Assembly (NCBI GenBank): GCA_050259595.1
Contig: JBLNAX010000068.1
Span: 3,905-67,904 of the forward strand
DNA from: Acidobacteriota bacterium
Lineage (GTDB): Bacteria > Bacillota > Syntrophomonadia > Syntrophomonadales > DTU052
DNA length: 64,000 bases
Reading direction: 5' to 3'
Shown: in pieces, positions 1 to 64,000 of the stretch
How positions within the stretch are numbered: the stretch's first letter is position 1
How the letters are laid out: the number at the start of each line of letters is the position of its first letter
Notes under the pieces: generated by a model
Seen by the model: only the letters and a program-made list of their open reading frames with translations
Told to the model about the DNA's origin: nothing
The model's database searches: none
Program-made: the position numbers and the translations under genes

Positions 1-1
1 T

Positions 2-403
2 GTTACATATATCCTGCCTTATTTGTTAGTTTTCATTATGGTCGCATTCTTTGCCCTGTCATTACCAGCCTATATGTTTGAGGACATTGGCCCTTTTGAG
101 GCTTTGCGGCGTGGTTTTAGGATTTCTTTTGAGCATCAACTACCCATGTTTGTTCTATTGTTGATAATGGTCGGTCTGATTCTGGTTTTGGTTGAGGGCA
201 TCAAATTCGTGGGCAACTGGTATATTACCAATGCCTACGTCCTGGTATGTTTCAACACCGCGCGTGCTGCAATGCTGCCTTTTGTGCAGGCTCTGCCGGT
301 GGTGGCTATATGCCTTTACTACCGCTATATATTGGGTGAACGACAGAATCTCGCAAATACTGGAACAGTCGAAGAAGCGCTAAGCGAAGCTGTAGCGGAG
401 TAG
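2..403 (+). CDS. integral membrane protein, N-terminus outside the window
   Basis: The frame is open from base 2 with no upstream stop. The product is a run of hydrophobic helices (FALSLPAY, MFVLLLIMVGLILVLV, LPVVAICLYY). Stop codon at 401-403. Confidence 0.45.
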   Translation, partial: VTYILPYLLVFIMVAFFALSLPAYMFEDIGPFEALRRGFRISFEHQLPMFVLLLIMVGLILVLVEGIKFVGNWYITNAYVLVCFNTARAAMLPFVQALPVVAICLYYRYILGERQNLANTGTVEEALSEAVAE

Positions 404-726
404 ACAGCAGCATTTTTCGATAATTAATAATGAGATCCCTGGTTATAGGCTGGGGATTTCTAAATTTTTCTTGATGTTATTACATACAGTCGAAAGATGT
501 CAGTGCTGATCCGTGCCCAATATAGTGGATGTTGGAGAGCTTGTTCAACTAATATTTATGCTAGATAAATCTACTTTTTGTCCTCTTTTGTCGGTGCTAG
601 CTTAATGCCACTTTGACTCTTATGAAGTATATTTGTAAGACAGGATTAAATTTCCTGGGTTTCTACCTCAGTAAGTATTGGGTTAATCACATCTCGAAAA
701 AGAAGAATTTGAAAGGGGTCAGTGCT

Positions 727-2775
727 TTGGTAAAGAGAAAGAATTTATCTTTGTTAGTGATCATTATCACATGCCTAAGTCTTTTAGCTCCGGTGTTCGT
801 AATGCCGCAGGCTGCAGGAGCGGCAAGTACTTATACAGCAATTAATGTGCCTAGTATTGATGTATCTGTTGAACAAAACAATTGTCAGCTTGGAAGGGTT
901 CTGGTCGAGATTGCCCCCGGTTCACTTATAAATGGGGATGCTATGACTATTATTGTACCCGGCCAGGTGACGTTGGGTCCAATCTGTGACAGTATAGGTA
1001 TTGCAAATCCTGGCATCGGCCCATATTACCCGGTAACCACAGAACCAACTGACTTATCAGCGGGTATTTATTTGTATGCTCCGATAACGTATGACGGGGT
1101 TGCTAATGCTATTTATGATAATACCCTTGAGGGCAATGCAAGAGAATTAAGAGCATCACTCTTAGTTGCACAAAAAAGCAGTCCGCAAACTATAGAAGTT
1201 ATGTGGAACCCAAATTTCACTGGTGTTTATCCAATGGACAGAAAAGGTTATCTATATATATATTTCTTGGCCAGTAAGGTCGCCAGTGGATTAAACGGAG
1301 ATATTCGTGCTACATTTATAGCTCCTGCGAACTCGGGATTCAGTTCTGGATCCTTGGTAATAGCCAAAACCAGTGCCCCCGTTACCAACCTGGACCCGTG
1401 GAATCTGGTGAACAGTTATGACCCGAACAGGTTTTTCTATGGAGCGTCTTTTGTTAATGGCAAGTTCATAATATGCGGTTATCAAGATGATGTGTGGTCT
1501 TCAGATGATGGCTTATCCTGGACGAAAATGGCAACTGGCTGCTATCTGCCTACCCGAGTAATTGGTGTACCTGAGAAACCGTTGGTGCTGATTTGCGGAG
1601 ACGGCAGTGTTCTCGCTTCAACTGATGCGGGGGCTTCATGGAGTCTTCAGTATAAAAGTACGGATTGGCTCAATGGTATAGCTTATGGTAACAATCGATT
1701 TGTGACGGTCGGGTATGCCGGCGAGGTTCTGATATCAGTCGATGGTTTGAACTGGAATTCGAGTCGGTTTTCTGGTGATACTTACTTGCATGACGTTGCT
1801 TATGGAGACGGTAAATTTGTAGCTGTTGGCGGTAACCGGGCGATCGAGGTTTCTACAGACGGCTTTAACTGGCAGAAGGTCGATTCAGGAGTTAGCGAAA
1901 CTATTGACGGGTTCGCAGTCGACTTCAACGGAGTTACCTATGCCAACGGTCAGTTCGTAGCAGTAGGGTTCAGAGGTACCACTCTATATTCGCGAGACGG
2001 ATATACGTGGACTCAATCACCTAGGATTGTTAGCAACACATTATTTGACATTACGTATGGGGACAACAAATTTGTTGCGGTTGGTGATTCCGGATCTATA
2101 ATTGCATCCAATAATGGACAGGTATGGAACGAAAAACACACTCCTATAGTCGCTGGTAGTCTTAAAGGAGTAGCCTACGGAAACGGAAGGTTCGTGAGTG
2201 CCGGTGATTGGAACGCACTGCTCTGTTCCACAACAGAGCCGATTAATGTTCCGGTTACCAGCGTAACTCTCAACCAAACATCACTTTCACTAAATACTGG
2301 TTCTACTGCAACTTTGACGGCGACTGTGGCTCCCAGCAATGCAACTAATAAAAATGTATCTTGGAGCAGCAGCAATACTGGGGTAGCTACTGTTGATAAC
2401 GGCATTGTTACAGCCGTAGCAGCGGGTACATCAACCATCACGGTCCAGACAGAAGACGGTGGTTTTACAGCCGATTGCTCAGTGACTGTAACTTCTCCAA
2501 ATGTGCCAGTTACAGGGCTTACCCTTAACAAAAACGGGCTTATGCTTACGGCAGGCGGCCAGCCAGTTGCACTGCAGGCTAATGTAGCTCCAGCTAATGC
2601 AACTAACAAAAATGTCACTTGGAAGTCCAGCAACCCCAAGGTGGCGACAGTTGACAGCAATGGAGTCGTAAAGCCGATCAAACAAGGCTTTGCATTGATA
2701 ACGGCTACTACCCAGGATGCTGGTTTTAAGGCATATTGCTTTGTTACGGTGATCAAACCACGTCACCATAGATAA
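727..2775 (+). CDS. secreted cell-surface protein: N-terminal module shared with the 6124 gene, beta-propeller repeats, two C-terminal Big_2 domains
   Basis: The track ORF is 613-2775. TTG at 727 lies 9 nt after GAAAGGGG and gives MVKRKNLSLLVIIITCLSLLAPVFVMPQAAGA, a signal peptide that aligns with the start of the 6124 paralog. Repeated YG(N/D)xxFV(A/T)VG blades are present. There are two copies of the Big_2 signature (VxPxNATNKNVxWxSSN ... TVxxxGxxTITxxTxDGGF). Confidence 0.8.
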   Translation: MVKRKNLSLLVIIITCLSLLAPVFVMPQAAGAASTYTAINVPSIDVSVEQNNCQLGRVLVEIAPGSLINGDAMTIIVPGQVTLGPICDSIGIANPGIGPYYPVTTEPTDLSAGIYLYAPITYDGVANAIYDNTLEGNARELRASLLVAQKSSPQTIEVMWNPNFTGVYPMDRKGYLYIYFLASKVASGLNGDIRATFIAPANSGFSSGSLVIAKTSAPVTNLDPWNLVNSYDPNRFFYGASFVNGKFIICGYQDDVWSSDDGLSWTKMATGCYLPTRVIGVPEKPLVLICGDGSVLASTDAGASWSLQYKSTDWLNGIAYGNNRFVTVGYAGEVLISVDGLNWNSSRFSGDTYLHDVAYGDGKFVAVGGNRAIEVSTDGFNWQKVDSGVSETIDGFAVDFNGVTYANGQFVAVGFRGTTLYSRDGYTWTQSPRIVSNTLFDITYGDNKFVAVGDSGSIIASNNGQVWNEKHTPIVAGSLKGVAYGNGRFVSAGDWNALLCSTTEPINVPVTSVTLNQTSLSLNTGSTATLTATVAPSNATNKNVSWSSSNTGVATVDNGIVTAVAAGTSTITVQTEDGGFTADCSVTVTSPNVPVTGLTLNKNGLMLTAGGQPVALQANVAPANATNKNVTWKSSNPKVATVDSNGVVKPIKQGFALITATTQDAGFKAYCFVTVIKPRHHR

Positions 2776-2803
2776 TTTAATAGATTATTAACAGATTGCC
2801 AAA

Positions 2804-2831
2804 CCCCTGGCCGTATGGCCAGGGGTTTTTC
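2804..2831 (+). terminator. rho-independent terminator
   Basis: CCCCTGGCC-GTAT-GGCCAGGGG followed by TTTTT, 29 nt after the stop codon. Confidence 0.7.
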
Positions 2832-3127
2832 TCATCCTATGCACAGTCGTTTTTTGTCGGGAGGATTATGCCTTCAAAACCCACTTAATAAAGCATTTAG
2901 TAAACAACTGTCTGTGTTTTGGACAAACCAAAAGAGGTTTTGTGTCTGCTTTTGTCGCTACAAACATAGTGTTTCAAGGTTCTGCCTGCTGTATATTTAA
3001 AATGTAATGCTAATAATGCTTGCACTCCATTCATCGTTGCAGTACTTGCACTCAACCCTGCCGATACTCGGTAGATATATTCATATTTGAACTAATGGTG
3101 ATATGCACAATATTGGGAGGGATCGCA

Positions 3128-5725
3128 GTGGGTTTTAGAAAGAAAAACCTGACCCGTTTTATTGCTCTGTGGCTATGTTTGTCACTAATGCTGACATTAC
3201 TGGCTGGATTCGGTGTGGCATTGGCTGAAGACCCCCCACCGTTTAGAACAGTTGATGCTGTATATCTTAGTGAATGGGCTGTAACGTTAAATATCGGCGA
3301 TGCACCGGTTCGTGTTACTTGTACTATTGTGCCAAGTAATGCAACCAATCAAGAAGTTATCTGGTCGTCTGCAAATAGTTCAATAGCCTCAGTGGAAAAC
3401 GGTGTCATAACACCACACAATCGAGGCGACACCTACATTACAGTTACAACTGTCGATCGGGGATTGTCAAGTGATTGCAGGGTAACAGTAATCGATCCAA
3501 CCATTCACGTTGACAATGTAACGTTGAGTCAAAATTCTTTGCATATGATCGCTAATGGTAATCCCGTGCAGTTGACATGCACTGTTTCTCCCAACGCTGC
3601 TACCAATAAAGAAATAATATGGAGTTCTGACAACCCCTCTGTGGCTATGGTTGTTGGAGGGCTGGTCACACCCAAGAGTGGCGGTACTGCTAACATTAGG
3701 GCTTCCGCTACCGACAATGGGAAATCTGACACTTGTTCAGTAAATGTTGATGGCGCAGGGGTGCCGGTTACCGGTCTTAGTCTTAACAAATCGAGCACAG
3801 TATTGGATGTTGGAAATAGCGAAGCTCTGATGGCCACAGTTATTCCCGACACCGCTAACAATAAGAACATTTCTTGGAGTTCCAACAACAATACGATCGC
3901 CTCGGTGAATGGTTCAGGCGTAGTCACCGCTAAGGCTCCGGGCACAGCAACCATAACTGCCACAGCCAATGATGGAGGCTACGCAAAATCTTGTGAAGTC
4001 ACAGTCGGCGGAATAGTGCTCAACAAGAACTCGCTTTCATTAGCTGCCAATGCATCGGAGAAGCTATCAGCTACAGTCTTGGGTGCTGCTGGTAAGGTAG
4101 TCCAATGGAGCAGTGACAACCCGGCTATAGCATTGGTGGGCTCGGATGGAACAGTCACCGGTCAGAAGTCAGGGTCTACAACAATAAAGGCAAAGATTGA
4201 AGGTACGGAGACATATGCCTCGTGCAGCGTTTCGGTTTTTATTAGGGCTGTCGGCGTAAGCTTGAGTAAAACCAGTGTCGAGCTCCACAAATACGGAAAA
4301 TCGAGCACGATTATTGCTACAATATCACCGACTGAAGCCTCAGCAAATGTGGCTTGGAGATCAGAGAACACATCGATTGCTTCAGTTGATGGCGGCGTTG
4401 TTGCGCCCTATGGAATCGGCACCACTAAAATCTACGCGACTGTAACCAACAGCGACGGGACCAAGGTCGATTCCCTTCCTTGCACAGTTAGCGTATTGGC
4501 TCCTGTGGCACCGACAAGTATTGAAATAGTTCCGACGTCAACGACAGTACAACTCAATAGAACTACATCTTTAAGAGCAGTTGTTCTGCCCGAGGACGCA
4601 GACCAGAGAGTGGTTTGGTCCTCTGAGGACAGCAGCGTAGTGTCAGTCTCCAGTGGGGTTCTGACTGGGAGAAAGTTAGGGAAAACTCAGATAACCGTTA
4701 AGGCCTTGGATAGCAGCTGCACGAAATCGCGCGAGATAACTGTTGAACCGGTAAAAGTTACCGGGGTCAGGCTTAGTTCTGAAAGAATTGACTTGAGTAC
4801 TGGAAGCAGACCGGGACGGCTGACATGTACGGTAGAACCAAGTGATGCCACCAATAGAAACGTATATTGGAATGTTGCGGATACTTCTCATACTATTACA
4901 TTCAGCAGTGCAACGGGTGCTGTCAGCGTTAACCATGCCGGTGAAGCAACGATTTACGTGAAGACTGAAGATGGCGGATATGAAGCTCATTGCTGGGTGA
5001 TAGTGGATGATTACATCAGTGGATCGGGTTACTGGTCCTCAGATACTAGTGGCTTATCGAGTTTCCCGGGGTTGCCAGAGCTCCAGCAATCAACAACCAA
5101 CGGCACCAGCAGCACATCCTCGACAACGAATAATTCGACCGCTAATCCCATTACTATACCCTCAGAGCCGGTGGTTCAAAAGCCTAGTGTCAGCGGATTT
5201 ACTGACATGTCCGGCAACTGGGCAGACGGTACAGTTAAGACTCTGGTTTCCAAAGGTGTTATGAAGGGGTATGCTGACGGATCCTTTAAGCCTAATAAGA
5301 GTATGACTCGATTTGAATTTATTGTAGCTCTATGCAGGTCGGTTGGCCTTAAAGAGGACAATCAAAAAAAGATAACATATTCCGATGCCAAAACCATACC
5401 CGTTTGGGCTAAGGGATATGTTGCGGCAGCCTACAAGGCAGGTATCATCCCCGGTGTGTGGGGGAAACAGATCCAGGGTAACAATGCAGTGACCAGAGCG
5501 GAGGCCTCTTATATGGTGGCCAAAGCATTAAAGGCGCAGATAAGTACAAAGCTTAAGGCTTTATTCAAAGATAAGATCCCGGTGTGGGCTGAGCCGTATG
5601 TGGCATTCGCGGTCCAGAAGGGCCTGGTAAATGGGTATCCGGACAAGACCTTCAAACCCGCTAAAGCATTAACCAGAGCTGAAGCTAGCAATATCTTGAA
5701 CAATTTGATCAAGACGAAAAAATAG
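3128..5725 (+). CDS. S-layer homology (SLH) domain cell-surface protein with multiple Big_2 repeats
   Basis: The track ORF is 3020-5725. GTG at 3128 lies 8 nt after GGGAGGG and gives MGFRKKNLTRFIALWLCLSLMLTLLAGFGVALA, a signal peptide. About 9 Big_2-like repeats follow. An S/T-rich linker leads to three C-terminal SLH repeats (FTDMSGNWADGTVKTLVSKGVMKGYADGSFKPNKSMTR, among others). Confidence 0.85.
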   Translation: MGFRKKNLTRFIALWLCLSLMLTLLAGFGVALAEDPPPFRTVDAVYLSEWAVTLNIGDAPVRVTCTIVPSNATNQEVIWSSANSSIASVENGVITPHNRGDTYITVTTVDRGLSSDCRVTVIDPTIHVDNVTLSQNSLHMIANGNPVQLTCTVSPNAATNKEIIWSSDNPSVAMVVGGLVTPKSGGTANIRASATDNGKSDTCSVNVDGAGVPVTGLSLNKSSTVLDVGNSEALMATVIPDTANNKNISWSSNNNTIASVNGSGVVTAKAPGTATITATANDGGYAKSCEVTVGGIVLNKNSLSLAANASEKLSATVLGAAGKVVQWSSDNPAIALVGSDGTVTGQKSGSTTIKAKIEGTETYASCSVSVFIRAVGVSLSKTSVELHKYGKSSTIIATISPTEASANVAWRSENTSIASVDGGVVAPYGIGTTKIYATVTNSDGTKVDSLPCTVSVLAPVAPTSIEIVPTSTTVQLNRTTSLRAVVLPEDADQRVVWSSEDSSVVSVSSGVLTGRKLGKTQITVKALDSSCTKSREITVEPVKVTGVRLSSERIDLSTGSRPGRLTCTVEPSDATNRNVYWNVADTSHTITFSSATGAVSVNHAGEATIYVKTEDGGYEAHCWVIVDDYISGSGYWSSDTSGLSSFPGLPELQQSTTNGTSSTSSTTNNSTANPITIPSEPVVQKPSVSGFTDMSGNWADGTVKTLVSKGVMKGYADGSFKPNKSMTRFEFIVALCRSVGLKEDNQKKITYSDAKTIPVWAKGYVAAAYKAGIIPGVWGKQIQGNNAVTRAEASYMVAKALKAQISTKLKALFKDKIPVWAEPYVAFAVQKGLVNGYPDKTFKPAKALTRAEASNILNNLIKTKK

Positions 5726-5738
5726 TAAGCATGACACC

Positions 5739-5772
5739 ACCCCGGTTCCGCAAGGGCCGGGGTTTTCTTTTT
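5739..5772 (+). terminator. rho-independent terminator
   Basis: CCCCGG-loop-CCGGGG followed by TTTTCTTTTT, just after the stop codon. The sequence is nearly identical to the hairpin after the 6124 gene. Confidence 0.65.
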
Positions 5773-6123
5773 ATCAGATATTCTTAAGATTCGTTTAGGT
5801 TTTCCTATAAACAACATTTATCGCCCTAATAAGCAACTTGATACGCGCAAAATGTCGAATGGTTTTATACAAGCCACAAGCCGTATCTGCCAGTCTCTCT
5901 GCGGAAACAATGCCAGTAATTAAACGGTTCTGGCTCGAAAAACTACAATCTGTGTCGTTATTATACGTGATGGTTACGGAATTTTTTCTGTATCATTAAT
6001 AGTAATACATTTCACAATTATTCGATGTTTAGATATTCTAGGATTCAGGTTTTTTTGAACCTGCGGATCAAGCCGTCGGTCAATGTTTCTATTTTATTCA
6101 ATAAATGATTTGGGGGGTCTAGA

Positions 6124-9100
6124 GTGATCAAAAGAAGTAGGGTTCTTTCTGTCTTGGTGTCTATCATACTTTGTGTAAGCCTAGTATTGCCCGGTTTTGT
6201 CATGCCGGGAACAGCGCAAGCCGCGACCGCTTATACGGCATTGACGGTTCCGGTTATTAATATCGCTACAAACTCAACCAATGTGGAGTTAGGGCGAGTT
6301 CTGGTGGAAATTTCTGCAGGATCTCTCACGCCCGGAGCCACATTGACGATTTCTGTACCAAATCAAGTTACCTTAGGGCCAGTATATGATAGTGTGTTGA
6401 ATTCGTTCTTGGACAATACTATCAGTAACCTTTATCCAACCACATCCCAACCAACAAATCCTAATCTAGGTATGTATCTGTACACTCCGACTATGTATGA
6501 AGGAGTCGCCAATGCGATTTATGATAGTACCCTGCCTGGTAACAATGGAGCTTTCAATGCATCTCTATTAGTTGCTAAGAAGAGTAGTGCTCAAACATTG
6601 GAAATATGCTGGAACCAGAATTTTAGAGGATCTTATGCTCTAGATAAAAAAGGCTACCTATATATATATTTCTTTGCTAGCCAGCTACAAGCAGGAATCA
6701 ATGGAGATATAAGTGCGTCTTTTACAGCCTCGGCAAACTCAGGATTTACATCCGGCCTTCTAGTAATTGGGAAAGTAGGTGGCGGTTCGGCTAGTGGTGG
6801 TGGCGGCGGTGGTGCTCCCGCACTGCCTGGTTGTTTTGGCTTTGACAAAGACCAGTATCAAGTTACTGAAAATGCGGGTGAAGTCACAGTCAATGTTCAG
6901 AGGACCGGCGGAAGTCAAGGAGTCGTTGGTGTAGCCTATAATGTTGCCAGCAACTCGGCCTGGGAAGGCAGTGATTATGCAGTGACACGAGGAACACTGT
7001 CTTTTGGCAATGGGGAAATGACCAAACAAATCAAGATTCCGATTATTGATGACGCTGTGTATGAAGGGACAGAGTATGCTTCAGTGTTTTTGTTTGACCC
7101 TACAGGTGGAGCAACCATAAGCACAAATGATCATACAGATGTTTATATTCTGGACAACGATGAGCCCAGCTGGTTGGGATCAGGTAGTCCTAATATAGTG
7201 CTTGATAACAAGAATAGCAGGTATGTATCGGTCTATCAGAAAAAGTTTAAAGGTGTTACAAATGATTTCTATCGGGTCTTCGGTCAATTTATCGGTTTAA
7301 ATGGTACCCCGATTGGCCAAGAATTTGCAATCAGTGATACAGATAGCACCGCACCGGTAATTGTTTACGATGATATCCGAGGTTGTTCACTGGTTGTCTG
7401 GACTGAATTTGCAGGTACGGGTTCCAATTCTCTCAAAGCGCGGATTATAAATAGCGATGGGACACTAAATGAAACAAAAGTACTAGCTAGTATTGAATAT
7501 CAGAGGACCGGCAATAATTACCTTCAGCCTTCCGCAGTATGGGACCCAATTAATCAGAGGTACCTTGTAGTATGGCTTGATGTTGGTCACGAACCTGGAT
7601 TATACACTACAGACTTATATGGGCAGCTTATCAATTATAACGGCAATAAAATTGGTTCTAATTTTGTGGTTTGTAGCGCTGCCAATGCTCAGTCAGAACC
7701 CAGTCTGACCTTCGACTCAACCAGTCAACATTATTTCTTAGTGTGGCAAGATGGGCGATTAGGGCAAAACGATATTTATGGACGATTGATTAACAGTGAT
7801 GGTTCTTTGCTTGGAAATGATATTGTTATTTGCAGTGACAGTGGAAATCAGCTTTATCCATGGGTTGCCTGTGACTCGAATACAGGGGCTTTTCTGGTTG
7901 CGTGGCAGGACTTTAATAACAACGACATTTGCGGGCAGGTTTTGGACAAGGCTGGAACACTTGTAAAATCAGAACTCTTGATTAGTGGTGCACCTGGGCA
8001 GCAATATACTCCGACAGTTGCTTGTGATCCTATAACACATAAATTCATGGTCTGCTGGATTGATGATCGAAATAGCTCAAACACAGGTAACGACATATAT
8101 GGTCAGATCATTAACGCCAACGCCTCGCTTAGCGGCAGCAACTTCGAGGTTTTGAAAGATTCCAGTGATCAGATATATCCTTGCTTAATATCCGGGGCTG
8201 GTGGCTTGTTCATGATAGCATATGAAAATGTTAAGAATCCAAATGTTATAGGATATAAGTTGGTTGAACTTGCAACCAGCGGTGGACAAATCAATATAGC
8301 ATCTTCAAGTTATACAGTTAAAGAAAATTCAGCCAGCATAATTGTTTCAATATGCAGGTCGGGTGGTTGTTTGAACGGAGTCAAAGTCGATTATAACACG
8401 GTTGATGATTCTGCCAAGGCGGGCACAGACTATACTTCGAGGACAGGGACACTAACCTTCGGTAATGGTGATACAGAAAAAACTGTGGAAATACCGATAA
8501 TCGATAATTCAAGTTATCAAGGAAATCGGACTTTTAAGCTAGTTATAAGTAACCCTTCAGGCGGCGGCGTTCTTTCTGCTCCACAGCAAGCTGTAATTAC
8601 TATCAAAGATAATGAATTGTCACCAAGCTCCCAACATGGAGGGCCCAAAATGGCCTATGATGACTTGAATGACCAGTATATGTCAGTTTTTGAGGGAGAC
8701 TTTGGTATTGTTGGCGGTCAAATTCTCAATTCCTCAGGGCAAGCAGTTTCTCCGGAGTTTCTTATTTCAGAAAACAGCTATGCCCCTTCGGTGGTTTACG
8801 ATAGCGTATACCATCGGTATTTGGTCGTTTGGCATGATTTCAGGGGGGGCAATGGCTCACAGATATACGGTCAGTTTTATGACTTATCTGGCTCAGCAAC
8901 AGGAAGCGAGTTCCTTATCACACCGCATCTGACATATCAATATCAAGAATATCCGGCAGTTGCTTTCGATAATATTAATAATCAGTTTCTTGTTGTTTTC
9001 GGTAACAGAAATGTTGGAAGCAGTATAAGTGGGCAATTGGTTGGGGCGGACGGCCGGTCCAAGGGATCGTCTTTTATAATTGGTAATTCTAATCCCGACT

Positions 9101-12100
9101 CGAATACCCCATGTGTCAAGTTCGACAGCAACCATCAACGGTATTTGGTCGCATGGGTAGATGATAGATCTAGTAAGGCATATGCCCAGTTGGTTGAAGC
9201 GAATGGGACACTGATTGGTAACAATATTGGGACTGGAGTAACCGCCGGTTATGAGTACACAACATCCATAGGCTACGATTCAAAAAACTTTAGATTCTTG
9301 TGGGTCTGGAGTGAAATCGAATATGGCAAAACAAATGGCTCTGATTTACTAGGGCTAATAGTTGATTCTAACGGCAATATCGAAAAACAAATCAATATCA
9401 ACATACCAGATGACCAAGCATGTTCATCAATTGCATTTGATTATTCTCGAAATAAGTATTTACTTACATGTATGAATGATAGATCAAGTAAGCCAGAAAT
9501 TATCACTCAATATATTTATGCCAATGGTTCATTATGTGATGAGTTCTTTTTCATTACTAATCTTGCCTATGCTAATTGGCCAACGGCTACATTTAATAGT
9601 AAATCAAATACTTTTCTAGTGGGTTATCAAAGTCAGAAAGTGTATCCTCCAATAGTATCCTATTCATCAGTAATTGATTCTGCTGCACGGGTGCATTTAA
9701 CATCGTACAGTTACAATGCTGACTCAGATGGCAAGAATGCAACAATACTAGTCAGCAGGTACGGTGATTTGAATTCCACAGTCTCAGTAGTGTACGCGAC
9801 ATCCAACTATACGGCGTATACGGTTTCTGATTATACAATGGTAAATGGGACTATAACGTTCAACCCCGGTGAGACACTAAAGAGCTTTAAGATCCCGATT
9901 ATTAGGAATTCTAACAGTCAGTTTAAACTGCTTCTCTCTAATCCAACTGGCTGTTTAATGGGGCACTGCAACTATGCGTTGATTACATGCAACCCGACTA
10001 CATCAGGAACACCAGTCAGTGTTACGTCAGTAGCATTGACTCCTAAAACCCTATCCTTGGCCGCGGGTGGAGAGCCAGGCGCGCTGTCGGCTACTGTTCT
10101 GCCGACAAATGCCACTAATAAAAATGTAACCTGGAGTTCAAGTGATACCAGCAAAGCAACGGTGGTCAATGGTATAATCGGACCGGTTGCAACTGGAACG
10201 GCATTGGTTACAGTTACTACGGCAGATGGGGGCTTTACCGATACCTGCACAGTGACTGTTCTTCCTCAGCCCACTTACGGTGTAACGGTTGGGGAAAAGA
10301 CCAAGACCGTTTTATATTCTGGAAGGACTGCTCAAACAATTGGGGACTTTACACTTACAGAATCCTGGCCAGGAAGTCTTCTGAGTGATAGAATGGTGAG
10401 CTTGACTCTACCAGCCGGTGCCCGTTGGCACATGACGAGTGTACAAAGCAATTACGGAAATATATCAACTAATGTCAAGAACGATGGGGTTGGTTCAGTC
10501 GCCTTTGCGACTGCAGCTTTAGCGGATTATAGTACTGATGGTCGTATCTTAAGATATATCGTCGCTAATAGCGGCAGCAGTCAAAACAGCCCTGCGATTG
10601 TTAGGTTCACCGGGTTGCAAATTGATGTGGCACCTAACTTCACTGGCGACATTTCTGTTTCTGTTGCAGGAACAGCCGGAGCAGCGGGTGTTGTTAAAGT
10701 AGCCACAGTTAATCCGCTGTTTACCATTAGTTCTCCAGGGACTGCAACATTGCAGACTAATGCGGCTGATCAAGCGGCTAGCGATATTATCATAAGTGAA
10801 GTATATAAAGCATCTCTTGAACGCACCACCGACAGCGTTTTTGATCGTAATGCCGGAGTCATTACATCCGTCTATTGTGATACGCTGACCCTCAAGGTTC
10901 CTTTGGGAGTGGTTTGGAAGAACTTGCCTACATTTACTGTTGAAGAAGCAGATCTTGCTTTAGACCAATCATCTGCAGTAATAAACGATAGGGAATGCTC
11001 GATTAACGTTAGAAGCACTTCCAGTAAAAGTAGTAGGATCCGGGTTAGCAACATTGTTCTATCTATTGCTAATACCGTACCTCCAGGTGATTTGAACATT
11101 GACGTTTTTGGAAGCGCCACTGCACGTACATACTTGTCATTCCCAAGTGTTACTAAGCTGTGCAGTTGCAAAGTAGGCACTGCGGTGAGTTCAATTCCGG
11201 TGCCAGTTACCGGTATAAGCCTGCCCGAAAAGCAGACTGTTTTGTTAGGACGCACCTTGACCCTTAATTCGACCGTAAACCCGTCCACTGCCACCAATAA
11301 GGGGATTACCTGGAGCTCAGCCGATAGTAAGATTGCCAGTGTATTGAACGGGACTGTGACCGGAAACAAGCTGGGCAAGACTACTATTACCGCTACAACT
11401 GTTGACGGGCATTTTAGTGACAACTGCGAGGTGACTGTCGATCCAGTCCTCGTGAGGAGTATTTCTATAACATCAAGTGTTAGTCTTGGAACAGCTAGCA
11501 ACAACTCCTGTGGGCTGAGTATTACATTCGATCCACCGGATGCGACAAACAAAAATGTATACTGGAGTTCAGATAATACCAGTGTTGCTATTGTCAGCAA
11601 CATTGGAGCGGTCACTGCTCTTAAAGCAGGGTCAGCATCAATAACTGCAAAAACTGAGGATGGCGGATTCGAAGCTCATTGTAATGTCATCGTTACTGAT
11701 AATAGCACTGGTACTTCCAGCGGTGGTGGTGGCGGCGGTGGTGGTGGTGGCGGAGTAGTGGATACTCCACCGGTAACCAGCACCAACGGTGAAGCATCCA
11801 TCAGCAAAGGCGGCGGCGGGACTATAGGCCTGAGTGGCGGAGAAGCCACAGTGGAGATTCCGCGTTACGCTTTTGATAGTTCTCAATTGCTTAAGATTAA
11901 GATCGAAAAGGACATTGATAGTTCCGGCAGTCCAGGGCAAGCGGCTTTGGCCAGTCAGGTTTTTGATTTCTCTGTTGATGGATACCAGAGATATACTTTC
12001 TTAAAGAATGTTACAATCACACTACATTATGACACATCACTTTATGACGCAAATGATAAGCTGGCTATATACTACTTCGATATCAATACTAATACCTGGG

Positions 12101-12768
12101 TCAGGGTGGGCGGCACTATTTCTGGCTCTTCGATCAGTGCGGAGGTCAATCACTTCACCAAGTTTGCCGTGTTCGGACCGAAGAAGGCCAAACAGCCTGT
12201 AACCGTAAACCCGGAGCCGAACGTGGAAGCACCGAAGAAAGTCTTTAGTGATATGTCAGGTAACATTGCTTTGCCACAAGTTAACAGCCTAACTGCCAAG
12301 GCCGTTATCGGCGGATACTCGGATGGAACCTTCAAGCCGAACAAGGGGATGACCAGGATCGAATTTATCGTGGCGCTGGTCAAAGCATCAGGAATAAAGG
12401 TAGACAGCAAGGCAGCCATAGCGTTAAAAGATCAACAAACCATTCCTGCCTGGGCAAGACCATACATAGCAGCAGCCATCAAAGCAGGTATTCTGCCCAC
12501 AGTGTGGGGGAACAAACTTAATGGAAACACACCTGTAAGCAGAGTCGAGGCAGCATACATGCTGGCCAAAGCTTTGAAAATCAAAGTGAACGCCAAATCA
12601 GCTGTAGTGTTCAAGGATAAGATCCCAGTCTGGGCGGCTCCGTATGTAGTTTCCATAACACAAAAGGGCTTGCTGAAGGGCTATAGCGACAAAACCTTTA
12701 AGCCCAACAAACAAATAACTAGAGCAGAGGCGTGTGTGATCCTGTATAACGCCCTGCCAGTAAAATAA
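6124..12768 (+). CDS. giant SLH-anchored cell-surface protein (2214 aa) with Calx-beta, propeller-like repeat blocks and Big_2 domains
   Basis: GTG start lies after a GGGGGG Shine-Dalgarno sequence, with signal peptide MIKRSRVLSVLVSIILCVSLVLPGFVMPGTAQA. The N-terminal module is paralogous to the 727 gene. There are three Calx-beta-like domains (for example FDKDQYQVTENAGEVTVNVQRTGGSQGVVGVAYNV...GSDY...GTLSFGNGEMTKQIKIPIIDD). Two seven-fold repeat blocks, several Big_2 domains, poly-Gly linkers and three C-terminal SLH repeats are also present. Confidence 0.9.
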   Translation: MIKRSRVLSVLVSIILCVSLVLPGFVMPGTAQAATAYTALTVPVINIATNSTNVELGRVLVEISAGSLTPGATLTISVPNQVTLGPVYDSVLNSFLDNTISNLYPTTSQPTNPNLGMYLYTPTMYEGVANAIYDSTLPGNNGAFNASLLVAKKSSAQTLEICWNQNFRGSYALDKKGYLYIYFFASQLQAGINGDISASFTASANSGFTSGLLVIGKVGGGSASGGGGGGAPALPGCFGFDKDQYQVTENAGEVTVNVQRTGGSQGVVGVAYNVASNSAWEGSDYAVTRGTLSFGNGEMTKQIKIPIIDDAVYEGTEYASVFLFDPTGGATISTNDHTDVYILDNDEPSWLGSGSPNIVLDNKNSRYVSVYQKKFKGVTNDFYRVFGQFIGLNGTPIGQEFAISDTDSTAPVIVYDDIRGCSLVVWTEFAGTGSNSLKARIINSDGTLNETKVLASIEYQRTGNNYLQPSAVWDPINQRYLVVWLDVGHEPGLYTTDLYGQLINYNGNKIGSNFVVCSAANAQSEPSLTFDSTSQHYFLVWQDGRLGQNDIYGRLINSDGSLLGNDIVICSDSGNQLYPWVACDSNTGAFLVAWQDFNNNDICGQVLDKAGTLVKSELLISGAPGQQYTPTVACDPITHKFMVCWIDDRNSSNTGNDIYGQIINANASLSGSNFEVLKDSSDQIYPCLISGAGGLFMIAYENVKNPNVIGYKLVELATSGGQINIASSSYTVKENSASIIVSICRSGGCLNGVKVDYNTVDDSAKAGTDYTSRTGTLTFGNGDTEKTVEIPIIDNSSYQGNRTFKLVISNPSGGGVLSAPQQAVITIKDNELSPSSQHGGPKMAYDDLNDQYMSVFEGDFGIVGGQILNSSGQAVSPEFLISENSYAPSVVYDSVYHRYLVVWHDFRGGNGSQIYGQFYDLSGSATGSEFLITPHLTYQYQEYPAVAFDNINNQFLVVFGNRNVGSSISGQLVGADGRSKGSSFIIGNSNPDSNTPCVKFDSNHQRYLVAWVDDRSSKAYAQLVEANGTLIGNNIGTGVTAGYEYTTSIGYDSKNFRFLWVWSEIEYGKTNGSDLLGLIVDSNGNIEKQININIPDDQACSSIAFDYSRNKYLLTCMNDRSSKPEIITQYIYANGSLCDEFFFITNLAYANWPTATFNSKSNTFLVGYQSQKVYPPIVSYSSVIDSAARVHLTSYSYNADSDGKNATILVSRYGDLNSTVSVVYATSNYTAYTVSDYTMVNGTITFNPGETLKSFKIPIIRNSNSQFKLLLSNPTGCLMGHCNYALITCNPTTSGTPVSVTSVALTPKTLSLAAGGEPGALSATVLPTNATNKNVTWSSSDTSKATVVNGIIGPVATGTALVTVTTADGGFTDTCTVTVLPQPTYGVTVGEKTKTVLYSGRTAQTIGDFTLTESWPGSLLSDRMVSLTLPAGARWHMTSVQSNYGNISTNVKNDGVGSVAFATAALADYSTDGRILRYIVANSGSSQNSPAIVRFTGLQIDVAPNFTGDISVSVAGTAGAAGVVKVATVNPLFTISSPGTATLQTNAADQAASDIIISEVYKASLERTTDSVFDRNAGVITSVYCDTLTLKVPLGVVWKNLPTFTVEEADLALDQSSAVINDRECSINVRSTSSKSSRIRVSNIVLSIANTVPPGDLNIDVFGSATARTYLSFPSVTKLCSCKVGTAVSSIPVPVTGISLPEKQTVLLGRTLTLNSTVNPSTATNKGITWSSADSKIASVLNGTVTGNKLGKTTITATTVDGHFSDNCEVTVDPVLVRSISITSSVSLGTASNNSCGLSITFDPPDATNKNVYWSSDNTSVAIVSNIGAVTALKAGSASITAKTEDGGFEAHCNVIVTDNSTGTSSGGGGGGGGGGGVVDTPPVTSTNGEASISKGGGGTIGLSGGEATVEIPRYAFDSSQLLKIKIEKDIDSSGSPGQAALASQVFDFSVDGYQRYTFLKNVTITLHYDTSLYDANDKLAIYYFDINTNTWVRVGGTISGSSISAEVNHFTKFAVFGPKKAKQPVTVNPEPNVEAPKKVFSDMSGNIALPQVNSLTAKAVIGGYSDGTFKPNKGMTRIEFIVALVKASGIKVDSKAAIALKDQQTIPAWARPYIAAAIKAGILPTVWGNKLNGNTPVSRVEAAYMLAKALKIKVNAKSAVVFKDKIPVWAAPYVVSITQKGLLKGYSDKTFKPNKQITRAEACVILYNALPVK

Positions 12769-12792
12769 ATAGATAAGCAGGTCAAGAATCCA

Positions 12793-12826
12793 CCCTGGTC
12801 CCGCAAAGGCCGGGGTTTTTCTTTTG
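12793..12826 (+). terminator. rho-independent terminator
   Basis: CCCTGG-loop-CCGGGG followed by TTTTTCTTTT. It shares the CCGCAA(A/G)GGCCGGGGTTTT core with the terminator at 5739. Confidence 0.65.
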
Positions 12827-12904
12827 CCTTGAAACCTCCATTCGTGTTGTATCTGCTGCCAACAGGCATACTAATTAGGCTATTAAGGATTATAATAAAT
12901 AGTG

Positions 12905-12933
12905 TTGCAATAATATGCATAAATAAGTATAAT
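12905..12933 (+). promoter_or_regulatory. sigma-A type promoter upstream of argC
   Basis: TTGCAA, a 17-nt spacer, then TATAAT, ending 35 nt upstream of the argC ATG. Confidence 0.5.
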
Positions 12934-12967
12934 TATTTAAATAGTATTGGTCGTAGGAGGTTTTACC

Positions 12968-14005
12968 ATGATTAAAATCGGCATTATTGGAGATGGATAT
13001 ACGGCAGCCGATCTTATTAGATTATTCGCCGGACACGACCAGGCCGAAGTAGTTGCGATCACCAGTGTTGATAATATAGGTAAAAAGTTTTCAGATATAT
13101 ATCCGCATCTTAATGGATTCACTGATATAGTTCTGGAGCCGACTAGCATCGATGGCCTGCAGGGCCGTGTCGATGCAGTGTTCCTGGCTGTGCCGCATGG
13201 CCAGTCAGTACCGCTGGTAAAGGGACTGGTAGAGATCGGGATCAAGTGCATCGACCTTGGTGCTGATTTTCGGCTGCAGGACACTGCAGTATATCAGAAG
13301 CACTATCACCTGGAACACAAGGCACCTGATCTGCTGAAGCAGGCGGTGTACGGGATACCGGAATTCTACCGGGAGCAGATCAAGCAAGCCATGGTAGTGG
13401 CTAATCCGGGGTGTTATCCAACCGGAGCTACATTTGCTCTGGCTCCGCTGTTAAGAGGTGGCTTGATCAAAGAAAAAGGAATCATAGTTGACTCCAAGTC
13501 AGGTGTTACAGGTGCCGGGCGTAGTCCGAGCCTTAATTCTCACTTTTGTGAAGTCAACGAAGGCCTTAAGGCATACGGCGTGGGCAGCCACCGCCACCAG
13601 CCGGAGATCGAGCAGGAGCTGAGCCAGGCGGCGGGGAATGATATTCATATTACTTTTACTCCGCACCTTATTCCCATGAATAGGGGGATCCTAACCACAG
13701 CGTATGCGGAACTGAAAGTCGGAGTTGATCCCGAAGCCGTGCGAGCGGTCTTTGAAAAAGAATATGGCCAGGAATCGTTCGTCAAGCTTTTGCCGGAAGG
13801 GATATTCCCACAGACCAAGTGGGTATATGGCAGCAACTATGTCTTTATCGGTCTGCATGTTGATAGTGAAACCGGACGCGTGATCGTGGTCAGCGCTATA
13901 GATAACCTGACTAAAGGAGCTTCCGGGCAGGCAGTACAAAGCTTTAACGTAATGTTTGGATTAGATGAAAACAAGGCTTTGACCGCAGCGGGCATCTACC
14001 CGTAA
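12968..14005 (+). CDS. argC: N-acetyl-gamma-glutamyl-phosphate reductase
   Basis: ATG at 12968 follows AGGAGG (the track ORF starts at 12947). N-terminal Rossmann motif MIKIGIIGDGYTA, active-site region NPGCYPT, and family-typical length (345 aa). Confidence 0.92.
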   Translation: MIKIGIIGDGYTAADLIRLFAGHDQAEVVAITSVDNIGKKFSDIYPHLNGFTDIVLEPTSIDGLQGRVDAVFLAVPHGQSVPLVKGLVEIGIKCIDLGADFRLQDTAVYQKHYHLEHKAPDLLKQAVYGIPEFYREQIKQAMVVANPGCYPTGATFALAPLLRGGLIKEKGIIVDSKSGVTGAGRSPSLNSHFCEVNEGLKAYGVGSHRHQPEIEQELSQAAGNDIHITFTPHLIPMNRGILTTAYAELKVGVDPEAVRAVFEKEYGQESFVKLLPEGIFPQTKWVYGSNYVFIGLHVDSETGRVIVVSAIDNLTKGASGQAVQSFNVMFGLDENKALTAAGIYP

Positions 14006-14045
14006 AGATTAGAATTATTAATATTTATACAGGAGATGAATAAAT

Positions 14046-15248
14046 ATGAAACAAGATAAAGGTGTAACTTATGCTAAAGGGTTTATGGCACAAGGGGTCG
14101 AAGCCGGCATTAAGAAGCTCGATACCAAGGATGTGGCGGTGATCTATTCCGAAGTGCTGTGCAAATCCGCAGCTGTCTATACGACCAACAAAGTTCAGGC
14201 GGCCTGTATCCAGGTGAATATAAAGCACCTGGATAACGGTAAAGCTCAGGCAGTAGTAGTCAACAGCGGCAATGCCAACGCCTGTACTGGAGAGCAGGGT
14301 CTGCAGGATACATTTACAATGGCCGAATTAGTAGCAGCCAAACTCAATATAAATAAGTATGATGTGTTGGTAGCATCGACCGGTGTTATCGGCGTCTATA
14401 TGCCAATGGATCGAGTGGAAGCCGGCATCGTGGCCGCATGCTCCCAGCTCACTCCTGACGGCGGGCACAATGCCTGTCAGGCAATCATGACCACTGATAC
14501 TGTGCCCAAAGAAGCCGGGGTGGAGATCATGGTAGCAGGCAAAGCTGTACACATTGGCGGCATGGCCAAAGGCTCGGGGATGATCCACCCGAATATGGCT
14601 ACAATGCTGGGCTTTATAACTACGGATGCTAATATCAGCATGGAGTGCTTGAATAAAGCTCTTAAAGAATCAGTGGAAATCAGCTATAACATGATCAGTG
14701 TGGATGGTGATACATCTACCAATGATATGGTCCTCGCACTGGCTAACGGCTTGGCGGAAAATGCCGAGATCAACGACCCTAATTCAGCTGAATACCAGGC
14801 ATTTAAGCAGGCTTTGGACGAAGTGAACCTGATTCTGGCCAAAGCTATTGCCCGTGATGGGGAGGGGGCAACCCGCCTCATCGAAGTGGCAGTGGAGGGT
14901 GCGCCAGACGATCTGGAAGCACGGAAGATAGCACGTTCCATAACATCCTCCAGTCTGTTCAAAGCGGCGGTATATGGCGAGGATGCCAACTGGGGGCGTA
15001 TCATATGTGCGGCCGGCTATTCTGGAGCTGAATTTGATCCAAACAAGGTTGACATATATCTTGGTTCCCAGCAGATGGCGGCCAATGGGATGGGCATAGC
15101 ATTCAACGAGGATGCTGCCCGTAAGGATCTAGCCAATGAAGTCGTTAAAGTGAAGCTGGACCTGAAACAAGGCACTGGCCAGGCTACTGCCTGGGGATGT
15201 GACCTTTCATATGATTACGTGAAAATCAACGCCAGCTACCGGAGCTAA
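14046..15248 (+). CDS. argJ: bifunctional ornithine acetyltransferase / N-acetylglutamate synthase
   Basis: ArgJ-family sequence with the self-cleavage site motif HPNMATMLGFITTDA. Its position between argC and argB fits. Confidence 0.92.
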   Translation: MKQDKGVTYAKGFMAQGVEAGIKKLDTKDVAVIYSEVLCKSAAVYTTNKVQAACIQVNIKHLDNGKAQAVVVNSGNANACTGEQGLQDTFTMAELVAAKLNINKYDVLVASTGVIGVYMPMDRVEAGIVAACSQLTPDGGHNACQAIMTTDTVPKEAGVEIMVAGKAVHIGGMAKGSGMIHPNMATMLGFITTDANISMECLNKALKESVEISYNMISVDGDTSTNDMVLALANGLAENAEINDPNSAEYQAFKQALDEVNLILAKAIARDGEGATRLIEVAVEGAPDDLEARKIARSITSSSLFKAAVYGEDANWGRIICAAGYSGAEFDPNKVDIYLGSQQMAANGMGIAFNEDAARKDLANEVVKVKLDLKQGTGQATAWGCDLSYDYVKINASYRS

Positions 15249-15266
15249 ATTAAGGGGGTTAAGAAC

Positions 15267-16139
15267 TTGGTAGTGACAGTTCATGAAAAAGCTAGCATAT
15301 TGATCGAGGCTTTGCCCTATATCAAGGAGTTTTACGGCAAGACGGTAGTGGTAAAGTACGGCGGTTCGGCTATGGGCGATCCAGCTTTGAAAAAGGCCGT
15401 AATGCAAGACTTAGTCCTTATGAAATATGTAGGAATGAACCCCATCGTAGTCCACGGTGGTGGTCCTGATATAACCAATATGCTTAAGCAAATAGGGGTT
15501 GAAAGCCGATTCGTCAACGGCTTGCGGGTCACCGATGAGGAAACGATGAAGATCGTTGAGATGGTACTGGTGGGCAAGATCAACACTGAAATAGTATCCG
15601 GCATCAACCAAATCGGCGGCAAAGCTCTTGGCTTTTCCGGCAAAGATGGCAACCTAATAGAAGCTGAAAAGATGAAGAGTGAATATGATCTAGGCTTTGT
15701 AGGGGAGGTCACACAGATCAATCCCCAGGTGCTGGTACCAATGCTTCATAACGGTTATATTCCAGTAATTGCGCCGGTTGGAATGGGCGAAAATCAGCAG
15801 AGTTATAACATCAATGCTGATCATGTGGCCGGCGAGATCGCGGTCGCGCTGGGAGCCGACAAGCTGGTGCTGTTGACTGATGTACCGGGCATTCTGCGTA
15901 ACCAGGATGACTATGACACACTGATTTCAAGCCTGAAAACTACGGAAATACCTGGCTTGATTGAAGAGGGCATTATCGCTGGAGGTATGATCCCCAAGGT
16001 CGAGTGCTGCATCAAAGCTCTAGAGGGCGGAGTGCGAAGAACCCATATCGTTGATGGCAGGATTCCGCACTCGATTCTGCTGGAGATATTTACTGACGAG
16101 GGCAGCGGCACTATGGTTATAAATGGAGGCGAAGCGTAA
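15267..16139 (+). CDS. argB: acetylglutamate kinase
   Basis: Amino acid kinase fold with [12 protein letters not shown] and VVHGGGP motifs. TTG start follows AAGGGGG. Confidence 0.9.
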
Positions 16140-17332
16140 TGGGAAACCAAACGATAATCGATAAAGGTCAAAAATATGTGATGAATACATACGGGCGGTA
16201 TTCTCTGGCACTGGTCAAGGGCCAGGGCAGCAAGGTATGGGATGCCGACGGTAAGGAATATCTCGACTTTGTCGGGGGGATCGCGGTTTGCGGCTTGGGG
16301 CATGCACATCCTGAACTAGTAAAGGTTTTACAGGAACAGGGTCAGAAGCTGTGGCACGTATCGAACCTGTACTGGATCGAGCCGCAGGTGGAACTAGCTA
16401 AAAAACTATGCCAGGTGACTGGCATGGATAAAGCGTTTTTTGCCAACAGCGGGGCTGAAGTCAACGAAGGTGCCATCAAACTGGCCCGCAAGTATTTCTA
16501 CCGCAAAGGGCAAAACCGATATGAAATAATAGCTATGAAGAACTCCTTCCATGGCCGGACCCTGGGCACTCTGAGCGTGACCGGCCAGACCAAGTACCAG
16601 GAAGGATATGCGCCACTGCTGCCGGGAGTCAAGTTTGCCCAGATCAATGATCTAGATTCAGTGGCCAGCTTGATAACAGAAAACACCGCTGCAGTCATGG
16701 TCGAGCCAGTGCAGGCAGAGGGTGGAGTCAACCCAGCAACCACTGAATTCCTACAGAGACTGCGTAAGCTATGTGATGAAAAAGGGATTCTGCTTATATT
16801 TGACGAAGTTCAGTGCGGCATGGGGCGGACCGGCAAGGTCATGGCCTACCAGCACTATGGCATCAAGCCTGACATTGTGACCCTGGCTAAGGCTCTAGCC
16901 GGAGGCTTCCCGATCGGGGCGCTGCTGGCCACTGATGAAGCTGTGACCGGGTTCGCGCCGGGCGACCACGCATCGACTTTTGGCGGCAATCCGCTGGCCT
17001 GTGCAGTAGCCTGCAAGTCAGTCGAACTGCTAACTGAGCCGGCCTTCCTGCAGAATGTGGTGGAGACTGGCGAATATCTTAAAAAGAAGCTGCAGGAGAT
17101 CGTTGACACCGAGGCCAGCGCGCAGGAGGTGCGGGGTCTGGGTCTACTGATCGGACTGGAGTTTGATACAGAAGTTAAGGATCTAGTGAATCTTTGTATA
17201 GCTGACGGACTGCTCGTAATATCGGCTGGGCCTAATGTATTACGGATGGTGCCTCCGCTCAACATCACCAAGGCGGATGTGGATGCCGCAGTAGAAATAA
17301 TAAAGAAAGCGTTAGGACAATGGAAAGCGTAG
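16139..17332 (+). CDS. argD: acetylornithine aminotransferase
   Basis: Class-III PLP aminotransferase (SGAEVNEGAIKLARK, FDEVQCGMGRTGK, TLAKALAGG). The start overlaps the argB stop. Confidence 0.9.
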   Translation: MGNQTIIDKGQKYVMNTYGRYSLALVKGQGSKVWDADGKEYLDFVGGIAVCGLGHAHPELVKVLQEQGQKLWHVSNLYWIEPQVELAKKLCQVTGMDKAFFANSGAEVNEGAIKLARKYFYRKGQNRYEIIAMKNSFHGRTLGTLSVTGQTKYQEGYAPLLPGVKFAQINDLDSVASLITENTAAVMVEPVQAEGGVNPATTEFLQRLRKLCDEKGILLIFDEVQCGMGRTGKVMAYQHYGIKPDIVTLAKALAGGFPIGALLATDEAVTGFAPGDHASTFGGNPLACAVACKSVELLTEPAFLQNVVETGEYLKKKLQEIVDTEASAQEVRGLGLLIGLEFDTEVKDLVNLCIADGLLVISAGPNVLRMVPPLNITKADVDAAVEIIKKALGQWKA

Positions 17333-17952
17333 CAGAGAAATTACAGCTATCATCAGCGACACTGAGCGATTATCTCAAGGCCTCGGATATCGTTAATTAC
17401 GAGCATAAGTCTATCCAAGTGTTAGCCAATGATTTGGCCAAGAATTGTACCGACGAAGTTGAAACGGTCAAGGCAGTCTATGAGTACGTTCGGGACCTGG
17501 CGGCCCATTCGGCTGATACCAGTGCCGACGGTGTAAGCTGCACGGCCTCCGATGTATTGATCAATGGGCATGGCATTTGTTATGCAAAGGCCCATCTGCT
17601 GGCGGCTATGCTAAGGTATCTCGGGGTTCCTACGGGCTTTTGCTACCAGCGGCTGGTGCTGGATGAGGAGAACCCGGCCCGGCTTTCACTGCACGGGCTC
17701 AATGCCGTATACATAAGCAGCCTCGATAAATGGATCAGAATCGATGCCCGGGGCAACAAACCAGGCGTCAATGCCCAGTTTTCGGTCGATGAGGAGATCT
17801 TGGCCTTTAATATCCGACCGGAATTAGGGGAGCGTGATATTCCATGGATCTTTCACGAACCACTGCCGATAGTGGTCAACGTGCTTAAGAACACCAGCGA
17901 TTTAAAGGAGCTGTGGCAGAATCTGCCGGATGACAGCGGTGAATACAAGTAA
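17320..17952 (+). CDS. transglutaminase-like cysteine peptidase superfamily protein
   Basis: A Cys-His-Asp arrangement typical of the transglutaminase-like core (GHGICYAKAHLLAAMLR ... LHGLNAVY ... IDARGN). The start overlaps the argD 3' end by 13 nt. Confidence 0.65.
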   Translation: MESVAEKLQLSSATLSDYLKASDIVNYEHKSIQVLANDLAKNCTDEVETVKAVYEYVRDLAAHSADTSADGVSCTASDVLINGHGICYAKAHLLAAMLRYLGVPTGFCYQRLVLDEENPARLSLHGLNAVYISSLDKWIRIDARGNKPGVNAQFSVDEEILAFNIRPELGERDIPWIFHEPLPIVVNVLKNTSDLKELWQNLPDDSGEYK

Positions 17953-18032
17953 GCAGCCATCATTGTATTGGGTATTGCGCGATGCGCGAAAGATAGGGCG
18001 GTTTCACAAGTAGGGAAAGGGGAGAGACTATT

Positions 18033-19001
18033 TTGTTCGGGAATAATTTTATGGAAGTGGATCTAAAGCCGGAATTTAAGGGTAGGGACTTCATTTCAAT
18101 CAATGATTTTACCCGGGACGAAGTCTTGTACATAATGGAAGTGGCCGATATTCTGAAGGCCCAACAAAAGTCGGGGGTTCGGAGGGACCCTGGATATCTG
18201 CAGGGCAAGAGCCTGGGTATGATATTTCAAAAGGCCTCCACCAGGACCCGGGTATCTTTTGAAGTGGGGATGTTTCAGTTAGGCGGCTATCCATTGTTCT
18301 TAAGCCCTAATGATATGCAGATGGGCCGGGGGGAGACTATCAAGGATACAGCAATGACCCTTTCCCGGTATCTGGACGGAATTATGATACGGACATTTAG
18401 CCATGATGACGTGCTGGAGCTGGCCCATTGGGCAACGATTCCTGTCATCAATGGCCTGACCGACCTTTTGCATCCCTGTCAGGCGATGGGTGATATGATG
18501 ACGATCCGTGAACACAAAGGCCGCCTGGAGGGCTTGAAATTGGCATTTATCGGTGACGGCAATAATGTGGCTCACTGCCTGCTTTATGGCGGTGCCAAAA
18601 CCGGAATGGATGTAGTCATTGCATGCCCCAAAGGATTTGAACCCGATAACCAGGTGCTGCAGAATGCGCTGAAGGATGCCCAACAGACCGGCTGTAAGCT
18701 GAGGGTGGTCGAGGATCCGATCGAAGCAGTAACTGGGGCGGATGTGGTTTATACCGATGTCTGGGCCAGCATGGGCCAGGAAAAAGATGCTGCAGATAAA
18801 GAAAAGCATTTTGCACGCTACCAGGTCAACGCTGAACTGATGAAGCATGCCAAGCCCGATGCTATTGTTATGCACTGCCTGCCAGCTAAGCGCGGGCGGG
18901 AAGTCACAGACGAAGTAATGGATGGCCCGCAATCAGTGATGTTTGACGAGGCAGAAAACCGTTTACACATGCAAAAAGCCATTATGGCTTTGATAATGTA
19001 A
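18033..19001 (+). CDS. argF: ornithine carbamoyltransferase
   Basis: STRTRVSFE carbamoyl-phosphate motif, plus HPCQ and HCLPAKRG motifs. The start could alternatively be ATG at 18051. Confidence 0.92.
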   Translation: MFGNNFMEVDLKPEFKGRDFISINDFTRDEVLYIMEVADILKAQQKSGVRRDPGYLQGKSLGMIFQKASTRTRVSFEVGMFQLGGYPLFLSPNDMQMGRGETIKDTAMTLSRYLDGIMIRTFSHDDVLELAHWATIPVINGLTDLLHPCQAMGDMMTIREHKGRLEGLKLAFIGDGNNVAHCLLYGGAKTGMDVVIACPKGFEPDNQVLQNALKDAQQTGCKLRVVEDPIEAVTGADVVYTDVWASMGQEKDAADKEKHFARYQVNAELMKHAKPDAIVMHCLPAKRGREVTDEVMDGPQSVMFDEAENRLHMQKAIMALIM

Positions 19002-19031
19002 TAATTCATCGATAGAATTGGAGGAAAACCA

Positions 19032-20237
19032 ATGGCGGACAAGATCGTACTGGCTTATTCTGGAGGGCTTGATACCTCGATCATCATTCCCTGGTTAAAG
19101 GAGAATCACGGCTACGACGTAGTGGCTATGTGTGCCGACCTGGGGCAGGGCGAAGAATTGGAACCGCTCAATGAAAAGGCTATTAAAACCGGTGCTGTAT
19201 CCATACACATCGAAGACTGCCGCCAGGAATTCGTGACCGACTATGTGTGGCCGGTTCTGAAATCCGGTGCTATATATGAGGGCAAGTACCTGCTGGGGAC
19301 CAGTTTTGCCCGGCCATTGATCGCTAAGAAACTAGTAGAGATCGCCCATAAAGAAGGGGCGGTTGCAATTGCGCACGGGGCTACTGGCAAAGGCAATGAC
19401 CAGGTGCGTTTTGAACTGACCATCAAAGCCTTAGACCCGGATCTGAAAATAGTAGCACCCTGGCGGGAATGGAACATTCGCTCCCGTGAAGATGCTATTG
19501 AATATGCAGAAAAGCGTAACATTCCACTAACTGTGACCAAAGAAAAAATCTACAGCCGTGACCGCAATCTGTGGCACCTTAGTCATGAAGGCGGCGAGCT
19601 CGAAGACCCCTGGAACGAGCCCAACGAAGGCATGTATATGCTGACTGTGCCTCCGGAAAAGGCGCCAGACCAGCCGACCTATGTTGAGATCGAATTCGAA
19701 AAGGGCATTCCCGTAGCTGTGGACGGTGTAAAGCTGGGCCCGGTCGAGCTGATCGAAAAGTTGAATGTTATTGGTGGAGCAAACGGTGTCGGCATCGTTA
19801 GCCTGGTGGAAAACCGCCTGGTCGGTATGAAATCGCGCGGTGTTTACGAGACTCCGGGCGGTACAATCCTGTTCTTGGCCCACCGTGAGTTAGAAAACCT
19901 GACCCTGGATCGCCGTACCATGCATTTTAAAGAGCAGGTTTCGGTTCTATATGGTGAGCTGGTTTATGACGGCAACTGGTTCTCAGTGCTAAAAGAGAGT
20001 CTGGATGCATTTATCGATAAGACTCAGGAGACAGTTTCCGGGACGGTAAGGGCCAAGCTTTACAAAGGAAACTGCACACCGGTGGGGGCGAAGTCGGTCT
20101 ACTCACTTTACCGCCATGATCTGGCCACCTTCAGTGCCGATGATATTTATTCGCAGAAGGATGCCGAAGGATTTATTAATTTGTTTGGTCTGCCGCTCAA
20201 AGTTAGAGCACTGTTGGAACGCAGCTTAAAGAAGTAG
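19032..20237 (+). CDS. argG: argininosuccinate synthase
   Basis: [16 protein letters not shown]-binding motif, plus [15 protein letters not shown] and [14 protein letters not shown]. Confidence 0.93.
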
Positions 20238-20307
20238 CAGCAAGTTAAGAAAGACTGCAAACTGTCTGATTCAGGCTAATGACATGAGTAAAGATCAAGG
20301 CATGAGC

Positions 20308-20358
20308 AAAGCCCGTGATTGAGGCGTACTAAGGTACGGTGATTGAACGGGCTTTTCG
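20308..20358 (+). terminator. long hairpin / probable terminator after argG
   Basis: AAAGCCCGT ... ACGGGCTTT is a 9-bp outer stem with an inner CGTAC/GTACG stem, followed by TTTCG. A second weaker hairpin with TTTT lies at about 20368-20406. Confidence 0.4.
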
Positions 20359-20436
20359 AAATAACGCAGAGACTTGCTTTTGTCAACAGCCTGAGAGGTC
20401 TCTTTTGGTATTGTCGTAGTACGGGGGGATGGATAA

Positions 20437-21249
20437 GTGATTTACCAAACTAGTTCAGTACTAACTGTGAAGCGGATGGGCGATCAACTGCTGGCCGAAG
20501 CTACCATGTTAAGCACTGATCATGAAGCAGTAGGATGGATGCATCTGGCCGATGTCAGGACATTTGCCATTAAGGAAGCGGGTTGGGAGATACTGCGGGC
20601 ACCCGGCAAAACGAAAATTGACCAGGGAACGATCCCACAGATGGTGGGCGTGGAAGCCTATTTTGATGCAGGCCGCGAACTGAAAAAATTCCTGCCGGAT
20701 GAGGAACACGAACTGGGCCGGGAGCTGCTAGCTGACTGTATCCGGGGCATCATCCAGGCCGAGACTTATCTGTTCCACGAACGTGGCTATGAATCGGCTC
20801 AGTCTTATGATGCGTTTTGGGACAAGATGTATGTTGATTCTTGCCTGTATTACAGCAACCTGGATAAGATCGAAAAACCCTGGATGGCCTATGCGGCTAT
20901 TGAGATGCGCCGGCATGTTTTGTTCAATCGCTGCCGCAACTGTGAAGTTAGAGAAGGCGAAAATGGACATTTATTGGCTCAGGGCAGTTTTATAGATTCT
21001 TTCCATGAACTAGCTGTACACCTGGAGGTTGACTGTGCTGGTGTGATCATGTCTGCGGATGGTGAGTTCCGTCGGGCACCTGACAAGATATGTTTGGATA
21101 ATCCAAAGAACCTGGCGCTGCTTATAGGGAATAATATTATCACCATGGGTAAAAAGGACATTGCCGGATATACGGGCGGAGCCATGGGCTGCCATCATTT
21201 AGTAGATCTTCTTTTTGATGTTGCTAAGGCTGTAAACGCCGCTCGGTAA
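20437..21249 (+). CDS. hypothetical protein (possibly DUF2889-like)
   Basis: A 270-aa ORF with a GTG start after GGGGGGA. There are no recognisable catalytic motifs, and the family assignment is from memory only. Confidence 0.55.
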   Translation: MIYQTSSVLTVKRMGDQLLAEATMLSTDHEAVGWMHLADVRTFAIKEAGWEILRAPGKTKIDQGTIPQMVGVEAYFDAGRELKKFLPDEEHELGRELLADCIRGIIQAETYLFHERGYESAQSYDAFWDKMYVDSCLYYSNLDKIEKPWMAYAAIEMRRHVLFNRCRNCEVREGENGHLLAQGSFIDSFHELAVHLEVDCAGVIMSADGEFRRAPDKICLDNPKNLALLIGNNIITMGKKDIAGYTGGAMGCHHLVDLLFDVAKAVNAAR

Positions 21250-21295
21250 GTAAGAAAGAAAGAGAGACCATATCCGGCCTCTCTTTGGATGTTAT

Positions 21296-21475
21296 TTACT
21301 TGGTTTTGGGAGTGAAAGTAGCACAGTCGGTATCCTGTGTATCGCCGGCATTAGGGGGCTGGATCTCTATTTTCGAAGCTGTGCAGTGGTCGCCATCCTT
21401 ATAGAAATAGCAGGAGTCGACAACGCATTTTACGCGGCTGATGGCATCATTGCTCTTATCAACACGTCCTTGCAT
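21296..21475 (-). CDS. DUF1540-like small Cys-rich protein
   Basis: ATG (MQGRV...) lies 7 nt after AGGAGG; the track ORF extends to 21556. The pattern VKCVVDSCYFYKDGDHCTASKIEI ... DCATF matches the DUF1540 Cys spacing. Confidence 0.6.
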   Translation of the reverse strand: MQGRVDKSNDAISRVKCVVDSCYFYKDGDHCTASKIEIQPPNAGDTQDTDCATFTPKTK

Positions 21476-21575
21476 GGGCGCACCTCCTTTCATCAGAAAA
21501 TATATTAAGATGATGCGTGTTTGCGCCGGTTTATATACATAACATGGCATAGTCAAGTGGACAAGGAGATCATAT

Positions 21576-22196
21576 ATGAGACTTATCCTGGTACGCCATG
21601 CCGAGTCGGTATGGAATGAGCAAGGTAAATATCAAGGATCGGCAGACATCCCCCTAAGTGAGCGCGGCAAGCGCGAAGCGGGAGCTTTGGCCGAGCGACT
21701 GAAGAGTGAGAAAATTGATGCCGCATATTCCAGCAACCTATCACGAGCCTATGATACGGCTAGGATCATTTCTGAGTCACATGGGCTAAATGTACAGGCT
21801 GTTCCTGAACTAGCCGAGATGAATTTTGGTGAATGGGAAGGGCTCACTTATCTAGAAATCAAGGAACGTTTCGGGGAAGAGAGCTTCCAGACCTGGATGC
21901 ATGACCCGGAACGGGTAGATATACCGGGCGGCGAGAAATTCGCGGATTTCGCGGACCGCATCGAACTGGCCATGGCCTGGATCGTGGCCTTGCATTCGGA
22001 TAATGAGACGATATTGATCGTAGCTCATGGTGCATCACTTATGGTATACGGATGCCGTTTAAACAAAGAAGCATTAAGCTGCTACCGGCGCTATGTCCAT
22101 CGCAATGCAGCATTTAGTATCGTAGAATTCCGGGGTGATAGTATAGTTTTTGAGGTAATCAATGATTTTACCCATCTGGATGGTTTTGAATCATAA
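21576..22196 (+). CDS. histidine phosphatase family protein (phosphoglycerate mutase / alpha-ribazole phosphatase-like)
   Basis: RLILVRHAESVWNEQGKYQG (RHG motif), SSNLSRAYDTA, and IVAHGA (second catalytic His). Confidence 0.8.
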   Translation: MRLILVRHAESVWNEQGKYQGSADIPLSERGKREAGALAERLKSEKIDAAYSSNLSRAYDTARIISESHGLNVQAVPELAEMNFGEWEGLTYLEIKERFGEESFQTWMHDPERVDIPGGEKFADFADRIELAMAWIVALHSDNETILIVAHGASLMVYGCRLNKEALSCYRRYVHRNAAFSIVEFRGDSIVFEVINDFTHLDGFES

Positions 22197-22255
22197 ATGC
22201 CTGTATCTGTAGTGTTATAATAGGCAGTAGGTGTCAAAAGAAAGGAAGATGGCTG

Positions 22256-23644
22256 GTGAAGCTCTGGGGAGGACGCTTTTCTAAAAAAACTGAAGGACTG
22301 GTCGATGATTTCAACGCCTCGATCAGTTTCGATTCCCGTCTGTATCCATATGATATCGAAGGCAGTATTGCCCATGCCTTGATGCTGGCTGAACAGGGTA
22401 TAATCACCCTGGAAGAAGGCGAGCAGATAGTGCAGGGGTTGCGGGCCATCAAAGAGGAAATAGATCACGGAAATATAGAGTTCTCGGTGGATGCCGAGGA
22501 CATCAGCATGAATATCGAAGCCCTGCTCACCGAACGTATCGGTGAGACCGGTAAGAAGCTGCACACTGCGCGTAGTCGCAACGATCAGATCGCTGTCGAT
22601 ACTCGCCTTTTTATGCAGGCTGAGGTGGACGAAGTTCGGCAGTTGTTGTTCTCACTTATGGAGACATTAGTCAAGCTGGCTGAGCAGCATGACGAGACTA
22701 TTATGCCCGGTTATACCCATTTGCAGAAAGCCCAGCCCATCACGCTGGGGCACCATCTGATGGCTTATTTCGAGATGCTGCGCCGAGACTGGGACCGGCT
22801 AAATGACTGCAGCCGTCGCATCGACTTTATGCCACTCGGTTCAGGCGCGCTGGCCGGGACTGGCTTTCCTATCGATCGTGACCTGGTCCGTAAGATGTTG
22901 GGTTTTGGCCACCTTACCCGCAACAGCCTAGATGCCGTTAGCGACCGTGATTACATATTGGATTTCATGGCTTTTGCATCGATCATGATGATGCATCTGA
23001 GTCGGCTCTCGGAAGAGATCATTCTCTGGGCTTCAGATGAGTTCAAGTTTATTGACCTCGACGATGCCTTTAGTACTGGCTCCAGCATCATGCCCCAGAA
23101 AAAGAATCCCGATGTAGCCGAGCTGGCACGCGGCAAAACCGGCCGAGTTTATGGCAATCTGGTAGCCCTGCTCACCACCATGAAAGGGTTGCCCTTGGCC
23201 TACAACAAGGACATGCAGGAGGACAAAGAAGCCTTATTCGATACCATCGATACCATAAAGAAATGCCTGGCAGTCTACACACCGATGCTGGAAAGCACCC
23301 GCTTTGATATAGAGCGGATGCGGGCAGCAGCAGCTTTGGGATTTACCAATGCCACCGATCTAGCCGATTATCTAGTGAACAAAGGCCTGCCCTTCCGCGA
23401 AGCCCATGCAGTAGTAGGGCGGATAGTCGCTCATTGTATCGCTGGATCCAAGGCTTTGGAAGATATGACAGTAGAAGAATACCAGACCTTTTCACCAATA
23501 ATAGACGGTGATGTTTATCAGGACATTGAACTTTCAGCCTGTGTGAACAAGCGCAGCTTGCCCGGTGGACCGGCTCCTTCGACCGTCAATAACGCCATCA
23601 AGGAAGCACGAGGGTTCTTAAAGGAGGCGACTCCTGGTGAATAG
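22256..23644 (+). CDS. argH: argininosuccinate lyase
   Basis: MKLWGGRFSKKT N-terminus, plus the fumarate-lyase signature GSSIMPQKKNPD. Confidence 0.93.
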   Translation: MKLWGGRFSKKTEGLVDDFNASISFDSRLYPYDIEGSIAHALMLAEQGIITLEEGEQIVQGLRAIKEEIDHGNIEFSVDAEDISMNIEALLTERIGETGKKLHTARSRNDQIAVDTRLFMQAEVDEVRQLLFSLMETLVKLAEQHDETIMPGYTHLQKAQPITLGHHLMAYFEMLRRDWDRLNDCSRRIDFMPLGSGALAGTGFPIDRDLVRKMLGFGHLTRNSLDAVSDRDYILDFMAFASIMMMHLSRLSEEIILWASDEFKFIDLDDAFSTGSSIMPQKKNPDVAELARGKTGRVYGNLVALLTTMKGLPLAYNKDMQEDKEALFDTIDTIKKCLAVYTPMLESTRFDIERMRAAAALGFTNATDLADYLVNKGLPFREAHAVVGRIVAHCIAGSKALEDMTVEEYQTFSPIIDGDVYQDIELSACVNKRSLPGGPAPSTVNNAIKEARGFLKEATPGE

Positions 23645-23921
23645 ATCGAAGTTCATGAACCCTGACGGGTCGGTAAATATCGGGCTTTTAGAAGAGTGGG
23701 CAGAGAACTACTATCATCAACTATTGTATATGATGAATCCGTTCCTATCCAAGCTCGATCCGGCTGAGACAATTGAGCGCCTAAAGGCCATGAACTTGGG
23801 TGATTTGGTTCATGAGGCTTTGGAGGATGAACCGGAGGAAGCACAGTTAATGGCAGGTAAGATCATAACTGACCTACTGCATGAGGAAATATCGTACTTC
23901 GAAGCCTATCTGGATAAGTAG
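23637..23921 (+). CDS. hypothetical acidic protein
   Basis: GTG start lies 10 nt after AAGGAGG and overlaps the argH stop. 94 aa, with no recognisable motif. Confidence 0.45.
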   Translation: MNRSKFMNPDGSVNIGLLEEWAENYYHQLLYMMNPFLSKLDPAETIERLKAMNLGDLVHEALEDEPEEAQLMAGKIITDLLHEEISYFEAYLDK

Positions 23922-23994
23922 TATAAACCTTAAAGGAAATAAATTCCTCCCGCAATCATAAGATGTTATATCCGATATGCTGGGAGGGATTTTT

Positions 23995-24276
23995 ATGTCT
24001 CACGAGTACTTCGCAGTGGTTATTATTCCCGTTATCAATGGGCTGGCAGAAGTCATGAAGCGTGCTGGTTTGCCTAATAAGTTTGTGCCGCTACTGGCAG
24101 TAGTAATGGGGTTAGCAGCCGGTATATTCCTCCGAGATATGGGAGAACCTATCGCACCGGCAATTATAGAAGGGTTGGTCATGGGTCTGTCGGCTGTTGG
24201 TATGTACAGCGGTACCCGCAATGTCCTGAATTGGTCCGGCAATGGCGGCTCCGGCAACGACACCGGGTCTATTTAA
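23995..24276 (+). CDS. small membrane protein, holin-like
   Basis: ATG lies after GGGAGGG (the track ORF starts at 23977). Two or three TM helices (FAVVIIPVINGLAEV, FVPLLAVVMGLAAGIF, IIEGLVMGLSAVGMY) and a Gly/Ser-rich tail. The holin call is by resemblance only. Confidence 0.4.
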   Translation: MSHEYFAVVIIPVINGLAEVMKRAGLPNKFVPLLAVVMGLAAGIFLRDMGEPIAPAIIEGLVMGLSAVGMYSGTRNVLNWSGNGGSGNDTGSI

Positions 24277-24341
24277 ATGGCTGGTTCTAACCATTGAACT
24301 TTTCTGTTTAACTTGTTAATATGTAATACGTACAATTTAAT

Positions 24342-24416
24342 GCCGATGTGGCTCAGTGGCAGAGCAGCTGATTCGTAATCAGCAGGTCGGCGGTTCAAAT
24401 CCGCCCATCGGCTCCA
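24342..24416 (+). tRNA. tRNA-Thr(CGT)
   Basis: Cloverleaf GCCGATG/CATCGGC acceptor, TGGCTCAGTGGCAGAGCA D-arm, GCTGA-TTCGTAA-TCAGC anticodon arm (anticodon CGT), GGTTCAAATCC T-arm, encoded CCA. Confidence 0.9.
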
Positions 24417-24427
24417 GTAAAATAGGG

Positions 24428-24457
24428 CCTTCCGAGACTTCGGAGGGTTTTTATTTT
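24428..24457 (+). terminator. rho-independent terminator after tRNA-Thr
   Basis: CCTTCCGAG-ACT-TCGGAGGG followed by TTTTTATTTT. Confidence 0.65.
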
Positions 24458-24517
24458 GGGGTTTGTACCCCAACCGTACCCCAACCGGAAATAAAAATTG
24501 CATTTACTGCAATTAAA

Positions 24518-25669
24518 TCATTTTTTGGTGCTTTCATTTTCATCTGGGATCTTGAGAACTGAACTGAGCCTCTCAACAGCTCGTTTTTTAAGCTTCTCTT
24601 TGACATGGCCATATGTATTTGCAGTGGTGCTCAGTGAGGCATGGCCCATTAGTTCTTGTATTACGCGCATATCCTCACCAGCTTCTAGAAGCAAAGAAGC
24701 ATAAGAATGGCGCAGCGAGTGGAATGTAATGTCTTTGTATTCCGGGTTTTCCTTTTCCAGCTTTTGAAGTAGAGATTTGAAATGCTTTGAGAGGTATTGG
24801 GGATCTACCATTCTGCCGTCTGGCCATGCAAAGACGAACCCTTCGTCAATATAACCGGTGCGGCATAGTTCCTTTTCTGCATCCTGACGGTTCTTATGAT
24901 TCTCTAAGATTGCCACAATATCTGAGGTTAGTGGAACAATCCGTTCGCCTTTTTTAGTCTTTGGGAGTTGATAAATAATCTTTGTCTTGCTAGGTGACTC
25001 AGGATCGTCATTAATGACTCTGCTAGCAGCTTCTCTGATTTCAATAATACCTTTATCCAAATTCACAAACTGCCAGCGGAGAGCTGCCAGCTCACCTACA
25101 CGTAGACCCGAACCAAGATCAAATAAGATCGCAGTGTACCATGGATCTTCTTGAATAGACTTAAGTAATTTGAAAGTCTGTTCAGAATCAAGGAAAGCCG
25201 CTTCCTTCTTTACTGGCCTCGGAGGAGTAGTTGCTAAGCAGGGGTTGCGGTATATTCTATCTTCTAAAACAGCCTGTTTAAGGGCTCCACTAAGTAGAAC
25301 ATGAAGGTACTCAATACTCCGAGCGGATAATGGCTGGCCTGTCTTCTTTGTTTTCTGTGTTTTCTTAGTGTTATAAAACCGTTGGATGTCAGAAGGTTGA
25401 AGATCTTTGAGCGGTATCTTATCGAAGTACGGTCTAATATGTATGCGGATTAATTGTTCGTAACTTCTACTGGTAGTAGGCCTAACATTGGTCTTATATG
25501 TTTCAAACCAGTATTGGACCCAAGCTCCAGCTGAAATTTGGCTAAAATCATGCATGACACCTTGATTATGCTGGTGTAACAAAGTCGTCATTTGTTTTTT
25601 CAACTCAGTTTTACTTTTGTTGTAAAGGGATTTGCGTCTTAGGGCGCCCGTTTCAGCATCTCGAAGCAT
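24518..25669 (-). CDS. tyrosine-type site-specific integrase
   Basis: C-terminal catalytic region [11 protein letters not shown] ... [40 protein letters not shown] (R, HxxR, H, Y), with an N-terminal SAM-like domain. It lies adjacent to tRNA-Thr. Confidence 0.9.
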
Positions 25670-25795
25670 TATCCGGGCTTCATAACGCCCATCTTTGCGC
25701 TGGCGAATAGTGCCTTCGTTCTGTCCGCGCTTGTTTTTCTTATTTTCTTTATCATTTAATGAGTCTTTAATCCCGTGGTAAAAGGGGTCAAAGAA

Positions 25796-26086
25796 ATGGA
25801 AGAACTACGCAATTATTTGCTAGAAAAAGGGCAGATCGACCTATTTGAAAGCATTCTTGCCTTTTTTAATCACCCAACTCAAGCTGGATATGAATTAATT
25901 GCGGAACAAGCGAGTGCAGAAGCTATTTGCTTATACTCAGAGAACTTGCTGCCTTTGATTGATTTGTATAAAAGTGATAAACACAGATTCTATCAAACAG
26001 TGACTATGGGACAGGCTATCATATGGCAGGAAATACTGAAAACATACAATGCACTAAAGTTACTAGAGACCAAGATTATTGTATGA
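25796..26086 (+). CDS. hypothetical protein
   Basis: ATG (MEELRNYL) lies 8 nt after AAAGGGG; the track ORF starts at 25775. The 3' end overlaps the convergent 25993-26397 ORF, so only one of the two may be real over that stretch. Confidence 0.35.
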
Positions 26087-26397
26087 TCTCCTCTTGCAGG
26101 CCTATAAATTGTATCACGTTGGTATAGCTCAAAATGATTTAAGATGATATGACCGAACATGCAGGTTGCTTCCCAACGATCCTCATAAGGTTGGGCTGGG
26201 AAAGCTAGCACAATTGAGTAACCCTCTTCTGTTTTGGTGCAATATGGGGAGGGCGAATCAACGTTGTCGTTGCAGACTAAAGATATCTTTTCTTGTTTGA
26301 TTATCTTCTCAATAGGAACCGGGGCTGCCTTTACATCATAGGTATTTATTAATCTTCTAGCGGTAGCTTTGGCCAAGTCCCTTCTTATAGTAATCAT
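25993..26397 (-). CDS. ImmA/IrrE-like protein with degenerate metallopeptidase motif
   Basis: The layout matches ImmA/IrrE (short N-terminal segment AAPVPIEKIIKQEKISL, then the core), but HExxH is replaced by CMFGHIILNH. The start was set to ATG (MITIRRD) 9 nt after AAAGGTG. Confidence 0.4.
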   Translation of the reverse strand: MITIRRDLAKATARRLINTYDVKAAPVPIEKIIKQEKISLVCNDNVDSPSPYCTKTEEGYSIVLAFPAQPYEDRWEATCMFGHIILNHFELYQRDTIYRPARGDHTIILVSSNFSALYVFSISCHMIACPIVTV

Positions 26398-26565
26398 ATC
26401 TATCATCACCTTTCGGAAGATACAATAACGATTCACTAAATATAAGGTAAATCCTGTAACACTAGTTTAACATCTCAAATTATAACCTTTCGGAAGCAAA
26501 CGTTGAGCTTATCATATTATTGTCTCATGAAGTTTAATGTTTGTGTGAAAATTCAGAAAATAGTA

Positions 26566-26594
26566 TTGACATATTTATGACCAGGGTGTATTTT
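26566..26594 (+). promoter_or_regulatory. candidate sigma-A promoter
   Basis: TTGACA, a 17-nt spacer, then TATTTT. It is followed almost at once by a hairpin with a T-tract at 26603-26637. Confidence 0.3.
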
Positions 26595-26815
26595 AAAGAT
26601 ACAACCTGGCTATTGCGCCGGGTTTCATTGTTTTCTTGGGTTCAAAAAAATGTGCAATTCCAATATCAATATGGTTTAACAGTATGTGGAATAACTTATA
26701 GCATGTGTTGGATGGCGATGAATGCTTTCTTATACCTTAAATATATATGGAGGCGTAAAAAGCCAGTTGCCGAAGAAGACTAAGAATCCAATACAAAATA
26801 ATAATTCAAAAGATA

Positions 26816-26844
26816 TTGACAACATAGGCTAATGGTATTACTAT
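26816..26844 (+). promoter_or_regulatory. candidate sigma-A promoter
   Basis: TTGACA, a 17-nt spacer, then TACTAT. A hairpin AGGCTTCGC-TAATC-GCGAGGCCT with a T-rich tail follows at 26863-26895. Confidence 0.3.
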
Positions 26845-27066
26845 TAAATCAAATATAAGACTAGGCTTCGCTAATCGCGAGGCCTTCTATGTTTATAACA
26901 ATTGAAAAAAATGCTCACTATTTTTTATCATAAATTAATGGATTAAGAACAGGAATAAATCCAGATCAAAATAGATAAAGGAACCAAGAGGCGCTTGCCC
27001 AACCAAAGGGCAGGGGCCTTTTGTCATATATTAAAGGTTGAAAAGTTTGAAGGGAGGTTATGTATT

Positions 27067-27216
27067 ATGCCATTTACTATCATTATTGCTATCATCGCTC
27101 GAAAACAGAGCACCATTTATGTTAATGTAAACATCTTCAAACGCCCAACTGAGTGGGTACAAAAGGCATTAACAGAATATGGTTGTGTACCTACTGCAGC
27201 ATATGTGTATACGTGA
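27067..27216 (+). CDS. small hypothetical protein (49 aa)
   Basis: ATG lies 9 nt after GGGAGG, inside the longer track ORF 26995-27216. The N-terminus is hydrophobic (MPFTIIIAIIA). Confidence 0.3.
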   Translation: MPFTIIIAIIARKQSTIYVNVNIFKRPTEWVQKALTEYGCVPTAAYVYT

Positions 27217-27283
27217 CGAATACTACCCAAATGTATTCAGAACGGTATTAAGTGCCCCGGCAAATTAAGATGGGAGAGGGGAC

Positions 27284-27934
27284 ATGCCGTGTATTGTTGC
27301 TGATATCCTACTCGACGTTAGTAACTGGGAAGTCGTTTCCCATAAAGAATTACGTGAAAAGCATGGATTGAACCGCCGTACACATTTTTGGGCTGGTCTT
27401 GGAAAAGAGGATAGGTTATACACATTGTATCTACTTCAAGAAACTGCTAGGGCTCAAGAAATCGGCAAGATCAAATATGAGATAAAAAATAACGCGGCTG
27501 CTACTTCACTAAACCGAGCAATTGTTTTTGTGCCGAATCGAAGAACTATGGATATCTTTGGCGTCGAGAGTCTTGGCTTGAAAGAACTTCTCTTACTGCC
27601 AGTGAATGCTGCCGCAATACTGAACACCTATAATGAGCCCCCAGTTCAGAATCAAATAAAGTCGATAATCGGACCCGCAAACCAGTGCAAATATATGTTT
27701 GCCCACTATGAAGACGACGAGTATTACTATACCGATTTGACTTTAAACGATCTGGTAAAAAGATACCACCTTGAGGCTTACTTTGGGTCATTGCATAAGC
27801 CAAAGAAAGTAAAAATAATTTGTCTGCCCGGAAATGTTCCGTTTTATAAAATGGAATACCCCGAAGCAGACATAGTATCAGTGCCGCTTGACTTGTTTTT
27901 GGCACCCCACGAGGCAGGTGATGTTTCAGTTTGA
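27284..27934 (+). CDS. hypothetical protein (216 aa)
   Basis: ATG lies after GGGAGAGGGG. No motif was recognised. Confidence 0.55.
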   Translation: MPCIVADILLDVSNWEVVSHKELREKHGLNRRTHFWAGLGKEDRLYTLYLLQETARAQEIGKIKYEIKNNAAATSLNRAIVFVPNRRTMDIFGVESLGLKELLLLPVNAAAILNTYNEPPVQNQIKSIIGPANQCKYMFAHYEDDEYYYTDLTLNDLVKRYHLEAYFGSLHKPKKVKIICLPGNVPFYKMEYPEADIVSVPLDLFLAPHEAGDVSV

Positions 27935-28330
27935 CATATAGAAGGTTAAGTAATAGGTAAACGGAGATATCTCTAAATCCAGCTCACATATTTAAGATCA
28001 TAATTCTTTTAACCAGACCGTCCCGTAACTTGAACCCACAACAGTGCCTAGCTACAATCCTGTTCCACCCTATGGTAATTTGATACCTGCATTTTGGCAT
28101 CCTTGCTTTGTTTAGGGACGCGTGTCTTATGCTGGGCATATTTAAGAAAGGAGATTTTCATTATGGACCACGATCAACTGTGGCGTATCATTATTACTTA
28201 CATAGTGGCAAGAATCCTGCGTTGGCTCGAACAAAACGGTGGGGGAGGGTGACCCTTACATTTTGCCAAGGTCATATCACGTTTAGGAATTATTGATGTA
28301 TATATAATTTTTGAAAGAGGTGCATTGGCG

Positions 28331-28561
28331 ATGACAAACATCAGAAAAGATTTAATAGATGAGTATGCTTTGGTAGATTGGTCTAAGGCCCCGGCGATGC
28401 TCAGGATCGATGAAGCTGCAAAACTTCTTGGCATAGGCAAGAAACAATTATATCAAAAAGCACAATGTAAGGGATTTCCGGTTGTTATTTTCGGGCGTCG
28501 TAAAGTCATTCCAAGAGATGCTCTAATGGAATGGATTTATGCACAGGCTTTTAGTTTCTAG
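28331..28561 (+). CDS. excisionase-family / MerR-like helix-turn-helix DNA-binding protein
   Basis: MLRIDEAAKLLGIGKKQLYQKAQCKGFPVVIFGRRKVIPRDALMEWI is typical of the HTH_17/excisionase fold. ATG lies 7 nt after AAAGAGGTG. Confidence 0.7.
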   Translation: MTNIRKDLIDEYALVDWSKAPAMLRIDEAAKLLGIGKKQLYQKAQCKGFPVVIFGRRKVIPRDALMEWIYAQAFSF

Positions 28562-28726
28562 ATCTGTAAGACAGGCGTCTCAACAAATTGTAGAGGCGCC
28601 TGTCTCGAAAACTATATCAAAAAAAGCAGATGGTACCGTTAACATTTCTTGCAAATTCGATTAACCGCTTGGTATTCGCTATTGCTGTAGTCTGCCACAA
28701 AAATTTAACAGTAATGATCACAAAGA

Positions 28727-29239
28727 TTACTTTTGCTTGGCCTCGAGTCTTTTGAAAGCCTTAGCAACTATAGAATCCGTAATATATTTTGGATTATAGG
28801 TTTTTATCTTTGATATTACTTCCTTTGCGCTATTTACTGGCAGGCCTCCGGATTCTGCCAAAATGCAAATTAGTTCAATCCCCCAAATTAATGGAATCCC
28901 TTCCTCCTCGCATTTTTGTCGTAAAGGCTTGTCATTTGTAACACAGGTCCACCCATTTTGTTTGGCCATAATTAAGCATATTTTATCCTCAAAAGATAAC
29001 GGACTCCGATCTTCTCCTGCAGCCAACGCGACCTGATCTAATTCTGGTTCAATAATCTTTATACCCCATTCGACGAATCGATCTTCGTTAACATCAGTCA
29101 CCTCATCAACGATGGGCGTAGGTAAATATATCTGACCTACATAGTTACATATCAAACTTAGTAATGAAATGTCTGTAACACAGAAATCGATCAGAACATT
29201 AGCATCGAGTATTAATAGAGAACTCACATTTTTCTGCAC
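28727..29239 (-). CDS. PIN-domain nuclease-like protein (DUF4411-like)
   Basis: Acidic PIN tetrad candidates: LILDANVLID, VDEVTD, SFEDKICL, CVTNDKPL. It lies immediately downstream of the XRE-ImmA/IrrE gene with a 4-nt gap. Confidence 0.65.
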   Translation of the reverse strand: MQKNVSSLLILDANVLIDFCVTDISLLSLICNYVGQIYLPTPIVDEVTDVNEDRFVEWGIKIIEPELDQVALAAGEDRSPLSFEDKICLIMAKQNGWTCVTNDKPLRQKCEEEGIPLIWGIELICILAESGGLPVNSAKEVISKIKTYNPKYITDSIVAKAFKRLEAKQK

Positions 29240-29243
29240 TTGC

Positions 29244-30392
29244 CTATACCCATGAAGAGACTAATTCTCTCATTGACCCAAGATTCATTCCTAAAATCTC
29301 CGCCCCTCGACTCATTGTAATTTTGTCTTTTTCGATTGCTTGCCTTACCAGCCTAGCTAAGCGATCTTCAACAAAGTAGGACGGTAAAAGCGAATTAGGT
29401 TCCTTTGAGCGCAGAGCTTCAGGTGAGTGTTGAAATTTATCTTTAGTTAAACCCTCTGGTTCGTCTTTAAACCCAAGGCTTTTGCCAGTTTTCGCTTTTT
29501 GGGCAGCATAAAACTTGCTCCATACCTCATTCCCATATTGCTCAGAAAGTCTATACAACACAGTCTTATAACTTACCTGGAATATGCCCTTAACTTTGTA
29601 TACTCTATTGACCAAAGGTAAGCCATAAGTCCCTTTCCACTCCGAATTAAAAGATTCTTCGGGCATAAGGAAATATGAAGCGAAGATATCAGCTTCCTTT
29701 TCTTCATCCATATTCTCAGTGCTCTCAACAATATTGTAAGAATCTAAATGTAAGAGTAGATGCCCTAATTCATGAGCAGCACTAAAAATCCATCGTTCAA
29801 CCGAAATACGTTCCCAAACATTTACGATAATTGCTGGCCCCCCCTCAACTTGGGCTACTGACAAGCCAAAGAAATCATCAGAGGCCAATACTAGTGGATA
29901 TACTTTTATCCCAGCAGATTCAAGTAAACCGGCAATATCTCGAATAGGGTCTTTGTATGATAAGCCCAATTTATGCCTAGCTTCTTTAGCGGCAAATCTA
30001 GATCGATCTTCACCGGCGGGGATAGAGGATAACTTATCGGCAAGTTCTTGAAGCCCATAATCCTTACTATCATTCAACAGTTCCTCTAAATAACGGAAAT
30101 GATCTAGCCACCGCGCTACCTGAATTAAGATGCTTTCTCTGCTGTTCATTTTCTTCAAGGCTCTAAATCTTACTTTTTCCATAGTTCGGACAGACACGAA
30201 AAGATCTTGTAGCTTGAATCCAGCTCCTGCTGCAATGTTCTGTAAAGTCGAGACTTTTGGAATTGATTTACCACTTTCAATACTACGGTAAGCTACCCTA
30301 GAAATCCCCGCCATATTGGCTATTTCCTCCTGAGTATACCCCTTTGATTCCCGTAGCCGCCTTAGATTCAGCGCAATAATATTTTGATCCAT
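29244..30392 (-). CDS. XRE-family HTH fused to ImmA/IrrE (M78) zinc metallopeptidase
   Basis: N-terminal HTH (LRRLRESKGYTQEEIANMAGISRVAYRSIESGKSIP). The central region has an intact HELGH motif (FSAAHELGHLLLH) plus a downstream EKEADIFASYFLMP segment. ATG is at 30392; the track starts at GTG 30401. Confidence 0.8.
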   Translation of the reverse strand: MDQNIIALNLRRLRESKGYTQEEIANMAGISRVAYRSIESGKSIPKVSTLQNIAAGAGFKLQDLFVSVRTMEKVRFRALKKMNSRESILIQVARWLDHFRYLEELLNDSKDYGLQELADKLSSIPAGEDRSRFAAKEARHKLGLSYKDPIRDIAGLLESAGIKVYPLVLASDDFFGLSVAQVEGGPAIIVNVWERISVERWIFSAAHELGHLLLHLDSYNIVESTENMDEEKEADIFASYFLMPEESFNSEWKGTYGLPLVNRVYKVKGIFQVSYKTVLYRLSEQYGNEVWSKFYAAQKAKTGKSLGFKDEPEGLTKDKFQHSPEALRSKEPNSLLPSYFVEDRLARLVRQAIEKDKITMSRGAEILGMNLGSMRELVSSWV

Positions 30393-30463
30393 ATTCACCA
30401 ACTCTTTAATGTTTTTATTTTATTATATCATAATTTCAGGATTTGAATACATGATAAGCATAC

Positions 30464-30492
30464 TTGCCACAATAAATATTCTTGTATATAAT
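30464..30492 (+). promoter_or_regulatory. sigma-A type promoter facing the Ubl-E2-E1 operon
   Basis: TTGCCA, a 17-nt spacer, then TATAAT. This would give a 5' leader of about 315 nt before the 30813 start. Confidence 0.45.
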
Positions 30493-30812
30493 GGTAAGTG
30501 AGGGATTCTAAATGCATTGTGAAAGGGGTGATGTGATATGAAAGGAGTAAAAAAGTAAGAAGAACATCCTGCCCGATGCTCTTCTTACGATGTCAATTAT
30601 GCAAATGAAAGTTGACAGAAGGTCCAAGGACCTACTATCTCGCCATGTCCATAGGAATTATCTTTGAGGCTTTCCCTAGACAGGCTTGTTTAGATACTTC
30701 GCTTCATTATAAATAATTCCTTCTGGATTTGTGCCTGGCAAAGAAAATTTTATGTTAATTGGGGATTAGGTTACCGCTATCGAAAAATACGTTATTAGGG
30801 GTGAATAGCTTT

Positions 30813-31109
30813 ATGGAAAAGGTCTTAGTTGAAATCGAAGAATATGTAAAGAATGCTCGGGAAATCCCGAAAGAAGATGTGATATATAAATTTAAAGTTG
30901 GTTCCAAGACATGCGAAAGCGAATTTGCCGTTATCAACGGCCGTGAAATTCTTACCAAGGCAAACCTATTGCCGCCGGAGATGTATCAATTAAATCAACA
31001 TCTACGCGGCGGAAATGTTGTGCCGGTTGAACTGGATCAGCAGGTTGATCTTTCTGAGCATGGAATTGAAAGATTCTCATACCTCCGGAAAGATTCGACA
31101 GAAGGTTAG
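30813..31109 (+). CDS. ubiquitin-like beta-grasp protein (multiubiquitin-family, single unit) ending in Gly
   Basis: ATG lies 8 nt after AGGGGTGA; the track ORF starts at 30759. The pattern YKFKVGSKTCESEFAVINGREILTKANLLPPEMYQL resembles the prokaryotic multi-ubiquitin domain. The C-terminus is ...KDSTEG, then stop. Confidence 0.6.
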   Translation: MEKVLVEIEEYVKNAREIPKEDVIYKFKVGSKTCESEFAVINGREILTKANLLPPEMYQLNQHLRGGNVVPVELDQQVDLSEHGIERFSYLRKDSTEG

Positions 31110-31113
31110 TCTT

Positions 31114-31536
31114 ATGAGAAGGGATTTTGAAATATTCACAGATGATGCTAGTTTCCTTGATGCACGGAAATACATATGGGAAACTATTAAAGACAGTACC
31201 AATAATAATAACTGTTGGGTTTTGATTCACGATTATCCAATCCCAATCGGTTATAATGTGAATTCAGCGACAGCAGCCATTCTTTTATCTCCTGCTAATT
31301 ACTTGCATTCGGGTATTGATATGGTGTACTTCAATCCGCATCTGTCTAGGAGCGACGGCGTAATGATTAAGCAGATAGATGGTAGAATGGTTATCGAAGG
31401 TTCCAGTTATCAGCAATGGTCTCGGCACAGACAAGGTGATCCGTGGACGGTAGGTAATGACTCTCTTATTACTCACCTTTCGCTGGTCGACTACTGGTTA
31501 GCACGAGAATTTCAATCACAGGAACTTCGCTCATGA
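31114..31536 (+). CDS. prokaryotic E2-like (Prok-E2 family) protein
   Basis: ATG lies 5 nt after the upstream stop; the track ORF starts at 31015. The segment WVLIHDYPIPIGYN...ILLSPANYLHSGIDMVYFNPHL...QQWSRH...DSLITHLSLVDYWL matches my memory of the Prok-E2_E family. Confidence 0.55.
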   Translation: MRRDFEIFTDDASFLDARKYIWETIKDSTNNNNCWVLIHDYPIPIGYNVNSATAAILLSPANYLHSGIDMVYFNPHLSRSDGVMIKQIDGRMVIEGSSYQQWSRHRQGDPWTVGNDSLITHLSLVDYWLAREFQSQELRS

Positions 31537-32948
31537 TCCGTTACAAATTACGAATGACGGGCCGCCAATATGCGGCCCTGTCTCAACATTTGCTTGCCAA
31601 TGATGGTTGTGAATCTGTCGCTTTGGCTCTGTGCGGAGTTGGTGAAAGAAACGAAAATGGAATAATTGAACGTGTAGTAATGATTCGCGAAGTTATTCCA
31701 GTGCCGATTGATCAATGCATGGTACGTACCGCCGATTGTGTTAAGTGGTCAACCGAAATATTAAACGGTTTATTATCGAGAATAGACAAAGAAAATGCCA
31801 TCCTCTTAAAACTTCATAGCCATCGTTCAGAAACTGATGCCTTTTCAGAAACTGATGATATTTCTGACAATGAATTGGTTGACTCGGTGTCGGGGTATTT
31901 GCAGAGAGATTTTTGTTGTATAAGTGCCATCATGACAGAGAGTCGCCGCATAAAAGCACGAGTGCTTCAGGTGGATGGTAAGGCAATACCGGTAGAATCC
32001 GTCCTCATCGTCGGTGATGATATTCATTTTTGGCTTTACCAAGACATGAATGGGAATCAGGGTTTGGGCCAATTATCCAAACGAACAACGCAGACATTGG
32101 GTAGACATACGACACAAATCCTTTCTAGGCTAAGAATCGGCATAGTTGGCACTTCTGGAACCGGAAGTCCCACGGTTGAAATGTTAAACCGGTTAGGAGT
32201 AGGATATCTTGTTTTAGTGGATGGAGACATTATTAATCATCTTAATGTCGGGCGAATCTATAACTCAACTGTATGGGATGCAGATGAAGGTAGATACAAA
32301 GTTCACATTCTAAAACAAAAAATGCAACAAAACGGACTTCCCACAATTGTTGAGGCTTTTCCCAAAGACCTTTATCATGCGTCTGTTATCCGGGCCCTAG
32401 CACAATGTGATATTATTTTTGGATGCATGGATTCTGTTGATGGTAGGCATCTATTAAATAGGCTTTGTGTTTATTATTCAATACCATATTTCGATATTGG
32501 CATTGGCCTTGATGCAGATGGGCAAGGAGGGGTAGAACTCGTAAGTGGTACTGTTCACTATATCCAAGCTGACGGCTCATCACTTATGAGTCGGGGAGTA
32601 TACAATCCGGAAATGCTCCTTGCTAGTATTACTCAAAGACAAAACCCCGAGTTTTATGAAGATCAGCGACAACGGGGATATTTACGTGGTTCTAATGAGG
32701 ACCGTCCGGCTGTGATTAGTGTAAATACCATGATGGCAAGTATCGCTGTGAACGATTTTCTATCTAGAATACATCCTATTCGATACAGCGACAACAAGGA
32801 CGTTGCCCAGATTAGTTTAAACTGGAGTGGCATGTATATTCAAACTTTTTCAGCTAATGATTTCTCGACTGATCGATTATTTTTCAGAGACGTTGGTCGA
32901 GGCGATGTGCATCCATTGTTGCTTGAATACAATTTAGAAGGAGATTGA
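31533..32948 (+). CDS. JAB/MPN metalloprotease fused to ThiF/E1-like adenylating enzyme
   Basis: The ATGA start overlaps the E2 stop. N-terminal JAMM motif: E (CESVALALCG) ... HSHRSETDAFSETD (HxHx7SxxD). The C-terminal half has a Rossmann E1 signature RIGIVGTSGTGSPTVEMLNRLGVGYLVLVDGDIINHLNVGRIY and FGCMDSVDGRHLLNRLC. Confidence 0.8.
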   Translation: MIRYKLRMTGRQYAALSQHLLANDGCESVALALCGVGERNENGIIERVVMIREVIPVPIDQCMVRTADCVKWSTEILNGLLSRIDKENAILLKLHSHRSETDAFSETDDISDNELVDSVSGYLQRDFCCISAIMTESRRIKARVLQVDGKAIPVESVLIVGDDIHFWLYQDMNGNQGLGQLSKRTTQTLGRHTTQILSRLRIGIVGTSGTGSPTVEMLNRLGVGYLVLVDGDIINHLNVGRIYNSTVWDADEGRYKVHILKQKMQQNGLPTIVEAFPKDLYHASVIRALAQCDIIFGCMDSVDGRHLLNRLCVYYSIPYFDIGIGLDADGQGGVELVSGTVHYIQADGSSLMSRGVYNPEMLLASITQRQNPEFYEDQRQRGYLRGSNEDRPAVISVNTMMASIAVNDFLSRIHPIRYSDNKDVAQISLNWSGMYIQTFSANDFSTDRLFFRDVGRGDVHPLLLEYNLEGD

Positions 32949-33002
32949 AAATGCTTCAACGACTTCATCAACTGTGGCAAGAAGTACTTGGGCTTTTCTT
33001 CG

Positions 33003-33662
33003 TTAAGTACAGGCGCTTCCGCTTTGTATCGTGCGAGGATATCCCTGATAAGTTAGAAGAGCGTGCGCTTTGACTAACTTATAAAAAGTTGTAGGTTTAA
33101 GATTTAATTCATGCATTGCCAGTCTTGCAGTAATATTGCCTTCTTTCCACTTATAATAGACCTTCTCAAAATCACTTGGAAATTCAGCTTTGGGCCTGCC
33201 GAGATGTTTACCTTGAGCCTTGGCTATAGCAATTCCTTCAGCTTGTCGTTGTTTAATGTTCTCCCTCTCTTGTTGTGCCACATAAGCCAATACTTGAAGG
33301 ATTAAATCACTAATAAACGTTCCTAAAAGGTCTTTATGAAGCGTAGTATCAAGAAGTGACATATCCAATACTCTGATATCAGCTTTGGTATCCTGGGTAA
33401 TCTCCTGCCATTCATTGATTATTTCTCTGTAGTTTCGGCCTAGTCTATCAATAGACTTAATGATTAACAGATCGCCTTCACGCAAAGCATTCTTGAGAAT
33501 TTGGTATTGTGGGCGATTAAAATCTTTGCCGCTTTGCTTATCTAGAAGGATGTACCTTTCATCTACTCCTGCATCTACCATTGCTTGGATTTGCCTAGCC
33601 TCATTCTGGTCTTTATCACTAATCCTGCAGTAGCCGTAAGTTCTATTCTGCATTTCGAACAC
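33003..33662 (-). CDS. serine recombinase (resolvase/invertase family)
   Basis: YGYCRISDKDQNEARQ (catalytic Ser), the DLLIIKSIDRLGRN motif, and a C-terminal HTH. Confidence 0.88.
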   Translation of the reverse strand: MFEMQNRTYGYCRISDKDQNEARQIQAMVDAGVDERYILLDKQSGKDFNRPQYQILKNALREGDLLIIKSIDRLGRNYREIINEWQEITQDTKADIRVLDMSLLDTTLHKDLLGTFISDLILQVLAYVAQQERENIKQRQAEGIAIAKAQGKHLGRPKAEFPSDFEKVYYKWKEGNITARLAMHELNLKPTTFYKLVKAHALLTYQGYPRTIQSGSACT

Positions 33663-33866
33663 CCCCTAAGATGCTATACTCTTATTATATCGATGGTGTT
33701 CGTAAAAGTATATATAATTTACGAATATGTACGCTTATTATTTATGGCCTTTACGGTCGCGAATAAGTGTAATTATAGTGGGCATTTGGGATGTTCGCAA
33801 AGGTGTACCTTTATGGTCGTTGTAAGATCTAGTATGTAAAATGAGGATTTATCAAGATAGGGTTAA

Positions 33867-33920
33867 GGCTACCGAACCGTATTATATCTGGTCCGGATCG
33901 CAAGATATGAACTCGGACAT
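33867..33920. repeat. decayed copy of the tRNA-Arg(TCT)/tRNA-Pro(TGG) junction (direct repeat of 34877-34930)
   Basis: GGCTACCGAACCGTATTATATCTGGTCCGGATCGCAAGATATGAACTCGGAC compared with GGCTACCGACCTGTATTTTATCTGGTCCGGGTGGCAAGATTTGAACTCGCAG. About 44 of 54 positions are identical, at an offset of 1010 bp. Confidence 0.7.
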
Positions 33921-34040
33921 CAACGCTACTAGGATTTATTTGTCAGCCATAAAGTAGCCGGTTGCAATTGAATTAATCAAAGTCCATAGAAAACAAAAGC
34001 CGCACCTTGATTAGGTGCGGCGGTGTTGATAATCTTAAAT

Positions 34041-34343
34041 CTATTGATGTTGGGGTAAGAAATCAATTCTAACTCTGGCATCAAGAACCTCCGCAATTCG
34101 GGTTAGGGTTTGCAGGGTGATATTTTGATTACCCTTTTCAATTCTTGCGATTGTTGATTGTTTAGTGCCCAGCGCTTTCGCCAATTGTTCTTGTGTCCAT
34201 CCTTTTTCAATGCGTAAAGCTATGATCTGCCGCGTTATTTGATACTCGGGTTCGCTCTCGGCCCATTCTTTAGCGAATTGCGGGTCTTTAATCAAGTTTT
34301 TCTTAATATAGTTTTTCAAATCACTCATTGGTGTTACCTCCAA
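34041..34343 (-). CDS. XRE-family HTH antitoxin (HigA-like)
   Basis: GWTQEQLAKALGTKQSTIARIEKGNQNITLQTLTRIA helix-turn-helix. It lies directly downstream of the toxin gene with an 8-nt gap. Confidence 0.8.
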   Translation of the reverse strand: MEVTPMSDLKNYIKKNLIKDPQFAKEWAESEPEYQITRQIIALRIEKGWTQEQLAKALGTKQSTIARIEKGNQNITLQTLTRIAEVLDARVRIDFLPQHQ

Positions 34344-34351
34344 ATAGAAGC

Positions 34352-34693
34352 CTATGTATTTGATAAATAGGCTTTAAGTCGTTGTTCCGCTAGTTTCAAT
34401 TCAGCGTCAGGAAGCTTACGTGTTTTCTTAATAAATCCACTTAACAGTAACAGTATTTTACCGGCAACAACTGAGAAGAGGATGCGATATTGATTACCCT
34501 GAAACACGGTTCTTAGTTCCCATATATTTCGACCAATGTTGCTAACTAAGGGAAAACCGAGATCAGGACCAAACTCCTCTAACAAAAGAAGATTTCTCAG
34601 TATTTTAGCCCGAGCCTTAGCGTTTTGAGCATCTAAGAACTCACTAACCGGCTCGTTACGGCCTTCTTGGTAAAATGTTAATTCCCATGCCAT
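34352..34693 (-). CDS. type II toxin, RelE/HigB superfamily (phage Gp49-like)
   Basis: WELTFYQEGRNEPVSEFLD...NIWELRTVFQGNQYRILF...LLLLSGFIKKTRKLPDAELKLAEQR is the typical Gp49/HigB-2 pattern. Confidence 0.8.
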   Translation of the reverse strand: MAWELTFYQEGRNEPVSEFLDAQNAKARAKILRNLLLLEEFGPDLGFPLVSNIGRNIWELRTVFQGNQYRILFSVVAGKILLLLSGFIKKTRKLPDAELKLAEQRLKAYLSNT

Positions 34694-34811
34694 GGTTATA
34701 TTATATCATATATGCTATATTGTCTCCAGATGTACCAATTTGATTCGAGTTCTTGCTGCTCGCGTCACCAATTCGCACTAGTAGGGAAGCAAAGGAGCCG
34801 TTTTTGTATTT

Positions 34812-34888
34812 TGGCAGGCCGGACAGGATTCGAACCTGCATTAGGCAGTTTAGAAGACTGCTGCCTCGATCCATTAGGCTACCGACCT
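34812..34888 (-). tRNA. tRNA-Arg(TCT)
   Basis: Minus-strand cloverleaf with anticodon arm GCAGT-CTTCTAA-ACTGC, T-arm GCAGG-TTCGAAT-CCTGT, and encoded CCA. Confidence 0.8.
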
Positions 34889-34898
34889 GTATTTTATC

Positions 34899-34975
34899 TG
34901 GTCCGGGTGGCAAGATTTGAACTCGCAGTCTCGTGGTCCCAGGCCACGCGGGATACCAAGTTACCCTACACCCGG
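34899..34975 (-). tRNA. tRNA-Pro(TGG), atypical C at position 33
   Basis: Acceptor CGGGTGT.../...CACCCGG-A-CCA. Anticodon arm CGTGG-CCTGGGA-CCACG. The reading is confirmed by the track translation SWSQATR on the plus strand. Confidence 0.75.
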
Positions 34976-34983
34976 AGGAATTA

Positions 34984-35061
34984 TGGTGTCGGAGGCGAGA
35001 GTCGAACTCGCAAAACTGCGGGTTTGAGCCGCATATGTATGCCTGATTCCATCACTCCGAC
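34984..35061 (-). tRNA. tRNA with Leu anticodon CAA but no long variable arm (78 nt)
   Basis: GTCGGAG-TG-ATGGAATCAGGCATACAT-A-TGCGG-CTCAAAC-CCGCA-GTTTT-GCGAG-TTCGACT-CTCGC-CTCCGAC-A-CCA. It has a 3-bp Leu-type D-stem and a 5-nt variable loop. Confidence 0.65.
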
Positions 35062-35062
35062 A

Positions 35063-35147
35063 TGGTAATGGTGGAGAGATTCGAACTCTCATGGCTATGG
35101 CCCCTGGTTTTTAAGACCAGGACGTATACCCGTTCCGTCACACCAGC
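35063..35147 (-). tRNA. tRNA-Leu(TAA)
   Basis: An 85-nt class II tRNA with anticodon arm CTGGT-CTTAAAA-ACCAG and a 13-nt variable arm GGGCCATAGCCAT. There is one 2:71 mismatch in the acceptor stem. Confidence 0.75.
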
Positions 35148-35154
35148 ATAATTA

Positions 35155-35230
35155 TGGAGCCGGTGAGAGGACTTGAACCCCTAATCTACTGATTACAAGT
35201 CAGCCGCTTTTTCCATTGAGCTACACCGGC
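35155..35230 (-). tRNA. tRNA-Thr(TGT)
   Basis: Acceptor GCCGGTG/CACCGGC, anticodon loop CTTGTAA, T-loop TTCAAGT, encoded CCA. Confidence 0.85.
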
Positions 35231-35237
35231 TAAAATA

Positions 35238-35314
35238 TGGTGCGGGAGGGAGGACTTGAACCTCCGATCTACCGGTTCAAAGCCGGTCGCGTTAACCAAT
35301 TACGCTACTCCCGT
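35238..35314 (-). tRNA. tRNA-Gln(TTG)
   Basis: Anticodon arm ACCGG-CTTTGAA-CCGGT and D-arm GCGTAATTGGTTAACGC. The 1:72 pair is weak or mismatched. Confidence 0.8.
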
Positions 35315-35323
35315 ATTTATCAT

Positions 35324-35399
35324 TGGCACGGGGCGAAGGGGTCGAACCTCCAGTCTCCTGGGTCAGAACCAGGCATGTTGCCAATTACACCAGCCCCGT
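35324..35399 (-). tRNA. tRNA-Gln(CTG)
   Basis: Anticodon arm CCTGG-TTCTGAC-CCAGG, an A1:U72 pair, encoded CCA. Confidence 0.8.
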
Positions 35400-35404
35400 A
35401 TTTT

Positions 35405-35480
35405 TGGTGCCCCCAGATGGACTCGAACCATCAACTAACCGGTTATGGGCCGGTAACTCTAACCATTGAGTTATGGGAGC
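35405..35480 (-). tRNA. tRNA(CAT), elongator Met or Ile2 type, atypical C33
   Basis: Acceptor GCTCCCA/TGGGGGC with a G1:C72 pair, so it is not initiator-like. Anticodon arm ACCGG-CCCATAA-CCGGT. The reading is confirmed by the track translation LTGYGPVT. Confidence 0.7.
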
Positions 35481-35484
35481 ATTT

Positions 35485-35562
35485 TGGGGTGACTGACGAG
35501 ACTTGAACTCGTAAAGACCGGGGTCACAGTCCGGCGCGTATACCATTTCCGCCACAGCCACC
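35485..35562 (-). tRNA. tRNA-His(GTG)
   Basis: Anticodon loop CTGTGAC. An encoded extra G(-1) lies opposite C73, the hallmark of bacterial tRNA-His. Confidence 0.88.
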
Positions 35563-35609
35563 GCGTTATTATCTTATCTCAGGGGGAAGATCCTCAAGAG
35601 ATTGTTATC

Positions 35610-35687
35610 TGGCTCCCCGAGCAGGGCTCGATCCTGCGACCCTCCGGTTAACAGCCGGGCGCTACCACCAAACTGAGCTATCGGGGA
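35610..35687 (-). tRNA. tRNA-Asn(GTT)
   Basis: Acceptor TCGGGGA/TCCCCGA, D-arm GCTCAGTTTGGTGGTAGC, anticodon loop CTGTTAA. The T-loop ATCGAGC is atypical. Confidence 0.8.
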
Positions 35688-35691
35688 ATAA

Positions 35692-35769
35692 TGGTGCCTC
35701 CGACAGGGATCGAACCTGTGACCCTTCGATTATCGGTCGAATGCTCTACCAAAACTGAGCTACAGAGGC
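35692..35769 (-). tRNA. tRNA-Ile(GAT), atypical C33
   Basis: Anticodon arm TTCGA-CCGATAA-TCGAA, D-arm GCTCAGTTTTGGTAGAGC, T-loop TTCGATC. Confidence 0.72.
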
Positions 35770-35774
35770 ATTAA

Positions 35775-35850
35775 TGGTGTCCCTGAGAGGACTCGAACCT
35801 CCAACTTACCGGTTAAAAGCCGGTTACTCTGGCCATTGAGTTACAGAGAC
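35775..35850 (-). tRNA. tRNA-Lys(TTT)
   Basis: Anticodon arm ACCGG-CTTTTAA-CCGGT, encoded CCA. Confidence 0.85.
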
Positions 35851-35854
35851 ATAT

Positions 35855-35929
35855 TGGTGCTCCCGGATGGACTTGAACCATCAGCCTCGCGGTTAAGAGC
35901 CGCTTGCTCTGCCATTGAGCCACGGAAGC
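35855..35929 (-). tRNA. tRNA-Lys(CTT)
   Basis: Anticodon loop CTCTTAA, T-arm GATGG-TTCAAGT-CCATC. Confidence 0.82.
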
Positions 35930-35939
35930 AAAACTATCA

Positions 35940-36014
35940 TGGTGCTGCGGGTTGGAATCGAACCAACTACGCCACGGGCTTCAACCGAGCGCTCTACCGG
36001 TGAGCTACCACAGC
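35940..36014 (-). tRNA. tRNA-Phe(GAA)
   Basis: Anticodon loop TTGAAGC with one U:U mismatch in the anticodon stem. D-arm AGCTCACCGGTAGAGC. Confidence 0.78.
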
Positions 36015-36020
36015 ATTATT

Positions 36021-36097
36021 TGGTGGACCTGACAGGACTCGAACCTGCAACCTTCTGCTTGCAAAGCAGTCGTTCTCGCCATTAGAACTACAGGCCC
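36021..36097 (-). tRNA. tRNA-Ala(TGC)
   Basis: Acceptor GGGCCTG with the G3:U70 Ala identity pair. Anticodon loop TTTGCAA. Confidence 0.85.
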
Positions 36098-36100
36098 ACA

Positions 36101-36176
36101 TGGTGCTCCCTGGTGGAATCGAACCACCGGTCTTATGCTTGTAAGGCATCTGCTCTTCTCACTGAGCTAAGGGAGC
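36101..36176 (-). tRNA. tRNA-Val(TAC)
   Basis: Acceptor GCTCCCT/AGGGAGC, anticodon loop CTTACAA, T-arm GGTGG-TTCGATT-CCACC. Confidence 0.85.
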
Positions 36177-36217
36177 CGGATAAATAAGAAGGGGTTGTGA
36201 CTTTAATTCACAACCCC
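36177..36217 (-). terminator. perfect 10-bp hairpin + U-rich tract between the two tRNA blocks
   Basis: GGGGTTGTGA-7 nt-TCACAACCCC. On the minus strand it is followed by TTCTTATTTATCCG, which runs straight into tRNA-Val. Confidence 0.45.
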
Positions 36218-36380
36218 TGGATTGGTCGTATTTTCGGTCACTTTAAGTATTCATGATCGTCTGTTTTGGGCATGTTGAGTTAATACGATAAACGGTTTTA
36301 TCGCTGTATTTCTGAATATTGTGTTCGTAATGCCCAAAGTTTTCACTGATTAATCTCCTATTCTTGTTTAGTATTAAAAC

Positions 36381-36470
36381 TGGCGGAGACGGAAGGACTC
36401 GAACCTTCAAACGCTGTTAACGTCACTGGGTTTCAAAGCCAGGCCCCGCCCCACTGGGGTCAACGTCTCC
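36381..36470 (-). tRNA. tRNA-Ser(TGA)
   Basis: A 90-nt class II tRNA with anticodon loop TTTGAAA, a C:C mismatch closing the stem, a long variable arm and discriminator G. The D-arm is poorly canonical. Confidence 0.65.
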
Positions 36471-36478
36471 TTGATTAA

Positions 36479-36566
36479 TGGAGGAAGAGGAGGGATTCGA
36501 ACCCACGGAACCTCACGGCCCTCCGGTTTTCGAAACCGGCGCATTAATCCTCTCTGCCAATCTTCC
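36479..36566 (-). tRNA. tRNA-Ser(CGA)
   Basis: An 88-nt tRNA with D-arm TGGCAGAGAGGATTAATGC, anticodon arm CCGGT-TTCGAAA-ACCGG and a 16-nt variable arm. There is one T-stem mismatch and one 7:66 mismatch. Confidence 0.72.
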
Positions 36567-36580
36567 TCAATGTTAAGTTC

Positions 36581-36675
36581 TGGCGGAGAGAGTGGGGGTC
36601 GAACCCACGCAGGCTGCTGCTAGCAACCCCTGGTGCCTTTCCAAGACACTCCCTTAGCCTCTTGGGTATCTCTCC
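36581..36675 (-). tRNA. tRNA-Ser(GGA)
   Basis: A 95-nt tRNA with acceptor GGAGAGA/TCTCTCC, anticodon arm GTGTC-TTGGAAA-GGCAC and a very long variable arm. Confidence 0.75.
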
Positions 36676-36682
36676 AAAAACA

Positions 36683-36773
36683 TGGCGGAGGATGTAGGAT
36701 TTGAACCTACGCAGGCGTTACCACCCCTAGCGGTTTAGCAAACCGCCCTCTTCAGCCACTTGAGTAATCCTCC
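36683..36773 (-). tRNA. tRNA-Ser(GCT)
   Basis: A 91-nt tRNA with acceptor GGAGGAT/ATCCTCC, anticodon arm GCGGT-TTGCTAA-ACCGC and a long variable arm. Confidence 0.78.
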
Positions 36774-36780
36774 GTATATT

Positions 36781-36857
36781 TGGTACGGACGAGAGGGGTC
36801 GAACCTCCAAAACTACGGGTCTAAGCCGCATACGTATGCCAGTTCCGTCACGTCCGC
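36781..36857 (-). tRNA. tRNA with Leu anticodon TAG but no long variable arm (77 nt)
   Basis: GCGGACG-TG-ACGGAACTGGCATACGT-A-TGCGG-CTTAGAC-CCGTA-GTTTT-GGAGG-TTCGACC-CCTCT-CGTCCGT-A-CCA. The reading is confirmed by the track translation WYGREGSNLQNYGSKPHTYASSVTSA. Confidence 0.65.
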
Positions 36858-36870
36858 ACGTTTTCAATTT

Positions 36871-36945
36871 TGGTTGCGGGCCCAGGAGTTGAACCAGGTT
36901 AATCCGAGTTATGAGCCCGGCGAAGATGCCGACCTTCCGCCCGCA
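36871..36945 (-). tRNA. initiator-like tRNA-Met(CAT)
   Basis: Anticodon arm CCGGG-CTCATAA-CTCGG with a G29-G31 run. The D-stem has an A11:U24 pair, and the 3' end is ...CCCGCAACCA as in tRNA-fMet. Position 1:72 is a U:A pair, and the T-stem has a U:U mismatch. Confidence 0.7.
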
Positions 36946-36946
36946 A

Positions 36947-37022
36947 TGGCGACCCCGACCGGATTTGAACCGGCGATCTCTGGCGTGACAAGCCAGCATT
37001 CTAGCCCCTGAACTACGGAGTC
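36947..37022 (-). tRNA. tRNA-Asp(GTC)
   Basis: Anticodon arm CTGGC-TTGTCAC-GCCAG, discriminator G, encoded CCA. Confidence 0.85.
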
Positions 37023-37029
37023 ATATTTA

Positions 37030-37116
37030 TGGAGGCGTGGACGGGGTTTGAACCCGCGCGGGCGCTATGCCCATCAGCTTGAAAGGCTGACCTCTGTACC
37101 ATTCGAGTACCACGCC
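37030..37116 (-). tRNA. class II-shaped tRNA (87 nt, long variable arm) carrying Glu anticodon TTC
   Basis: GGCGTGG-TA-CTCGAATGGTACAGAG-G-TCAGC-CTTTCAA-GCTGA-TGGGCATAGCGCCCGC-GCGGG-TTCAAAC-CCCGT-CCACGCC-T-CCA. It has a 3-bp D-stem, a 16-nt variable arm and discriminator U. Confidence 0.6.
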
Positions 37117-37129
37117 ATGCTGTTATATA

Positions 37130-37217
37130 TGGTGCCACCGGAGGGAATCGCACCCACTCGGGTCAATTGACGACGGATTTACAGTCCGCCCCGTCTGCTT
37201 TAACGGTCTACGATGGC
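37130..37217 (-). tRNA. tRNA-Tyr(GTA)
   Basis: An 88-nt class II tRNA with anticodon arm GCGGA-CTGTAAA-TCCGT, a 15-nt variable arm and discriminator A. The T-loop TGCGATT is atypical. Confidence 0.78.
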
Positions 37218-37226
37218 ATATTCATT

Positions 37227-37304
37227 TGGAGAACGGGGTGGGATTCGACCCCACGAGTCCATGGTTTTGCAGACCAGGCCATTAGGCCTCTCTGGCACCC
37301 GTTC
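37227..37304 (-). tRNA. tRNA-Cys(GCA)
   Basis: Anticodon loop CTGCAAA and discriminator U73 (a Cys identity element). Acceptor GAACGGG/CCCGTTC. The T-loop GTCGAAT is atypical. Confidence 0.75.
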
Positions 37305-37312
37305 ATATATTT

Positions 37313-37386
37313 TGGAGCGAGCAGTCAGACTCGAACTGACATCTCTGGCTTGGAAGGCCAGGGCACACCCTTTATACCATACCCGC
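37313..37386 (-). tRNA. tRNA-Gly(TCC)
   Basis: A 74-nt tRNA with anticodon arm CTGGC-CTTCCAA-GCCAG, a 4-nt variable loop and discriminator U73. Confidence 0.82.
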
Positions 37387-37396
37387 TTAATTATCA

Positions 37397-37475
37397 TGGC
37401 ACCGGTGGAGAGATTCGAACTCCCAAAACCTACTGGTTCGTAGCCAGCCGCTCTCTCCAGTTGAGCTACACCGGC
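37397..37475 (-). tRNA. tRNA-Arg(ACG)
   Basis: Anticodon arm GCTGG-CTACGAA-CCAGT, D-arm GCTCAACTGGAGAGAGC and a 7-nt variable loop. Confidence 0.8.
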
Positions 37476-37480
37476 ATTAT

Positions 37481-37571
37481 TGGCACGGGTGGAAGGAGTT
37501 GAACCCTCACAAGCCTTATAGGGGCCTTCGGATTTGGAGTCCGCTGCTCTGCCAGTTGGAGCTACACCCGT
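37481..37571 (-). tRNA. tRNA-Trp(CCA) carrying a 19-nt extra arm in the variable region (91 nt)
   Basis: ACGGGTG-TA-GCTCCAACTGGCAGAGC-A-GCGGA-CTCCAAA-TCCGA-[AGGCC-CCTATAA-GGCTT-GT]-GAGGG-TTCAACT-CCTTC-CACCCGT-G-CCA. The reading is confirmed by the minus-strand track translation CTGVAPTGRAADSKSEGPYKACEGSTPSTRA. Confidence 0.65.
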
Positions 37572-37580
37572 GCATTCGTA

Positions 37581-37618
37581 TATAAAAATAAAACCGAGTG
37601 CGATGTACACACTCGGTT
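37581..37618 (-). terminator. hairpin + U-tract just upstream of the first tRNA of the array
   Basis: AACCGAGTG-9 nt-CACTCGGTT. On the minus strand it is followed by TTATTTTTATA, ending about 10 nt before the tRNA-Trp 5' end. Confidence 0.45.
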
Positions 37619-37937
37619 CGAAAAATCTTCTACTTCGGTTGTTAATCACACGTTACGTTATTCGCTTCCCCCTGTTTGATCCCAGCATTGTATATTGTTT
37701 CGGATCGAATTGGGCGCAGTCTATCGAGCCAGAGAACAGACGCTCTGACCAGCGAATACTGAGACTATTTTGTTGGCTATTCAATAAGTGCCTCAACGCT
37801 GCACCCTCCTCTTGTATACAATATACATTAGCATAATAAAACCAAAACAATACAATGTCAACCACTTTTTAGATATTTGTCCTATATTATCATTTTCAAT
37901 TCAGTTCGGAAAGTCTGTAGAACTGTAGGTGATCGGT

Positions 37938-38951
37938 TCACCATAAATGCGTCCAGAATTCTGGCTCGTATGGCTTAAAATCAATGGCTTTATAGACGAA
38001 GGCATTATCTTTGTATTGATATGTAATGGTAAATGTACCGACATAATTGTCTGTATAATGGGTGCTGGCTTCTATCTTACAAATAATCTCGCCGTTTTTA
38101 TTAACAGCGAACTCATTCACTTCACTTGTAAACTGTTTATCAATATCCATAATTGCACCAGGAGGACAATATTTCTTCATCGGGTAACGCATTGTGTGGT
38201 TGTTGATATGAACCGTAATGTGCTTTTTGCTTAGAGAATTGGAACTGTGCCCAGCCCAAAGCTTGAAAGGGTCGTCAATAGGGATCTCCTTACCTGAGTC
38301 AGGATTCATAATGTGCGCCACATATAATGAACAGCCTGTTCCAGAACCTACAGGGACAAACACAGCAACCTCGGGTTTTTTATCCTGATCCCAATCATTA
38401 ACAGCCAGTTCGGGCATCACACCTCTGGGCAGCCGCGGAATATCAAAATATACTGAGCATGAAGTAGACTTGCTTGTTAGTTTAACCCCTTGATAATAAT
38501 ATTTAAGTGAATCAGCAGTTAATTTAAATCCATCGTCTTTTGAACTTGCTAGAATGTTAGTTTCTGTGGCTAGGGTAGCTGGGTCAAGCCAATATGAAAC
38601 CCTGCTATCATCCTTTCCCTGTGGCGGAGGATATAGGACAACCGCCAAAGGCGGCGTATGGGCAGAAGTATACCCTTCTTGCCAAATCTCGGGCATTTTA
38701 TTAGGATCAGTACTGGTCTTCCACGGAAGCTTACGTAAACGGCCATGTCCCTCAAGGATTAAATCGGTGTAGTAGTTGTTCTCAAGATTGGTTGCATATA
38801 ACGATACGCCTTCATATTGGGCTAAAAGTTTTTTAAAGGAGGAATTTGCAGGCCCTTCAACTTGTTTTTGTGAGTGAGAATCTGAACAGCCTCCGATGAG
38901 AAGAACAAGGATAGATAAAAGCAAGAAGCCGGTAAGATTGAGCTTTCGCAT
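37938..38951 (-). CDS. lipoprotein, function unknown
   Basis: An internal ATG gives MRKLNLTGFLLLSILVLLIGGCSDS, a signal peptide with lipobox L-I-G-G-C. The track ORF extends to 38981. Confidence 0.7.
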   Translation of the reverse strand: MRKLNLTGFLLLSILVLLIGGCSDSHSQKQVEGPANSSFKKLLAQYEGVSLYATNLENNYYTDLILEGHGRLRKLPWKTSTDPNKMPEIWQEGYTSAHTPPLAVVLYPPPQGKDDSRVSYWLDPATLATETNILASSKDDGFKLTADSLKYYYQGVKLTSKSTSCSVYFDIPRLPRGVMPELAVNDWDQDKKPEVAVFVPVGSGTGCSLYVAHIMNPDSGKEIPIDDPFKLWAGHSSNSLSKKHITVHINNHTMRYPMKKYCPPGAIMDIDKQFTSEVNEFAVNKNGEIICKIEASTHYTDNYVGTFTITYQYKDNAFVYKAIDFKPYEPEFWTHLW

Positions 38952-38965
38952 GGCGCCTCCAATAT

Positions 38966-39394
38966 CTAACAACGATTCCACTTGTCATCTTCCATGATTC
39001 TATCAATGATATGATTATCTGCCCAAACAGCTGTTACCTCCAGCCCTTCACAGTCAGCTTTGGTTGATGGCTTTATTTCCCCGCGATAATATACAGAGTA
39101 CTCACCTGATATAGCATCTACAATACATGAAGGTGGCGGCCACTCCTCATCTTCATTGAGAAATGGGCGGTGATCAACTTTTGGCCAATTCCCCGACTTG
39201 AGTACATAATCGTAAACTCCAACCATGAACTGGTATTCCTCGCAGTTAGGTAGGTCTTCCACTGATCCTCCGAGGTGCTTGTAGATTGCAATGGTTGCAT
39301 CCCGAAAAATTCTTCCAAATGCCCATTGCCCATTTGGAAGTGGAATAGCATATACATCTCCAATCTTCTTTCGCTTTCCGAGTTTTCTAGTCAT
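38966..39394 (-). CDS. putative polymorphic-toxin immunity protein (Imm26-like)
   Basis: The N-terminus KRKKIGDVYAIPLPNGQWAFGRIF...IAIYK resembles the Imm26 family as I remember it. It is a small cytoplasmic protein. Confidence 0.4.
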   Translation of the reverse strand: MTRKLGKRKKIGDVYAIPLPNGQWAFGRIFRDATIAIYKHLGGSVEDLPNCEEYQFMVGVYDYVLKSGNWPKVDHRPFLNEDEEWPPPSCIVDAISGEYSVYYRGEIKPSTKADCEGLEVTAVWADNHIIDRIMEDDKWNRC

Positions 39395-39656
39395 GTTAAA
39401 GATAACACCTCAATGCTTCTTCTTATCCTTGGAATGTTTTCTCTACAAGGATAGAAATTCCTACTAGGAAAGGAGATCGTAGTCCTTAATCTGTCATTCC
39501 TGGAACCCAATTCGTATCAATCCCGTCCAATAAATGGGTAAATCACTTATCGCATTTTGGAGTTTAGATAAATCTCTAAGTGTATATGCAGCATGAATGG
39601 CCCGCAATTGGGCCTTTTTTATTTGTTTAGATGGACTTCTGGATGGGAGAACAATT

Positions 39657-40274
39657 ATGAGAAATATTGTTGAAGATGAAAGATATCAAAAAGAACGAAA
39701 AGAAATGGAGAGCTACTTTACTCCAAAATATTTGGTCCCGAATGATACCGAGACCATTGAATCTCCTTATGGTCGCTACTCGCTGACTATTGAGTATTAT
39801 AAACGTGATTTAGATGACCATTATAATAAGTATTCTAAAGGCATAATCAGAGATGGAGACAGGGAGTTAGCAGTAATTAAAAGAAACTATCTGCATTTCC
39901 CATATTGTTGGATTCAAACCGCTGATAAACAGGATTACTTAATTTGTGGAGAGGATTATCAGGGACTTTCAATTGTTAATTTGAAAACTGGTGAAGTACT
40001 CCACTATGTACCCGAAGCTGCCTATGAAGGTAGAGGTTTTTGTTGGGTTGTGATACACCATTTAAATGGCAACGATATAATCGCAGTCGAAGGATGTTAT
40101 TGGGGAAGTGAATACGAAATAGTGTTCTTTGACATCTCAGAAATTATGAAGCTCCCAAATAGAGAGATCTGTAGGGTGTCAGGTCATGGAGATGTAGTTG
40201 GTTGGGTGAATCCAAGAGAATTCGCCTACTATGATGAAGATAAAAACTATAAAACTGTGAAGCTAGACGATTGA
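39657..40274 (+). CDS. hypothetical protein
   Basis: ATG lies 7 nt after GGGAGA; the track ORF starts at 39597. No motif was recognised. Confidence 0.5.
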   Translation: MRNIVEDERYQKERKEMESYFTPKYLVPNDTETIESPYGRYSLTIEYYKRDLDDHYNKYSKGIIRDGDRELAVIKRNYLHFPYCWIQTADKQDYLICGEDYQGLSIVNLKTGEVLHYVPEAAYEGRGFCWVVIHHLNGNDIIAVEGCYWGSEYEIVFFDISEIMKLPNREICRVSGHGDVVGWVNPREFAYYDEDKNYKTVKLDD

Positions 40275-40283
40275 GGATAATGC

Positions 40284-41531
40284 ATGGCTAAACTAGATGA
40301 TTTCAATAACATAAACATCCCGGTGCGGTTTTTCCGGAACCCAGACGTCAAATTTGAGAACAATGCTCTGGATGAACTCAAGAGTTTGCTCAATATATCT
40401 AGTACAATTGAGCACTTAAAAGAGTCAGATAAGGGTTTCTTTTCAAATATTGATGCTTGTGTTGAGGAGGTGGCCATTACCCCCGATTTTCATAAAGGAG
40501 CAGGAATTCCTATTGGGACTGTTATGCTGACCCAGGGATTGATTATACCGCAAGCCATCGGAAACGATGTTAATTGTGGGATGAGACTCTATGTAACTGA
40601 CCTTAATGAAGAAGCGATAAGATCAGTACTGCCGTATTTGGAGAATACAATTCGCCACGTCTTCTTTGAAGGTGGACAGAACATTCCAATGACTCGTATT
40701 CAGAGAGAAGCACTTTTAAAAGAAGGTCTTTTAGGGCTTCTTGAGACATCAAATATAGGCCAGAAAAAAGGCTTATGGCAATATTACCAGCGTGAGCAGC
40801 AGGAGTCCGAGATTGAGAATGTAAGCAGTATGGGGTCAATGATTGCTGATTCAGTGATTGGTCTGGACGATTTCTTAGGGATTAACGAGCTCTCGTACGA
40901 TGGGCAGATTGGTTCAATTGGAGGCGGAAATCACTTTGTTGAAGTCCAGACTGTCTCAAAGATATTGGATAGCCAGGTTGCTAATGCCTGGGGCTTGAAG
41001 AAAGATCAGATAGTGATAATGATTCACACTGGTTCGGTAATGATAGGACACCACAGTGGTTCATATTTTAAGGATATTGTTAAGAGTATCTACCCTAAGA
41101 ATCTTAAACATCCCGATAATGGTATATACATATTGCCGGATTCTGAGCAGTTCATTAATCAGTGGGATATGTTTTGGAACCTGCTGTCAAACGCTGCTAA
41201 CTTTGCGTTTGGTAACCGCCTATTCCTTGGTCTAATGCTTAAAAGGGCATTAGTTGAGACTATTGGGGAGTTTGATTGCAGGTTACTATATGATTCCCCC
41301 CATAACCTGGTTTGGAAAGAGAATATAGATGGCAAGAGCTATTATCTGCACCGGAAGGGTGCCTGCCCGGCTAGGAGCATGAGCCAAATGACAGGAACCA
41401 AGTTCGAGTATTATGGGGAACCTGTATTCCTGCCTGGGTCGATGGGATCATCCAGTTTTGTACTCGCAGGTCTTGGTAATAGGCAGAGCCTTTTTAGTGC
41501 TAGTCATGGTGCCGGGAACCTATCTTGTTGA
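40284..41531 (+). pseudogene. rtcB: RtcB-family RNA ligase, apparently C-terminally truncated
   Basis: RtcB motifs are present: PDFHKGAGIPIGTV, NDVNCGMRL, GGGNHFVEVQ, HTGS, HNLVW, LPGSMGSSSFVL and SHGAGN. The ORF stops 4 codons after HGAG, whereas family members normally continue for about 60-80 aa. Confidence 0.6.
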
Positions 41532-41803
41532 GATGGATAAATTTTAGCAAGAGCAGAGACTGTCTTGGGTATGAAGCAACAATTAAACACTATGAAAAGA
41601 TGCTACAAACTTGCCATCCTACCAATGTTGGACATGTTGAACAACTACTAGCTAACGCTAAAAACCATTCAGGGGCAACACTTCTAGATATAATAATCGA
41701 AATAATCGTGGATACGGACAATTCCGGGCATGACTGCAAGTTGATAACTGATGAGTAAAGGCATTTAACGTCCCATAAGTAAAGGTTGATGTCAAGATCA
41801 ACC

Positions 41804-42013
41804 TTACAACATCATCATCTCCATTTTGTGTCTTGCCTTCTCCTGGTCCGGATTAGTGTAAAGCAAATTGGTATGGATGTTGCTGTGACCGGCCTGGTTG
41901 GCTACTTCATGGATGCTGAAGACCTTTTCAATGGCGTTGGTGCAGAAGAAGTGGTGCAACTGGTGGGGAGCTTTACAACAAATGAAACATCGAGCTGGCC
42001 TGACGGGTCGCAT
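41804..42013 (-). pseudogene. remnant of a tyrosine recombinase C-terminus
   Basis: LHHFFCTNAIEKVFSIHEVANQAGHSNIHTNLLYT parallels the integrase HxxR...GH...Y box (compare [38 protein letters not shown] at 24518-25669). There is no N-terminal domain. Confidence 0.5.
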
Positions 42014-42095
42014 TTAGCGCCTTTTCAAATTCTCTTTCTGTTATGGCTCTGCATATCTCTGGTAAGATTGAATAAAGGGGAGAGGGGGATGCCCA

Positions 42096-43058
42096 ATGGC
42101 AAAAAGTGATAATATGCTGGCGATCCTACGGATGCTTAATTCAGGATCAAAAATAACTGCGAAGCAAATAGCTGAAAAATTAGAGATAAATATACGGACC
42201 GTTTATCGTTATATTGATTCGCTGTGCGCAAGCGGTGTACCGATTATATCAGATACAGGACAGAACGGCGGATATAGTTTACTGAACAACTTTATTCATG
42301 CGCCTTTATTTTTTGATATTGAAGAACAAAAAGCATTGCTTCATGCAGCCGTATTTGCCAACGAAGCAGGATACCCTTTCAGTGAGGCGCTAAACAATGC
42401 GACACAAAAACTGAAAATGTATTCTAACCGGGAACAGGAAAGTATCCTCAAACGCCACTTAGCCGGTTTCGAAGTGATAAACCTTGATATTGCCCCGTCT
42501 GTTAAGTTGACATTGGAAGAACTTGAGCGAGCTATAGCCAACGAATGTTCTGTAGAAATTGAATACCGTACACGCCATGAAGAAAAACCCCAGTCAAGAT
42601 TGATTGACCCTTATGGAATGTTCTTTTGGAACAATAAATGGTATACAGTTGGATTTTGCCATCTTCGAAATGATATAAGAAGCTTTCGAGCCGAACGGAT
42701 TATTCGGATACAACGGACGCAAATGACGTTTAAAAGGCCGGAAGCCTTTTCTGCCAGGAAATATTTTATGCAAAATCTTTTACCGGATTCTAAAAGTGAA
42801 GCTGGTGTGGTGTCATTAATTATTAGTGGCCGATCAGAAGCTCTGGACGATTTGTGCGTTCATTGGTTCTTAGGACATTATTTGAAAGAACGTTCATCTA
42901 ATCAAGCAGTTTTTTTGCTTGACGAAAGAGCACTTCATGCATATGTACCTTCTTTTCTTCTATCTTATGGAGAGGCTTTTCAAGTGATAGAACCGCAGAG
43001 TTTAAAGAAAAAGCTTGTTTCTGTTGCATCGAGATTACTGGAATATTATCAATTATGA
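42096..43058 (+). CDS. YafY-family transcriptional regulator (HTH + WYL domain)
   Basis: N-terminal MLAILRMLNSGSKITAKQIAEKLEINIRTVYRYIDSL. The central WYL-type segment is DPYGMFFWNNKWYTVGFCHLRNDIRSFRAERI. Confidence 0.85.
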   Translation: MAKSDNMLAILRMLNSGSKITAKQIAEKLEINIRTVYRYIDSLCASGVPIISDTGQNGGYSLLNNFIHAPLFFDIEEQKALLHAAVFANEAGYPFSEALNNATQKLKMYSNREQESILKRHLAGFEVINLDIAPSVKLTLEELERAIANECSVEIEYRTRHEEKPQSRLIDPYGMFFWNNKWYTVGFCHLRNDIRSFRAERIIRIQRTQMTFKRPEAFSARKYFMQNLLPDSKSEAGVVSLIISGRSEALDDLCVHWFLGHYLKERSSNQAVFLLDERALHAYVPSFLLSYGEAFQVIEPQSLKKKLVSVASRLLEYYQL

Positions 43059-43171
43059 TAGCTTCACTGACAGTAGTTGTCAGTGAAGCTGTTTTATTAT
43101 GAAGATATACATCGTTCGTTATCACGGATTGATGTCCGATTATTGTTTATAAAATTATAGAATGGGAGGAC

Positions 43172-43804
43172 ATGCCTATGAATAGCGTCGTATATCTTTA
43201 TGTGTTTGATACATTGGCAGATTGGGAAGTAGGTTATTTAACTGCTGAACTGAACTCCGGAAGATACTTTAAGAAAGGATTAACCCCATCAAAAATTGTT
43301 ACGGTGGGAACTAATAAGGCTCCTGTTATTACAATGGGGGGCTTAAAAATATTGCCGGATATTGAGCTTGATGCGTGTCACATCGAAAAAGCAGATGCCT
43401 TGATTTTACCTGGCGGAGATACATGGACGGAGACAATTCATGAACCTATATTATCCAAGGCGGAGCAGTGTTTAAAGGAAGGTATTATTGTAGCTGCTAT
43501 TTGTGGTGCTACAATAGGCCTTGCTCGGAAAGGATTGCTAGATTCAAACTGGCATACCAGCAATAACTTGGAATATCTTAAAATGATCTGCCCGAATTAT
43601 GCGGGAGAAGAGTACTACAAGCAGGAGCCCGCCATAACTGATGAAAAACTGATAACTGCTTCCGGAATCGCTCCATTGGAATTTTCCGCAAATGTGCTGA
43701 GAGCTTTGGACGTGTTTTCTACACAGACATTAGATGCCTGGTATCATCTCTTTAAAACTCATGAATCCAAATATTATTTCGAGTTAATGGATTCAATCCA
43801 ATAA
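43172..43804 (+). CDS. DJ-1/PfpI family (type 1 glutamine amidotransferase-like) protein
   Basis: ALILPGGDTW and the nucleophile-elbow segment VAAICGATIGLARKGLL. Confidence 0.8.
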   Translation: MPMNSVVYLYVFDTLADWEVGYLTAELNSGRYFKKGLTPSKIVTVGTNKAPVITMGGLKILPDIELDACHIEKADALILPGGDTWTETIHEPILSKAEQCLKEGIIVAAICGATIGLARKGLLDSNWHTSNNLEYLKMICPNYAGEEYYKQEPAITDEKLITASGIAPLEFSANVLRALDVFSTQTLDAWYHLFKTHESKYYFELMDSIQ

Positions 43805-44422
43805 AGAAGGTGAAGGTAGAACACCGGCTTTACACTCATTAGTGAAAGCAATTGCCGTAGGTTGTATAAGGGCAATAGGATTTGTAATTATGATAATCGA
43901 GTGGCAATAGGTATCGATTTTAAAGCCGACCCCCTGGGGATCGGCTTAATCCTTTCTTGAAGCCTATCAGTTGTGTTGCATAGCTATGTAATTGATTCTC
44001 TATAAATTGTGTTGCATTCAATGGTTGATTTATTACTATTTCATGGGCTTAACGCAACATAATTTACATTGAGTTGCAGTAGAACTTTTTGATTAGTTAA
44101 GCTGGTAGACTTCCTTTATTTAAAAGTCTTAAAAGCATCCTTTCTAAAGTTTTATTTAGGGCCTATGAACAAGATCTAAAGCCCTTCCTCGGAAAAGCTT
44201 TTTTCCCATAGGGATACACTGTCGTTTCTAAAGAAATCTTGATAATTTACTTAGTTTGAGATGAATCGGCATCAATGAACATATATAGCATTAATTCGAC
44301 ATATAAACTTATTTTACACCCCTTACAACAAATGCAAGATAATGTCATGATGGAGAAAGATTTCACTATCATATTATGGGAATATATGTCATTTATTAAG
44401 TGTAAATAGGGGTGTTGGGAAA

Positions 44423-46975
44423 ATGGGTTTTGGTAAACGGTTAACAAATCTATTAGCGATTATTTTGGCAGTGCTTCTTTTAGCCAATATTCCGGTAATA
44501 GCTAAGACGTACACTTATGATAGTCAGCACAGAATAAAGACTGTAACCTATGACAATGGAATGACGATTGAGTATACATACGATGCTGCCGGTAACATAA
44601 TTAGCGTCAAACAGACCGGCGGAGTTAACATACCGGTAAGCGGGATTACACTCGACAAGCATGAGCTGGCATTTACTACCGGCGATCCTGCGATAACCCT
44701 CAAGCCAACCATCTCTCCCACTAATGCAACAAACAAGAGCGTTTATTGGAACTCAAGTAATGATCAAGTTGCATCAGTAAGTAACGGACTTGTAACACCG
44801 CTGGCTAAAGGAACATCTATTATTACAGTTACAACCACAGATGGCGGCTTCCAGGATAGGTGTACGATAACTGTATCTGACCCGCACATTCCGGTGACAG
44901 GCGTCGCCTTAAATAAGCATTCATTATCATTATTAGTTAATGGGCCTACAGCTTTACTTATTCCCAATGTAATTCCTCAAGAAGCAGTTGATAAAAGTGT
45001 ATATTGGACCTCGAGTAATGAAGTCGTAGCAACTGTATATGATGGAGTTGTATCTCCTCTTGCTCGAGGCATATCGACAATTACGGTGACTAGTTATGAA
45101 GGTGGATTTAAAGATACTTGTGAAGTGAATGTTACTGGACCTGATTCGGACGAAAACACAACACTACTGATACATATGGATGGAGACGAGAACGGCACTG
45201 CGTTTAGTGACCTGAAAGGGAAAGCAATAACCAGAGCCGGAGATACTTCCACTAAGACCGGAGTGAAACAAATCGGAAGTGCAGCCGGGTACTTTGATGG
45301 CTACGGAGACTACCTGAGCATGGTTGACAGTGAAGACTTTAATGTAGGAGCCCAGGATTTCACCTTGGACTTCTGGATGAGGACGAATACCAGCGGCAGG
45401 CAGGTAATCTTCAGTCAAAACGACTACTATTCCAGCAACTCGAGCCGCGGCTTGTATGCAGAAATCACATCTGACAACCGCGTGCAGGCTGGATTTGCCA
45501 GCGAATCAAACTTCAATGGAATCATCTCCAATAACCAGGTAACCTGGGGCAGATTCTATCACTTAGCGCTGGTCAGAAAAGGCAATACCATGATGCTATT
45601 CATAGACGGGAAGCTGGAAGGGACTAGGGATGTAACAGGCTTAACAGCCAACAATTCGACAAACCAATTTGTGATTGGCAGACCTGGTGAAAACACCAAC
45701 TACAGTTTCATGGGCTACATAGATGAGTTCAGGTTGAGTAAAGGAATAGGCAGATGGAACAGTGACTTTACGGTACCCAGCAGTCCATACACCTTGAGTA
45801 CAGTAGAAACAACCGGAGTGAGCTTAGACAAACATACAGTGAATCTAGATGCAGGTCAGATAGACAATCTGACTGCGGCAGTAACGCCGAACACAGCCAG
45901 CAACCAGAACGTAACCTGGAGTTCTAGCAACACATCTGTTGTAGAAGTGGACAGCAATGGCAGACTGACCGCGAAAGCGGCGGGAACAGCTGAGGTTACA
46001 GTCACCACAGCGGCTGGCAACTTTACTTATAAGTGCACGGTTACCGTAACCGGAAGCTCAATAGACGAAAACACAACTCTGTTGATCCACATGGACGGAG
46101 AAGAAAATGCAACCGCATTTAGTGATCTGAAAGGTAAAGCAATAACCCGAGCCGGAGATACTTGCACTAAGACCGGAGTAAAACAGATCGGAAGTGCAGC
46201 CGGGTACTTTGATGGCTACGGAGACTATCTGTCAATGGCCGACAGTGAAGACTTTAACGTGGGAGCCCAGGATTTCACATTGGATTTCTGGTTAAAGATT
46301 AGTACCAGCGGCAGGCAGGTGATCTTTGGTCAAAATGACTATTATTCCAGCAACTCGAGCCGTGGTTTGTATGGGGAAGTAGGGTATGACAATCGAGTGC
46401 AGGCTGGATTTGCCAGCGGATCAAACTTCTATGGAATCATGTCTAGTACCCAGTTAATCACCAGCAAGTTTTATCATTTAGCTCTAGTGAGAAAAGGTAA
46501 CACAATGATGTTGTTCGTGGATGGCAAGTTGGAAGGGATTCGGGATGTAACAGGCTTAACAGCCAACAATTCGACAAACCAGTTTGTGATTGGCAGACCT
46601 GGTGAAAAAGCAGATTACTACCTCATGGGTTACATAGACGAGTTCAGGTTGAGTAAAGGAATAGGCAGATGGAACAGTGACTTTACATTACCTAACAGTC
46701 CGTACACCCTGAGCACAGTAGAAACAACAGGAGTAAGTCTGGACAAACACACTTTGAGTCTTAGTCCCACTCAGACAGACAAACTTACTGCGGTAGTATC
46801 GCCGAACACAGCTAGCAACCAGGCTGTAACTTGGAACTCGAGCAACACATCTGTTGTAGAGGTGGATAGCAATGGCAGGCTGACCGCGAAAGCAGCGGGA
46901 ACAGTTGAGATAACAGTAACCACATCAGCAGGTAACTTCATTGATAAATGTACAGTTACCGTTGTAGCGCCTTAG
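44423..46975 (+). CDS. secreted protein: N-terminal YD repeat, Big_2 domains and two LamG/concanavalin-like modules
   Basis: Signal peptide MGFGKRLTNLLAIILAVLLLANIPVIA, then TYTYDSQHRIKTVTYDNGMTIEYTYDAAGNIISV (YD repeats). Four Big_2 signatures are present. LamG_3-like modules occur twice (FDGYGDYLSM.DSEDFNVGAQDFTLDFW ... YHLALVRKGNTMMLF.DGKL ... IDEFRLSKG). Confidence 0.85.
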   Translation: MGFGKRLTNLLAIILAVLLLANIPVIAKTYTYDSQHRIKTVTYDNGMTIEYTYDAAGNIISVKQTGGVNIPVSGITLDKHELAFTTGDPAITLKPTISPTNATNKSVYWNSSNDQVASVSNGLVTPLAKGTSIITVTTTDGGFQDRCTITVSDPHIPVTGVALNKHSLSLLVNGPTALLIPNVIPQEAVDKSVYWTSSNEVVATVYDGVVSPLARGISTITVTSYEGGFKDTCEVNVTGPDSDENTTLLIHMDGDENGTAFSDLKGKAITRAGDTSTKTGVKQIGSAAGYFDGYGDYLSMVDSEDFNVGAQDFTLDFWMRTNTSGRQVIFSQNDYYSSNSSRGLYAEITSDNRVQAGFASESNFNGIISNNQVTWGRFYHLALVRKGNTMMLFIDGKLEGTRDVTGLTANNSTNQFVIGRPGENTNYSFMGYIDEFRLSKGIGRWNSDFTVPSSPYTLSTVETTGVSLDKHTVNLDAGQIDNLTAAVTPNTASNQNVTWSSSNTSVVEVDSNGRLTAKAAGTAEVTVTTAAGNFTYKCTVTVTGSSIDENTTLLIHMDGEENATAFSDLKGKAITRAGDTCTKTGVKQIGSAAGYFDGYGDYLSMADSEDFNVGAQDFTLDFWLKISTSGRQVIFGQNDYYSSNSSRGLYGEVGYDNRVQAGFASGSNFYGIMSSTQLITSKFYHLALVRKGNTMMLFVDGKLEGIRDVTGLTANNSTNQFVIGRPGEKADYYLMGYIDEFRLSKGIGRWNSDFTLPNSPYTLSTVETTGVSLDKHTLSLSPTQTDKLTAVVSPNTASNQAVTWNSSNTSVVEVDSNGRLTAKAAGTVEITVTTSAGNFIDKCTVTVVAP
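45149..46972 (+). repeat. in-frame tandem duplication, 2 x 915 bp (LamG + Big_2 unit)
   Basis: The unit starting GACGAAAACACAAC at 45149 recurs at 46064. Long identical runs are visible by eye, for example GGAAGTGCAGCCGGGTACTTTGATGGCTACGGAGACTA and AACAGGCTTAACAGCCAACAATTCGACAAACCA. Confidence 0.85.
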
Positions 46976-47011
46976 TTAATAAAAAAATGGGGTTGGAGGG
47001 TTTAATGGAGG

Positions 47012-50000
47012 ATGAGTAGATTAAAGTTTAGGGGAATTGCCATATTGCTGGTTGCATTGATGATGGTATGCACCTGCACTAGTGATTACTTTAGCATTGT
47101 TAGGTCAATAAGCTCAGTATTAATGGCAGATGAGTCGACTCCACCCGATATTGTGCCTGATACTCTGGCGCCATCATCGCCAACTAATTTGACTATTGTT
47201 TCTCAAACATATGACTCTGTATCCTTAACATGGAATGCATCGACCGACGATTCAGGAGTTGTTGGATATATCGTTTATAAAAACGGAATGGAATATGGAG
47301 TAGCAACTGAGACAAACTATACCGATAATGGCTTATCCCCTGCCAATAACTATACCTATAGTGTAAAAGCACTTGACCAGTACGGTAATCTATCCGACGC
47401 CAGCAATGAAGTCTTAATACAAATACCGGAGCAGCCGGTTACCCCGCCAGCTGTTGCTCTTTCCGCACCCTCCAATTTAAGTATAACCTCACAAACATAT
47501 GATTCAGTGTCTTTGTTCTGGTCTGCCTCTACAGGTGGAACAGGTGTCGTTACATATGTTGTATATCGCAATGACGAGCAGATCAGCACAACAAACGATA
47601 CTGCTTATTCAGACAGTGGTTTGGTCTCTGGAACAAGTTATGTTTACTGCGTAAAGGCGGTCGACGCAACTGGGACAGAATCTGAGGCTAGCAACCAAGT
47701 GACCTGGAGTGATCAAAACAACCAGTCGCCTGGCGGGAATGATTCTAACTCGGGTGGTGCCGGTGGCGGGGGCGGAACGATAAGCCCAAATGGGTTAACT
47801 TCCCCAGTAAATCTTGCGGTCTATGAACAAACGAGTAGTTCTGTAACACTGACCTGGGATGCTGCAACTGGGACAGTCAACTATGTAGTATACCGGGATG
47901 GAAATGAAATAGGGACAGTTATCAATAACGCCTATACAGACAGCGGTTTAACAGTTGGGACTACATACAAGTACATTGTCAAAGCCGTCGATGAGGCTGG
48001 AAATGTTTCGCAAGTCAGCAATGAGGTGACCGTACAGATACCTGCGATTGAAACCGTAACGCCGCCATCAAACCTACAAGCGGTCGTTAATTCGTTTAAT
48101 TCTGTTAGCCTGAGTTGGACGGCTCCAAGCAGTGAGAATATTGTCGCATATGTCGTATACCGAAATGGTGAATCAATAACTACTGTAATAGGAACAGCTT
48201 ATGTCGACACGAAGTTGCCAGTGGCAACTACATATTCATATACAGTCAAAGCCGTGGACACTGACGGTAAAATTTCGCTAGGAAGCAATGAAGCATTTGT
48301 AACTCTTCCGGCTCTGCAGATAAAAAAAGTGCCCTTAGCAGCCGGGGATTCACACAGCCTGATAGTGAAGAGTGACGGCAAAGTGTGGTCATGGGGAAGC
48401 AATGGGGGTGGTCAGCTGGGGTCAGGTACCGCACAATCCACTATTCCAGTCAAAGTATTGGACTTGGTGGGAATTCAAGCGGTTTCTGGCGGCTATTATC
48501 ACAGCTTGGCTCTGGATAGTAACGGTTGGGTTTGGGCCTGGGGTGCAAATAGCAGTGGAGAGTTGGGGATCGGGTCTGAACTAGACAGCTCCAAACCTGA
48601 AAAGGTTCAGAACCTGGAAGGTATCATAGCGATTGAGGCAGGCAATTCGTACAGCTTGGCTTTGAAAAATGACGGCACTGTATGGGCATGGGGCTCAAAT
48701 TATAACGGTATATTCGGTAATAATGAATTAGATGAAAGCAATGTGCCAGTTCAAATTAATGGATTGGCTGGGGTTGTAGCAATTGCAGCCGGACAAAGCC
48801 ACTGCCTGGCTCTCATGAATGATGGCACGGTTTGGGGATGGGGATCGAATTCTGAAGGCCAACTTGCAGATAACAATGATGGTCAACCCGCTAGAATTTC
48901 TAATCTTTCGGGAATAACAGCAATTGCTGCAGGGGGATATCATAGCCTGGCGTTGGCTAGTAATGGTGTTGTTTGGTCATGGGGAAACAATGCCAGCGGA
49001 CAATTGGGAATTGGAATGCCGCCTTACTCAGCATATCAACCTACCGCAATGAATATTTCGGGGATAAAAGCTATAGCAGCAGGTGAAGAGTTTAGCCTTG
49101 CCCTTAAAGACAATGGGTCAGTGGTAAGTTTTGGTGCTAACTGGGGCGGTCAACTGGGAAATGATTCGACATACCAGTGGCAGACTTATGGGACAGTATC
49201 TCAAATCAATAATGTGACATCTATAGCATGTGGTGACACCCACGGACTTGCTGTGGAAAGCAGTGGCAAAGTTTGGGCTTGGGGCTGGAATAGTAATGGT
49301 CAATTGGGCAATGGTACTACCACACAAAGCATTGTCCCGGTCACTCTTGTGGACTCCCAACCCCCTACCGCTCCCAAGAATTTAGCGATGACGAACATGA
49401 CGGAATCATCTTTAACACTTGTATGGGAAGAATCCGATGATTTCTTTGGTGTAACTGGCTATGATATTTATCGTAATGGAACCAAAATAGCCAGCACCAG
49501 CTCAACCGGTTATGTTGACACATCAATCAATAAAGACTCTATTTATTCATACACAGTCAAAGCATTTGATGCAGCGGGCAATTATTCTTCTGCCAGCAAT
49601 GTTGCATCAAATGATGTCATGCCGCCGTCTGCACCTACAAACTTGACGGTTCTGGACGTGACCGGTTCCTTGGTGTCTCTGTCGTGGACTGTCAGCACTG
49701 ACAATGGAGCAGTGACAGGATACAAGATATTACGTAACGGAATCGAAATCGATTCATCAGCAACCAACAGTTACATAGATAACAATGTTTTAGCTGGAGA
49801 GACTTACGTTTATTGTGTAAAAGCCTTTGATGCAGCAAGTAACCTGTCTGATTCCAGCAATGAGGTTTCAGTTACCACTGCAGCACTCAACATCAACAAA
49901 GTTTATCTGTCGGCGGGAGGAAACCAGAGCGCCTGGCTGAAAAATAACGGTAGATTATTTATCTGGGGTAGTAATGTAAACGATCTTGATTATTCTGCAG

Positions 50001-53000
50001 GGGATCTTACAATTCCCACAGAATTGCCGATCGATAATGTGGCAGCAGTAGCCGACGGCAGTAATCATATCGTCTACTTAAAAAATAATGGTTCGGTATG
50101 GGTATCAGGTGCCAACTGGGATGGCCAATTAGGAAAACCTGGTGCGGGTGAATCAAGTCCCATTCAGGTACCTGGGGTAGGTGGAATAATAGCAGTCGCA
50201 TCTAACAACAACCATACCTTGGCCCTTAGAGCAACTGGTAAGGTATGCGCCTGGGGTAATAATAGTTATGGTCAGTGTGGAACTGGCGATACCTCCAGTC
50301 CCAGTCTGCCTGCCGATGTAAAGAACCTAACTGATGTTATTAGTATTGCTTGTGGTGAAAGTTTTAGTATTGCTCTTAAAAGTAACGGTGAAGTCGTGGC
50401 CTGGGGCAGAAACGACTATGGTCAGTTGGGCAATGGTACTACTGCACCCAGCTATACCCCGGTCAACGTAAAAACCTCGACCGGCAATTTAACTGGAGTA
50501 ATAGCCATAGCAGCAGGCAGCAAGCATGCTCTGGCTCTGCTGGCCAATGGGACAGTATATGCATGGGGATATAATTACTACTTCCAATTAGGATATAGTG
50601 CCTACAATTACAGTGCACGTGCTCAACAAGTAAGCGGTCTTACAGGTGTGACGGCAATTGCAGCTGGCTACTATCATAGCCTGGCCTTAAAGAGCAACGG
50701 AGAAGTCTGGGGCTGGGGCAGAAACATTGATGGTCAGTTGGGCACTGGCTCCACGTCATGGAATAGCGCACTGGTAAAAGTCAAGGACCTGTCCGGTGTA
50801 ATCGCTATTGCCGCAGGGAACAGCCACAGTTTAGGGCTTAGAAGCGATGAAAAGGTATTTGCATGGGGATATAATGGTTATGGTCAGCTTGGAAACGGCA
50901 CCAAGAGCCCCATCAGCTATCCGGTTCCTGTCGGGGATAGCCAGCCACCAGCAGCTCCTGGTAATTTGGTGGTAAACTCCACGTCTACGACTTCCAGTTT
51001 GAAATGGGATGCTGCACAGGACAATGTGGGTGTTATAGGCTATGAGGTATATCGAAACGGCGAGAAGATTGCTACAGTAAATACTACGATCTATCAGGAC
51101 AATGAGCTGACACCCGAAGGTAATTATGAATACTCTGTTAAAGCTTTTGATGCCGCCGGAAATATTTCGGCTTTTAGTAATTTAGCTGTACGTGATTATG
51201 AGGCTCCCACAGCACCAGGCAATTTAGTTTTTAATAATGCAGACTTTACATCGGTATCAATTAGCTGGGATGCCGCCACAGATAATATGGGGGTTAAAGG
51301 CTATAAAATATATCGTGATGGTGTCGAGGCTGGATCTTCGATTTCGACCACATATACAGATACTGGTTTGATTCCTGGAAAATCATATACATATATCGTT
51401 AAAGCCTTTGACGCCGGCGAAAACTTATCTTCTGCCAGCAATGAGCTTACTTTATCCACTAGTGCCGACCTAGAAAAACCGAGTAAGCCGACCAATCTGA
51501 ATATTTACTTTTACAATACTCAAGCTAAAATATATTGGTCTGAAGCAACAGATAATGTTGGAGTTGTCGGTTATGAAGTATATAAGAATGGCTTGAAGAT
51601 TGCCACTGTTATCGATAATCAATATTACGACAATGCTGCATCCGGTGACAGCTATACGGTTTTCGCATGTGATGCTGCTGGCAATTATTCAGAATCCAGT
51701 GATTCATATCTGTTTATCGATGATTTTGGTAACAAAAAAGAAGATGCAGCAAGCATTGATCTGGGGCAGGAAAAGGTTGGATACATTAACTATAGCGGTG
51801 ATAATGATTATGTCAAATTTACCACTACCGTTGCCGGAAGTTATCTTGTAGATGCTTCAACTGTACCGCCTGGAGGTTATCTGACTGTAGAATTGCTGAG
51901 CAGCAGCGGCAGTCATCTCGCGAGCGATACCTTTAATGAGGAAAGCCCGGCCACACTGACTAGGTCACTCCAAGGGAATAGCACGTACTATGTGTGCATA
52001 TATGAAACGCCAATGTACGGCTTTGACGATCAATCAGAGCCACCTTCTCCCCCGGCTAACTGCCGGGGCGGATATAGGATTAAAATCTATCCGGCGGATA
52101 ACGAACCACCTACTCCGCCCGCCAATCTAACAGCGGTTGATAAGACCGCAACTAGTCTGACATTAACCTGGGATGCCGCAACGGATAATATCGGGGTGGC
52201 AGGCTACAGCATTTATAGGGACGGATTGAAAATTGGTGATACATCAAATCTAAGCTATGCGGTTAATGGGCTTTTACCCAACAATACTTATATATTTGCT
52301 GTGAAGGCTTACGATCTAAAAGGCAATTTCTCAATAGAAAGCACGGTTCAGGTATCTACAGAGACAGACACAGAACCGCCAACCGTTCCTGAGAATCTTG
52401 TGGTCACCGAGAAAAATGGACGCAATACTACGCTGAGCTGGACTGCGTCAACCGATAACAAGGGCTTGGCAGGATACGAGCTTTACCGCAATGGCACCAA
52501 GCTGGTTACTGTAACAGATACCGTTTACAGTGATAATGGGTTGATCAATGGAACATATTCTTATACGGTTAAAGCGATCGACCTGGCTGGTAACACATCC
52601 GATTCAAGCAACCAGGTCGAGGTGATTGTTAATGAAGACATTACACCGCCGACCGCTCCCCAGAATCTGACTGCTTCCCAAATCAAATTAAAGAGTATCT
52701 ACATAACCTGGCAGGCTTCTACTGATAATGTAGGGGTTAAATGGTATTATGTGTATCGTGATGGAAAATTCATTAACGGTGGAACCGGTGCTTTTACCGG
52801 TGCTGAAGATTTTCAAGTAACACCGGGAGCTACTTACCAGTACTATGTACGAGCTGTTGACGCTGCTGGCAATATGTCAGAGCCCAGCAACACCATAACC
52901 GTCACATCACTTCAGGATACTGCAGCCCCCACTGCTCCAACCAATCTTAGAGTAATCGCCAGAGGGGCGGAATCCGTCAGCCTCAAATGGAACACTTCCA

Positions 53001-56000
53001 CTGACGATGTGGGAGTGTTGGAATACAGCATATTCCGAAATGATATTAAGGTTGGGACTTCAACGGGCCTGGAGTTTTATGATACTGGATTCGATAGAAC
53101 AGCGGTAAATACTTATTACGTTAAGGCATTGGATGCAGCGGCTAATCTATCACAACCCAGTAATTCAGTTATTCATGAGATAATTCCACCTTCTATTCCC
53201 CAGAATCTGAGCTTGGTTTCTAAGACCAGCCGGAATATCAATATCACCTGGGACGCTTCCACAGATAATGTTACGGTTAGCGGTTATGAAGTGTTCCGGG
53301 ATGGTACATCCATAGCCCGGACGGTATATACCAGTTTCTCTGATAACGGACTTATTCCGGAACAGACCTACACTTATACGGTAAGATCCTTTGATAGCGT
53401 AGGCAATATATCGAATACTAGCAGTGCCCTAAGTGTGATCACCGATCCTGATACCATTCCGCCGACTATTCCACAGGCTTTGAGTCTGGTGGGATACACC
53501 GGTAGTACCGTTTCTATTAAATGGAACCCATCGACTGATGACTACCAGATGGCCAAATACGAGGTGTTCCGCAACGGCACATCGGTGGGACAGACTGTGT
53601 ATTCTCATTTTACCGATACCGTATTGAATGTCGGCACCGATTATATTTATACCGTAAAAGCAATTGACTCGGCGGGCAATGTTTCGGACGCCAGCAGTAC
53701 GCTGACGGCCGCTCCGCAACTGCCCCAGATTACACGGGTGGAACCGCCCAATAACACTTTGATCGGTGGGTTAAGCAGCCGCAATCTGAGAGTCTATTAT
53801 AAGGATACGGCGGATACCGGAGAGACACTGGGAGCCGAGTATTCCCTGGACAATGCCGTTTGGAATAATACAGGCTTTGCTTTCAACGGTCCTTATCAAT
53901 ACGATGGATCAACTCAATACTTCAACTGCACTTGGTCTTCCCCGCTTACGGCCAGTGGTAAATACACTGTACGATTCACATTAACAGACAGCACCGCGCA
54001 CAGTGTGCAAAAGGTCGTCTACTATCAGATTGATAATGAAGCGCCAATGGTACCCAAGAATCTTACCGCCCAGCCTATAGTAGGCGGCGGAGGTATTCAG
54101 CTGGCCTGGGATCCGCCTATTGATACCGATATCAGCTATTATCAGATCTACCGTTCCGTTTATGCGGAAGAAGGTTATACACCGTTATACAGAATGAGCG
54201 CTGGTATTTGCTCATACACCGATCGTTCGGCCCTGCCTGGGACCAAGTGCTACTACAAGGTTTCAGCGGTTGATGTCAACGGGCAGGAAAGTGCAGCTTC
54301 CGCCAGCGCTAATGCCATTGCACCTTCAGATACCGTATGTCCGGTTGTGACCAGCCTTTATCCGGCCTTTGGTTCAGGGTTGGGCTTAAACCCCGTCTTT
54401 ACGGTAAATTCCCACGATAATTTAGGAATTAAATCAACCAAGCTCCAATATTCACTGAATGATGGAGTAGACTGGACTGATATTGGGAGCACTAATGGTT
54501 ATGCTCAGTTCCCATGGAGCACTCAGGGACTCAGCGGCCAAGTCAAGATTAGAGCCATAGTTACCGACTACTCAGACAATGTCAGTGATGGTACACCTGT
54601 TTATTCGTACTTCATAGATCATGACGGGCCGGCTAAGGTGACAGGACTGGCTGGTACACCTAAGGCGACCGGTGTTCTGCTAAAGTGGCAGGATGTGCCG
54701 GACAATGATTTAGCCTACTTCCAGGTGGAAAAGGCGACTACTCAAGATGGTCAGTTTGTGGTCTACCAAACCACTTCCAGATACCTGGGTATGAATGTTA
54801 CCGGACTAACTGCAAATACCGATTACTGGTTCCGGGTGGTAGCTTTTGATGTCCGCGGCAATGCCGGGACATACTCGGATGTTGTGCAGGTTCGCACTAC
54901 AGAAGATACTGATTCTCCGGTAGTCACAGCCATCAGACCTGGTGCGGGTTATTATGCGGGTGCGATTCCTCTCAGTGCCGATGCCTGGGATGACGTGGGA
55001 GTGACCTCGGTAAAACTCCAGTATTCGCAGGACAAGGTACAGTGGAATGATATAGAAACCATAACCCCCGCAGAAGTTGCCGCTAGGGTAACAGTTAACT
55101 ATAACTGGGATACCACAACCATGGCGGAAGGTTCGTACTTTGTCCGCGCCATTGCGGTGGATACCAACCAGCACGACAACTCTACTCAGAATTCGTGGGT
55201 GGAATACCGCGTAAACCGCAGTGCGCCTACAGATGCTCCGCAAGGACTTACACTGACGGAAGCAGCGGGCAATCTGCGTCTGATATGGCAAAACATTGAT
55301 GATCCTGGACTCGCTGGCTACAAGGTATACCGGGCGCAGGGCATTAATGGACCTTTTAACCAGATATCTTCGGCAGCGTTGATTGGCTACTATGACTATA
55401 ACGTGCAGCCCGGTATTACATATTACTACAAAGTTGCTGCTTACAATGCTGTGGGTCTGGTAGGTCCCGACAGTGAGATTGTCAGCGGTAAGCTGCTGGA
55501 CGACAATGAAGCGCCAAAGATAATTAGTGTGGTTCCGGCTAGCGGTGATACCCTGCCGGGCAATCCGGAAATCAGTGCCCTGGTAAGTGACAACTATAAA
55601 GTAGCCACGGTTGAGCTTAAGTACAAATCAGCCACTGAGGGCGATGACTGGCATTCGATCGCCCAGCGTAGTGTCAACAAATCCAGTGAAGTAGTGGCTT
55701 TCACCTGGAATGCCGATGGACTAAGCGATGGGAGCTATACTCTGAGGCTGGTTGTCGCCGATGCTGGTGGACGGGTAACTGAATCCAGCGACTTGAACTA
55801 TAACCTGAAGGTCTACAAGGTCAGCCCGCCCGTCTTGACGGCGGTGGCTGCCGACTGGAAGGTTAACCTCTCATGGACCGGAGAGAAAGGCGAATACTTT
55901 AAAGAATATCGCATCTATAGGTCAACTGTAACCGGTCAGTTCTACAAGCTAATTAAAACAACCACAGACAACTCTTGTTGTGATGATGTGATTTCGCCAG

Positions 56001-59000
56001 AGAGAGAGTATTTCTATGTGGTAGATTTGATCGATTGGTACGGCAACGCCAGCCGCAGTGCGGAAGTAGCGGTCAGACCACTGGCCAATGACCCATATGC
56101 GCCGACTGCGGAAGCTGATGAAGATCAGATTACTAATGTCGGAATGGACACTCAGTTTGATGGGTCATTGTCACGCGATAATGATGAGATTAGCCGCTAT
56201 ATTTGGGCATTTGGTGATGGAAGTCAGGTGGAGGAAAGCACTCCGGTTCACCGGTATTCGACACCCGGAACTTACGCAGTATCGCTTACTGTATACGACT
56301 CTGCAGGAAACAGTTCAATCGATAGCTGCCTGGTTACTGTTCGACCGGAAGCGGACCTGGGTTATCTGGACATCTATGTCGTTGACGCAGCCAATGGCCT
56401 GCCGCTGGTCGGAGCCAGTGTGGTTGTCGAAGGGGCCAGCGGAACCAGACGTAAAGTGCTCTCCGGAGAAAATGGATATATACATACCACGGTAGAGGTT
56501 GGTTCCTGTAAAGTATATGCCTATATTAAGGATTACCTGCCCGAGCAGTTCAACACTACCATTACCAAAGGCGAAACCACCAATGTCACAGCTAAGATAG
56601 GGAAAGGCCAACTGGTACAGGGCGAAATTACGGTTAAGCGTATGACCCTTGAGGAAATCAGGGATGCCGGTATTGATGTTTATGCACCCGAAAACCAGTA
56701 TGTATATCAATACAATATAAACCTGGCAGTTGATAATACATGTACATACACGTTACAGGCTAATGCCAGGGGTCAAGTCATAAGATGGACAGGCCCGTCA
56801 AATTATACTCCGAGTGTGCTTCCGCATACGGGGCACCCTGGAGTAGCGCCGACCTTATTTATTATGAAGACCCCGCCGCATGGAACAGCTCTATGGCTGA
56901 AGGAGTTCTTTGAAGTGAGCCTGGTTGTTCAAAATATGGCTGATCCCCAGTTTGTTATTGAACAATCTTCAGCCACCCTGGAACTGCCGGCTGGTCTCTC
57001 CCTGGCACCCACCAGAGATGTTCAAAGCTTTATTATTGACATGGGCTCACTGGCGGGTGGCGAAGAAAAGCAGGCCAAGTGGATAATTCGCGGCGATCAA
57101 AAGGGTGACAATTACCACGTCTCGGCTAATTTCAAGGGTGTTCTGCAGCCGTTCGGTGATAATGTCGAAGCGCGTTTTCAAAACCAGGAGCCGTTCAGAG
57201 TCTGGGGCGGGGACGCAATTAACATGGTGGTTTATGCCGAGGATTCCGCAGTCAAAGGTCGGCCATATAAGATAGCAGTTTGTTTTGACAATGTTTCAGA
57301 TCATGATGTCTATAATATTACCAATTCACTTCAACTGCCGGAAGCTAGCTGGATTCCGCAATGGTCATGGGCAAATACCATCGAAACACTTAAACCGGGC
57401 AAAAGAGCTGTTTGGTATTACATATTCCTGCCCAAATTTACAGGACGGATCAAGGAAGACCCATTCTCCAATATTGCTTATATGGGTGGTCAATCGGTAA
57501 AATCTCGTTTGGTTTTAGTTCGTGCTTCAAATCGAGATGCCCAAAATGTCATTACAATTGCCGATCCTATAGATCCTGTAACCGGTGCATTCAAATACGA
57601 TATGAGTCTGCTAAGTTTGCAGGGTGTAAGGCCGTTGGAATTTAAAGTGAATTATGATTCCCAATCCAAAACTATAGGTACTATGGGATTAGGATGGGAC
57701 CACGGTTTCACAACCAGATTAGAGCAGACAGGGGACGGGAACCTGATAATACACTGGCCGCAGAACCAATGGAGCGCATTTATCAAGGATACGGACAACA
57801 CTTATAAATGTATTGAACCGTCATTGAAGTTTGACCTGATTGTTAAGAATCCTGATGGGAGCTATACCCTAACCCGTAAGGATTCATCCGTCTACGAATT
57901 TAATGCCCAAGGCCAGTTTACATCCGAGAAGGATGTGAGCGGAGGTGCGCTCCTCTACACTTACGAAGAGAAACAGCTAAAGTCTATCACTGAACCGGTT
58001 TCTGGCTGCAGCTTGACCTTTACATACAACGAACAGGGTCTGCTCTCCCAGGTAACCGATAACTCAGATCGTTCCGTGTCCCTACAATATGACGTCAACA
58101 AGAATCTAACTGTAATTACCGGACTCGGAAATGCCACCACCACCTTCGAATATGATGAGTGTGGTCGCATAGTCAAGGAAATTGATGCTCAGGGACAGCC
58201 GGTGATAATCAATACCTACGATTTAGATGGCCGGGTAACTGCCCAGACAGACCGTGAAGGCAGAGTGACTAACTTAAGTTATGATACCAGCAGTGATACC
58301 GCCAACACTGTCAACTCCACTGACAGGAATGGGCAAGCCAAAACATATAGTTTCGACTTTAATGGAAACTTGGTCAGTCAGCAGGATGGAATAAATCAAG
58401 GTATCAACTTTACATACGATGACGAAGGCAACTGCATCAAGGATACCGATGCAGAAGGTAGTTCAACAGACTATACATACGACAGCCGGGGCAATCTGCT
58501 GACTATCAGCGATGGCGGCTCGATTACCAGTACCATGACTTACGATGAGCGGGATAACCTGCTCACAGATATCGATGCAGCAGGACAGACAACCATTTAT
58601 ACATATAACTCTGATAATACAAGGGCTACGAAAACTGATCCATCGGGAAATACAACTTCATACACCTATAATGAAAATAAGCAGGTAACATCAATTACTG
58701 GACCCGATGGCGGAGTAAAAAGCTTCACCTATGAAAATGGGCTGACTAAGACTATTACAGATGAGACCGGCCGAACGACTACCTACACATATAATCAGAT
58801 TGGCAAGCCAGTCTCAATAACCAATGCTTCGGGTCAGACCAGTACCATGGAATACGATATTCGCGGTAATCTGATCAGTATGACCAATCCCATGGGTAAT
58901 ACCGTTTCTTACACTTACGATGCCATGGGCTGGAAGACATCCGAGACAGACGCTCGTGGAAATACTACAACATTTGAATATGACAGCTATGGTAAAGTAA

Positions 59001-61924
59001 CTGCTATAAAAGATGCGCTGGGCAACATCACGCGCAATGAATACGATGCCGAGGGAAGGCTTCTTAAAACTATAGATGCCAGGGGGAATTGTACTACTCT
59101 TACTTATGATGCCAGGGGGCGCCTGGAGACCACCACAAATGCCCTGGGTTTTTCAATTCGTTACTATTATGATGCTCTGGACCATATTACTGGCATAGAA
59201 GATGCCTTGGGACGCCGGGTTTTTACCCAATCATATGACGGTGACGGTAACCCGGTCACCCTAACCGACTCACTTGGCAATACAACCACCAATCAATACG
59301 ATGAACTAGGCGGCCTTACTCAACAAATAGATGCTACCGGCCACCTCAAATCGTATGGGTACGATCAATTGGGAAATCTAACCTCTAGCTATCAAGCCGG
59401 TGTTTTGGCTTCACGCACTTATGACTCCAGCGGCCGCATATTAACCAGTACCGATCCCAATGACAATAAAACTACCTTTACCTATGATCTGGCTGGGCGG
59501 CTGCTGACTCAAACCAGTGCAGCCGGTGGTGTGATTAGCTATACATATAACCAGGCTGGATTAGTGGCCACCAAGACCAATGCCCGCGGACAGATGACTA
59601 CTTATTCGTACAATGCGGCTGGGCTGTTGACATCTACCACCGATCAGAATGGTACAACAACTTATTCCTATGATGCCAATGGCAATGTCCTTACCAAATC
59701 TGATTCTACCGGAACCATGACCCGGGAGTATGACGTTCTGAACAGGGTGACCAAATACACGGATGTCAGAGGCAACATCATTCGTTACCAGTACGATGCG
59801 GTGGGCAATCTGACCGCCCTCACCTATCCAGATGGCAAACAGGTGCATTATGAATATGATGCCTGCAATCAGTTGATCAGGGTAACGGATTGGGCTAATA
59901 GAGTGACCTCGTATGAGTATGATCCGAATGGTATGCTTGCCAGTACAACACGTCCTGATGGCTCGGTAGAGACCCGCAGCTATGACGCCATGGGCCAGTT
60001 GACGAATATGAAAGATACTGATAAAAACGGCCAGTCGCTCAATGAATACAGTTACGCTTACGATGCCGAAGGAGCTATAACTACAGAGACGGACTCAGCT
60101 CCAGAGGTCAATTACACCATGCCCGAAAAGACCATGTCATATGGACCGGATAACCGTTTGATCACCTATAATGAACAAACCATGACCTATGATGCAGATG
60201 GCAATATGACCAACGGGCCGTTAAAGGGTCAAATGGCCAACTATACTTTTGATTGCCGGAACCGGCTTATAAGCGTAGGAAATACCAGCTATACTTACGA
60301 TGCTGAGGATCATCGCATTACGGTTGCTGAAAATGGTAGTCAGACAGATTATGTTGTCAATCCCAGCAATCTAGATCAGATATTGATGAGGGTCGGTCCA
60401 GATGGACAAAAAACATATTATGTATATGGCTTAGGGCTGCTGGGTCAGGAAAATCCGGACAGCACATACCAGACATATCATTATGATTACCGGGGCAGCA
60501 CAACGGCTATCACCGACCAGGATGGGGCAGTTACTGACCGCTGCCAATACGGCCCATACGGGGAACTGGTCAGCCGTGAAGGAACCACCGATACACCTTT
60601 CCTTTATAATGGCAAGTTCGGAGTTATGACCGACAATAGTGGACTGTATTACATGCAGGCACGATATTATAACCCGGAGATAATGCGCTTTATCAATGCT
60701 GATGTGGTACTGGGCGAAATCGACGATCCAGCCTCTATGAACCGTTACGCTTATGCCAACGGTCAGCCTATTAACAATACCGATCCCTTTGGCCTGTGTT
60801 CTAAGGAAGCTAATGATTTATGGAACCTGTTCAAGCTTTATAAAGAGGGGGAATGGGATGGCTTCTGGCGTTCGTTCAAAGATATGCTTGTAGGTTTATA
60901 TGACCTGAGTAAATACGCCATTAAGGAGGCCTTCACGTCGACAGATATGTACGGCTATCCTGTTTATCCCTGGGAACCGTCTTTTTACATATCCAAGATA
61001 TTGAACGCGATTAATGTCGGCTATGATATATACAAGTGTGTCGATACGGAAGAGGAAAAACGTATCTTATGGGCTAATATTACGAAAGTATGTGACATGG
61101 CCTGGGACAAGTATATGAAATCTACCAAGGAACAGAGGGCATATTGGGCGGGTTTTGTTACTGGATATCTGGAGGGCACACTAACATCAATTGTTATAAC
61201 TGCTGGCGTTGGAGCTGAAGTCAAGGCAGCGTCTCTAGCTGGAAATGTAGCTCGCTTAGGCAGAGGAGGCACCTGGTTCCGCAGAATTATTAGCGCTGTA
61301 AAGAAAGGATTGAAGAAAGGCGGAGCCGCAGGTGAGGCAAGTAGAATTTTTGAGCTTAATCTCGGTAAGTTTTTTAAATTTGTTAGTAAGCTTGATGCCG
61401 AGAGTTGGGGGAATAGAGTCTTTAGAAATTGGGAGGCAGGGCTCACCTCAGTTGAAAGACAAGCGATCTACGATTATACAACAGATGCATATTACCAGAA
61501 TATAAATAATGTGCTTAGGGGTATCGAAACTGACTTTGCTCCGGGCAATGCTGCCAGGGTAGCGGAGATAACCAATGCATTAGATAAGGCACTGATAACG
61601 GATGACATTGTAGTTTATCGAGGGGTCACAAGGGAGGCTCTAGGTGCCTACAAGAGTTTACCCAATGATAAACTTGTTGGTAAACTACTAGAAGAGAAAG
61701 CTTTTTTGAGTACAAGTTTAATTCCCGAAGGAGCTTTTGATACGCCAATAACTTACATAATAAAAGTTCCGAAGGGGATTAAGGGTGCATTTATTGAAAA
61801 TATAAGTATGTTCGGTTCTCAAGAAGTAGAATTATTGATTCAAAGAGGACAGAGAATGATAATTCAACAAGTTGTTGAAAATGGATCAAATTTAATGTTG
61901 GTAATGGAAATAGTTCCGTGGTAA
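47012..61924 (+). CDS. giant RHS/YD-repeat polymorphic toxin (4970 aa) with FN3, RCC1, PPC, PKD and Ig-like domains and a C-terminal ADP-ribosyltransferase
   Basis: N-terminal signal peptide, then more than 20 FN3 units (LxWxASTDNVGVxGYxxYRNG...YxYxVKAxDxAGNxS). Two RCC1 blocks (GxxHSLALxxxGxVWxWGxNxxGQLG). A PPC-like segment (GDNDYVKFT) and a PKD domain (WAFGDGS...HRYSTPGTYAVSLTVYDSAGN). The RHS shell runs from DPIDPVTGAF (about 57560), with dozens of YD repeats and the core end YYMQARYYNPEIMRFINADV...NRYAYANGQPINNTDPFGL. Confidence 0.92.
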   Translation: MSRLKFRGIAILLVALMMVCTCTSDYFSIVRSISSVLMADESTPPDIVPDTLAPSSPTNLTIVSQTYDSVSLTWNASTDDSGVVGYIVYKNGMEYGVATETNYTDNGLSPANNYTYSVKALDQYGNLSDASNEVLIQIPEQPVTPPAVALSAPSNLSITSQTYDSVSLFWSASTGGTGVVTYVVYRNDEQISTTNDTAYSDSGLVSGTSYVYCVKAVDATGTESEASNQVTWSDQNNQSPGGNDSNSGGAGGGGGTISPNGLTSPVNLAVYEQTSSSVTLTWDAATGTVNYVVYRDGNEIGTVINNAYTDSGLTVGTTYKYIVKAVDEAGNVSQVSNEVTVQIPAIETVTPPSNLQAVVNSFNSVSLSWTAPSSENIVAYVVYRNGESITTVIGTAYVDTKLPVATTYSYTVKAVDTDGKISLGSNEAFVTLPALQIKKVPLAAGDSHSLIVKSDGKVWSWGSNGGGQLGSGTAQSTIPVKVLDLVGIQAVSGGYYHSLALDSNGWVWAWGANSSGELGIGSELDSSKPEKVQNLEGIIAIEAGNSYSLALKNDGTVWAWGSNYNGIFGNNELDESNVPVQINGLAGVVAIAAGQSHCLALMNDGTVWGWGSNSEGQLADNNDGQPARISNLSGITAIAAGGYHSLALASNGVVWSWGNNASGQLGIGMPPYSAYQPTAMNISGIKAIAAGEEFSLALKDNGSVVSFGANWGGQLGNDSTYQWQTYGTVSQINNVTSIACGDTHGLAVESSGKVWAWGWNSNGQLGNGTTTQSIVPVTLVDSQPPTAPKNLAMTNMTESSLTLVWEESDDFFGVTGYDIYRNGTKIASTSSTGYVDTSINKDSIYSYTVKAFDAAGNYSSASNVASNDVMPPSAPTNLTVLDVTGSLVSLSWTVSTDNGAVTGYKILRNGIEIDSSATNSYIDNNVLAGETYVYCVKAFDAASNLSDSSNEVSVTTAALNINKVYLSAGGNQSAWLKNNGRLFIWGSNVNDLDYSAGDLTIPTELPIDNVAAVADGSNHIVYLKNNGSVWVSGANWDGQLGKPGAGESSPIQVPGVGGIIAVASNNNHTLALRATGKVCAWGNNSYGQCGTGDTSSPSLPADVKNLTDVISIACGESFSIALKSNGEVVAWGRNDYGQLGNGTTAPSYTPVNVKTSTGNLTGVIAIAAGSKHALALLANGTVYAWGYNYYFQLGYSAYNYSARAQQVSGLTGVTAIAAGYYHSLALKSNGEVWGWGRNIDGQLGTGSTSWNSALVKVKDLSGVIAIAAGNSHSLGLRSDEKVFAWGYNGYGQLGNGTKSPISYPVPVGDSQPPAAPGNLVVNSTSTTSSLKWDAAQDNVGVIGYEVYRNGEKIATVNTTIYQDNELTPEGNYEYSVKAFDAAGNISAFSNLAVRDYEAPTAPGNLVFNNADFTSVSISWDAATDNMGVKGYKIYRDGVEAGSSISTTYTDTGLIPGKSYTYIVKAFDAGENLSSASNELTLSTSADLEKPSKPTNLNIYFYNTQAKIYWSEATDNVGVVGYEVYKNGLKIATVIDNQYYDNAASGDSYTVFACDAAGNYSESSDSYLFIDDFGNKKEDAASIDLGQEKVGYINYSGDNDYVKFTTTVAGSYLVDASTVPPGGYLTVELLSSSGSHLASDTFNEESPATLTRSLQGNSTYYVCIYETPMYGFDDQSEPPSPPANCRGGYRIKIYPADNEPPTPPANLTAVDKTATSLTLTWDAATDNIGVAGYSIYRDGLKIGDTSNLSYAVNGLLPNNTYIFAVKAYDLKGNFSIESTVQVSTETDTEPPTVPENLVVTEKNGRNTTLSWTASTDNKGLAGYELYRNGTKLVTVTDTVYSDNGLINGTYSYTVKAIDLAGNTSDSSNQVEVIVNEDITPPTAPQNLTASQIKLKSIYITWQASTDNVGVKWYYVYRDGKFINGGTGAFTGAEDFQVTPGATYQYYVRAVDAAGNMSEPSNTITVTSLQDTAAPTAPTNLRVIARGAESVSLKWNTSTDDVGVLEYSIFRNDIKVGTSTGLEFYDTGFDRTAVNTYYVKALDAAANLSQPSNSVIHEIIPPSIPQNLSLVSKTSRNINITWDASTDNVTVSGYEVFRDGTSIARTVYTSFSDNGLIPEQTYTYTVRSFDSVGNISNTSSALSVITDPDTIPPTIPQALSLVGYTGSTVSIKWNPSTDDYQMAKYEVFRNGTSVGQTVYSHFTDTVLNVGTDYIYTVKAIDSAGNVSDASSTLTAAPQLPQITRVEPPNNTLIGGLSSRNLRVYYKDTADTGETLGAEYSLDNAVWNNTGFAFNGPYQYDGSTQYFNCTWSSPLTASGKYTVRFTLTDSTAHSVQKVVYYQIDNEAPMVPKNLTAQPIVGGGGIQLAWDPPIDTDISYYQIYRSVYAEEGYTPLYRMSAGICSYTDRSALPGTKCYYKVSAVDVNGQESAASASANAIAPSDTVCPVVTSLYPAFGSGLGLNPVFTVNSHDNLGIKSTKLQYSLNDGVDWTDIGSTNGYAQFPWSTQGLSGQVKIRAIVTDYSDNVSDGTPVYSYFIDHDGPAKVTGLAGTPKATGVLLKWQDVPDNDLAYFQVEKATTQDGQFVVYQTTSRYLGMNVTGLTANTDYWFRVVAFDVRGNAGTYSDVVQVRTTEDTDSPVVTAIRPGAGYYAGAIPLSADAWDDVGVTSVKLQYSQDKVQWNDIETITPAEVAARVTVNYNWDTTTMAEGSYFVRAIAVDTNQHDNSTQNSWVEYRVNRSAPTDAPQGLTLTEAAGNLRLIWQNIDDPGLAGYKVYRAQGINGPFNQISSAALIGYYDYNVQPGITYYYKVAAYNAVGLVGPDSEIVSGKLLDDNEAPKIISVVPASGDTLPGNPEISALVSDNYKVATVELKYKSATEGDDWHSIAQRSVNKSSEVVAFTWNADGLSDGSYTLRLVVADAGGRVTESSDLNYNLKVYKVSPPVLTAVAADWKVNLSWTGEKGEYFKEYRIYRSTVTGQFYKLIKTTTDNSCCDDVISPEREYFYVVDLIDWYGNASRSAEVAVRPLANDPYAPTAEADEDQITNVGMDTQFDGSLSRDNDEISRYIWAFGDGSQVEESTPVHRYSTPGTYAVSLTVYDSAGNSSIDSCLVTVRPEADLGYLDIYVVDAANGLPLVGASVVVEGASGTRRKVLSGENGYIHTTVEVGSCKVYAYIKDYLPEQFNTTITKGETTNVTAKIGKGQLVQGEITVKRMTLEEIRDAGIDVYAPENQYVYQYNINLAVDNTCTYTLQANARGQVIRWTGPSNYTPSVLPHTGHPGVAPTLFIMKTPPHGTALWLKEFFEVSLVVQNMADPQFVIEQSSATLELPAGLSLAPTRDVQSFIIDMGSLAGGEEKQAKWIIRGDQKGDNYHVSANFKGVLQPFGDNVEARFQNQEPFRVWGGDAINMVVYAEDSAVKGRPYKIAVCFDNVSDHDVYNITNSLQLPEASWIPQWSWANTIETLKPGKRAVWYYIFLPKFTGRIKEDPFSNIAYMGGQSVKSRLVLVRASNRDAQNVITIADPIDPVTGAFKYDMSLLSLQGVRPLEFKVNYDSQSKTIGTMGLGWDHGFTTRLEQTGDGNLIIHWPQNQWSAFIKDTDNTYKCIEPSLKFDLIVKNPDGSYTLTRKDSSVYEFNAQGQFTSEKDVSGGALLYTYEEKQLKSITEPVSGCSLTFTYNEQGLLSQVTDNSDRSVSLQYDVNKNLTVITGLGNATTTFEYDECGRIVKEIDAQGQPVIINTYDLDGRVTAQTDREGRVTNLSYDTSSDTANTVNSTDRNGQAKTYSFDFNGNLVSQQDGINQGINFTYDDEGNCIKDTDAEGSSTDYTYDSRGNLLTISDGGSITSTMTYDERDNLLTDIDAAGQTTIYTYNSDNTRATKTDPSGNTTSYTYNENKQVTSITGPDGGVKSFTYENGLTKTITDETGRTTTYTYNQIGKPVSITNASGQTSTMEYDIRGNLISMTNPMGNTVSYTYDAMGWKTSETDARGNTTTFEYDSYGKVTAIKDALGNITRNEYDAEGRLLKTIDARGNCTTLTYDARGRLETTTNALGFSIRYYYDALDHITGIEDALGRRVFTQSYDGDGNPVTLTDSLGNTTTNQYDELGGLTQQIDATGHLKSYGYDQLGNLTSSYQAGVLASRTYDSSGRILTSTDPNDNKTTFTYDLAGRLLTQTSAAGGVISYTYNQAGLVATKTNARGQMTTYSYNAAGLLTSTTDQNGTTTYSYDANGNVLTKSDSTGTMTREYDVLNRVTKYTDVRGNIIRYQYDAVGNLTALTYPDGKQVHYEYDACNQLIRVTDWANRVTSYEYDPNGMLASTTRPDGSVETRSYDAMGQLTNMKDTDKNGQSLNEYSYAYDAEGAITTETDSAPEVNYTMPEKTMSYGPDNRLITYNEQTMTYDADGNMTNGPLKGQMANYTFDCRNRLISVGNTSYTYDAEDHRITVAENGSQTDYVVNPSNLDQILMRVGPDGQKTYYVYGLGLLGQENPDSTYQTYHYDYRGSTTAITDQDGAVTDRCQYGPYGELVSREGTTDTPFLYNGKFGVMTDNSGLYYMQARYYNPEIMRFINADVVLGEIDDPASMNRYAYANGQPINNTDPFGLCSKEANDLWNLFKLYKEGEWDGFWRSFKDMLVGLYDLSKYAIKEAFTSTDMYGYPVYPWEPSFYISKILNAINVGYDIYKCVDTEEEKRILWANITKVCDMAWDKYMKSTKEQRAYWAGFVTGYLEGTLTSIVITAGVGAEVKAASLAGNVARLGRGGTWFRRIISAVKKGLKKGGAAGEASRIFELNLGKFFKFVSKLDAESWGNRVFRNWEAGLTSVERQAIYDYTTDAYYQNINNVLRGIETDFAPGNAARVAEITNALDKALITDDIVVYRGVTREALGAYKSLPNDKLVGKLLEEKAFLSTSLIPEGAFDTPITYIIKVPKGIKGAFIENISMFGSQEVELLIQRGQRMIIQQVVENGSNLMLVMEIVPW
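60797..61921 (+). other. C-terminal toxin cassette of the RHS protein: linker with hydrophobic segment + R-S-E ADP-ribosyltransferase domain (about 61454-61921)
   Basis: It begins directly after DPFGL. The ART triad is VVYRGV (Arg), AFLSTSL (STS) and GSQEVELL (ExE), preceded by YDYTTDAYYQNINNVLRG, as in C3/VIP2-type toxins. Confidence 0.75.
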
Positions 61925-61940
61925 GGAGGAATGAAGGAAT

Positions 61941-62147
61941 ATGGTTAGGCCAAGTAAGCCAAGTAGAGTGGACAGATTCAATTACACTAGGCCTGAGGAA
62001 ATAATAATAATAACTTTGCAATGTGAGAGCTGTAAAAACAAGTTGGATGACCCCATGATATGCACTGAATATGTGGAGAGAAAGCCAAATGGTGTTTTGA
62101 GAGCTGAATCCGATTGTCCAAAGTATAGTCCAATTGAACAGAGGTAA
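61941..62147 (+). CDS. small Cys-rich hypothetical protein
   Basis: A 68-aa ORF 12 nt after AAGGAGG. The spacing CESC...C...DCPKY suggests a zinc-ribbon-like fold. It sits between the toxin and the ARH gene. Confidence 0.4.
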   Translation: MVRPSKPSRVDRFNYTRPEEIIIITLQCESCKNKLDDPMICTEYVERKPNGVLRAESDCPKYSPIEQR

Positions 62148-62150
62148 TTT

Positions 62151-63089
62151 GTGAGTAACCGCGTTTTGGAAGGCTTCTTAGGCTTATGTGTAGGCGATGC
62201 ATTAGGGGTCCCCGTCGAATTTGTTTCCAGGGACCAGTTGTTGAAATTGCCAGTAACTAACATGACGGGATTTGGTACCCACAATCAACCGCCGGGAACT
62301 TGGTCTGATGATAGTTCATTGTCTTTCTGTTTGGCAGAGAGTCTATGTAATGGCTTTGACATTGTAGATATTTCGCAAAGATTTGTTCGATGGTATGTTG
62401 ACGGTTATTGGACTCCGCATGGAATTGTGTTTGATATTGGAAACGCAACATTACAGGCTATTAATAGAATTATATCAGGATGTAAGCCTGAAGACGCGGG
62501 TGGTAAGACCGATGGTGACAACGGAAATGGTTCATTGATGCGAATATTACCCTTAGCTTACTATTTATTAAGATTCGATGATATTGAGACCCGAATGAAG
62601 ATCGTTCATGATGTTTCTGCGATCACCCATGGTCATATTCGATCAAAGATGGCATGTGTCCTGTTCATTGAATTGGCTATCAGTATACTAAAAGGTAAAA
62701 ATAAAATCGAAGCTTATAATGATGTCATTAAGCAGTTTGAATCAATTTACAGTTATGATTTGTATACAACAGAATTAATACACTTTAAGAATATAATCTC
62801 CGGAAAAATTGATAATCTAGAAAGGTACAAGATTTCATCTTCGGGGTATGTAATCCATACACTTGAGGCTAGTATCTGGTGTCTACTAAATAGTGGCGAT
62901 TATAAAGAAGCTGTTTTAAAGGCTGTTAACCTTGGAGATGACACGGATACTACTGCTGCTGTTACTGGCGGACTAGCTGGAATATATTATGGAATGGGTT
63001 CTATTCCAAAAGAATGGATAGATGTTCTAGCGAGAAAAGATGATATTTTTGCATTATGTGAGCGGTTTGCAAAGAATATGAATACGTGA
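62151..63089 (+). CDS. ADP-ribosylglycohydrolase (ARH/DraG family), candidate immunity protein
   Basis: GLCVGDALGVPVEF, WSDDSSL, GNGSLMRILP and LGDDTDTTAAVTGGLAGIYYG are the conserved ARH motifs. Confidence 0.88.
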   Translation: MSNRVLEGFLGLCVGDALGVPVEFVSRDQLLKLPVTNMTGFGTHNQPPGTWSDDSSLSFCLAESLCNGFDIVDISQRFVRWYVDGYWTPHGIVFDIGNATLQAINRIISGCKPEDAGGKTDGDNGNGSLMRILPLAYYLLRFDDIETRMKIVHDVSAITHGHIRSKMACVLFIELAISILKGKNKIEAYNDVIKQFESIYSYDLYTTELIHFKNIISGKIDNLERYKISSSGYVIHTLEASIWCLLNSGDYKEAVLKAVNLGDDTDTTAAVTGGLAGIYYGMGSIPKEWIDVLARKDDIFALCERFAKNMNT

Positions 63090-63146
63090 AAAGTCATGTA
63101 GCTCACCCTTGGCGGTGTACTATAGTCTCAAGGAGGCTCTGACAAG

Positions 63147-63593
63147 GTGTCAACTGGTAAGATTGCAAGTGATAATACAATCCAAATCTTAAAAGCGGCT
63201 GGATGGTATGAAGGACGCAAGATTGATATTGAAGTTTTTGAATCAAATCTAAACAAATTAGGATATGAAGTGTTTCAACCGGTTAAACAGTTCTTACAGG
63301 AATTTGGCATGTTGAAGTTTCAGGATGCTCTTGAACAAGTTCATGATACATCAAAAATATTTATTGAATACTTCAAACATGGCAAGTTCTCCATTGAAGA
63401 GAATTATTGTGGTGAAAGATTAGTTCCGGTAGGAACTCTGTCAGATGGAGAGTTGCTTTTATTTGTATCGGAAAGTGGAAAAGTTTATTGTAGCACGGGC
63501 AAATTAGGCGATAATCCATGGGAGGCATGGGAATGTTTAATTAATAATACAAGCTTCAAGAGTTGGGGAACTTTGCAGAGAGACAGAGGCTAA
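63147..63593 (+). CDS. SUKH-family (SUKH-3-like) immunity protein
   Basis: ILKAAGWYEGRKIDIEVFESNLNKLGYEVFQPVKQFLQEFGML ... LVPVGTLSDGELLLFVSESGKVY matches the SUKH-3 pattern as I recall it. Confidence 0.6.
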   Translation: MSTGKIASDNTIQILKAAGWYEGRKIDIEVFESNLNKLGYEVFQPVKQFLQEFGMLKFQDALEQVHDTSKIFIEYFKHGKFSIEENYCGERLVPVGTLSDGELLLFVSESGKVYCSTGKLGDNPWEAWECLINNTSFKSWGTLQRDRG

Positions 63594-63609
63594 ACTGGAC
63601 GGTGATTAA

Positions 63610-63852
63610 GTGGCTACTTACGTGTTACTAATTAAGGATTTCGAGGATGATGAAAAAGTTGTATATCGTTTTGGCCCAGATAAAGAAAGAATGGGGAAGA
63701 TTCAGTTAAACAAAAGTGACGGCGAGTATTTAGAAATTGAACCAGTACCAGAAACCGATACCACGTTCTATTTCAATCGAGCAGTATCAAAACTACTGAA
63801 ACATTTGAAAAGTGGCGAGGGATTCCCTGACCGAACTCATTTTGCATCTTGA
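63610..63852 (+). CDS. hypothetical small protein (possible additional immunity gene)
   Basis: An 80-aa ORF with a GTG start after GGACGGTGA. No motif was recognised. Confidence 0.4.
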   Translation: MATYVLLIKDFEDDEKVVYRFGPDKERMGKIQLNKSDGEYLEIEPVPETDTTFYFNRAVSKLLKHLKSGEGFPDRTHFAS

Positions 63853-63901
63853 TTTTGTTGTGAAGTGGATAAGGCGATCAGCTTAGGGATGGGTGGATTA
63901 A

Positions 63902-64000
63902 ATGGGTAGAATGCAATGTAAGTGTGGGAATATACTGTCGGATGCAGAAGTGCCAAATAAGGTTCGGATGTGGGTGCATACCAATGATGAATGGTTAAGT
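63902..64000 (+). CDS. hypothetical protein, 3' end outside the window
   Basis: ATG lies 5 nt after GGGTGGA. The product begins MGRMQCKCGNILSDAEVPNKVRMWVHTNDEWLS and is open to the window edge. Confidence 0.3.
   Translation, partial: MGRMQCKCGNILSDAEVPNKVRMWVHTNDEWLS

Follow-up and report, generated by a model that had tools for sequence, protein, structure and literature searches.

According to textbooks and reviews of tRNA identity, long variable arms belong in bacteria to the leucine, serine, tyrosine and selenocysteine tRNAs only, and a missing nucleotide 47 counts as a major identity element for glutamate. The 64,000-nucleotide stretch of DNA analyzed here (the window) contains a tRNA gene in which such an arm is combined with the glutamate anticodon UUC, and this raises the question of what kind of tRNA it encodes and which amino acid it carries. 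The original prediction, made from the sequence, recognized that this shape is unexpected for a tRNA-Glu, and considered a Ser/Tyr/Leu-type body that mistranslates glutamate codons, a relative of tRNA-Sec, or a non-functional decoy. Our analysis agrees with the description of the molecule and favors another explanation: with a probability of about 0.6, the product is a working elongator tRNA for GAA and GAG codons which, although class II in architecture, most likely receives glutamate from the host GluRS. In this view the gene is the Glu member of a complete L-array and one representative of a type that recurs in mobile elements.

Fold of the gene and its genomic setting

The gene folds into a genuine, well-formed tRNA that carries an additional stem-loop; the positions of the gene and of the surrounding features are given in Table 1. 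In its cloverleaf, the 7-bp acceptor stem is followed by U8 and A9, the 3-bp D-stem (CUC/GAG) closes a 10-nt loop (GAAUGGUACA), the 5-bp anticodon stem is extended by G26:U44 and its loop includes U33 and A37, and the T-arm GCGGG-UUCAAAC-CCCGU is accompanied by U73 and an encoded CCA. The class II shape with a 3-bp D-stem and U73, as originally described, was recovered with ARAGORN, Rfam and the minimum free energy (MFE) fold, and the arm boundaries first proposed were right within one base. The Rfam tRNA model (RF00005) scored 55.9 bits against a gathering score of 29 and assigned a 13-nt insertion to the variable region; the conserved U8, A14, G18G19, U33, G53-U54-U55-C56, A58 and C61 are all present. 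The unconstrained MFE fold is the same five-arm cloverleaf (−37.6 kcal/mol, z = −3.05, and none of 200 shuffled sequences did as well), so that there is no competing fold with a 4–5-nt variable loop, the alternative against which the original prediction was to be checked. Since 16 nt separate the anticodon stem from the T-stem, the molecule does not have a short variable loop lacking nucleotide 47. The Levitt pair A15:C48 is unusual. U11:A24 is kept, but the augmented D-helix (U11-A24 plus the U13-G22:A46 triple) is not formed, given the G.A at 13:22 and the 3-bp D-stem.

Table 1. Features of the long-armed tRNA gene, its array and the integrated element (positions in the window).
Feature	Position	Strand	Evidence
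tRNA-Glu(UUC), 87 nt, class II-shaped, CCA encoded	37030..37116	-	ARAGORN; Rfam RF00005 55.9 bits; MFE cloverleaf z = -3.05; family model R1 82.6 bits
Anticodon UUC, tRNA positions 34-36, in 7-nt loop CUUUCAA	37081..37083	-	ARAGORN; direct sequence reading
Variable arm: stem GGGC/GCCC, loop AUAGC, then GC unpaired	37058..37072	-	ARAGORN, MFE; family hairpin test; compensatory changes
Discriminator base U73	37033..37033	-	Sequence
Array, 29 tRNA genes, all 20 amino acids, two blocks (37571-36381; 36176-34812)	34812..37571	-	ARAGORN; Rfam
Sigma-70-like promoter TTGACA-17-TATTAT, upstream of array	37833..37861	-	11/12 consensus matches, consensus match alone
Block 1 leader	37591..37810	-	Shine-Dalgarno AGGAGG; 47-codon ORF 37796-37653; terminator-like hairpin + U-tract 37619-37591
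Block 2 leader	36190..36360	-	Shine-Dalgarno; 31-codon ORF 36346-36251; terminator-like hairpin 36218-36190
Chromosomal tRNA-Thr(CGU), probable integration site of element	24342..24416	+	ARAGORN; integrase directly follows
Tyrosine-type integrase of element	24518..25669	-	PHROG phrog_1, E = 1.8e-70
RtcB RNA ligase, possibly C-terminally truncated	40284..41531	+	Pfam PF01139, E = 1.8e-77, profile positions 7-353 of 426

The array packs its 29 genes into 2.76 kb of one strand, and, as the original prediction had stated, it has a single Glu decoder: among the 30 tRNA genes that ARAGORN found in the window, only this one has a Glu anticodon. Coverage of all 20 amino acids, both here and in a second array (L141), holds only if the long-armed gene is counted as Glu. 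Several members of the array look degenerate, among them Met (36871-36945) and Tyr (37130-37217), which score poorly with the Rfam tRNA model; two Leu genes (34984-35061 and 36781-36857) are short-armed, and Ser(CGA) carries U73.

The array is carried by an integrated element and, as a long and dense set of supernumerary tRNA genes on DNA of horizontal origin, matches the published L-array type (Santamaria-Gomez et al. 2021). L-arrays are described as silent by default and induced by translational stress, to which the leaders of the two blocks (Table 1) would be an indirect pointer here. Besides the integrase adjoining tRNA-Thr, a resolvase and a HigBA-like pair are found near the array, and RtcB is a known neighbor of L-arrays (PMC8421152). 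The L-array of Anabaena sp. PCC 7120 is likewise a long, dense, one-strand set of supernumerary tRNA genes on mobile DNA, with RtcB and likely conditional expression; however, no long-armed Glu was reported there, and its regulation involves direct repeats in the promoter, whereas in the window units of a leader ORF and a terminator precede both blocks (PMC8421152). The terminator-like hairpins are located directly ahead of the first tRNA in block 1 and directly ahead of tRNA-Val in block 2. We infer that both leaders are attenuators.

No att repeat of tRNA-Thr was found inside the 64,000-nt window, and no homologs were found for the ORF (37938-38981) that lies immediately upstream of the array. 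Exact-protein look-ups of RtcB and of the WYL regulator gave no match; the only matches of HigB and ArgD were short Logan contigs, which came from a single study and were 100% identical to the window. Megablast and blastn comparisons of the array or the gene with deposited phages and plasmids yielded nothing, or generic tRNA similarity alone.

Long-armed tRNA-Glu(UUC) genes in phages, plasmid-like contigs and chromosomal islands

The gene is not the singular oddity that it seemed to be in the original prediction, but one member of a widespread type, which we defined as a 7/5 tRNA with a UUC anticodon, a variable region of 11-22 nt containing a hairpin and a Glu/Asp-type T-stem, located in a tRNA array. 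The window's gene belongs to it by its score with the family model R1 (82.6 bits, rank 13 of 36), its GCG/CGU T-stem and its place in an array. Pattern scans of viral contigs, bacterial MAGs, metagenomes and cultured Klebsiella/Citrobacter phages revealed more than 45 distinct genes, with at least 27 in the viral scan, 16 in bacterial/archaeal MAG contigs (nearly all within dense arrays) and 10 metagenomic loci. A first viral pattern, based on the D-arm of the window's gene, retrieved chance matches only. The genome and metagenome scans required a GCGGG/CCCGU T-arm and all scans required CUUUCA, hence these two features are partly selected by design. The type is found in phages, in plasmid-like contigs and in chromosomal islands of several phyla. 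The cultured phages KP13-26, phi1_175008, FKP3 and Tr1 carry a homolog, which in the KP13-26 array is the only Glu gene. In these phages it is annotated as tRNA-Glu, and annotation pipelines label such genes plain 'tRNA-Glu' without comment. Searches of the literature outside subscription journals returned no description of a long-armed tRNA-Glu; it is apparently a recurring type that is undescribed.

The sequence of the variable arm differs in every member but the hairpin is kept. A position-constrained test and pair counts in the covariance model, which replaced an underpowered per-sequence shuffle test, gave z = 11 for the hairpin across the family (0 of 2000 shuffles; 39 distinct arm sequences) and 95.6% paired cells, where shuffles gave 66.5% and slid controls 37-45%. 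Of the 24 pairs, 22 showed double compensatory changes, and these include all four pairs of the variable stem. The structure of the long-armed family is under selection. A normal Glu(UUC) gene accompanies the long form in nearly half of the members (19/44), and in 12 of these 19 cases the two are immediate neighbors; this co-residence is as compatible with a separate role as with mere redundancy.

Amino-acid identity and competing explanations

Circumstantial evidence, drawn from sequence comparisons, points to charging with glutamate. The discriminator base of the long-armed family (A25/G7/U6/C1) has a profile like that of the class I tRNA-Glu genes of the same arrays (A26/G6/U1), where Leu has A in 78 of 79 genes, Tyr has A in all 23, and Ser has G in 40 and U in 6. 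The T-stem GCG/CGU is present in 13 of 25 unbiased viral members and in 12 of 36 Asp tRNAs, and in none of the 105 Leu, Ser and Tyr tRNAs; class I Glu mostly has ACG/CGU. With the anticodon loop masked and the variable arm removed, the nearest neighbor of a long-armed gene was a class I Glu in 13 of 39 cases (background 4%) and a Ser, Leu or Tyr tRNA in 3 (background 13.5%). The anticodon stem of the window's gene, UCAGC, differs by at most one mismatch from that of 21% of class I Glu tRNAs and of 0-7% of Leu, Ser and Tyr tRNAs. Some family members are ordinary phage tRNA-Glu with an inserted arm: four of them (L069, L009, L115 and L038) align over their whole length with normal phage tRNA-Glu of 77-78 nt, the U13.G22 D-helix included, and differ from it by a 10-13-nt insertion, while another (L121) has a canonical Glu D-arm. 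The augmented D-helix is present in these five genes.

The long form combines features of two classes. As in class I tRNA-Glu(UUC), there is a 7-nt CUUUCA(A/C) anticodon loop with U33 and A37, which in tRNA-Glu holds UUC or CUC, as well as a Glu/Asp-type T-stem (N49:U65, C50:G64, G51:C63) and a variable discriminator; U11:A24 is shared by the window's copy, and the whole body by those members that match normal phage tRNA-Glu. In contrast to class I, it has a 15-16-nt stem-loop arm instead of a 4-nt loop without nucleotide 47, and the sub-group of the window's gene has a 3-bp D-stem and G13.A22 instead of the augmented D-helix closed by U13.G22. The 3-bp D-stem, the large D-loop, the arm with two or three unpaired 3' bases and the frequent 26:44 pair are also found in bacterial Leu, Ser and Tyr tRNAs, and the core of the sub-group is closest to that of Leu; unlike these tRNAs, however, the long form has a Glu anticodon, an unfixed discriminator (U73 here) and a T-stem foreign to them. 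The body of the window's gene could not be placed by similarity, as its best score was 0.34, to Gly, Asp, long Trp and long Leu. In the covariance model of its sub-group, 14 of the top 36 non-family matches are Leu tRNAs, and so the sub-group may descend from a Leu scaffold.

This Leu-like D-arm and core is the part of the original proposal of a Ser/Tyr/Leu body with a Glu anticodon that stood. On such a reading, LeuRS, SerRS or TyrRS would charge the tRNA and Leu, Ser or Tyr would be inserted at GAA/GAG, perhaps only under the stress that induces the array. The Glu anticodon is not needed by any of these synthetases (TyrRS reads U35). A73 is present in most family members, and a core of the A15:U48 type in many. 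U11:A24 is a determinant for GluRS in E. coli; among the major determinants in E. coli and A. ferrooxidans are a missing nucleotide 47 and an augmented D-helix with U13-G22:A46 (PMC9976931). The window's gene has neither of the latter, so efficient charging by an E. coli-type GluRS is not expected. In addition, G1-C72, G2-C71, G4-C69 (R4-Y69), G30-C40 and the large variable region of the gene are on the list of bacterial Ser elements (PMC9976931), U73 occurs in 6 of the 47 Ser tRNAs of these arrays, and some tRNAs of the Anabaena array migrated oddly in acid gels, which led to the question of whether they are misacylated (PMC8421152). However, U73 excludes Leu and Tyr identity, for which A73 is characteristic, and Ser identity needs G73 and C11-G24, with a variable stem of 5-7 bp (PMC9976931), where the gene has U73, U11-A24 and 4 bp. 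The acceptor stems of the U73 sub-group do not have consistent Ser marks, and the variable stem (3-4 bp) is short compared with the Ser tRNAs of the same arrays. Across the family, N73 is variable, the T-stem is never of the Leu, Ser or Tyr type, some members are a plain Glu body plus an arm, and other long-armed isotypes retain their cognate marks. A mistranslating tRNA would also leave the array with 19 amino acids but no Glu, and no mistranslation was detected in Anabaena (PMC8421152). The evidence favors a cognate glutamate tRNA, and we regard misincorporation as quite unlikely.

A role outside translation is unlikely as well. Such a decoy or sponge would mimic the anticodon arm of tRNA-Glu for a nuclease, a toxin or another tRNA-dependent enzyme, with no delivery to the ribosome. 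It would be in line with the frequent company of a normal Glu(UUC) in phage arrays, with the sponge role proposed for L-array tRNAs (PMC8421152), with the preference of RloC for E. coli tRNA-Glu (PMC3458546) and with the discussion of tRNA arrays as anti-defense elements (PMC12803027). G49.U65 and C50-G64 are part of the box by which E. coli tRNA-Sec is rejected by EF-Tu; we discarded this reading of the T-stem because one third of the ordinary Asp tRNAs of the same arrays have the same pairs. The third element of the box, C7-G66, is replaced by G7-C66. The full acceptor stem, the encoded CCA and the intact invariant positions, together with the covariation across the family, argue against a non-functional decoy, as does the fact that the gene is the sole Glu gene in complete arrays (the window and L141) and in that of KP13-26. 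Decay into a functionless relic of a rarely expressed array is very unlikely: the poor scores of the adjacent Met and Tyr genes, the apparent truncation of RtcB, the unusual A15:C48 pair and the 3 pseudogenes among the 26 genes of the Anabaena array are compatible with it, but the gene has all its stems fully paired, its Rfam score is mid-range for the array, it scores high with the family model, and the type is conserved across phyla with compensatory changes.

The suggested kinship with tRNA-Sec, or with allo-tRNAs that read UCA/UGA or recode, is refuted by the structure. It relied on the long variable arm, on an anticodon stem of 6 bp if G26:U44 is counted, and on the letters UCA in the loop. 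Nevertheless, the acceptor and T helices are 7/5 and not 8/5, 8/4 or 9/3, a D-stem of 3 bp closes a loop of 10 nt where tRNA-Sec has 6 bp and 4 nt, the discriminator is U73 and not G73, and UUC occupies positions 34-36 of a standard 7-nt loop. On this gene, the Rfam model for tRNA scores higher than the one for tRNA-Sec, no sel genes were present among the ORFs examined, and the only elements in common with tRNA-Sec, G49.U65 and C50-G64, are also those of the array Asp tRNAs. Allo-tRNAs, which were also mined from sequence, resemble it in having a long arm with an anticodon unexpected for the shape; they differ in their 12-bp acceptor branch (8/4 or 9/3) and their anticodon-independent Ser/Ala identity (Mukai et al. 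2017, PMC5389517; PMC7609411), in contrast to the 7/5 helices and cognate marks observed here.

We propose that a complete 20-amino-acid array was acquired horizontally on the integrated element, in which the long-armed tRNA would supply the Glu member, decoding GAA/GAG. It would be charged with glutamate by the host GluRS and used on the ribosome. In the Anabaena array, 23 of the 26 operon tRNAs were aminoacylated in vivo (PMC8421152). The two attenuator-like leaders would make expression of the array conditional.

Possible class switching in tRNA arrays

Long-armed Glu genes co-occur in the same arrays with long-armed His, Trp, Cys, Gln, Asn and Lys tRNAs and with short-armed Leu tRNAs. Among the long-armed isotypes, marks of cognate identity are maintained: G-1 and C73 in 3 of 3 long His, G73 in 5 of 5 long Trp, U73 in 3 of 3 long Cys, U1:A72 with G73 in long Gln, and G73 in long Asn. 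A precedent for an isotype in the 'wrong' structural class is the Type I (short-armed) tRNA-Leu of Streptomyces coelicolor, which was experimentally shown to be charged by its cognate synthetase (PMC6614811); two Leu genes of the window's array are short-armed in this way. In that case the arm was lost, not gained, and the isotype is a different one.

Regarding the purpose of the arm, our leading guess is that it sets the tRNA of the element apart from that of the host, so that nucleases directed at tRNAs, or other factors of the host, might tell the two apart; the data are equally compatible with a neutral, tolerated insertion. Phage tRNAs that evade defense offer a parallel, as they are mobile-element tRNAs unlike the host isoacceptors with the same decoding role: T5 tRNA-Tyr evades PtuAB (as cited in PMC12330615), and Septu cleaves the variable loop of tRNA-Tyr (PMC13096335). 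They differ in relying on anticodon-loop or small sequence changes and not on structural class, and no nuclease has been linked to the long-armed Glu. Evasion of RloC/PrrC-type nucleases through the shape of the body seems weak to us, because RloC also cleaves bare anticodon stem-loops.

A broader idea, which we put forward tentatively, is that class switching is a general strategy of these arrays, with Glu, His, Trp, Cys, Gln, Asn, Lys, Thr and Met on a class II core and Leu without an arm. As the identity marks are kept, such tRNAs could be charged and yet go unseen by host or competitor factors that read shape. Factors of this kind include tRNA-targeting defense nucleases, toxins and the element's own enzymes that degrade host tRNAs. 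If this were true, GluRS would charge a tRNA that has neither the missing nucleotide 47 nor the augmented D-helix, considered major determinants in E. coli.

As cultured Klebsiella/Citrobacter phages carry a homolog, the question is directly testable in the laboratory. If confirmed, the glutamate identity of these tRNAs would mean that tRNA structural class is more plastic than assumed, and that GluRS tolerates changes in the variable region or some GluRS types ignore it; it would also point to a selective pressure specific to the tRNAs of mobile elements.

Structure of the tRNA-Glu gene and its array

ARAGORN identified 30 tRNA genes in the window, 29 of which make up a single minus-strand array that includes an 87-nt tRNA-Glu(ttc) gene. 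On the minus strand, this gene has a 7-bp acceptor stem, U8 and A9, a D-stem CUC/GAG with a 10-nt loop, a 5-bp anticodon stem lengthened by G26:U44, a 7-nt anticodon loop (CUUUCAA), a variable arm GGGC-AUAGC-GCCC followed by GC, a T-arm GCGGG-UUCAAAC-CCCGU, and U73 with an encoded CCA. It scored 55.9 bits against the Rfam tRNA model, mid-range within its array, and 13 nt of its variable region are an insertion relative to that model. Unconstrained thermodynamic folding reproduced this cloverleaf with its five arms (−37.6 kcal/mol, z = −3.05, 0/200 shuffles as stable), with no competing short-variable-loop fold. These results confirm the original prediction of a class II-shaped tRNA with a UUC anticodon and a G:U-extendable anticodon stem as the sole Glu decoder of the array; no second Glu anticodon was present within the window.

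Coordinates of the features of the locus
Feature	Position	Strand	Observation
tRNA-Thr(CGU)	24342-24416		end of arginine-biosynthesis operon
tRNA array	34812-37571	−	29 tRNA genes
tRNA-Glu(UUC)	37030-37116	−	long variable arm
tRNA-Trp(CCA)	37481-37571	−	91 nt; variable arm with 5-bp stem-loop; A1-U72, G73
tRNA-Leu(CAA)	34984-35061	−	5-nt variable loop (GUUUU); Leu-type D-arm; A73
tRNA-Leu(UAG)	36781-36857	−	5-nt variable loop (GUUUU); Leu-type D-arm; A73
Second tRNA-Met(CAU)	36871-36945	−	best Rfam clan match tRNA-Sec, 27.0 bits
tRNA-Tyr(GUA)	37130-37217	−	best Rfam clan match tRNA-Sec, 32.3 bits; T-loop UGCGAUU, without U55
tRNA-Ser(CGA)	36479-36566	−	U73
tRNA-Thr(UGU)	35155-35230	−	U73
Sigma-70 promoter	37861-37833	−	near-consensus; upstream of array
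Leader, first block	37591-37861	−	includes promoter; Shine-Dalgarno, 47-codon ORF, strong terminator-like hairpin and U-tract
Leader, second block	36190-36360	−	Shine-Dalgarno, 31-codon ORF, strong terminator-like hairpin and U-tract
tRNA-Arg/tRNA-Pro junction	34876-34925		
Junction copy	33866-33915		88% identical
347-aa ORF	37938-38981	−	lipoprotein-like N-terminus; immediately upstream of array
RtcB	40284-41531	+	Pfam profile matched only as far as position 353 of 426
ORF next after RtcB	41525-41758		no Pfam match
Giant ORF	6124-12768	+	2,214 aa
Giant ORF	47012-61924	+	4,970 aa

Structural classes are mixed in this array, which combines the long Glu with a long Trp that keeps the bacterial Trp identity marks and with two short Leu genes. 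The second tRNA-Met and the tRNA-Tyr scored poorly, their Sec matches lying below threshold, and may be degenerate or highly divergent.

The DNA belongs to a bacterial chromosome rather than to a phage. Its arginine-biosynthesis operon (argC, argJ, argB, argD, argF, argG, argH) ends at tRNA-Thr(CGU), straight after which come a tyrosine integrase, regulators, a resolvase, a HigB/HigA-like pair and the tRNA array; beyond it lie an orphan ORF, an Imm26 protein, RtcB, a WYL regulator and a DJ-1 protein. The array represents all 20 amino acids and corresponds to the L-arrays described by Santamaria-Gomez et al. 2021 (PMC8421152), which are long, horizontally spread, supernumerary, RtcB-associated and silent until translation is impaired; in the Anabaena L-array, 23/26 tRNAs are aminoacylated in vivo (PMC8421152). 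The layout of both leaders, which matched no Rfam family, suggests a putative ribosome-mediated attenuation. The window DNA was found 100% identical in Logan contigs from two runs of one study.

Other features of the region were also recorded. The junction copy lies on the opposite side of the HigB/HigA-like cassette, which suggests that an older array end received the cassette either within it or next to it. The RtcB gene, whose reading frame ends seven residues past the HGAG motif, may be truncated. The 347-aa ORF, whose start is overlapped by the Imm26 immunity-protein gene, matched neither a Pfam family nor any of 5.8 billion proteins. The giant ORFs flank the region, and the proteins near them are rich in Big_2 Ig-like, laminin-G and RHS domains.

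A recurrent family with a conserved structure

To find related genes, viral contigs were scanned with a generic pattern (a UUC loop, then a T-loop after a gap longer than class I variable loops allow, and a correctly spaced CCA), which retrieved at least 27 tRNA-Glu(UUC) genes of 84-94 nt; the T-arm GCGGGUUCRANNCCCGU is common to most of the viral matches listed. Scanning one genome per species for that T-arm added 16 genes from MAGs of Bacteroidota, Planctomycetota, Gammaproteobacteria and others, nearly all of them within dense arrays, and a metagenome scan added ten loci. All scans demanded CUUUCA and two also the T-arm, so these features are partly selected by design. An 89-nt homolog, annotated plainly as 'tRNA-Glu', occurs in the cultured Klebsiella phages KP13-26, phi1_175008, FKP3 and KP2025 and in Citrobacter phage Tr1, and is the sole Glu gene of the KP13-26 array. 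A gammaproteobacterial MAG (locus L141) carries a 32-tRNA array for 20 amino acids with a long Glu as its only Glu, a long Trp and a short Leu, as in the window. Against a covariance model built from 20 members, the window's gene scored 82.6 bits, well within the family; generic tRNAs scored ~35-55 bits.

The structure of the long Glu is under selection. In an alignment of 36 members, which was fitted to the covariance model and leans towards it, 95.6% of pair cells hold standard pairs, versus 66.5% in column shuffles and 37-45% with slid partners, and changes on both sides were seen at 22/24 pairs, including 4/4 of the variable stem. Pairing in the variable stem reaches 72.6%, which is a minimum, as members differ in the register of this stem. 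An alignment-free test of 39 distinct arm sequences, in which the hairpin opens 0-2 nt from position 44 and closes 1-4 nt ahead of the T-stem, gave a mean Watson-Crick stem of 3.23 bp versus 1.72 bp in shuffles (z = 11, 0/2000).

Other arrays also carried tRNAs of unexpected class. Four further long Trp genes (L011, two in L115, L141) all have G73, and short-armed Leu genes of 73-78 nt are common (44 unique, all A73). A tightly conserved 92-nt tRNA called Ile(UAU), a further class I anticodon on a long-armed tRNA, has 33 copies in viral contigs (L006, L007, L008, L019, L021 and ~28 more), with a 5-bp variable stem-loop, a 3-bp D-stem, a D-loop of just 6 nt and A73; the L165 version is 91 nt. 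A long tRNA-Asn(GUU) of 85-89 nt occurs in arrays of cultured and uncultured phages (L124, Klebsiella phage KP13-26, OP617743.1, locus 3197-3281; L105; L173). In three Saprospiraceae/Aureispira MAG contigs (L129, L145, L163), a long tRNA-His of 87-88 nt adjoins the long Glu, with which it has the D-arm and T-arm in common; the pair resemble paralogs that differ in anticodon and acceptor end.

Amino-acid identity

Seven lines of sequence evidence point to glutamate as the amino acid of the long Glu tRNA. In these arrays the discriminator base tracks isotype tightly, being A in 78/79 Leu and 23/23 Tyr, G in 25/25 Trp, U in 16/16 Cys and G40/U6/A1 in 47 Ser tRNAs. The long Glu profile (A25/G7/U6/C1) resembles that of class I Glu (A26/G6/U1) and is incompatible with a single Leu, Tyr or Ser identity. 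Among the viral matches listed, counted solely from the scan without the T-arm requirement, 13/25 members have GCG/CGU as T-stem pairs 49-51/63-65; this signature occurs in 0/105 Leu/Ser/Tyr and 12/36 Asp tRNAs, and class I Glu mostly has ACG/CGU. Since these three pairs adjust how tightly EF-Tu binds according to the esterified amino acid (PMC9976931), an Asp/Glu-type stem fits an acidic one. When bodies, stripped of the arm and with a masked anticodon loop, were compared with 775 other array tRNAs, class I Glu was the nearest neighbour for 13/39 members (background 4%) and Ser, Leu or Tyr for 3/39 (background 13.5%).

Direct cases of arm gain were found in L121, which has the canonical Glu D-arm, and in a sub-group formed by L069, L009, L115 and L038. 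Members of this sub-group align over their whole length with normal tRNA-Glu (77-78 nt) of Hafnia and Klebsiella phages and share the Glu-specific D-helix closed by U13.G22; the essential difference is an insertion of 10-13 nt in their variable region. Nineteen loci hold both a long and a short Glu gene, which are immediate neighbours in 12. The other long-armed isotypes follow the same rule of keeping cognate identity marks: His has G-1 and C73 (3/3), Trp G73 (5/5), Cys U73 (3/3), Gln U1:A72 and G73, and Asn G73. The arrays of the window and of L141 are full 20-amino-acid sets only if the long gene serves Glu. The window's gene also retains U11:A24, and 21% of class I Glu anticodon stems, versus 0-7% of those of Leu/Ser/Tyr, differ from its own by at most one mismatch.

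Some features count against a cognate Glu. The major GluRS determinants in E. coli and A. ferrooxidans are the absence of nucleotide 47 and a U13-G22:A46 augmented D-helix (PMC9976931), and the window's gene has neither; its A15:C48 is unusual, and its U73 also occurs in 6/47 array Ser tRNAs, including the window's Ser(CGA). Its body could not be placed among array tRNAs (best similarity 0.34), and the model of its sub-group next matches long Gln, long Gly and then many Leu (14/36 top non-family hits), so this sub-group may have a Leu-like core with a Glu-type anticodon arm and T-arm. Such a body would suit the mistranslating tRNA that the original prediction had considered; U73, which excludes Leu and Tyr identity for this gene, and the T-stem signature speak against it, and we regard mistranslation as improbable. 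An allo-tRNA is ruled out by the 7/5 helix arrangement. The proposed Sec-like relative was discarded, as all defining features fail except two T-stem pairs, also present in ordinary Asp tRNAs. The degenerate look of the neighbouring Met and Tyr genes likewise counts against a cognate Glu; set beside the selection on the family's structure, a decoy role seems unlikely and a pseudogene very improbable.

Significance of the long arm

Our full-text search, which covered literature outside subscription journals, turned up no earlier account of a long-armed tRNA-Glu. In reviews on non-canonical tRNAs and on tRNA identity (PMC9976931), only Leu, Ser, Tyr and Sec are given long arms, and a survey of 61 cyanobacteria reports Glu variable loops of 4-5 nt. 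The short-armed Streptomyces tRNA-Leu, charged by LeuRS (PMC6614811), is the converse case, its arm being short where a long one is expected.

tRNA arrays have been discussed as anti-defence or back-up sets (PMC12803027; PMC8421152), tRNA-Glu is a preferred target of the RloC anticodon nuclease (PMC3458546), and references cited in PMC12330615 indicate that phage tRNAs escape tRNA-cutting defences. It is an attractive idea that the changed shape would hide the element's tRNA from shape-reading factors; however, RloC is not an obvious candidate, because anticodon stem-loops on their own are also cleaved by it. The data are just as compatible with a neutral insertion that is tolerated and has spread through duplication inside arrays. 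Judged from its sequence, the window's gene is a predicted tRNA-Glu with a class II architecture. The type recurs in arrays of mobile elements and would be one case of a broader pattern in which array tRNAs exchange structural class.

Follow-up and report, generated by a model that had tools for sequence, protein, structure and literature searches.

Long variable arms belong, in the textbook classification of tRNAs, to tRNA-Leu, tRNA-Ser, tRNA-Tyr (in bacteria) and tRNA-Sec. The reviews that we consulted name only Leu, Ser, Tyr, Sec and allo-type tRNAs as carriers of such arms, and our full-text literature searches found no description of a tRNA-Trp with a long variable arm; the family that we report here, tRNA-Trp genes with an arm that starts with AGGCC, seems to be undescribed. 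In bacteria, Trp identity depends on G73 as a major determinant, on the anticodon and on the first acceptor pair A1:U72, while in B. subtilis the acceptor pairs G2:C71, G3:C70, G4:C69 and G5:C68 are used as well (PMC9976931). UGA reading has been described for tRNA-Trp(CCA) with an anticodon stem of 4 bp, in which the top of the stem is unpaired, and the work includes experiments in E. coli (PMC13092985). A tRNA array unit has been defined as at least 20 tRNA genes at a density of at least 2 per kb (PMC4758250). Long, horizontally transferred arrays often have rtcB nearby (PMC4758250, PMC8421152), and arrays of the L-array type are often silent in standard conditions (PMC8421152).

The window (i.e. 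the whole stretch of 64,000 nucleotides that was analysed) contains such an array, with 29 tRNA genes in 2,760 bp (Table 1), and the 5'-most of these genes encodes the tRNA-Trp that is the subject of this analysis. Left of the probable island border, the genes argC, J, B, D, F, G and H form a bacterial arginine operon; its ArgG product shares ~75% identity with proteins assigned by name to Syntrophomonadaceae, Peptococcaceae and other Bacillota. From the tRNA-Thr(CGT) gene onward follow genes for the integrase, an HTH-M78 regulator, a resolvase and a Gp49/HigB-type toxin, then the array itself, and then genes for an Imm26 protein, RtcB, a WYL regulator and a DJ-1 protein. The GC content is ~40% around the array versus 45–52% in the arg operon, and TGA serves as the stop codon in none of 14 genes before the island versus nine of 15 genes within it. 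Such a composition fits an array that was horizontally acquired and resides on an integrated island in the chromosome of what appears to be an uncultivated Bacillota bacterium, since tRNA-Thr and the integrase gene stand at the border and both the GC content and the stop-codon usage change there. An att repeat of the tRNA-Thr 3' end was looked for and not found. The RtcB gene, 2.7 kb from tRNA-Trp, codes for 415 aa versus about 499 aa in its relatives and lacks ~84 C-terminal residues. Its closest relatives (72–73% identity) are encoded in AAA/DUF2201 operons with no tRNA nearby, and we therefore rejected RtcB as a route to related arrays. The protein collection searched contains no homologue of a 347-aa ORF that lies upstream of the array. 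The predicted promoter and the terminator-like hairpin (Table 1) flank an ORF of 51 codons, read by eye, whose GGAGG ribosome-binding site is strong, and the consensus scan detected no promoter between that hairpin and the tRNA-Trp gene. The array also holds tRNA-Leu genes without a long arm.

Table 1. Features of the tRNA-Trp gene, its array and the surrounding island (window coordinates; CM, covariance model; MFE, minimum free energy).
Feature	Position	Strand	Description	Source
tRNA-Trp(CCA) gene	37481..37571	-	91 nt, CCA end encoded; 5'-most gene of the array	ARAGORN, Rfam
Variable region	37509..37527	-	AGGCC-CCUAUAA-GGCUU-GU, 19 nt	MFE fold, ARAGORN drawing, CM insert placement, near-identical arm of relatives
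Hairpin within variable region	37511-37527	-	5-bp stem (or 4 bp plus a terminal A:U pair), 7-nt loop	
Anticodon arm	37528..37544	-	GCGGA-CUCCAAA-UCCGA; anticodon CCA at 37535-37537	ARAGORN, CM
D arm	37546..37562	-	GCUC/GAGC, 4-bp stem, 9-nt loop CAACUGGCA	ARAGORN, CM
T arm and 3' acceptor strand	37481..37508	-	GAGGG-UUCAACU-CCUUC; G73 at 37484, CCA at 37481-37483	
tRNA-Glu(UUC)	37030..37116	-	87 nt, 13-nt insert at the same variable-region site, 3-bp D stem, U73; second unorthodox long-arm tRNA of the array	
tRNA array	34812..37571	-	29 genes, 20 of 20 amino acids, CCA encoded in all, ~10.5 genes per kb	ARAGORN, Rfam
Terminator-like hairpin	37591..37619	-	12-bp stem and U tract; ends 20 nt upstream of the tRNA-Trp 5' end	Consensus scan, sequence, fold
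Sigma-70-type promoter	37833..37861	-	TTGACA-17-TATTAT, 11 of 12, near-consensus	Consensus scan
tRNA-Thr(CGT) and tyrosine integrase	24342..25669		tRNA-Thr 24342-24416 (+), integrase 24518-25669 (-); probable left border of the island with the array	

The tRNA-Trp gene, whose minus-strand sequence (window 37481-37571) is ACGGGUGUAGCUCCAACUGGCAGAGCAGCGGACUCCAAAUCCGAAGGCCCCUAUAAGGCUUGUGAGGGUUCAACUCCUUCCACCCGUGCCA, is matched by the Rfam tRNA model RF00005 from end to end (model positions 1–71) with 48.0 bits (E = 3e-9; gathering score, 29), a score that is lower than those of most neighbouring array genes. Together with the ARAGORN call, this bears out the claim of an earlier note, prepared from the bare letters of the DNA, that a tRNA-Trp gene lies here; the A1:U72 pair, G73, the D stem GCTC/GAGC and the loop CUCCAAA that it listed are likewise all present in the sequence. 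That note had also described a 19-nt insert with a 5-bp stem and a 7-nt loop, and this holds: the minimum-free-energy fold is a cloverleaf with such a hairpin. The covariance-model alignment, a check that the note itself had proposed, places a 16-nt insertion between the anticodon stem and the T stem, i.e. in the variable region, which is also the site of the long arm in class II tRNAs. Two peculiarities had been overlooked. One is a G27·A43 mismatch, which leaves an anticodon stem of 4 bp (the top pair of this stem is non-standard in the covariance-model alignment), and the other is an additional C in the D loop, inserted between C13 and A14. All of U8, A14, G18G19, T54-Psi55-C56 and A58 are found in the sequence, with A14 shifted by the one inserted C. 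The gene contains the anticodon CCA, G73, A1:U72, G3:C70, G4:C69 and G5:C68 of the Trp identity set, with C:G at 2:71, and the 5' halves of this gene and of its relative L075 (L numbers denote our loci) match ordinary tRNA-Trp genes at 80–93%. The folding energy of the whole molecule is unremarkable for its composition (z-score -0.59) and gives no signal that the arm exceeds chance; that it does so follows from homologues in which a near-identical arm sits on diverged tRNA bodies.

These homologues were detected in metagenome contigs with a scan pattern in which the D arm, the T loop, the CUCCAAA loop and a long gap were the only fixed elements, the insert itself being left unspecified. Five tRNA-Trp genes of 89–91 nt (L054, L056, L060, L073 and L075) have the variable region AGGCC-CUUAUAA-GGCU(A/U)-GU, nearly identical to that of the window, so that the search for the insertion elsewhere, which the earlier note had advised for related genomes, found near-identical ones in metagenome contigs. 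Two farther relatives (L059 and L074) share the AGGCCC start and have a differing loop or a 6-bp stem. We refer to all eight genes, selected by arm similarity and the AGGCC motif, as the family, and to the window gene with its five closest relatives as the core. L073 and L075 are syntenic, with a flanking protein that is 67–71% identical, and both have kept the arm; the L075 gene is moreover identical in contigs of two independent public runs, one from a sediment and one from a seawater metagenome. The L075 contig looks phage-like, with tRNA genes scattered among small orphan ORFs, and the L060 contig encodes a PHROG-1221 protein, while L059 adjoins amt-glnK and may be a cellular locus. No protein family is common to the window's island and the family contigs, and among the latter the only synteny is that between L073 and L075. 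ORF lengths in the family contigs give no signal of TGA recoding, these contigs being too short to tell. No member of the family was found in IMG/VR viral contigs with a dedicated pattern, nor by a pattern scan of ~185,000 GTDB species representatives. Cultured phages yielded only generic tRNA matches and no close relative of the window gene, and no long-arm match when queried with the L075 gene; plasmids likewise showed generic tRNA similarity to the window gene and nothing closer.

In the alignment of the eight genes, 89.8% of the cells are paired, versus 75% after shuffling and 34–54% when the partners were slid by 1–3 columns. Pairs that changed on both sides are frequent in the canonical helices (five of seven in the acceptor stem, four of five in the anticodon stem, two of five in the T stem) and absent from the extra arm (none of five). 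One such double change involves the window gene itself, which has A31:U39 where the other members have U31:A39. The compensatory changes in the canonical helices imply that the genes of the family are under structural selection of the tRNA type and are not debris. The extra arm behaves differently: among the six core genes the mean pairwise identity is 0.88 in the variable region versus 0.56 in the acceptor stem, and the 5' strand (A)GGCC is invariant and without compensatory change, an invariance that is partly built in, as the family was picked by that motif. Its helix is unpaired at one position at least in L056, L073 and L059. Thus, as judged from the alignment, selection is evident for the canonical cloverleaf, whereas the extra arm is conserved by sequence and not by covariation. 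The purine27·A43 mismatch and the 9-nt D loop occur in all six core members, and five of the six have an additional nucleotide after position 13, which is U in L054, L056 and L073 (where it can pair with A21) and C in the window gene and L075. The window gene departs from the family consensus by C for U at loop position 2, by C2:G71 and by C·A at the extra D-arm position. In these sequences three features travel together that would all surround the hinge of the folded tRNA: the extra arm, the unpaired top of the anticodon stem and the enlarged D loop.

The earlier note had read the insert as a possible second anticodon arm, with UAU of the extra loop as a decoder of the Ile codon AUA. [quoted passage not shown] UAU does stand at loop positions 3–5, and the family consensus C-U-UAU-A-A resembles an anticodon loop (C32/U33/A37/A38). 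In the window, however, the loop CCUAUAA carries C in place of the U33 that is almost universal in anticodon loops, and if the extra arm is taken as the anticodon arm, the alternative cloverleaf is left with GU as its only variable loop, and position 26 has to accommodate an arm of 17 nt. With G73, the discriminator is of the Trp type and not the Ile-type A73, and the triplet is not conserved, the same loop positions being occupied by UAC in L073 and CGC in L059, while the loop of L074 has only 5 nt. Besides, an arm in the variable region of an L-shaped tRNA is not known to reach the decoding centre. Because of the C at "33" and the 2-nt variable loop of the alternative fold, the AUA-decoder reading is not supported, and we give it practically no chance of being correct. 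The earlier note also remarked that no other AUA decoder is evident in the array; the array does contain two tRNAs with a CAU anticodon (35405-35480 and 36871-36945), either of which could in principle be a lysidine-type tRNA-Ile2. As to its origin, it is possible that the arm arose by duplication of the anticodon arm; in a hand comparison the two share six of 18 positions, with no detectable sequence similarity. Literal duplications of the anticodon arm do exist in tRNA-Trp genes, namely in L053 and L072.

Other explanations deserve consideration too. The gene might be a decaying, non-functional copy in an array that is a silent passenger, in which case the insert and the other oddities would be neutral damage. 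The terminator-like hairpin directly upstream, the truncation of the neighbouring RtcB, the G·A mismatch together with the additional D-loop nucleotide and the Rfam score below that of most neighbours would all agree with decay, as would the precedent of the Anabaena array, where three of 26 genes are pseudogenes (PMC8421152). Yet the arm, purine27·A43 and the enlarged D loop are common to diverged relatives, the canonical stems of these relatives change by compensation (A31:U39 of the window included), and the universal tertiary nucleotides are intact except for the register of A14; we regard decay as unlikely. Lower still is the probability that the insert is an intervening sequence, excised and re-ligated (e.g. 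by RtcB) to give a tRNA of 72–76 nt, a variant of the processing substrate envisaged in the earlier note. The insert is a discrete hairpin and an RtcB gene is close by, but this RtcB lacks its C-terminal end, its closest relatives are not found beside tRNA arrays, and the site is exactly where mature tRNAs tolerate long variable arms. No bulge-helix-bulge motif is apparent by eye, and Rfam detected no intron family; the insert lies in the variable region rather than at 37/38, and its 16–19 nt are too few for a group I intron. To our knowledge, no bacterial endonuclease acts at such a variable-region site. Splicing of the insert appears very improbable, and nothing that we found supports a processing substrate.

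Two further alternatives accept the arm as part of a functional molecule. The seryl-tRNA synthetase (SerRS) recognizes the size of the long arm and G73, and not the anticodon (PMC7609411, PMC9976931), and G73 is present in seven of the eight family members, hence a long-armed tRNA-Trp could be a substrate of SerRS that delivers Ser, alone or along with Trp, at UGG, much as nematode nev-tRNAs or bacterial allo-tRNAs do. We find such a blurring of identity quite unlikely: the body is Trp-like and keeps the Trp determinants, its D arm is of class I and unlike that of the array's tRNA-Ser genes, where a 3-bp stem (in Ser-UGA, 4 bp that include an internal mismatch) is combined with a loop of 10–11 nt, the extra arm comprises only 4–5 bp and has an unusual 7-nt loop, and L054 has A73. 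Similarly low is our estimate for a role outside translation, in which the arm would be a handle or a decoy that binds a modification enzyme, a toxin RNase or a mobile-element factor, and would either mark the tRNA-Trp or soak up an anticodon nuclease. Such a role would accord with an arm that is conserved in sequence and not by covariation, with its anticodon-loop-like consensus C-U-N-N-N-A-A and with the HigB/Gp49-type toxin gene that flanks the array, and a role of array tRNAs as "sponges" that take up toxin RNases has been proposed in the Anabaena study (PMC8421152). Nevertheless, no partner emerged, the island and the family contigs have no protein family in common, and a 16-mer of the arm has 15 matches in viral contigs, which is roughly the chance expectation. 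Three of these 15 matches fall within one unknown structured phage RNA. We considered the hairpin as a portable module and rejected the idea, as further members of this structured RNA have a different, covarying hairpin; since the hairpin covaries away in these members, we take the match for a coincidence.

In our reading, the tRNA-Trp of the window is neither a broken gene nor the carrier of a second anticodon. We consider it probable that it is a tRNA-Trp(CCA) with an acquired long variable arm, i.e. a class II-like, five-armed tRNA (a reading that the earlier note had listed among its options and that agrees with the conservation of the arm across the tRNA-Trp relatives), and that it belongs to a small family of tRNAs from the arrays of mobile elements. 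The array would be transcribed as a polycistron, from which tRNA-Trp would be excised by RNase P and by 3' trimming to the encoded CCA. Judging from its position, the hairpin would be retained in the mature tRNA and, like the variable arms of tRNA-Leu, tRNA-Ser and tRNA-Tyr, project from the hinge that joins the D, anticodon and T arms. Charging with Trp by the host tryptophanyl-tRNA synthetase, and reading of UGG, are to be expected because the body keeps the bacterial Trp identity set. The purine27·A43 mismatch, by reducing the anticodon stem to 4 bp, could in addition permit some read-through of UGA, which is plausible for the window tRNA by analogy with the 4-bp-stem tRNA-Trp mentioned above. 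The conservation of the arm by sequence rather than by covariation suggests that it makes a specific contact, either a tertiary one or one with a protein. Several observations count against the five-armed tRNA-Trp as we picture it: a strong terminator-like hairpin precedes the gene and no promoter was detected after that hairpin, comparable arrays are often silent in standard conditions, the window gene departs from the family consensus, the helix of the extra arm lacks compensatory changes and is not fully paired in three members, and the D arm is of class I, without the class II architecture that normally orients a long arm. The family is also small, with eight genes chosen by the likeness of their arms.

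A bolder version of the five-armed tRNA is conceivable, although we hold it to be unlikely: the extra arm and the unpaired 27·43 may act jointly at the hinge, as a device of the mobile element that serves either efficient reading of UGA as Trp or a dual Trp/Ser identity, the latter through recognition of the arm and G73 by SerRS. UGA reading would be tolerable in this host, since the core genes sampled end only in TAA or TAG. If this were true, the genetic code would be bent deliberately, by a tRNA that travels on the island and on the related phages. With an arm placed beside an unpaired 27·43 and with the SerRS determinant G73, the AGGCC family offers a test case both for the tuning of decoding by the hinge and for the ways in which synthetases avoid tRNAs with a long arm or make use of them, and it may be useful as a scaffold in orthogonal tRNA engineering. 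On a broader scale, an AGGCC-arm tRNA-Trp, a long-arm tRNA-Glu, arm-less tRNA-Leu genes and an unrelated long-arm tRNA-Trp (see below) suggest that crossings of the boundary between class I and class II have recurred in the tRNA arrays of mobile elements.

Like the tRNA array units or "L-arrays" (PMC4758250, PMC8421152), the array of the window lies in a region of foreign composition with an integrase and rtcB nearby. With the Anabaena trn operon it shares the tRNA-Leu genes that lack a long arm, and this is the only common trait: the host is a member of Bacillota and not a cyanobacterium, and the Anabaena array contains no tRNA-Trp. We accordingly rejected the Anabaena operon as an orthologue, its tRNA identity of 60–70% being at the background level. 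As in the class II tRNAs (Leu, Ser, Tyr, Sec), a stem-loop of more than 10 nt stands between the anticodon and T arms of an otherwise normal 7/5 cloverleaf, and the 19-nt variable region, with its 5 bp and 7-nt loop, exceeds the 10 nt from which a stem-loop in this place counts as class II. Unlike any of them, the window gene has the anticodon and the identity set of Trp, an amino acid whose tRNAs are of class I everywhere they have been described. Its D arm has a 4-bp stem and a 9-nt loop rather than the 3-bp stem and enlarged loop of class II, and most Ser, Leu and Tyr genes of the array itself, as well as its tRNA-Glu(UUC), have a 3-bp D stem with a loop of 10–11 nt. Because the D arm does not fit, the window tRNA is not a full member of class II. 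[quoted passage not shown]

The nematode nev-tRNAs and the bacterial allo-tRNAs resemble the window tRNA in that they combine a long arm with the anticodon of a class I amino acid. However, they have bodies of the Leu or Ser type with a changed anticodon and are charged by LeuRS or SerRS, while the window tRNA has a Trp-type body that gained an arm; because of this body it is neither a nev- nor an allo-tRNA. [quoted passage not shown] It differs from the tRNA described there in that the mismatch of the window tRNA adjoins an inserted arm at the hinge.

The nearest parallel in architecture comes from tRNA-Trp genes of 86–88 nt in viral contigs, in Collinsella and in a few other assemblies (L001, L033 and others), whose arm GGCG-GUAA-CGCC exemplifies a 4-bp stem closed by a tetraloop (GUAA, GAAA or UUUU). 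Like the window gene, they combine CCA and G73 with a hairpin in the variable region and reside in tRNA arrays of mobile elements, but their arm is unrelated, their anticodon stem has 5 bp (with G27·U43) and their D loop has the normal 8 nt. Further tRNA-Trp genes with a long variable region were found in GTDB genomes, one of 81 nt in an array of Marine bacterium AO1-C and one of 85 nt in an alphaproteobacterial MAG. To judge by its sequence, the arm of the 86–88-nt genes appears to be of independent origin; long arms would then have arisen independently in tRNA-Trp, and this architecture is evidently tolerated.

The window gene for tRNA-Trp(CCA), with its extra hairpin arm, is not the only unorthodox member of the 29-gene array. 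At the variable-region site where the tRNA-Trp has its extra arm, the tRNA-Glu(UUC) carries an inserted hairpin of 13 nt (GGGC-AUAGC-GCCC); its D stem has 3 bp and its discriminator is U73. Glu joins Trp as an amino acid served in the array by a long-arm tRNA of unorthodox type. In one tRNA "Met"(CAU), position 33 is C rather than U. Because its body nearly matches that of the neighbouring tRNA-Lys(UUU) (window 35775-35850, minus strand), the sequence suggests an anticodon-shifted paralogue, which may serve either as a Met tRNA or as a lysidine-type Ile2 tRNA.

Coordinates of features in the window and in the comparison loci (L-numbers; fetched from viral, genome-assembly, metagenome or other sequences)
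Feature	Location	Strand	Size or remark
tRNA-Glu(UUC), long-arm	window 37030-37116	-	87 nt
tRNA-Leu(CAA), tRNA-Leu(UAG)	window 34984-35061, 36781-36857	-	77-78 nt
tRNA "Met"(CAU)	window 35405-35480	-	anticodon loop CCCAUAA
RtcB	window 40284-41758	+	ends at 415 aa
Very large ORF	window 47012-61924	+	4,970 aa
Very large ORF	window 6124-12768	+	2,214 aa
Metagenomic tRNA-Trp, exact tandem anticodon-arm duplication	L053 737-834; L072 5683-5780		
Metagenomic tRNA-Trp, exact tandem T-arm duplication	L071 393-487		
Over-long tRNA, ARAGORN call "Pyl(cta)"	L004 2425-2517		93 nt
Over-long tRNA-Asn(GUU), metagenomic array	L065 3318-3409		92 nt
Over-long tRNA-Arg(GCG), metagenomic array	L069 1470-1561		92 nt
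Long-arm tRNA-Trp, viral contigs	L001, L002, L007, L013, L015-L017, L020, L021, L024, L025, L030, L032		86-88 nt
Long-arm tRNA-Trp, Collinsella and other genome assemblies	L033, L036, L037, L041, L043-L049		86-88 nt
Conserved RNA-like element	L118 8190-8300	-	~90 nt
Conserved RNA-like element	L119 1472-1582; L125 4080-4190		~90 nt
Conserved RNA-like element, further copy	L133 3290-3400	-	~90 nt
Conserved RNA-like element, further copy	L134 2206-2316		~90 nt

Duplicated arms and over-long tRNAs were also found elsewhere. The tandem duplications in three metagenomic tRNA-Trp genes could be real or assembly artefacts; those of the anticodon arm represent one possible route to an extra arm of anticodon-arm shape. 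The over-long tRNA of L004 has an extra arm of 6 bp with a 7-nt loop (CUGUUAA), and its position is occupied in the related contigs L022 and L027 by a plain tRNA-Asn(GUU); the L004 gene probably encodes a tRNA-Asn that has gained an arm. The long-arm tRNA-Trp of viral contigs and genome assemblies, a group unrelated to the window gene, is invariably the final gene of a conserved array of 10-11 tRNAs (Gln-Met-...-Arg-Cys-Trp), and these arrays belong to phage-like elements.

A conserved RNA-like element was detected at five loci; in L118 and L125 it lies in phage head modules, between portal-side genes and a scaffold-like gene. Two hairpins are enclosed by a helix that shows covariation (CCGC/GCGG, CUAC/GUAG, CCAC/GUGG), GUGACAGCCGG is invariant, and Rfam searches with L119 and L125 (E up to 0.01) returned no match. 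In the window itself, the smaller ORFs next to the two very large ones (613-2775, 3020-5725 and 44423-46975) match Ig-domain phage structural families, the scan having covered these smaller neighbours.

The region preceding the tRNA-Trp (window 37572-37861, minus strand) contains, from 5' to 3', a promoter close to the consensus, an ORF of 51 codons (MRHLLNSQQNSLSIRW...) that has a GGAGG site, and a terminator-like hairpin with a 12-bp stem, 20 nt from the tRNA. The array is interrupted for 204 nt between tRNA-Ser(UGA) and tRNA-Val, and this gap holds a second terminator-like hairpin (36190-36218, minus strand). Rfam searches revealed no riboswitch or T-box upstream of the tRNA-Trp or in this gap. 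On the other side of a Gp49/HigB toxin-antitoxin cassette, a 50-nt stretch (33866-33915) shows 88% identity to the tRNA-Arg(UCU)/tRNA-Pro junction at 34876-34925, and looks like the remnant of a longer or rearranged array.

The island (24518-43058) has a lower GC content than the arg-operon/Ig-protein part of the window (1-23644), and TGA serves as the stop codon in 9 of its 15 genes, versus none of 14 in the latter. Its RtcB gene stops directly after the SHGAGN motif with TGA, followed two codons on by TAA. Since the product is shorter than its relatives (~499 aa) and no frame was found to continue the protein, the gene is probably a pseudogene. Whereas RtcB relatives reside in AAA-ATPase/DUF2201 operons, sometimes with an RF-1-domain protein, the window RtcB lacks such an operon.

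Short variable regions also occur in the array: the tRNA-Cys(GCA) (37227-37304) has a short variable loop and a D arm resembling that of class II tRNAs, and the tRNA-Leu(CAA) and tRNA-Leu(UAG) combine Leu-type D arms with the absence of the long variable arm. In the array on the delta plasmid of Anabaena PCC 7120 (L052 1554-2090), all four tRNA-Leu genes are likewise short.

Follow-up and report, generated by a model that had tools for sequence, protein, structure and literature searches.

A giant Sec-type RHS toxin gene with a predicted ADP-ribosyltransferase cargo and a candidate YD-tag partner gene upstream

Within the 64,000-nucleotide stretch of DNA analyzed here (the window), we find a co-oriented gene cluster, probably an operon, that likely encodes a Sec-exported, T6SS/T7SS-independent RHS toxin of the WapA/T2SS class, onto which a separately encoded partner protein may dock. 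Systems of this kind are already known; our analysis adds the nature of the toxin and its probable immunity gene, a mosaic make-up of the giant, and the partner gene immediately upstream, whose product carries a double-YD "tag." Recent experimental work (PMC12704120) describes as unresolved both the retention of Sec-exported RHS/WapA toxins on the producer and the route by which they reach a target. The original prediction for this DNA had likewise asked how such a large protein is displayed, and the upstream tag partner bears directly on that question. The features discussed are listed below by window position.

44423..46975, + strand: partner gene (P0127), 850 aa, with signal peptide, tag, and Big_2/LamG modules
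44501-44620, + strand: double-YD tag of the partner, aa 27-66 (tag HMM)
47012..61924, + strand: giant RHS polymorphic toxin gene (P0001), 4970 aa, 537.6 kDa
47012..47128, + strand: signal peptide region of the giant protein, aa 1-39 (direct sequence reading)
47144..53719, + strand: distal stalk, aa 45-2236 (domain searches)
53720..57562, + strand: conserved pre-RHS block, aa 2237-3517, common to giant relatives
57563..60796, + strand: RHS cocoon, aa 3518-4595, 119 kDa; plug, YD-repeat shell, and Rhs-associated core
60797..61921, + strand: cargo, aa 4596-4970, 375 aa, 42 kDa; orphan linker, then predicted ADP-ribosyltransferase
61941..62147, + strand: ORF of 68 aa containing four cysteines (CxxC ... 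C ... C) and present among the gene calls of a Logan contig
62151..63089, + strand: ADP-ribosylglycohydrolase (PF03747), 312 aa, two ORFs downstream of the toxin
63147..63593, + strand: SUKH-3 immunity-family protein (PF14433, E 3.5e-25), 148 aa

The giant RHS protein

Translation of 47012..61924 on the + strand gave an ORF without internal stops over 14.9 kb, bearing out the single RHS frame of about 540 kDa that had been predicted. That this continuity is an assembly artefact, whether a metagenome chimera or a collapsed repeat array, seems to us extremely improbable. The contig is of metagenome origin (Logan and NCBI only, singleton cluster), and one independent Logan contig stops within the gene, at window position 60502; set against these points are the 14.9 kb free of stop codons and the internal DNA repeats, which are just 60-80% identical to each other. 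Residues 272-3478 are collinear with one relative (P0003), and residues 2138-3436 together with 3640-4595 are collinear with a different one (P0006); the two halves therefore overlap by 1300 aa, and a chimeric joint is absent. Furthermore, window positions 60502-64000 and 63019-64000 each have a 100% identical counterpart in an independent Logan assembly, so that exact copies exist of the gene's 3' 1.4 kb and of the immunity genes. By these comparisons, the assembly risk for the ORF appears low.

A Sec signal peptide had been placed at the N-terminus, and direct reading supports a predicted segment of that type: a positively charged n-region (MSRLKFRG) is followed by a 14-residue h-region (IAILLVALMMVCTC) and an unusually long c-region, with cleavage possible after VLMA. 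Besides this segment, hydrophobic 19-mer windows occurred at just one other place, inside a beta-sandwich, and the N-terminus is the sole TM-like stretch.

The stalk spans 3470 residues and comprises ~27 beta-sandwich domains and two RCC1 propellers (PF25390, E 2.5e-189); its FN3 units number 19, 15 of them in tandem and 4 alternating with Ig-like units. The distal stalk reads 4 FN3, RCC1 propeller 1 (~aa 445-775, 7 blade motifs), 2 FN3, RCC1 propeller 2 (~aa 975-1303, 6 blade motifs), 3 FN3, a PPC-type unit (aa 1571-1690), and 6 FN3, and from aa 272 on it is collinear, at 41% identity, with P0003, a non-toxin giant surface protein. Four Ig-like/FN3 pairs, a PKD domain (aa 3030-3102), a CarboxypepD_reg-like unit (~aa 3122-3195), and a tandem Ig-like module (aa 3196-3517) make up the pre-RHS block, which shares 28-40% identity with P0003, P0006, P0011, and P0014. 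The confident part of an AF2 model of the tandem module (model residues 96-250, pLDDT >90) is a beta-sandwich, and a Foldseek search with the module gave generic Ig-like matches only. Of the stalk domains named in the original prediction, the FN3, Ig-like, and PKD units and both RCC1 blocks were recovered, the CarboxypepD_reg-like unit scored 28.8 bits, under the Pfam cut-off of 32.3, and the PPC-type unit proved weakly supported: alone it had zero matches in a Pfam search, as a profile with its homologous segments it matched the ColH collagen-binding domain (3jqw, E 1.5e-5), and PF04151 was matched by 2 of 7 of those segments. The collinearity of the stalk with a non-toxin surface protein, and of the shell with other giant RHS toxins, suggests a mosaic origin.

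The cocoon begins with a DUF6531 plug (PF20148, aa 3518-3586, E 1.6e-12) that opens at D3518-P3519 with DPIDPVTG (aa 3518-3525, nt 57563-57586), and it ends in PINNTDPFGL (aa 4586-4595), with DPFGL at aa 4591-4595 (nt 60782-60796); both the DPxxPVTG and the PxxxxDPFGL motif are found where they had been placed, and the plug-to-DPFGL span is 1078 residues. RHS repeats were detected by hmmscan as 19 stretches in the whole protein, or 15 and 10 in two overlapping segments (PF05593, E 2e-113; TIGR01643, E 8e-87), and the TIGR03696 Rhs core at aa 4513-4595 scored 66.4 bits (cut-off 32.5). Plug, shell, DPFGL core, and 375-aa cargo are thus all present, in agreement with the earlier reading of an RHS polymorphic toxin with a complete shell and a C-terminal toxin. 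AF2 modeled the cocoon as a continuous strip of ~95 beta-strands/hairpins (pLDDT 73.7), which Foldseek aligned end to end, over ~1090 columns, with the solved structures 8qjc, 8qja, 7q97, and 7pq5 (E 1e-59 to 2e-54). Because the pTM is 0.48 and the TM-scores are 0.3-0.48, the model is not a closed shell, and we infer closure from homology. Pfam and NCBIfam domain searches found no PAAR, VgrG, LXG, or WXG module in the protein and no CWB/LysM cell-wall-binding module across all 4970 aa. As had been stated beforehand, the window ORFs scanned include no T6SS or T7SS genes; the accompanying description of an "S-layer-bearing Gram-positive" has SLH-domain proteins in the window as its entire basis.

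The size and domain mix had been called exceptional, which our searches show to be overstated. A length-restricted search scored just 1177 candidates, of which 259, each at least 2733 aa long, reached E <= 1e-10; many of these are RHS proteins of 3000-7900 aa with stalks of FN3, PKD, or Ig, and in metagenomes RHS or RCC1 giants of 2700-7900 aa number in the hundreds. Fusions of RCC1 and RHS recur (P0017, 6368 aa; P0078, 3967 aa; P0109, 3825 aa), a genome contig (L001) encodes a 2100-aa protein composed of a signal peptide, two RCC1 blocks, and RHS, and a Sec-dependent WapA of >3100 aa (~350 kDa) has been studied in Streptococcus suis (PMC12704120). The exact full-length architecture was unmatched, the best relatives being 30-41% identical over 38-50% of the length. 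The locus leaves the concept of RHS toxins unchanged.

Cargo and immunity genes

The cargo starts with a linker of ~195 aa, bearing one amphipathic/hydrophobic helix, and continues into an ADPrib_exo_Tox domain (PF03496) at aa 4796-4957 (nt 61397-61882; E 3e-30, 105.5 bits, cut-off 23.4). Comparison with 1.84 billion representative proteins gave 2226 matches and relatives for the ART part only; the linker's first ~85 residues were unmatched in all matches listed, and the following ~90 in nearly all. With the motifs YRG (R4870), S4900-T-S (4900-4902), and E4938-V-E4940, the cargo is a putative R-S-E (ExE) arginine ADP-ribosyltransferase. The best PDB relative of the ART domain is Lmo0066 (8za7, E 1e-32), and others include the Vip2, C3, iota, and CDT families, Certhrax, and Tre1 (6dre_B, E 1.7e-5).

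The hydrolase encoded two ORFs downstream matches PF03747 over profile positions 2-287 of 287 (E 1.4e-79, 268 bits) and retains the Asp-containing motifs GDALG, SDDS, and GDDTDT, which we take as presumably metal-binding. Its PDB relatives are Lmo0067 (8za7_A, E 5e-92) and Tri1 (6dre_A, E 1.9e-43), and the best solved relatives of cargo and hydrolase are two chains of a single PDB entry, 8za7 (Lmo0066/Lmo0067). The NCBIfam Tri1 model (NF041672) gave 197 bits against a cut-off of 490; because its match covers profile positions 72-355 and begins only at position 72, the occluding N-terminal extension of Tri1 is absent, and we rejected a Tri1 equivalog in favor of a DraG-like ADP-ribosylhydrolase. 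Imm-ARG proteins were found to be strictly tied to R-S-E ARTs (Zhang et al. 2012, PMC3482391), and the Tre1/Tri1 mechanism has been described (PMC8120803). The hydrolase is the probable enzymatic immunity protein for the toxin.

Tre1/Tri1 of Serratia proteamaculans (6dre/6drh) and Lmo0066/Lmo0067 of Listeria monocytogenes (8za7) likewise combine an R-S-E ART with DraG-like hydrolase immunity, whereas delivery differs, being by T6SS for Tre1 and, as predicted here, by a Sec-exported RHS cocoon. The pair would add to the known cases of enzymatic immunity, with Sec/RHS instead of T6SS as the delivery platform. The 68-aa ORF between the toxin and immunity genes had no match in a Pfam search, and the SUKH-3 gene is probably an orphan or spare immunity gene. 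Past the window the array goes on with small ORFs, an IS200-type transposase, a 94-aa deaminase-like remnant, and two further SUKH-3 genes.

The upstream partner and its family

The partner gene lies 36 nt from the RHS gene on the same strand; partner, toxin, and immunity genes all share one strand, and no terminators were predicted between the cluster genes. The partner is built as signal peptide, tag, Big_2, Big_2, LamG_3, Big_2, LamG_3, Big_2, with no module recognisable as an anchor to wall, S-layer, or membrane. The tag HMM gives 82.4 bits for this protein and no more than 33 bits for any shell repeat, and a tag-specific DNA pattern matches the gene at 44510. The tag has no special similarity to any particular repeat of its own cognate shell.

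We define here an as yet unnamed family of YD-tag partners, in which a signal peptide leads directly into a single double-YD repeat, followed by binding or anchoring modules, in a gene adjacent to RHS. The protein upstream of the giant gene has a signal peptide and then the tag, the V-x-Y-x-x-G variant, unrelated modules, and an RHS neighbour. A neighbouring gene at each of four other giant-RHS loci encodes a small secreted protein with this tag at its head, followed by a C-terminal TM helix in L017 and by He_PIG and a dockerin in L018, L022, and L024. The tag-specific DNA pattern matched zero shell repeats in any RHS locus examined, and in JGI metagenomes 106 of 121 pattern matches fell within residues 1-110 of ORFs in which no more than two YD repeats were detected, with none of the 121 inside a multi-repeat RHS ORF.

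Of 52 tag genes in metagenome loci with at least 4 kb of flank, 35 shared their locus with an RHS ORF (median gap ~100 nt; same strand in 33 of 43), and ORFs with two or more repeats were absent from 291 kb of control DNA; the pairing is therefore not due to chance. Exceptions were found on both sides, with no RHS neighbour for the tag genes of L042/L060, L047, L112, and L136, which have 5-14 kb of flank, and no tag gene within 6-8 kb at four other giant RHS loci (P0034, P0044, P0051, and P0056). Binding or anchoring modules, Laminin_G_3 among them, are present in all 10 tag proteins examined, which were picked mostly among the longest RHS-adjacent ones; in T2SS toxins, N-terminal LamG has been ascribed to cell-surface anchoring (Zhang et al., PMC3482391). 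By lineage, the devices joined to the tag are a TM helix, a dockerin, a PEP-CTERM-like tail, cadherin-like arrays, or, in the window, Big_2/LamG.

From this conserved gene pairing we infer an adaptor role for the partner, either holding the toxin on the surface or aiming it at a target. With a stand-alone YD tag as its sole common feature and RHS adjacency far above chance, the family is a concrete candidate for the missing component of display. If the tag docks on the cocoon, this would explain the display of giants that have no wall-binding module, as well as the unexplained Rhs modules on cellulosomal scaffoldins, and would provide a simple sequence handle for finding such systems.

Proposed action and relation to known systems

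After Sec export, the shell would enclose the cargo, and autoproteolysis after L4595 by the aspartyl-protease core would free the cargo inside it. The conserved D3518-P3519 may be the site of a second cleavage that separates stalk and 119-kDa cocoon; the corresponding N-terminal D-P motif of Photorhabdus Rhs1 is D288-P289 (PMC8636562), and a fragment of S. suis WapA begins PINLNTGNF (PMC12704120). In a competing bacterium, the ExE toxin would ADP-ribosylate arginine on an essential cytoplasmic protein, and the producer would be protected by the hydrolase, which would remove the modification and probably also bind the toxin, as in Lmo0066/Lmo0067 and Tre1/Tri1. The partner would dock via its tag onto the RHS protein, displaying the giant by supplying in trans the anchoring or target-binding role that WapA proteins carry in cis. 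As a generalization, we tentatively propose, as a possibility that falls somewhat short of an even chance, a class of two-component Sec-exported RHS toxins, undescribed in the literature searched, in which a separately encoded tag protein adds onto the cocoon and couples it to the anchoring or binding device of the lineage, and the FN3/RCC1 stalk is a spacer past wall and S-layer. It would then be the tag protein that determines where the toxin is retained or to what it adheres.

The toxin could instead be soluble and released, with the giant or its 119-kDa cocoon diffusing after signal-peptide cleavage and the stalk and/or partner only binding target cells; the partner would then be a receptor-binding subunit, akin to the binding component that multi-subunit toxins carry separately. 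We rate this as unlikely, although SLH, LysM, CWB, LPXTG, dockerin, and non-signal TM segments are absent from both the RHS protein and the partner, D3518-P3519 is a plausible N-terminal autocleavage site, and many tag proteins carry adhesin-type arrays (cadherin-like, FG-GAP, LamG) rather than anchors. Related loci, however, join the tag to self-anchoring devices (a C-terminal TM helix, dockerin, or PEP-CTERM-like tail), and WapA proteins are cell-associated and undetected in supernatants (PMC12704120). Another possibility is that the tag is unrelated to the toxin, being a generic beta-hairpin spacer or a remnant of RHS recombination, and that the partner is an independent adhesin encoded beside it. 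The tag is indeed near the consensus RHS repeat, bears no specific likeness to its cognate shell, and has no RHS neighbour in about one-third of the long-flank genes; yet it always stands alone right after the signal peptide, no examined shell repeat has its V-x-Y-x-x-G variant, many lineages combine it with unrelated C-terminal modules, and its rate of RHS adjacency stands against none in the control DNA, so that we regard such independence as decidedly unlikely.

A further alternative is aim at eukaryotic cells, of a protist grazer or a host, with the hydrolase as a leakage safeguard only. Many PF03496 enzymes modify actin or Rho GTPases, the solved ART relatives include the Vip2, C3, iota, and CDT families, and stalks of RCC1, FN3, and PKD are present as well in adhesins for eukaryotic surfaces. 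The bacterial pair Lmo0066/Lmo0067 is nevertheless by far the closest, antibacterial Tre1/Tri1 is also matched, and a dedicated hydrolase immunity gene and a SUKH-3/immunity-like array follow the toxin; such arrays mark inter-bacterial systems, and effectors directed at eukaryotes come without immunity genes (Zhang et al. 2012, PMC3482391). We consider a eukaryotic target very unlikely and prefer a competing bacterium.

Among known systems, WapA-type toxins (B. subtilis WapA; S. suis WapA-CT1, >3100 aa; PMC12704120) resemble the giant protein in several respects: an N-terminal Sec signal and extracellular N-terminal region, both predicted for the giant; an RHS shell flanked by conserved cleavage motifs; a C-terminal toxin that varies and has its immunity gene downstream; and the absence of a T6SS/T7SS targeting domain. 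In contrast to them, the giant has no LysM or CWB wall-binding module in cis, one shell rather than two, and an ART rather than a tRNase; its 3470-aa FN3/RCC1/Ig stalk is five times the N-terminal region of S. suis WapA, and upstream lies a YD-tag partner gene instead of a SecF-like or sortase gene. The T6SS Rhs effectors with solved cocoons (RhsA 7q97, Photorhabdus Rhs1-Tre23 7pq5, Tse15 8uxt, and the Salmonella bongori/Advenella Rhs 8qjc/8qja) share the ~1080-residue shell (1078 residues here and 1086 in Photorhabdus Rhs1; PMC8636562), the D-P plug motif, the DPxGL aspartyl-protease core, and an encapsulated toxin, predicted as such for the giant; in Rhs1 the toxin is also an ART. The giant differs from them in having a predicted signal peptide and a giant stalk, with FN3 as the first domain, and no PAAR, prePAAR, VgrG, or Eag-chaperone-binding region; its cargo is 42 kDa, compared with the 9-20 kDa typical of T6SS Rhs toxins (PMC8636562).

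For the proposed docking, the closest structural analogy, a conceptual one, is the TcB-TcC cocoon of Tc (ABC) toxins (4o9x, 4igl), in which two polypeptides continue one beta-sheet strip and the binding subunit is separate. The partner here contributes two YD repeats only (~40 aa) rather than half a shell, and the window system has no TcA-like translocator or TcB beta-propeller. The ScaO/ScaP scaffoldins of Acetivibrio cellulolyticus and Clostridium alkalicellulosi (PMC6780208) combine short Rhs modules with cohesin/dockerin, like the tag-dockerin partners noted above and unlike the window partner with its Big_2/LamG; their Rhs modules were described as unexplained auxiliary modules, with no RHS-toxin link proposed (PMC6780208). 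Teneurins are eukaryotic type II membrane proteins whose C-terminal domain sits outside the shell and which lack both an immunity gene and autoproteolytic release, but, like the giant protein, they have a YD shell following a long extracellular stalk built of repeated domains, and a toxin-derived C-terminal domain.

The giant RHS protein: continuity, domains and relatives

A single open reading frame of 4970 codons with zero internal stops occupies 47012-61924 (+) and encodes a 537.6-kDa product (P0001). The original prediction had described a 4970-aa RHS polymorphic toxin in a window without T6SS or T7SS genes; the reading frame, the kind of protein (YD array, plug, core and cargo are all present) and, for the window ORFs scanned, the absence of such secretion genes were all borne out. 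Both motifs that it had named were read from the sequence where it had placed them.

nt 57563-57586, +: DPIDPVTG (aa 3518-3525)
nt 60782-60796, +: DPFGL, the end of PINNTDPFGL (aa 4586-4595)

The source is an 80-kb metagenome-derived contig whose proteins, where looked up, all fall in singleton clusters. Three indirect lines favor continuity of the ORF: repeat divergence, collinearity and independent contigs. FN3, RCC1 and YD repeats inside the ORF share only 60-80% DNA identity and are thus too diverged for repeat collapse. Residues 272-3478 are collinear with the relative P0003 (41% identity), and residues 2138-3436 and 3640-4595 with the relative P0006 (40-44% identity), so that the part matched as stalk and the part matched as toxin share 1300 residues across two independent relatives. 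Window positions 60502-64000 and 63019-64000 are reproduced exactly in two independent Logan assemblies; the Logan contigs carry the run names SRR24085912 and SRR24085894.

Domains were assigned by Pfam and NCBIfam scans of the entire protein and of eight segments, with an FN3 profile made from P0001's own units.

Domain order of P0001
aa 1-39: signal-peptide-type N-terminus
4 FN3 (Pfam or own FN3 profile)
RCC1 propeller 1: 7 blade motifs
2 FN3
RCC1 propeller 2: 6 blade motifs detected
3 FN3
120-aa unit with a PPC sequence pattern
6 FN3
four Ig-like/FN3 pairs
aa 3030-3102: PKD
CarboxypepD_reg-like unit (28.8 bits)
320-aa module without domain assignment
aa 3518-3586: DUF6531, after which the RHS repeats follow
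aa 4513-4595: Rhs-associated core (TIGR03696)
aa 4596-4970: 375-aa C-terminal region with ADPrib_exo_Tox (PF03496, E 3e-30) at its end

The FN3, two RCC1, Ig-like, PKD and RHS assignments agree with the domain list first proposed for this protein; its carboxypeptidase-regulatory-like segment scores below the curated cutoff (28.8 versus 32.3 bits), and PPC is the least secure call. P0001's own copy of the PPC-type unit has no Pfam match; PF04151 is matched by 2 of 7 homologous segments, and a profile of the unit with these segments matches the ColH collagen-binding domain 3jqw (E 1.5e-5). The final 320 residues before the RHS region are predicted to form Ig-like sandwiches where the model is confident, and a Foldseek search with the 322-aa model returned only generic tandem Ig-like sandwiches (transglutaminase C-terminal barrels, RbmA), with no enzymatic or receptor-specific fold.

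P0001 is predicted to belong to the Sec ("T2SS") class of RHS polymorphic toxins, with all defining features present. Its YD array, from plug to DPFGL, comprises 1078 residues, compared with 1086 in the solved Photorhabdus Rhs1, and is accompanied by a plug, an aspartyl-protease core and a variable C-terminal cargo. Modeled with AF2, residues 3505-4600 form an unbroken strip of ~95 beta-strands (pLDDT 73.7) that Foldseek aligns end to end with the Rhs cocoons 8qjc, 8qja, 7q97 and 7pq5 (E 1e-59 to 2e-54), with teneurins and TcB-TcC ranking after these; global TM-scores were just 0.3-0.48 because the shallow alignment left the modeled shell unclosed. Pfam and NCBIfam scans of P0001 revealed no PAAR, VgrG, LXG or WXG module.

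The description of this architecture as exceptional proved overstated. Of only 1177 candidates scored in a search limited to proteins of 2733-8697 aa, 259 matched at E <= 1e-10, and many of these giants are RHS proteins of 3000-7900 aa with stalks of FN3, PKD or Ig domains. RCC1+RHS fusions recur (P0017, P0078, P0109 and a 2100-aa protein of locus L001), and a Sec-dependent WapA of >3100 aa has already been studied in Streptococcus suis (PMC12704120). Within the length-restricted search, no relative matches the entire architecture; the best cover 38-50% of the length at 30-41% identity. As an RHS toxin, P0001 adds one more member to a class already known. Its sequence is a mosaic: the distal stalk comes under a giant FN3/RCC1 surface-protein family with toxin-free members (P0003 and P0004), and the 1280-residue pre-RHS block (aa 2237-3517) is common to P0001, P0003, P0006, P0011 and P0014. 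At the P0003 locus (L019, 8001-20993), a 4330-aa protein has the FN3/RCC1/Ig/PKD stalk in full (41% identity over about 3400 aa) and ends in FN3 and three ~190-aa CBM-like copies without an RHS shell; thus, the stalk family exists as a non-toxin surface protein. An SLH protein gene lies just upstream of the 4330-aa gene.

The ADP-ribosyltransferase cargo and its probable immunity genes

The last 160 residues of P0001 hold the R-S-E triad of ADP-ribosyltransferases (ARTs): YRG with R4870, STS at 4900-4902 and EVE at 4938-4940. The ExE form of R-S-E ARTs is arginine specific. Among solved structures, the cargo ART is closest to Lmo0066 (8za7 chain B, E 1e-32); ARTs of the Vip2, C3 and Certhrax types and Tre1 (6dre_B) rank next. 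When the 375-aa cargo was searched exhaustively with HMMER, 2226 relatives emerged from 1.84 billion representative proteins. Every match listed covers the ART part, nearly all of them start at about cassette residue 175 or later, and the first ~85 residues (linker, aa 4596-4680) are unmatched throughout. Among eight ART carriers scanned, two were PT-TG proteins, one TPS/FHA (CdiA-like), one MuF linked and one peptidoglycan (PG) binding, and three showed only the ART domain, a spread that would be expected of a shuffled toxin cassette.

Two genes follow the toxin gene closely.

61941-62147, +: ORF of 68 aa, four cysteines (CESC...C...C); lies past the toxin stop codon and ahead of the hydrolase gene
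62151-63089, +: ADP-ribosylglycohydrolase gene (PF03747 full length, E 1.4e-79)

The hydrolase retains the GDALG, SDDS and GDDTDT motifs, and its best solved relative is Lmo0067 (8za7 chain A, E 5e-92), from the same entry as the toxin's best match. It also matches Tri1 (6dre_A, E 1.9e-43), scoring under the Tri1 equivalog cutoff; the match begins at Tri1 profile position 72, which indicates that the occluding N-terminal extension of Tri1 is missing. Enzymatic immunity of the Imm-ARG type has been described as strictly linked to R-S-E ARTs (Zhang et al. 2012, PMC3482391), and the Tre1/Tri1 mechanism has been reviewed (PMC8120803), so the toxin/immunity part is known biology on another delivery platform. 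We consider a functional RHS-ART toxin with hydrolase immunity very probable. Also predicted as a gene on an independent Logan contig and without a Pfam match, the 68-aa ORF could encode a second immunity factor or a small accessory protein of the zinc-ribbon type.

Downstream of the hydrolase gene lie one SUKH-3 gene and small ORFs, an array that is a typical orphan toxin/immunity tail. On Logan contig L015 the tail runs past the window end (equivalent positions about 63902-67690), with four small ORFs, one having a weak Imm3 match, then an IS200-type Y1 transposase, and two further SUKH-3 genes at its end. Between the transposase and these SUKH-3 genes sits a 94-aa ORF (NCGEF...CKNC motifs, weak cytidine-deaminase match) that resembles the truncated tip of an orphan deaminase toxin.

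The partner gene and its YD tag

A second protein predicted to be secreted, P0127 (850 aa), is encoded immediately before the toxin.

44423-46975, +: partner gene, 36 nt upstream of the RHS gene; signal peptide, tag, Big_2/LamG

Its signal peptide is directly followed by KTYTYDSQHRIKTVTYDNGMTIEYTYDAAGNIISVKQ, a single double-YD repeat that we call the tag, and then by Big_2, Big_2, LamG_3, Big_2, LamG_3 and Big_2. By eye, long stretches of the two LamG_3-containing halves appear near-identical, a pattern that would point to recent internal duplication. The same arrangement of signal peptide and tag heads small secreted proteins adjoining related giant RHS genes: in the L017 partner, it precedes an S/T/Q-rich linker that leads to a TM helix at the C-terminus, and in the L018, L022 and L024 partners, He_PIG plus dockerin. 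An HMM from three tags scored tags at 73-83 bits and shell repeats at <=33 bits.

To survey the tag, we used a degenerate 87-nt pattern built on its V-x-Y-x-x-G variant, which matched tags alone and zero shell repeats in all loci then examined. It found at least 120 stretches in JGI metagenome contigs. Among the matches listed, the pattern lay inside the first 110 residues of ORFs with <=2 detected YD repeats in 106 of 121 cases and inside a multi-repeat RHS ORF in none of the 121. RHS ORFs (>=3 repeats by our own repeat HMM) became more frequent at tag loci as the available flank lengthened; control DNA (291 kb) contained zero ORFs with even two repeats.

RHS ORFs at tag loci by total flank, among the matches listed
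under 2 kb: 0 of 28
2-4 kb: 8 of 26
4-8 kb: 18 of 25
8-20 kb: 17 of 27

Tag-RHS pairs among the matches listed had a median gap of about 100 nt and lay on the same strand in 33 of 43 cases. The pairing is strong yet not obligatory: several tag genes have no RHS neighbor despite long flanks, and no tag gene lies within 6-8 kb at four giant RHS loci that are more distantly related. In ten tag proteins scanned for domains, mostly the longest RHS-adjacent ones, the tag was followed by cadherin-like/Big_9 arrays, FN3, Laminin_G_3, TSP3, FG-GAP, Calx-beta, Lcl_C or a weak dockerin match, and one TSP3-repeat protein had a PEP-CTERM-like tail; many other tag proteins are just signal peptide, tag and short S/T/P tail. 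Protein searches were less informative. With the first 260 residues of P0127, Big_2 proteins dominated and the RHS repeat occurred in 0 of the best 120, so this search carries no information on the tag; a region-restricted search with a dockerin-type tag was limited by the word index to 7 close relatives, and the degenerate DNA pattern performed far better.

Tag minis of 70-130 aa are numerous among the JGI matches listed. Locus L047 has two in tandem (2-202 and 909-1157), each a signal peptide and YD tag ending in an S/T-rich stretch of about 20 aa; the 8 kb downstream contain no RHS gene. In L063, L091 and L129 the pattern is internal or C-terminal (positions 526/675, 346/897 and 762/798). 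Our literature search found no account of tag-RHS pairing, only cellulosome papers with unexplained "Rhs modules," such as those listed for the ScaO/ScaP scaffoldins (PMC6780208).

Proposed display and delivery, and other genes of the window

Scans for promoters, terminators and Rfam families around the cluster gave nothing above shuffled expectation and no riboswitch, and no terminators were predicted between the cluster genes. The co-oriented cluster would yield the partner, the toxin, the 68-aa Cys-rich protein, the hydrolase and spare immunity proteins, with P0001 and P0127 both exported through Sec. The cocoon would fold round the 42-kDa cargo, with cleavage after L4595. The conserved D3518-P3519 of P0001 corresponds to D288-P289 of Rhs1, in which D288N abolishes N-terminal cleavage (PMC8636562), and likewise to the PINLNTGNF N-terminus of an S. 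suis Rhs1 fragment (PMC12704120). A second cut at D3518-P3519 could free a 119-kDa cocoon from a 372-kDa stalk, in which about 27 beta-sandwich domains and two propellers are strung together. Ig-like domains are 3.5-4 nm long, and the extended stalk would be on the order of 100 nm, sufficient to clear a wall and an S-layer. Once in a target bacterium, the ART, being of the ExE type, would modify an arginine of an essential protein, FtsZ and EF-Tu being precedents for such targets; in the producer, the hydrolase would reverse the modification.

How the tag protein takes part is the more tentative element. We propose that it docks on the RHS protein, TcB-TcC being a precedent for an RHS strip continued across two chains. 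We rejected, as stated, the notion of an incomplete shell that the tag must close: 1078 residues are canonical against 1086 in Rhs1, and tag-positive relatives have still longer shells of about 1280-1300 residues. Comparison of tags with their own shells gave no cognate likeness: the shell repeats that match best are scattered in position, and non-cognate shells score equally high. We regard a physical adaptor role as possible but somewhat more likely wrong than right. As such an adaptor, P0127 may bind carbohydrate of the producer's own envelope through Big_2/LamG; alternatively, these domains may bind the target instead. LamG in cis at T2SS toxin N-termini has been assigned an anchoring role by Zhang et al. 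(PMC3482391). The account as a whole, with the adaptor step as one that we infer, seems likely to us. The two-gene design, in which a stand-alone YD tag would replace a cis wall-binding module, is a new variant and a directly testable handle on the display and delivery of Sec-exported RHS toxins.

Elsewhere in the window, three tandem surface-protein genes (613-12768, +), two with triple SLH and also with Big_2 and Calx-beta domains, are its only basis for calling the organism S-layer bearing, and their Big_2 arrays resemble those of P0127. At 37938-39394 (-), an Imm26-family gene (38966-39394; E 1e-11) lies directly upstream of a 347-aa ORF without a Pfam match, and the two may form a second toxin/immunity pair within a mobile island.
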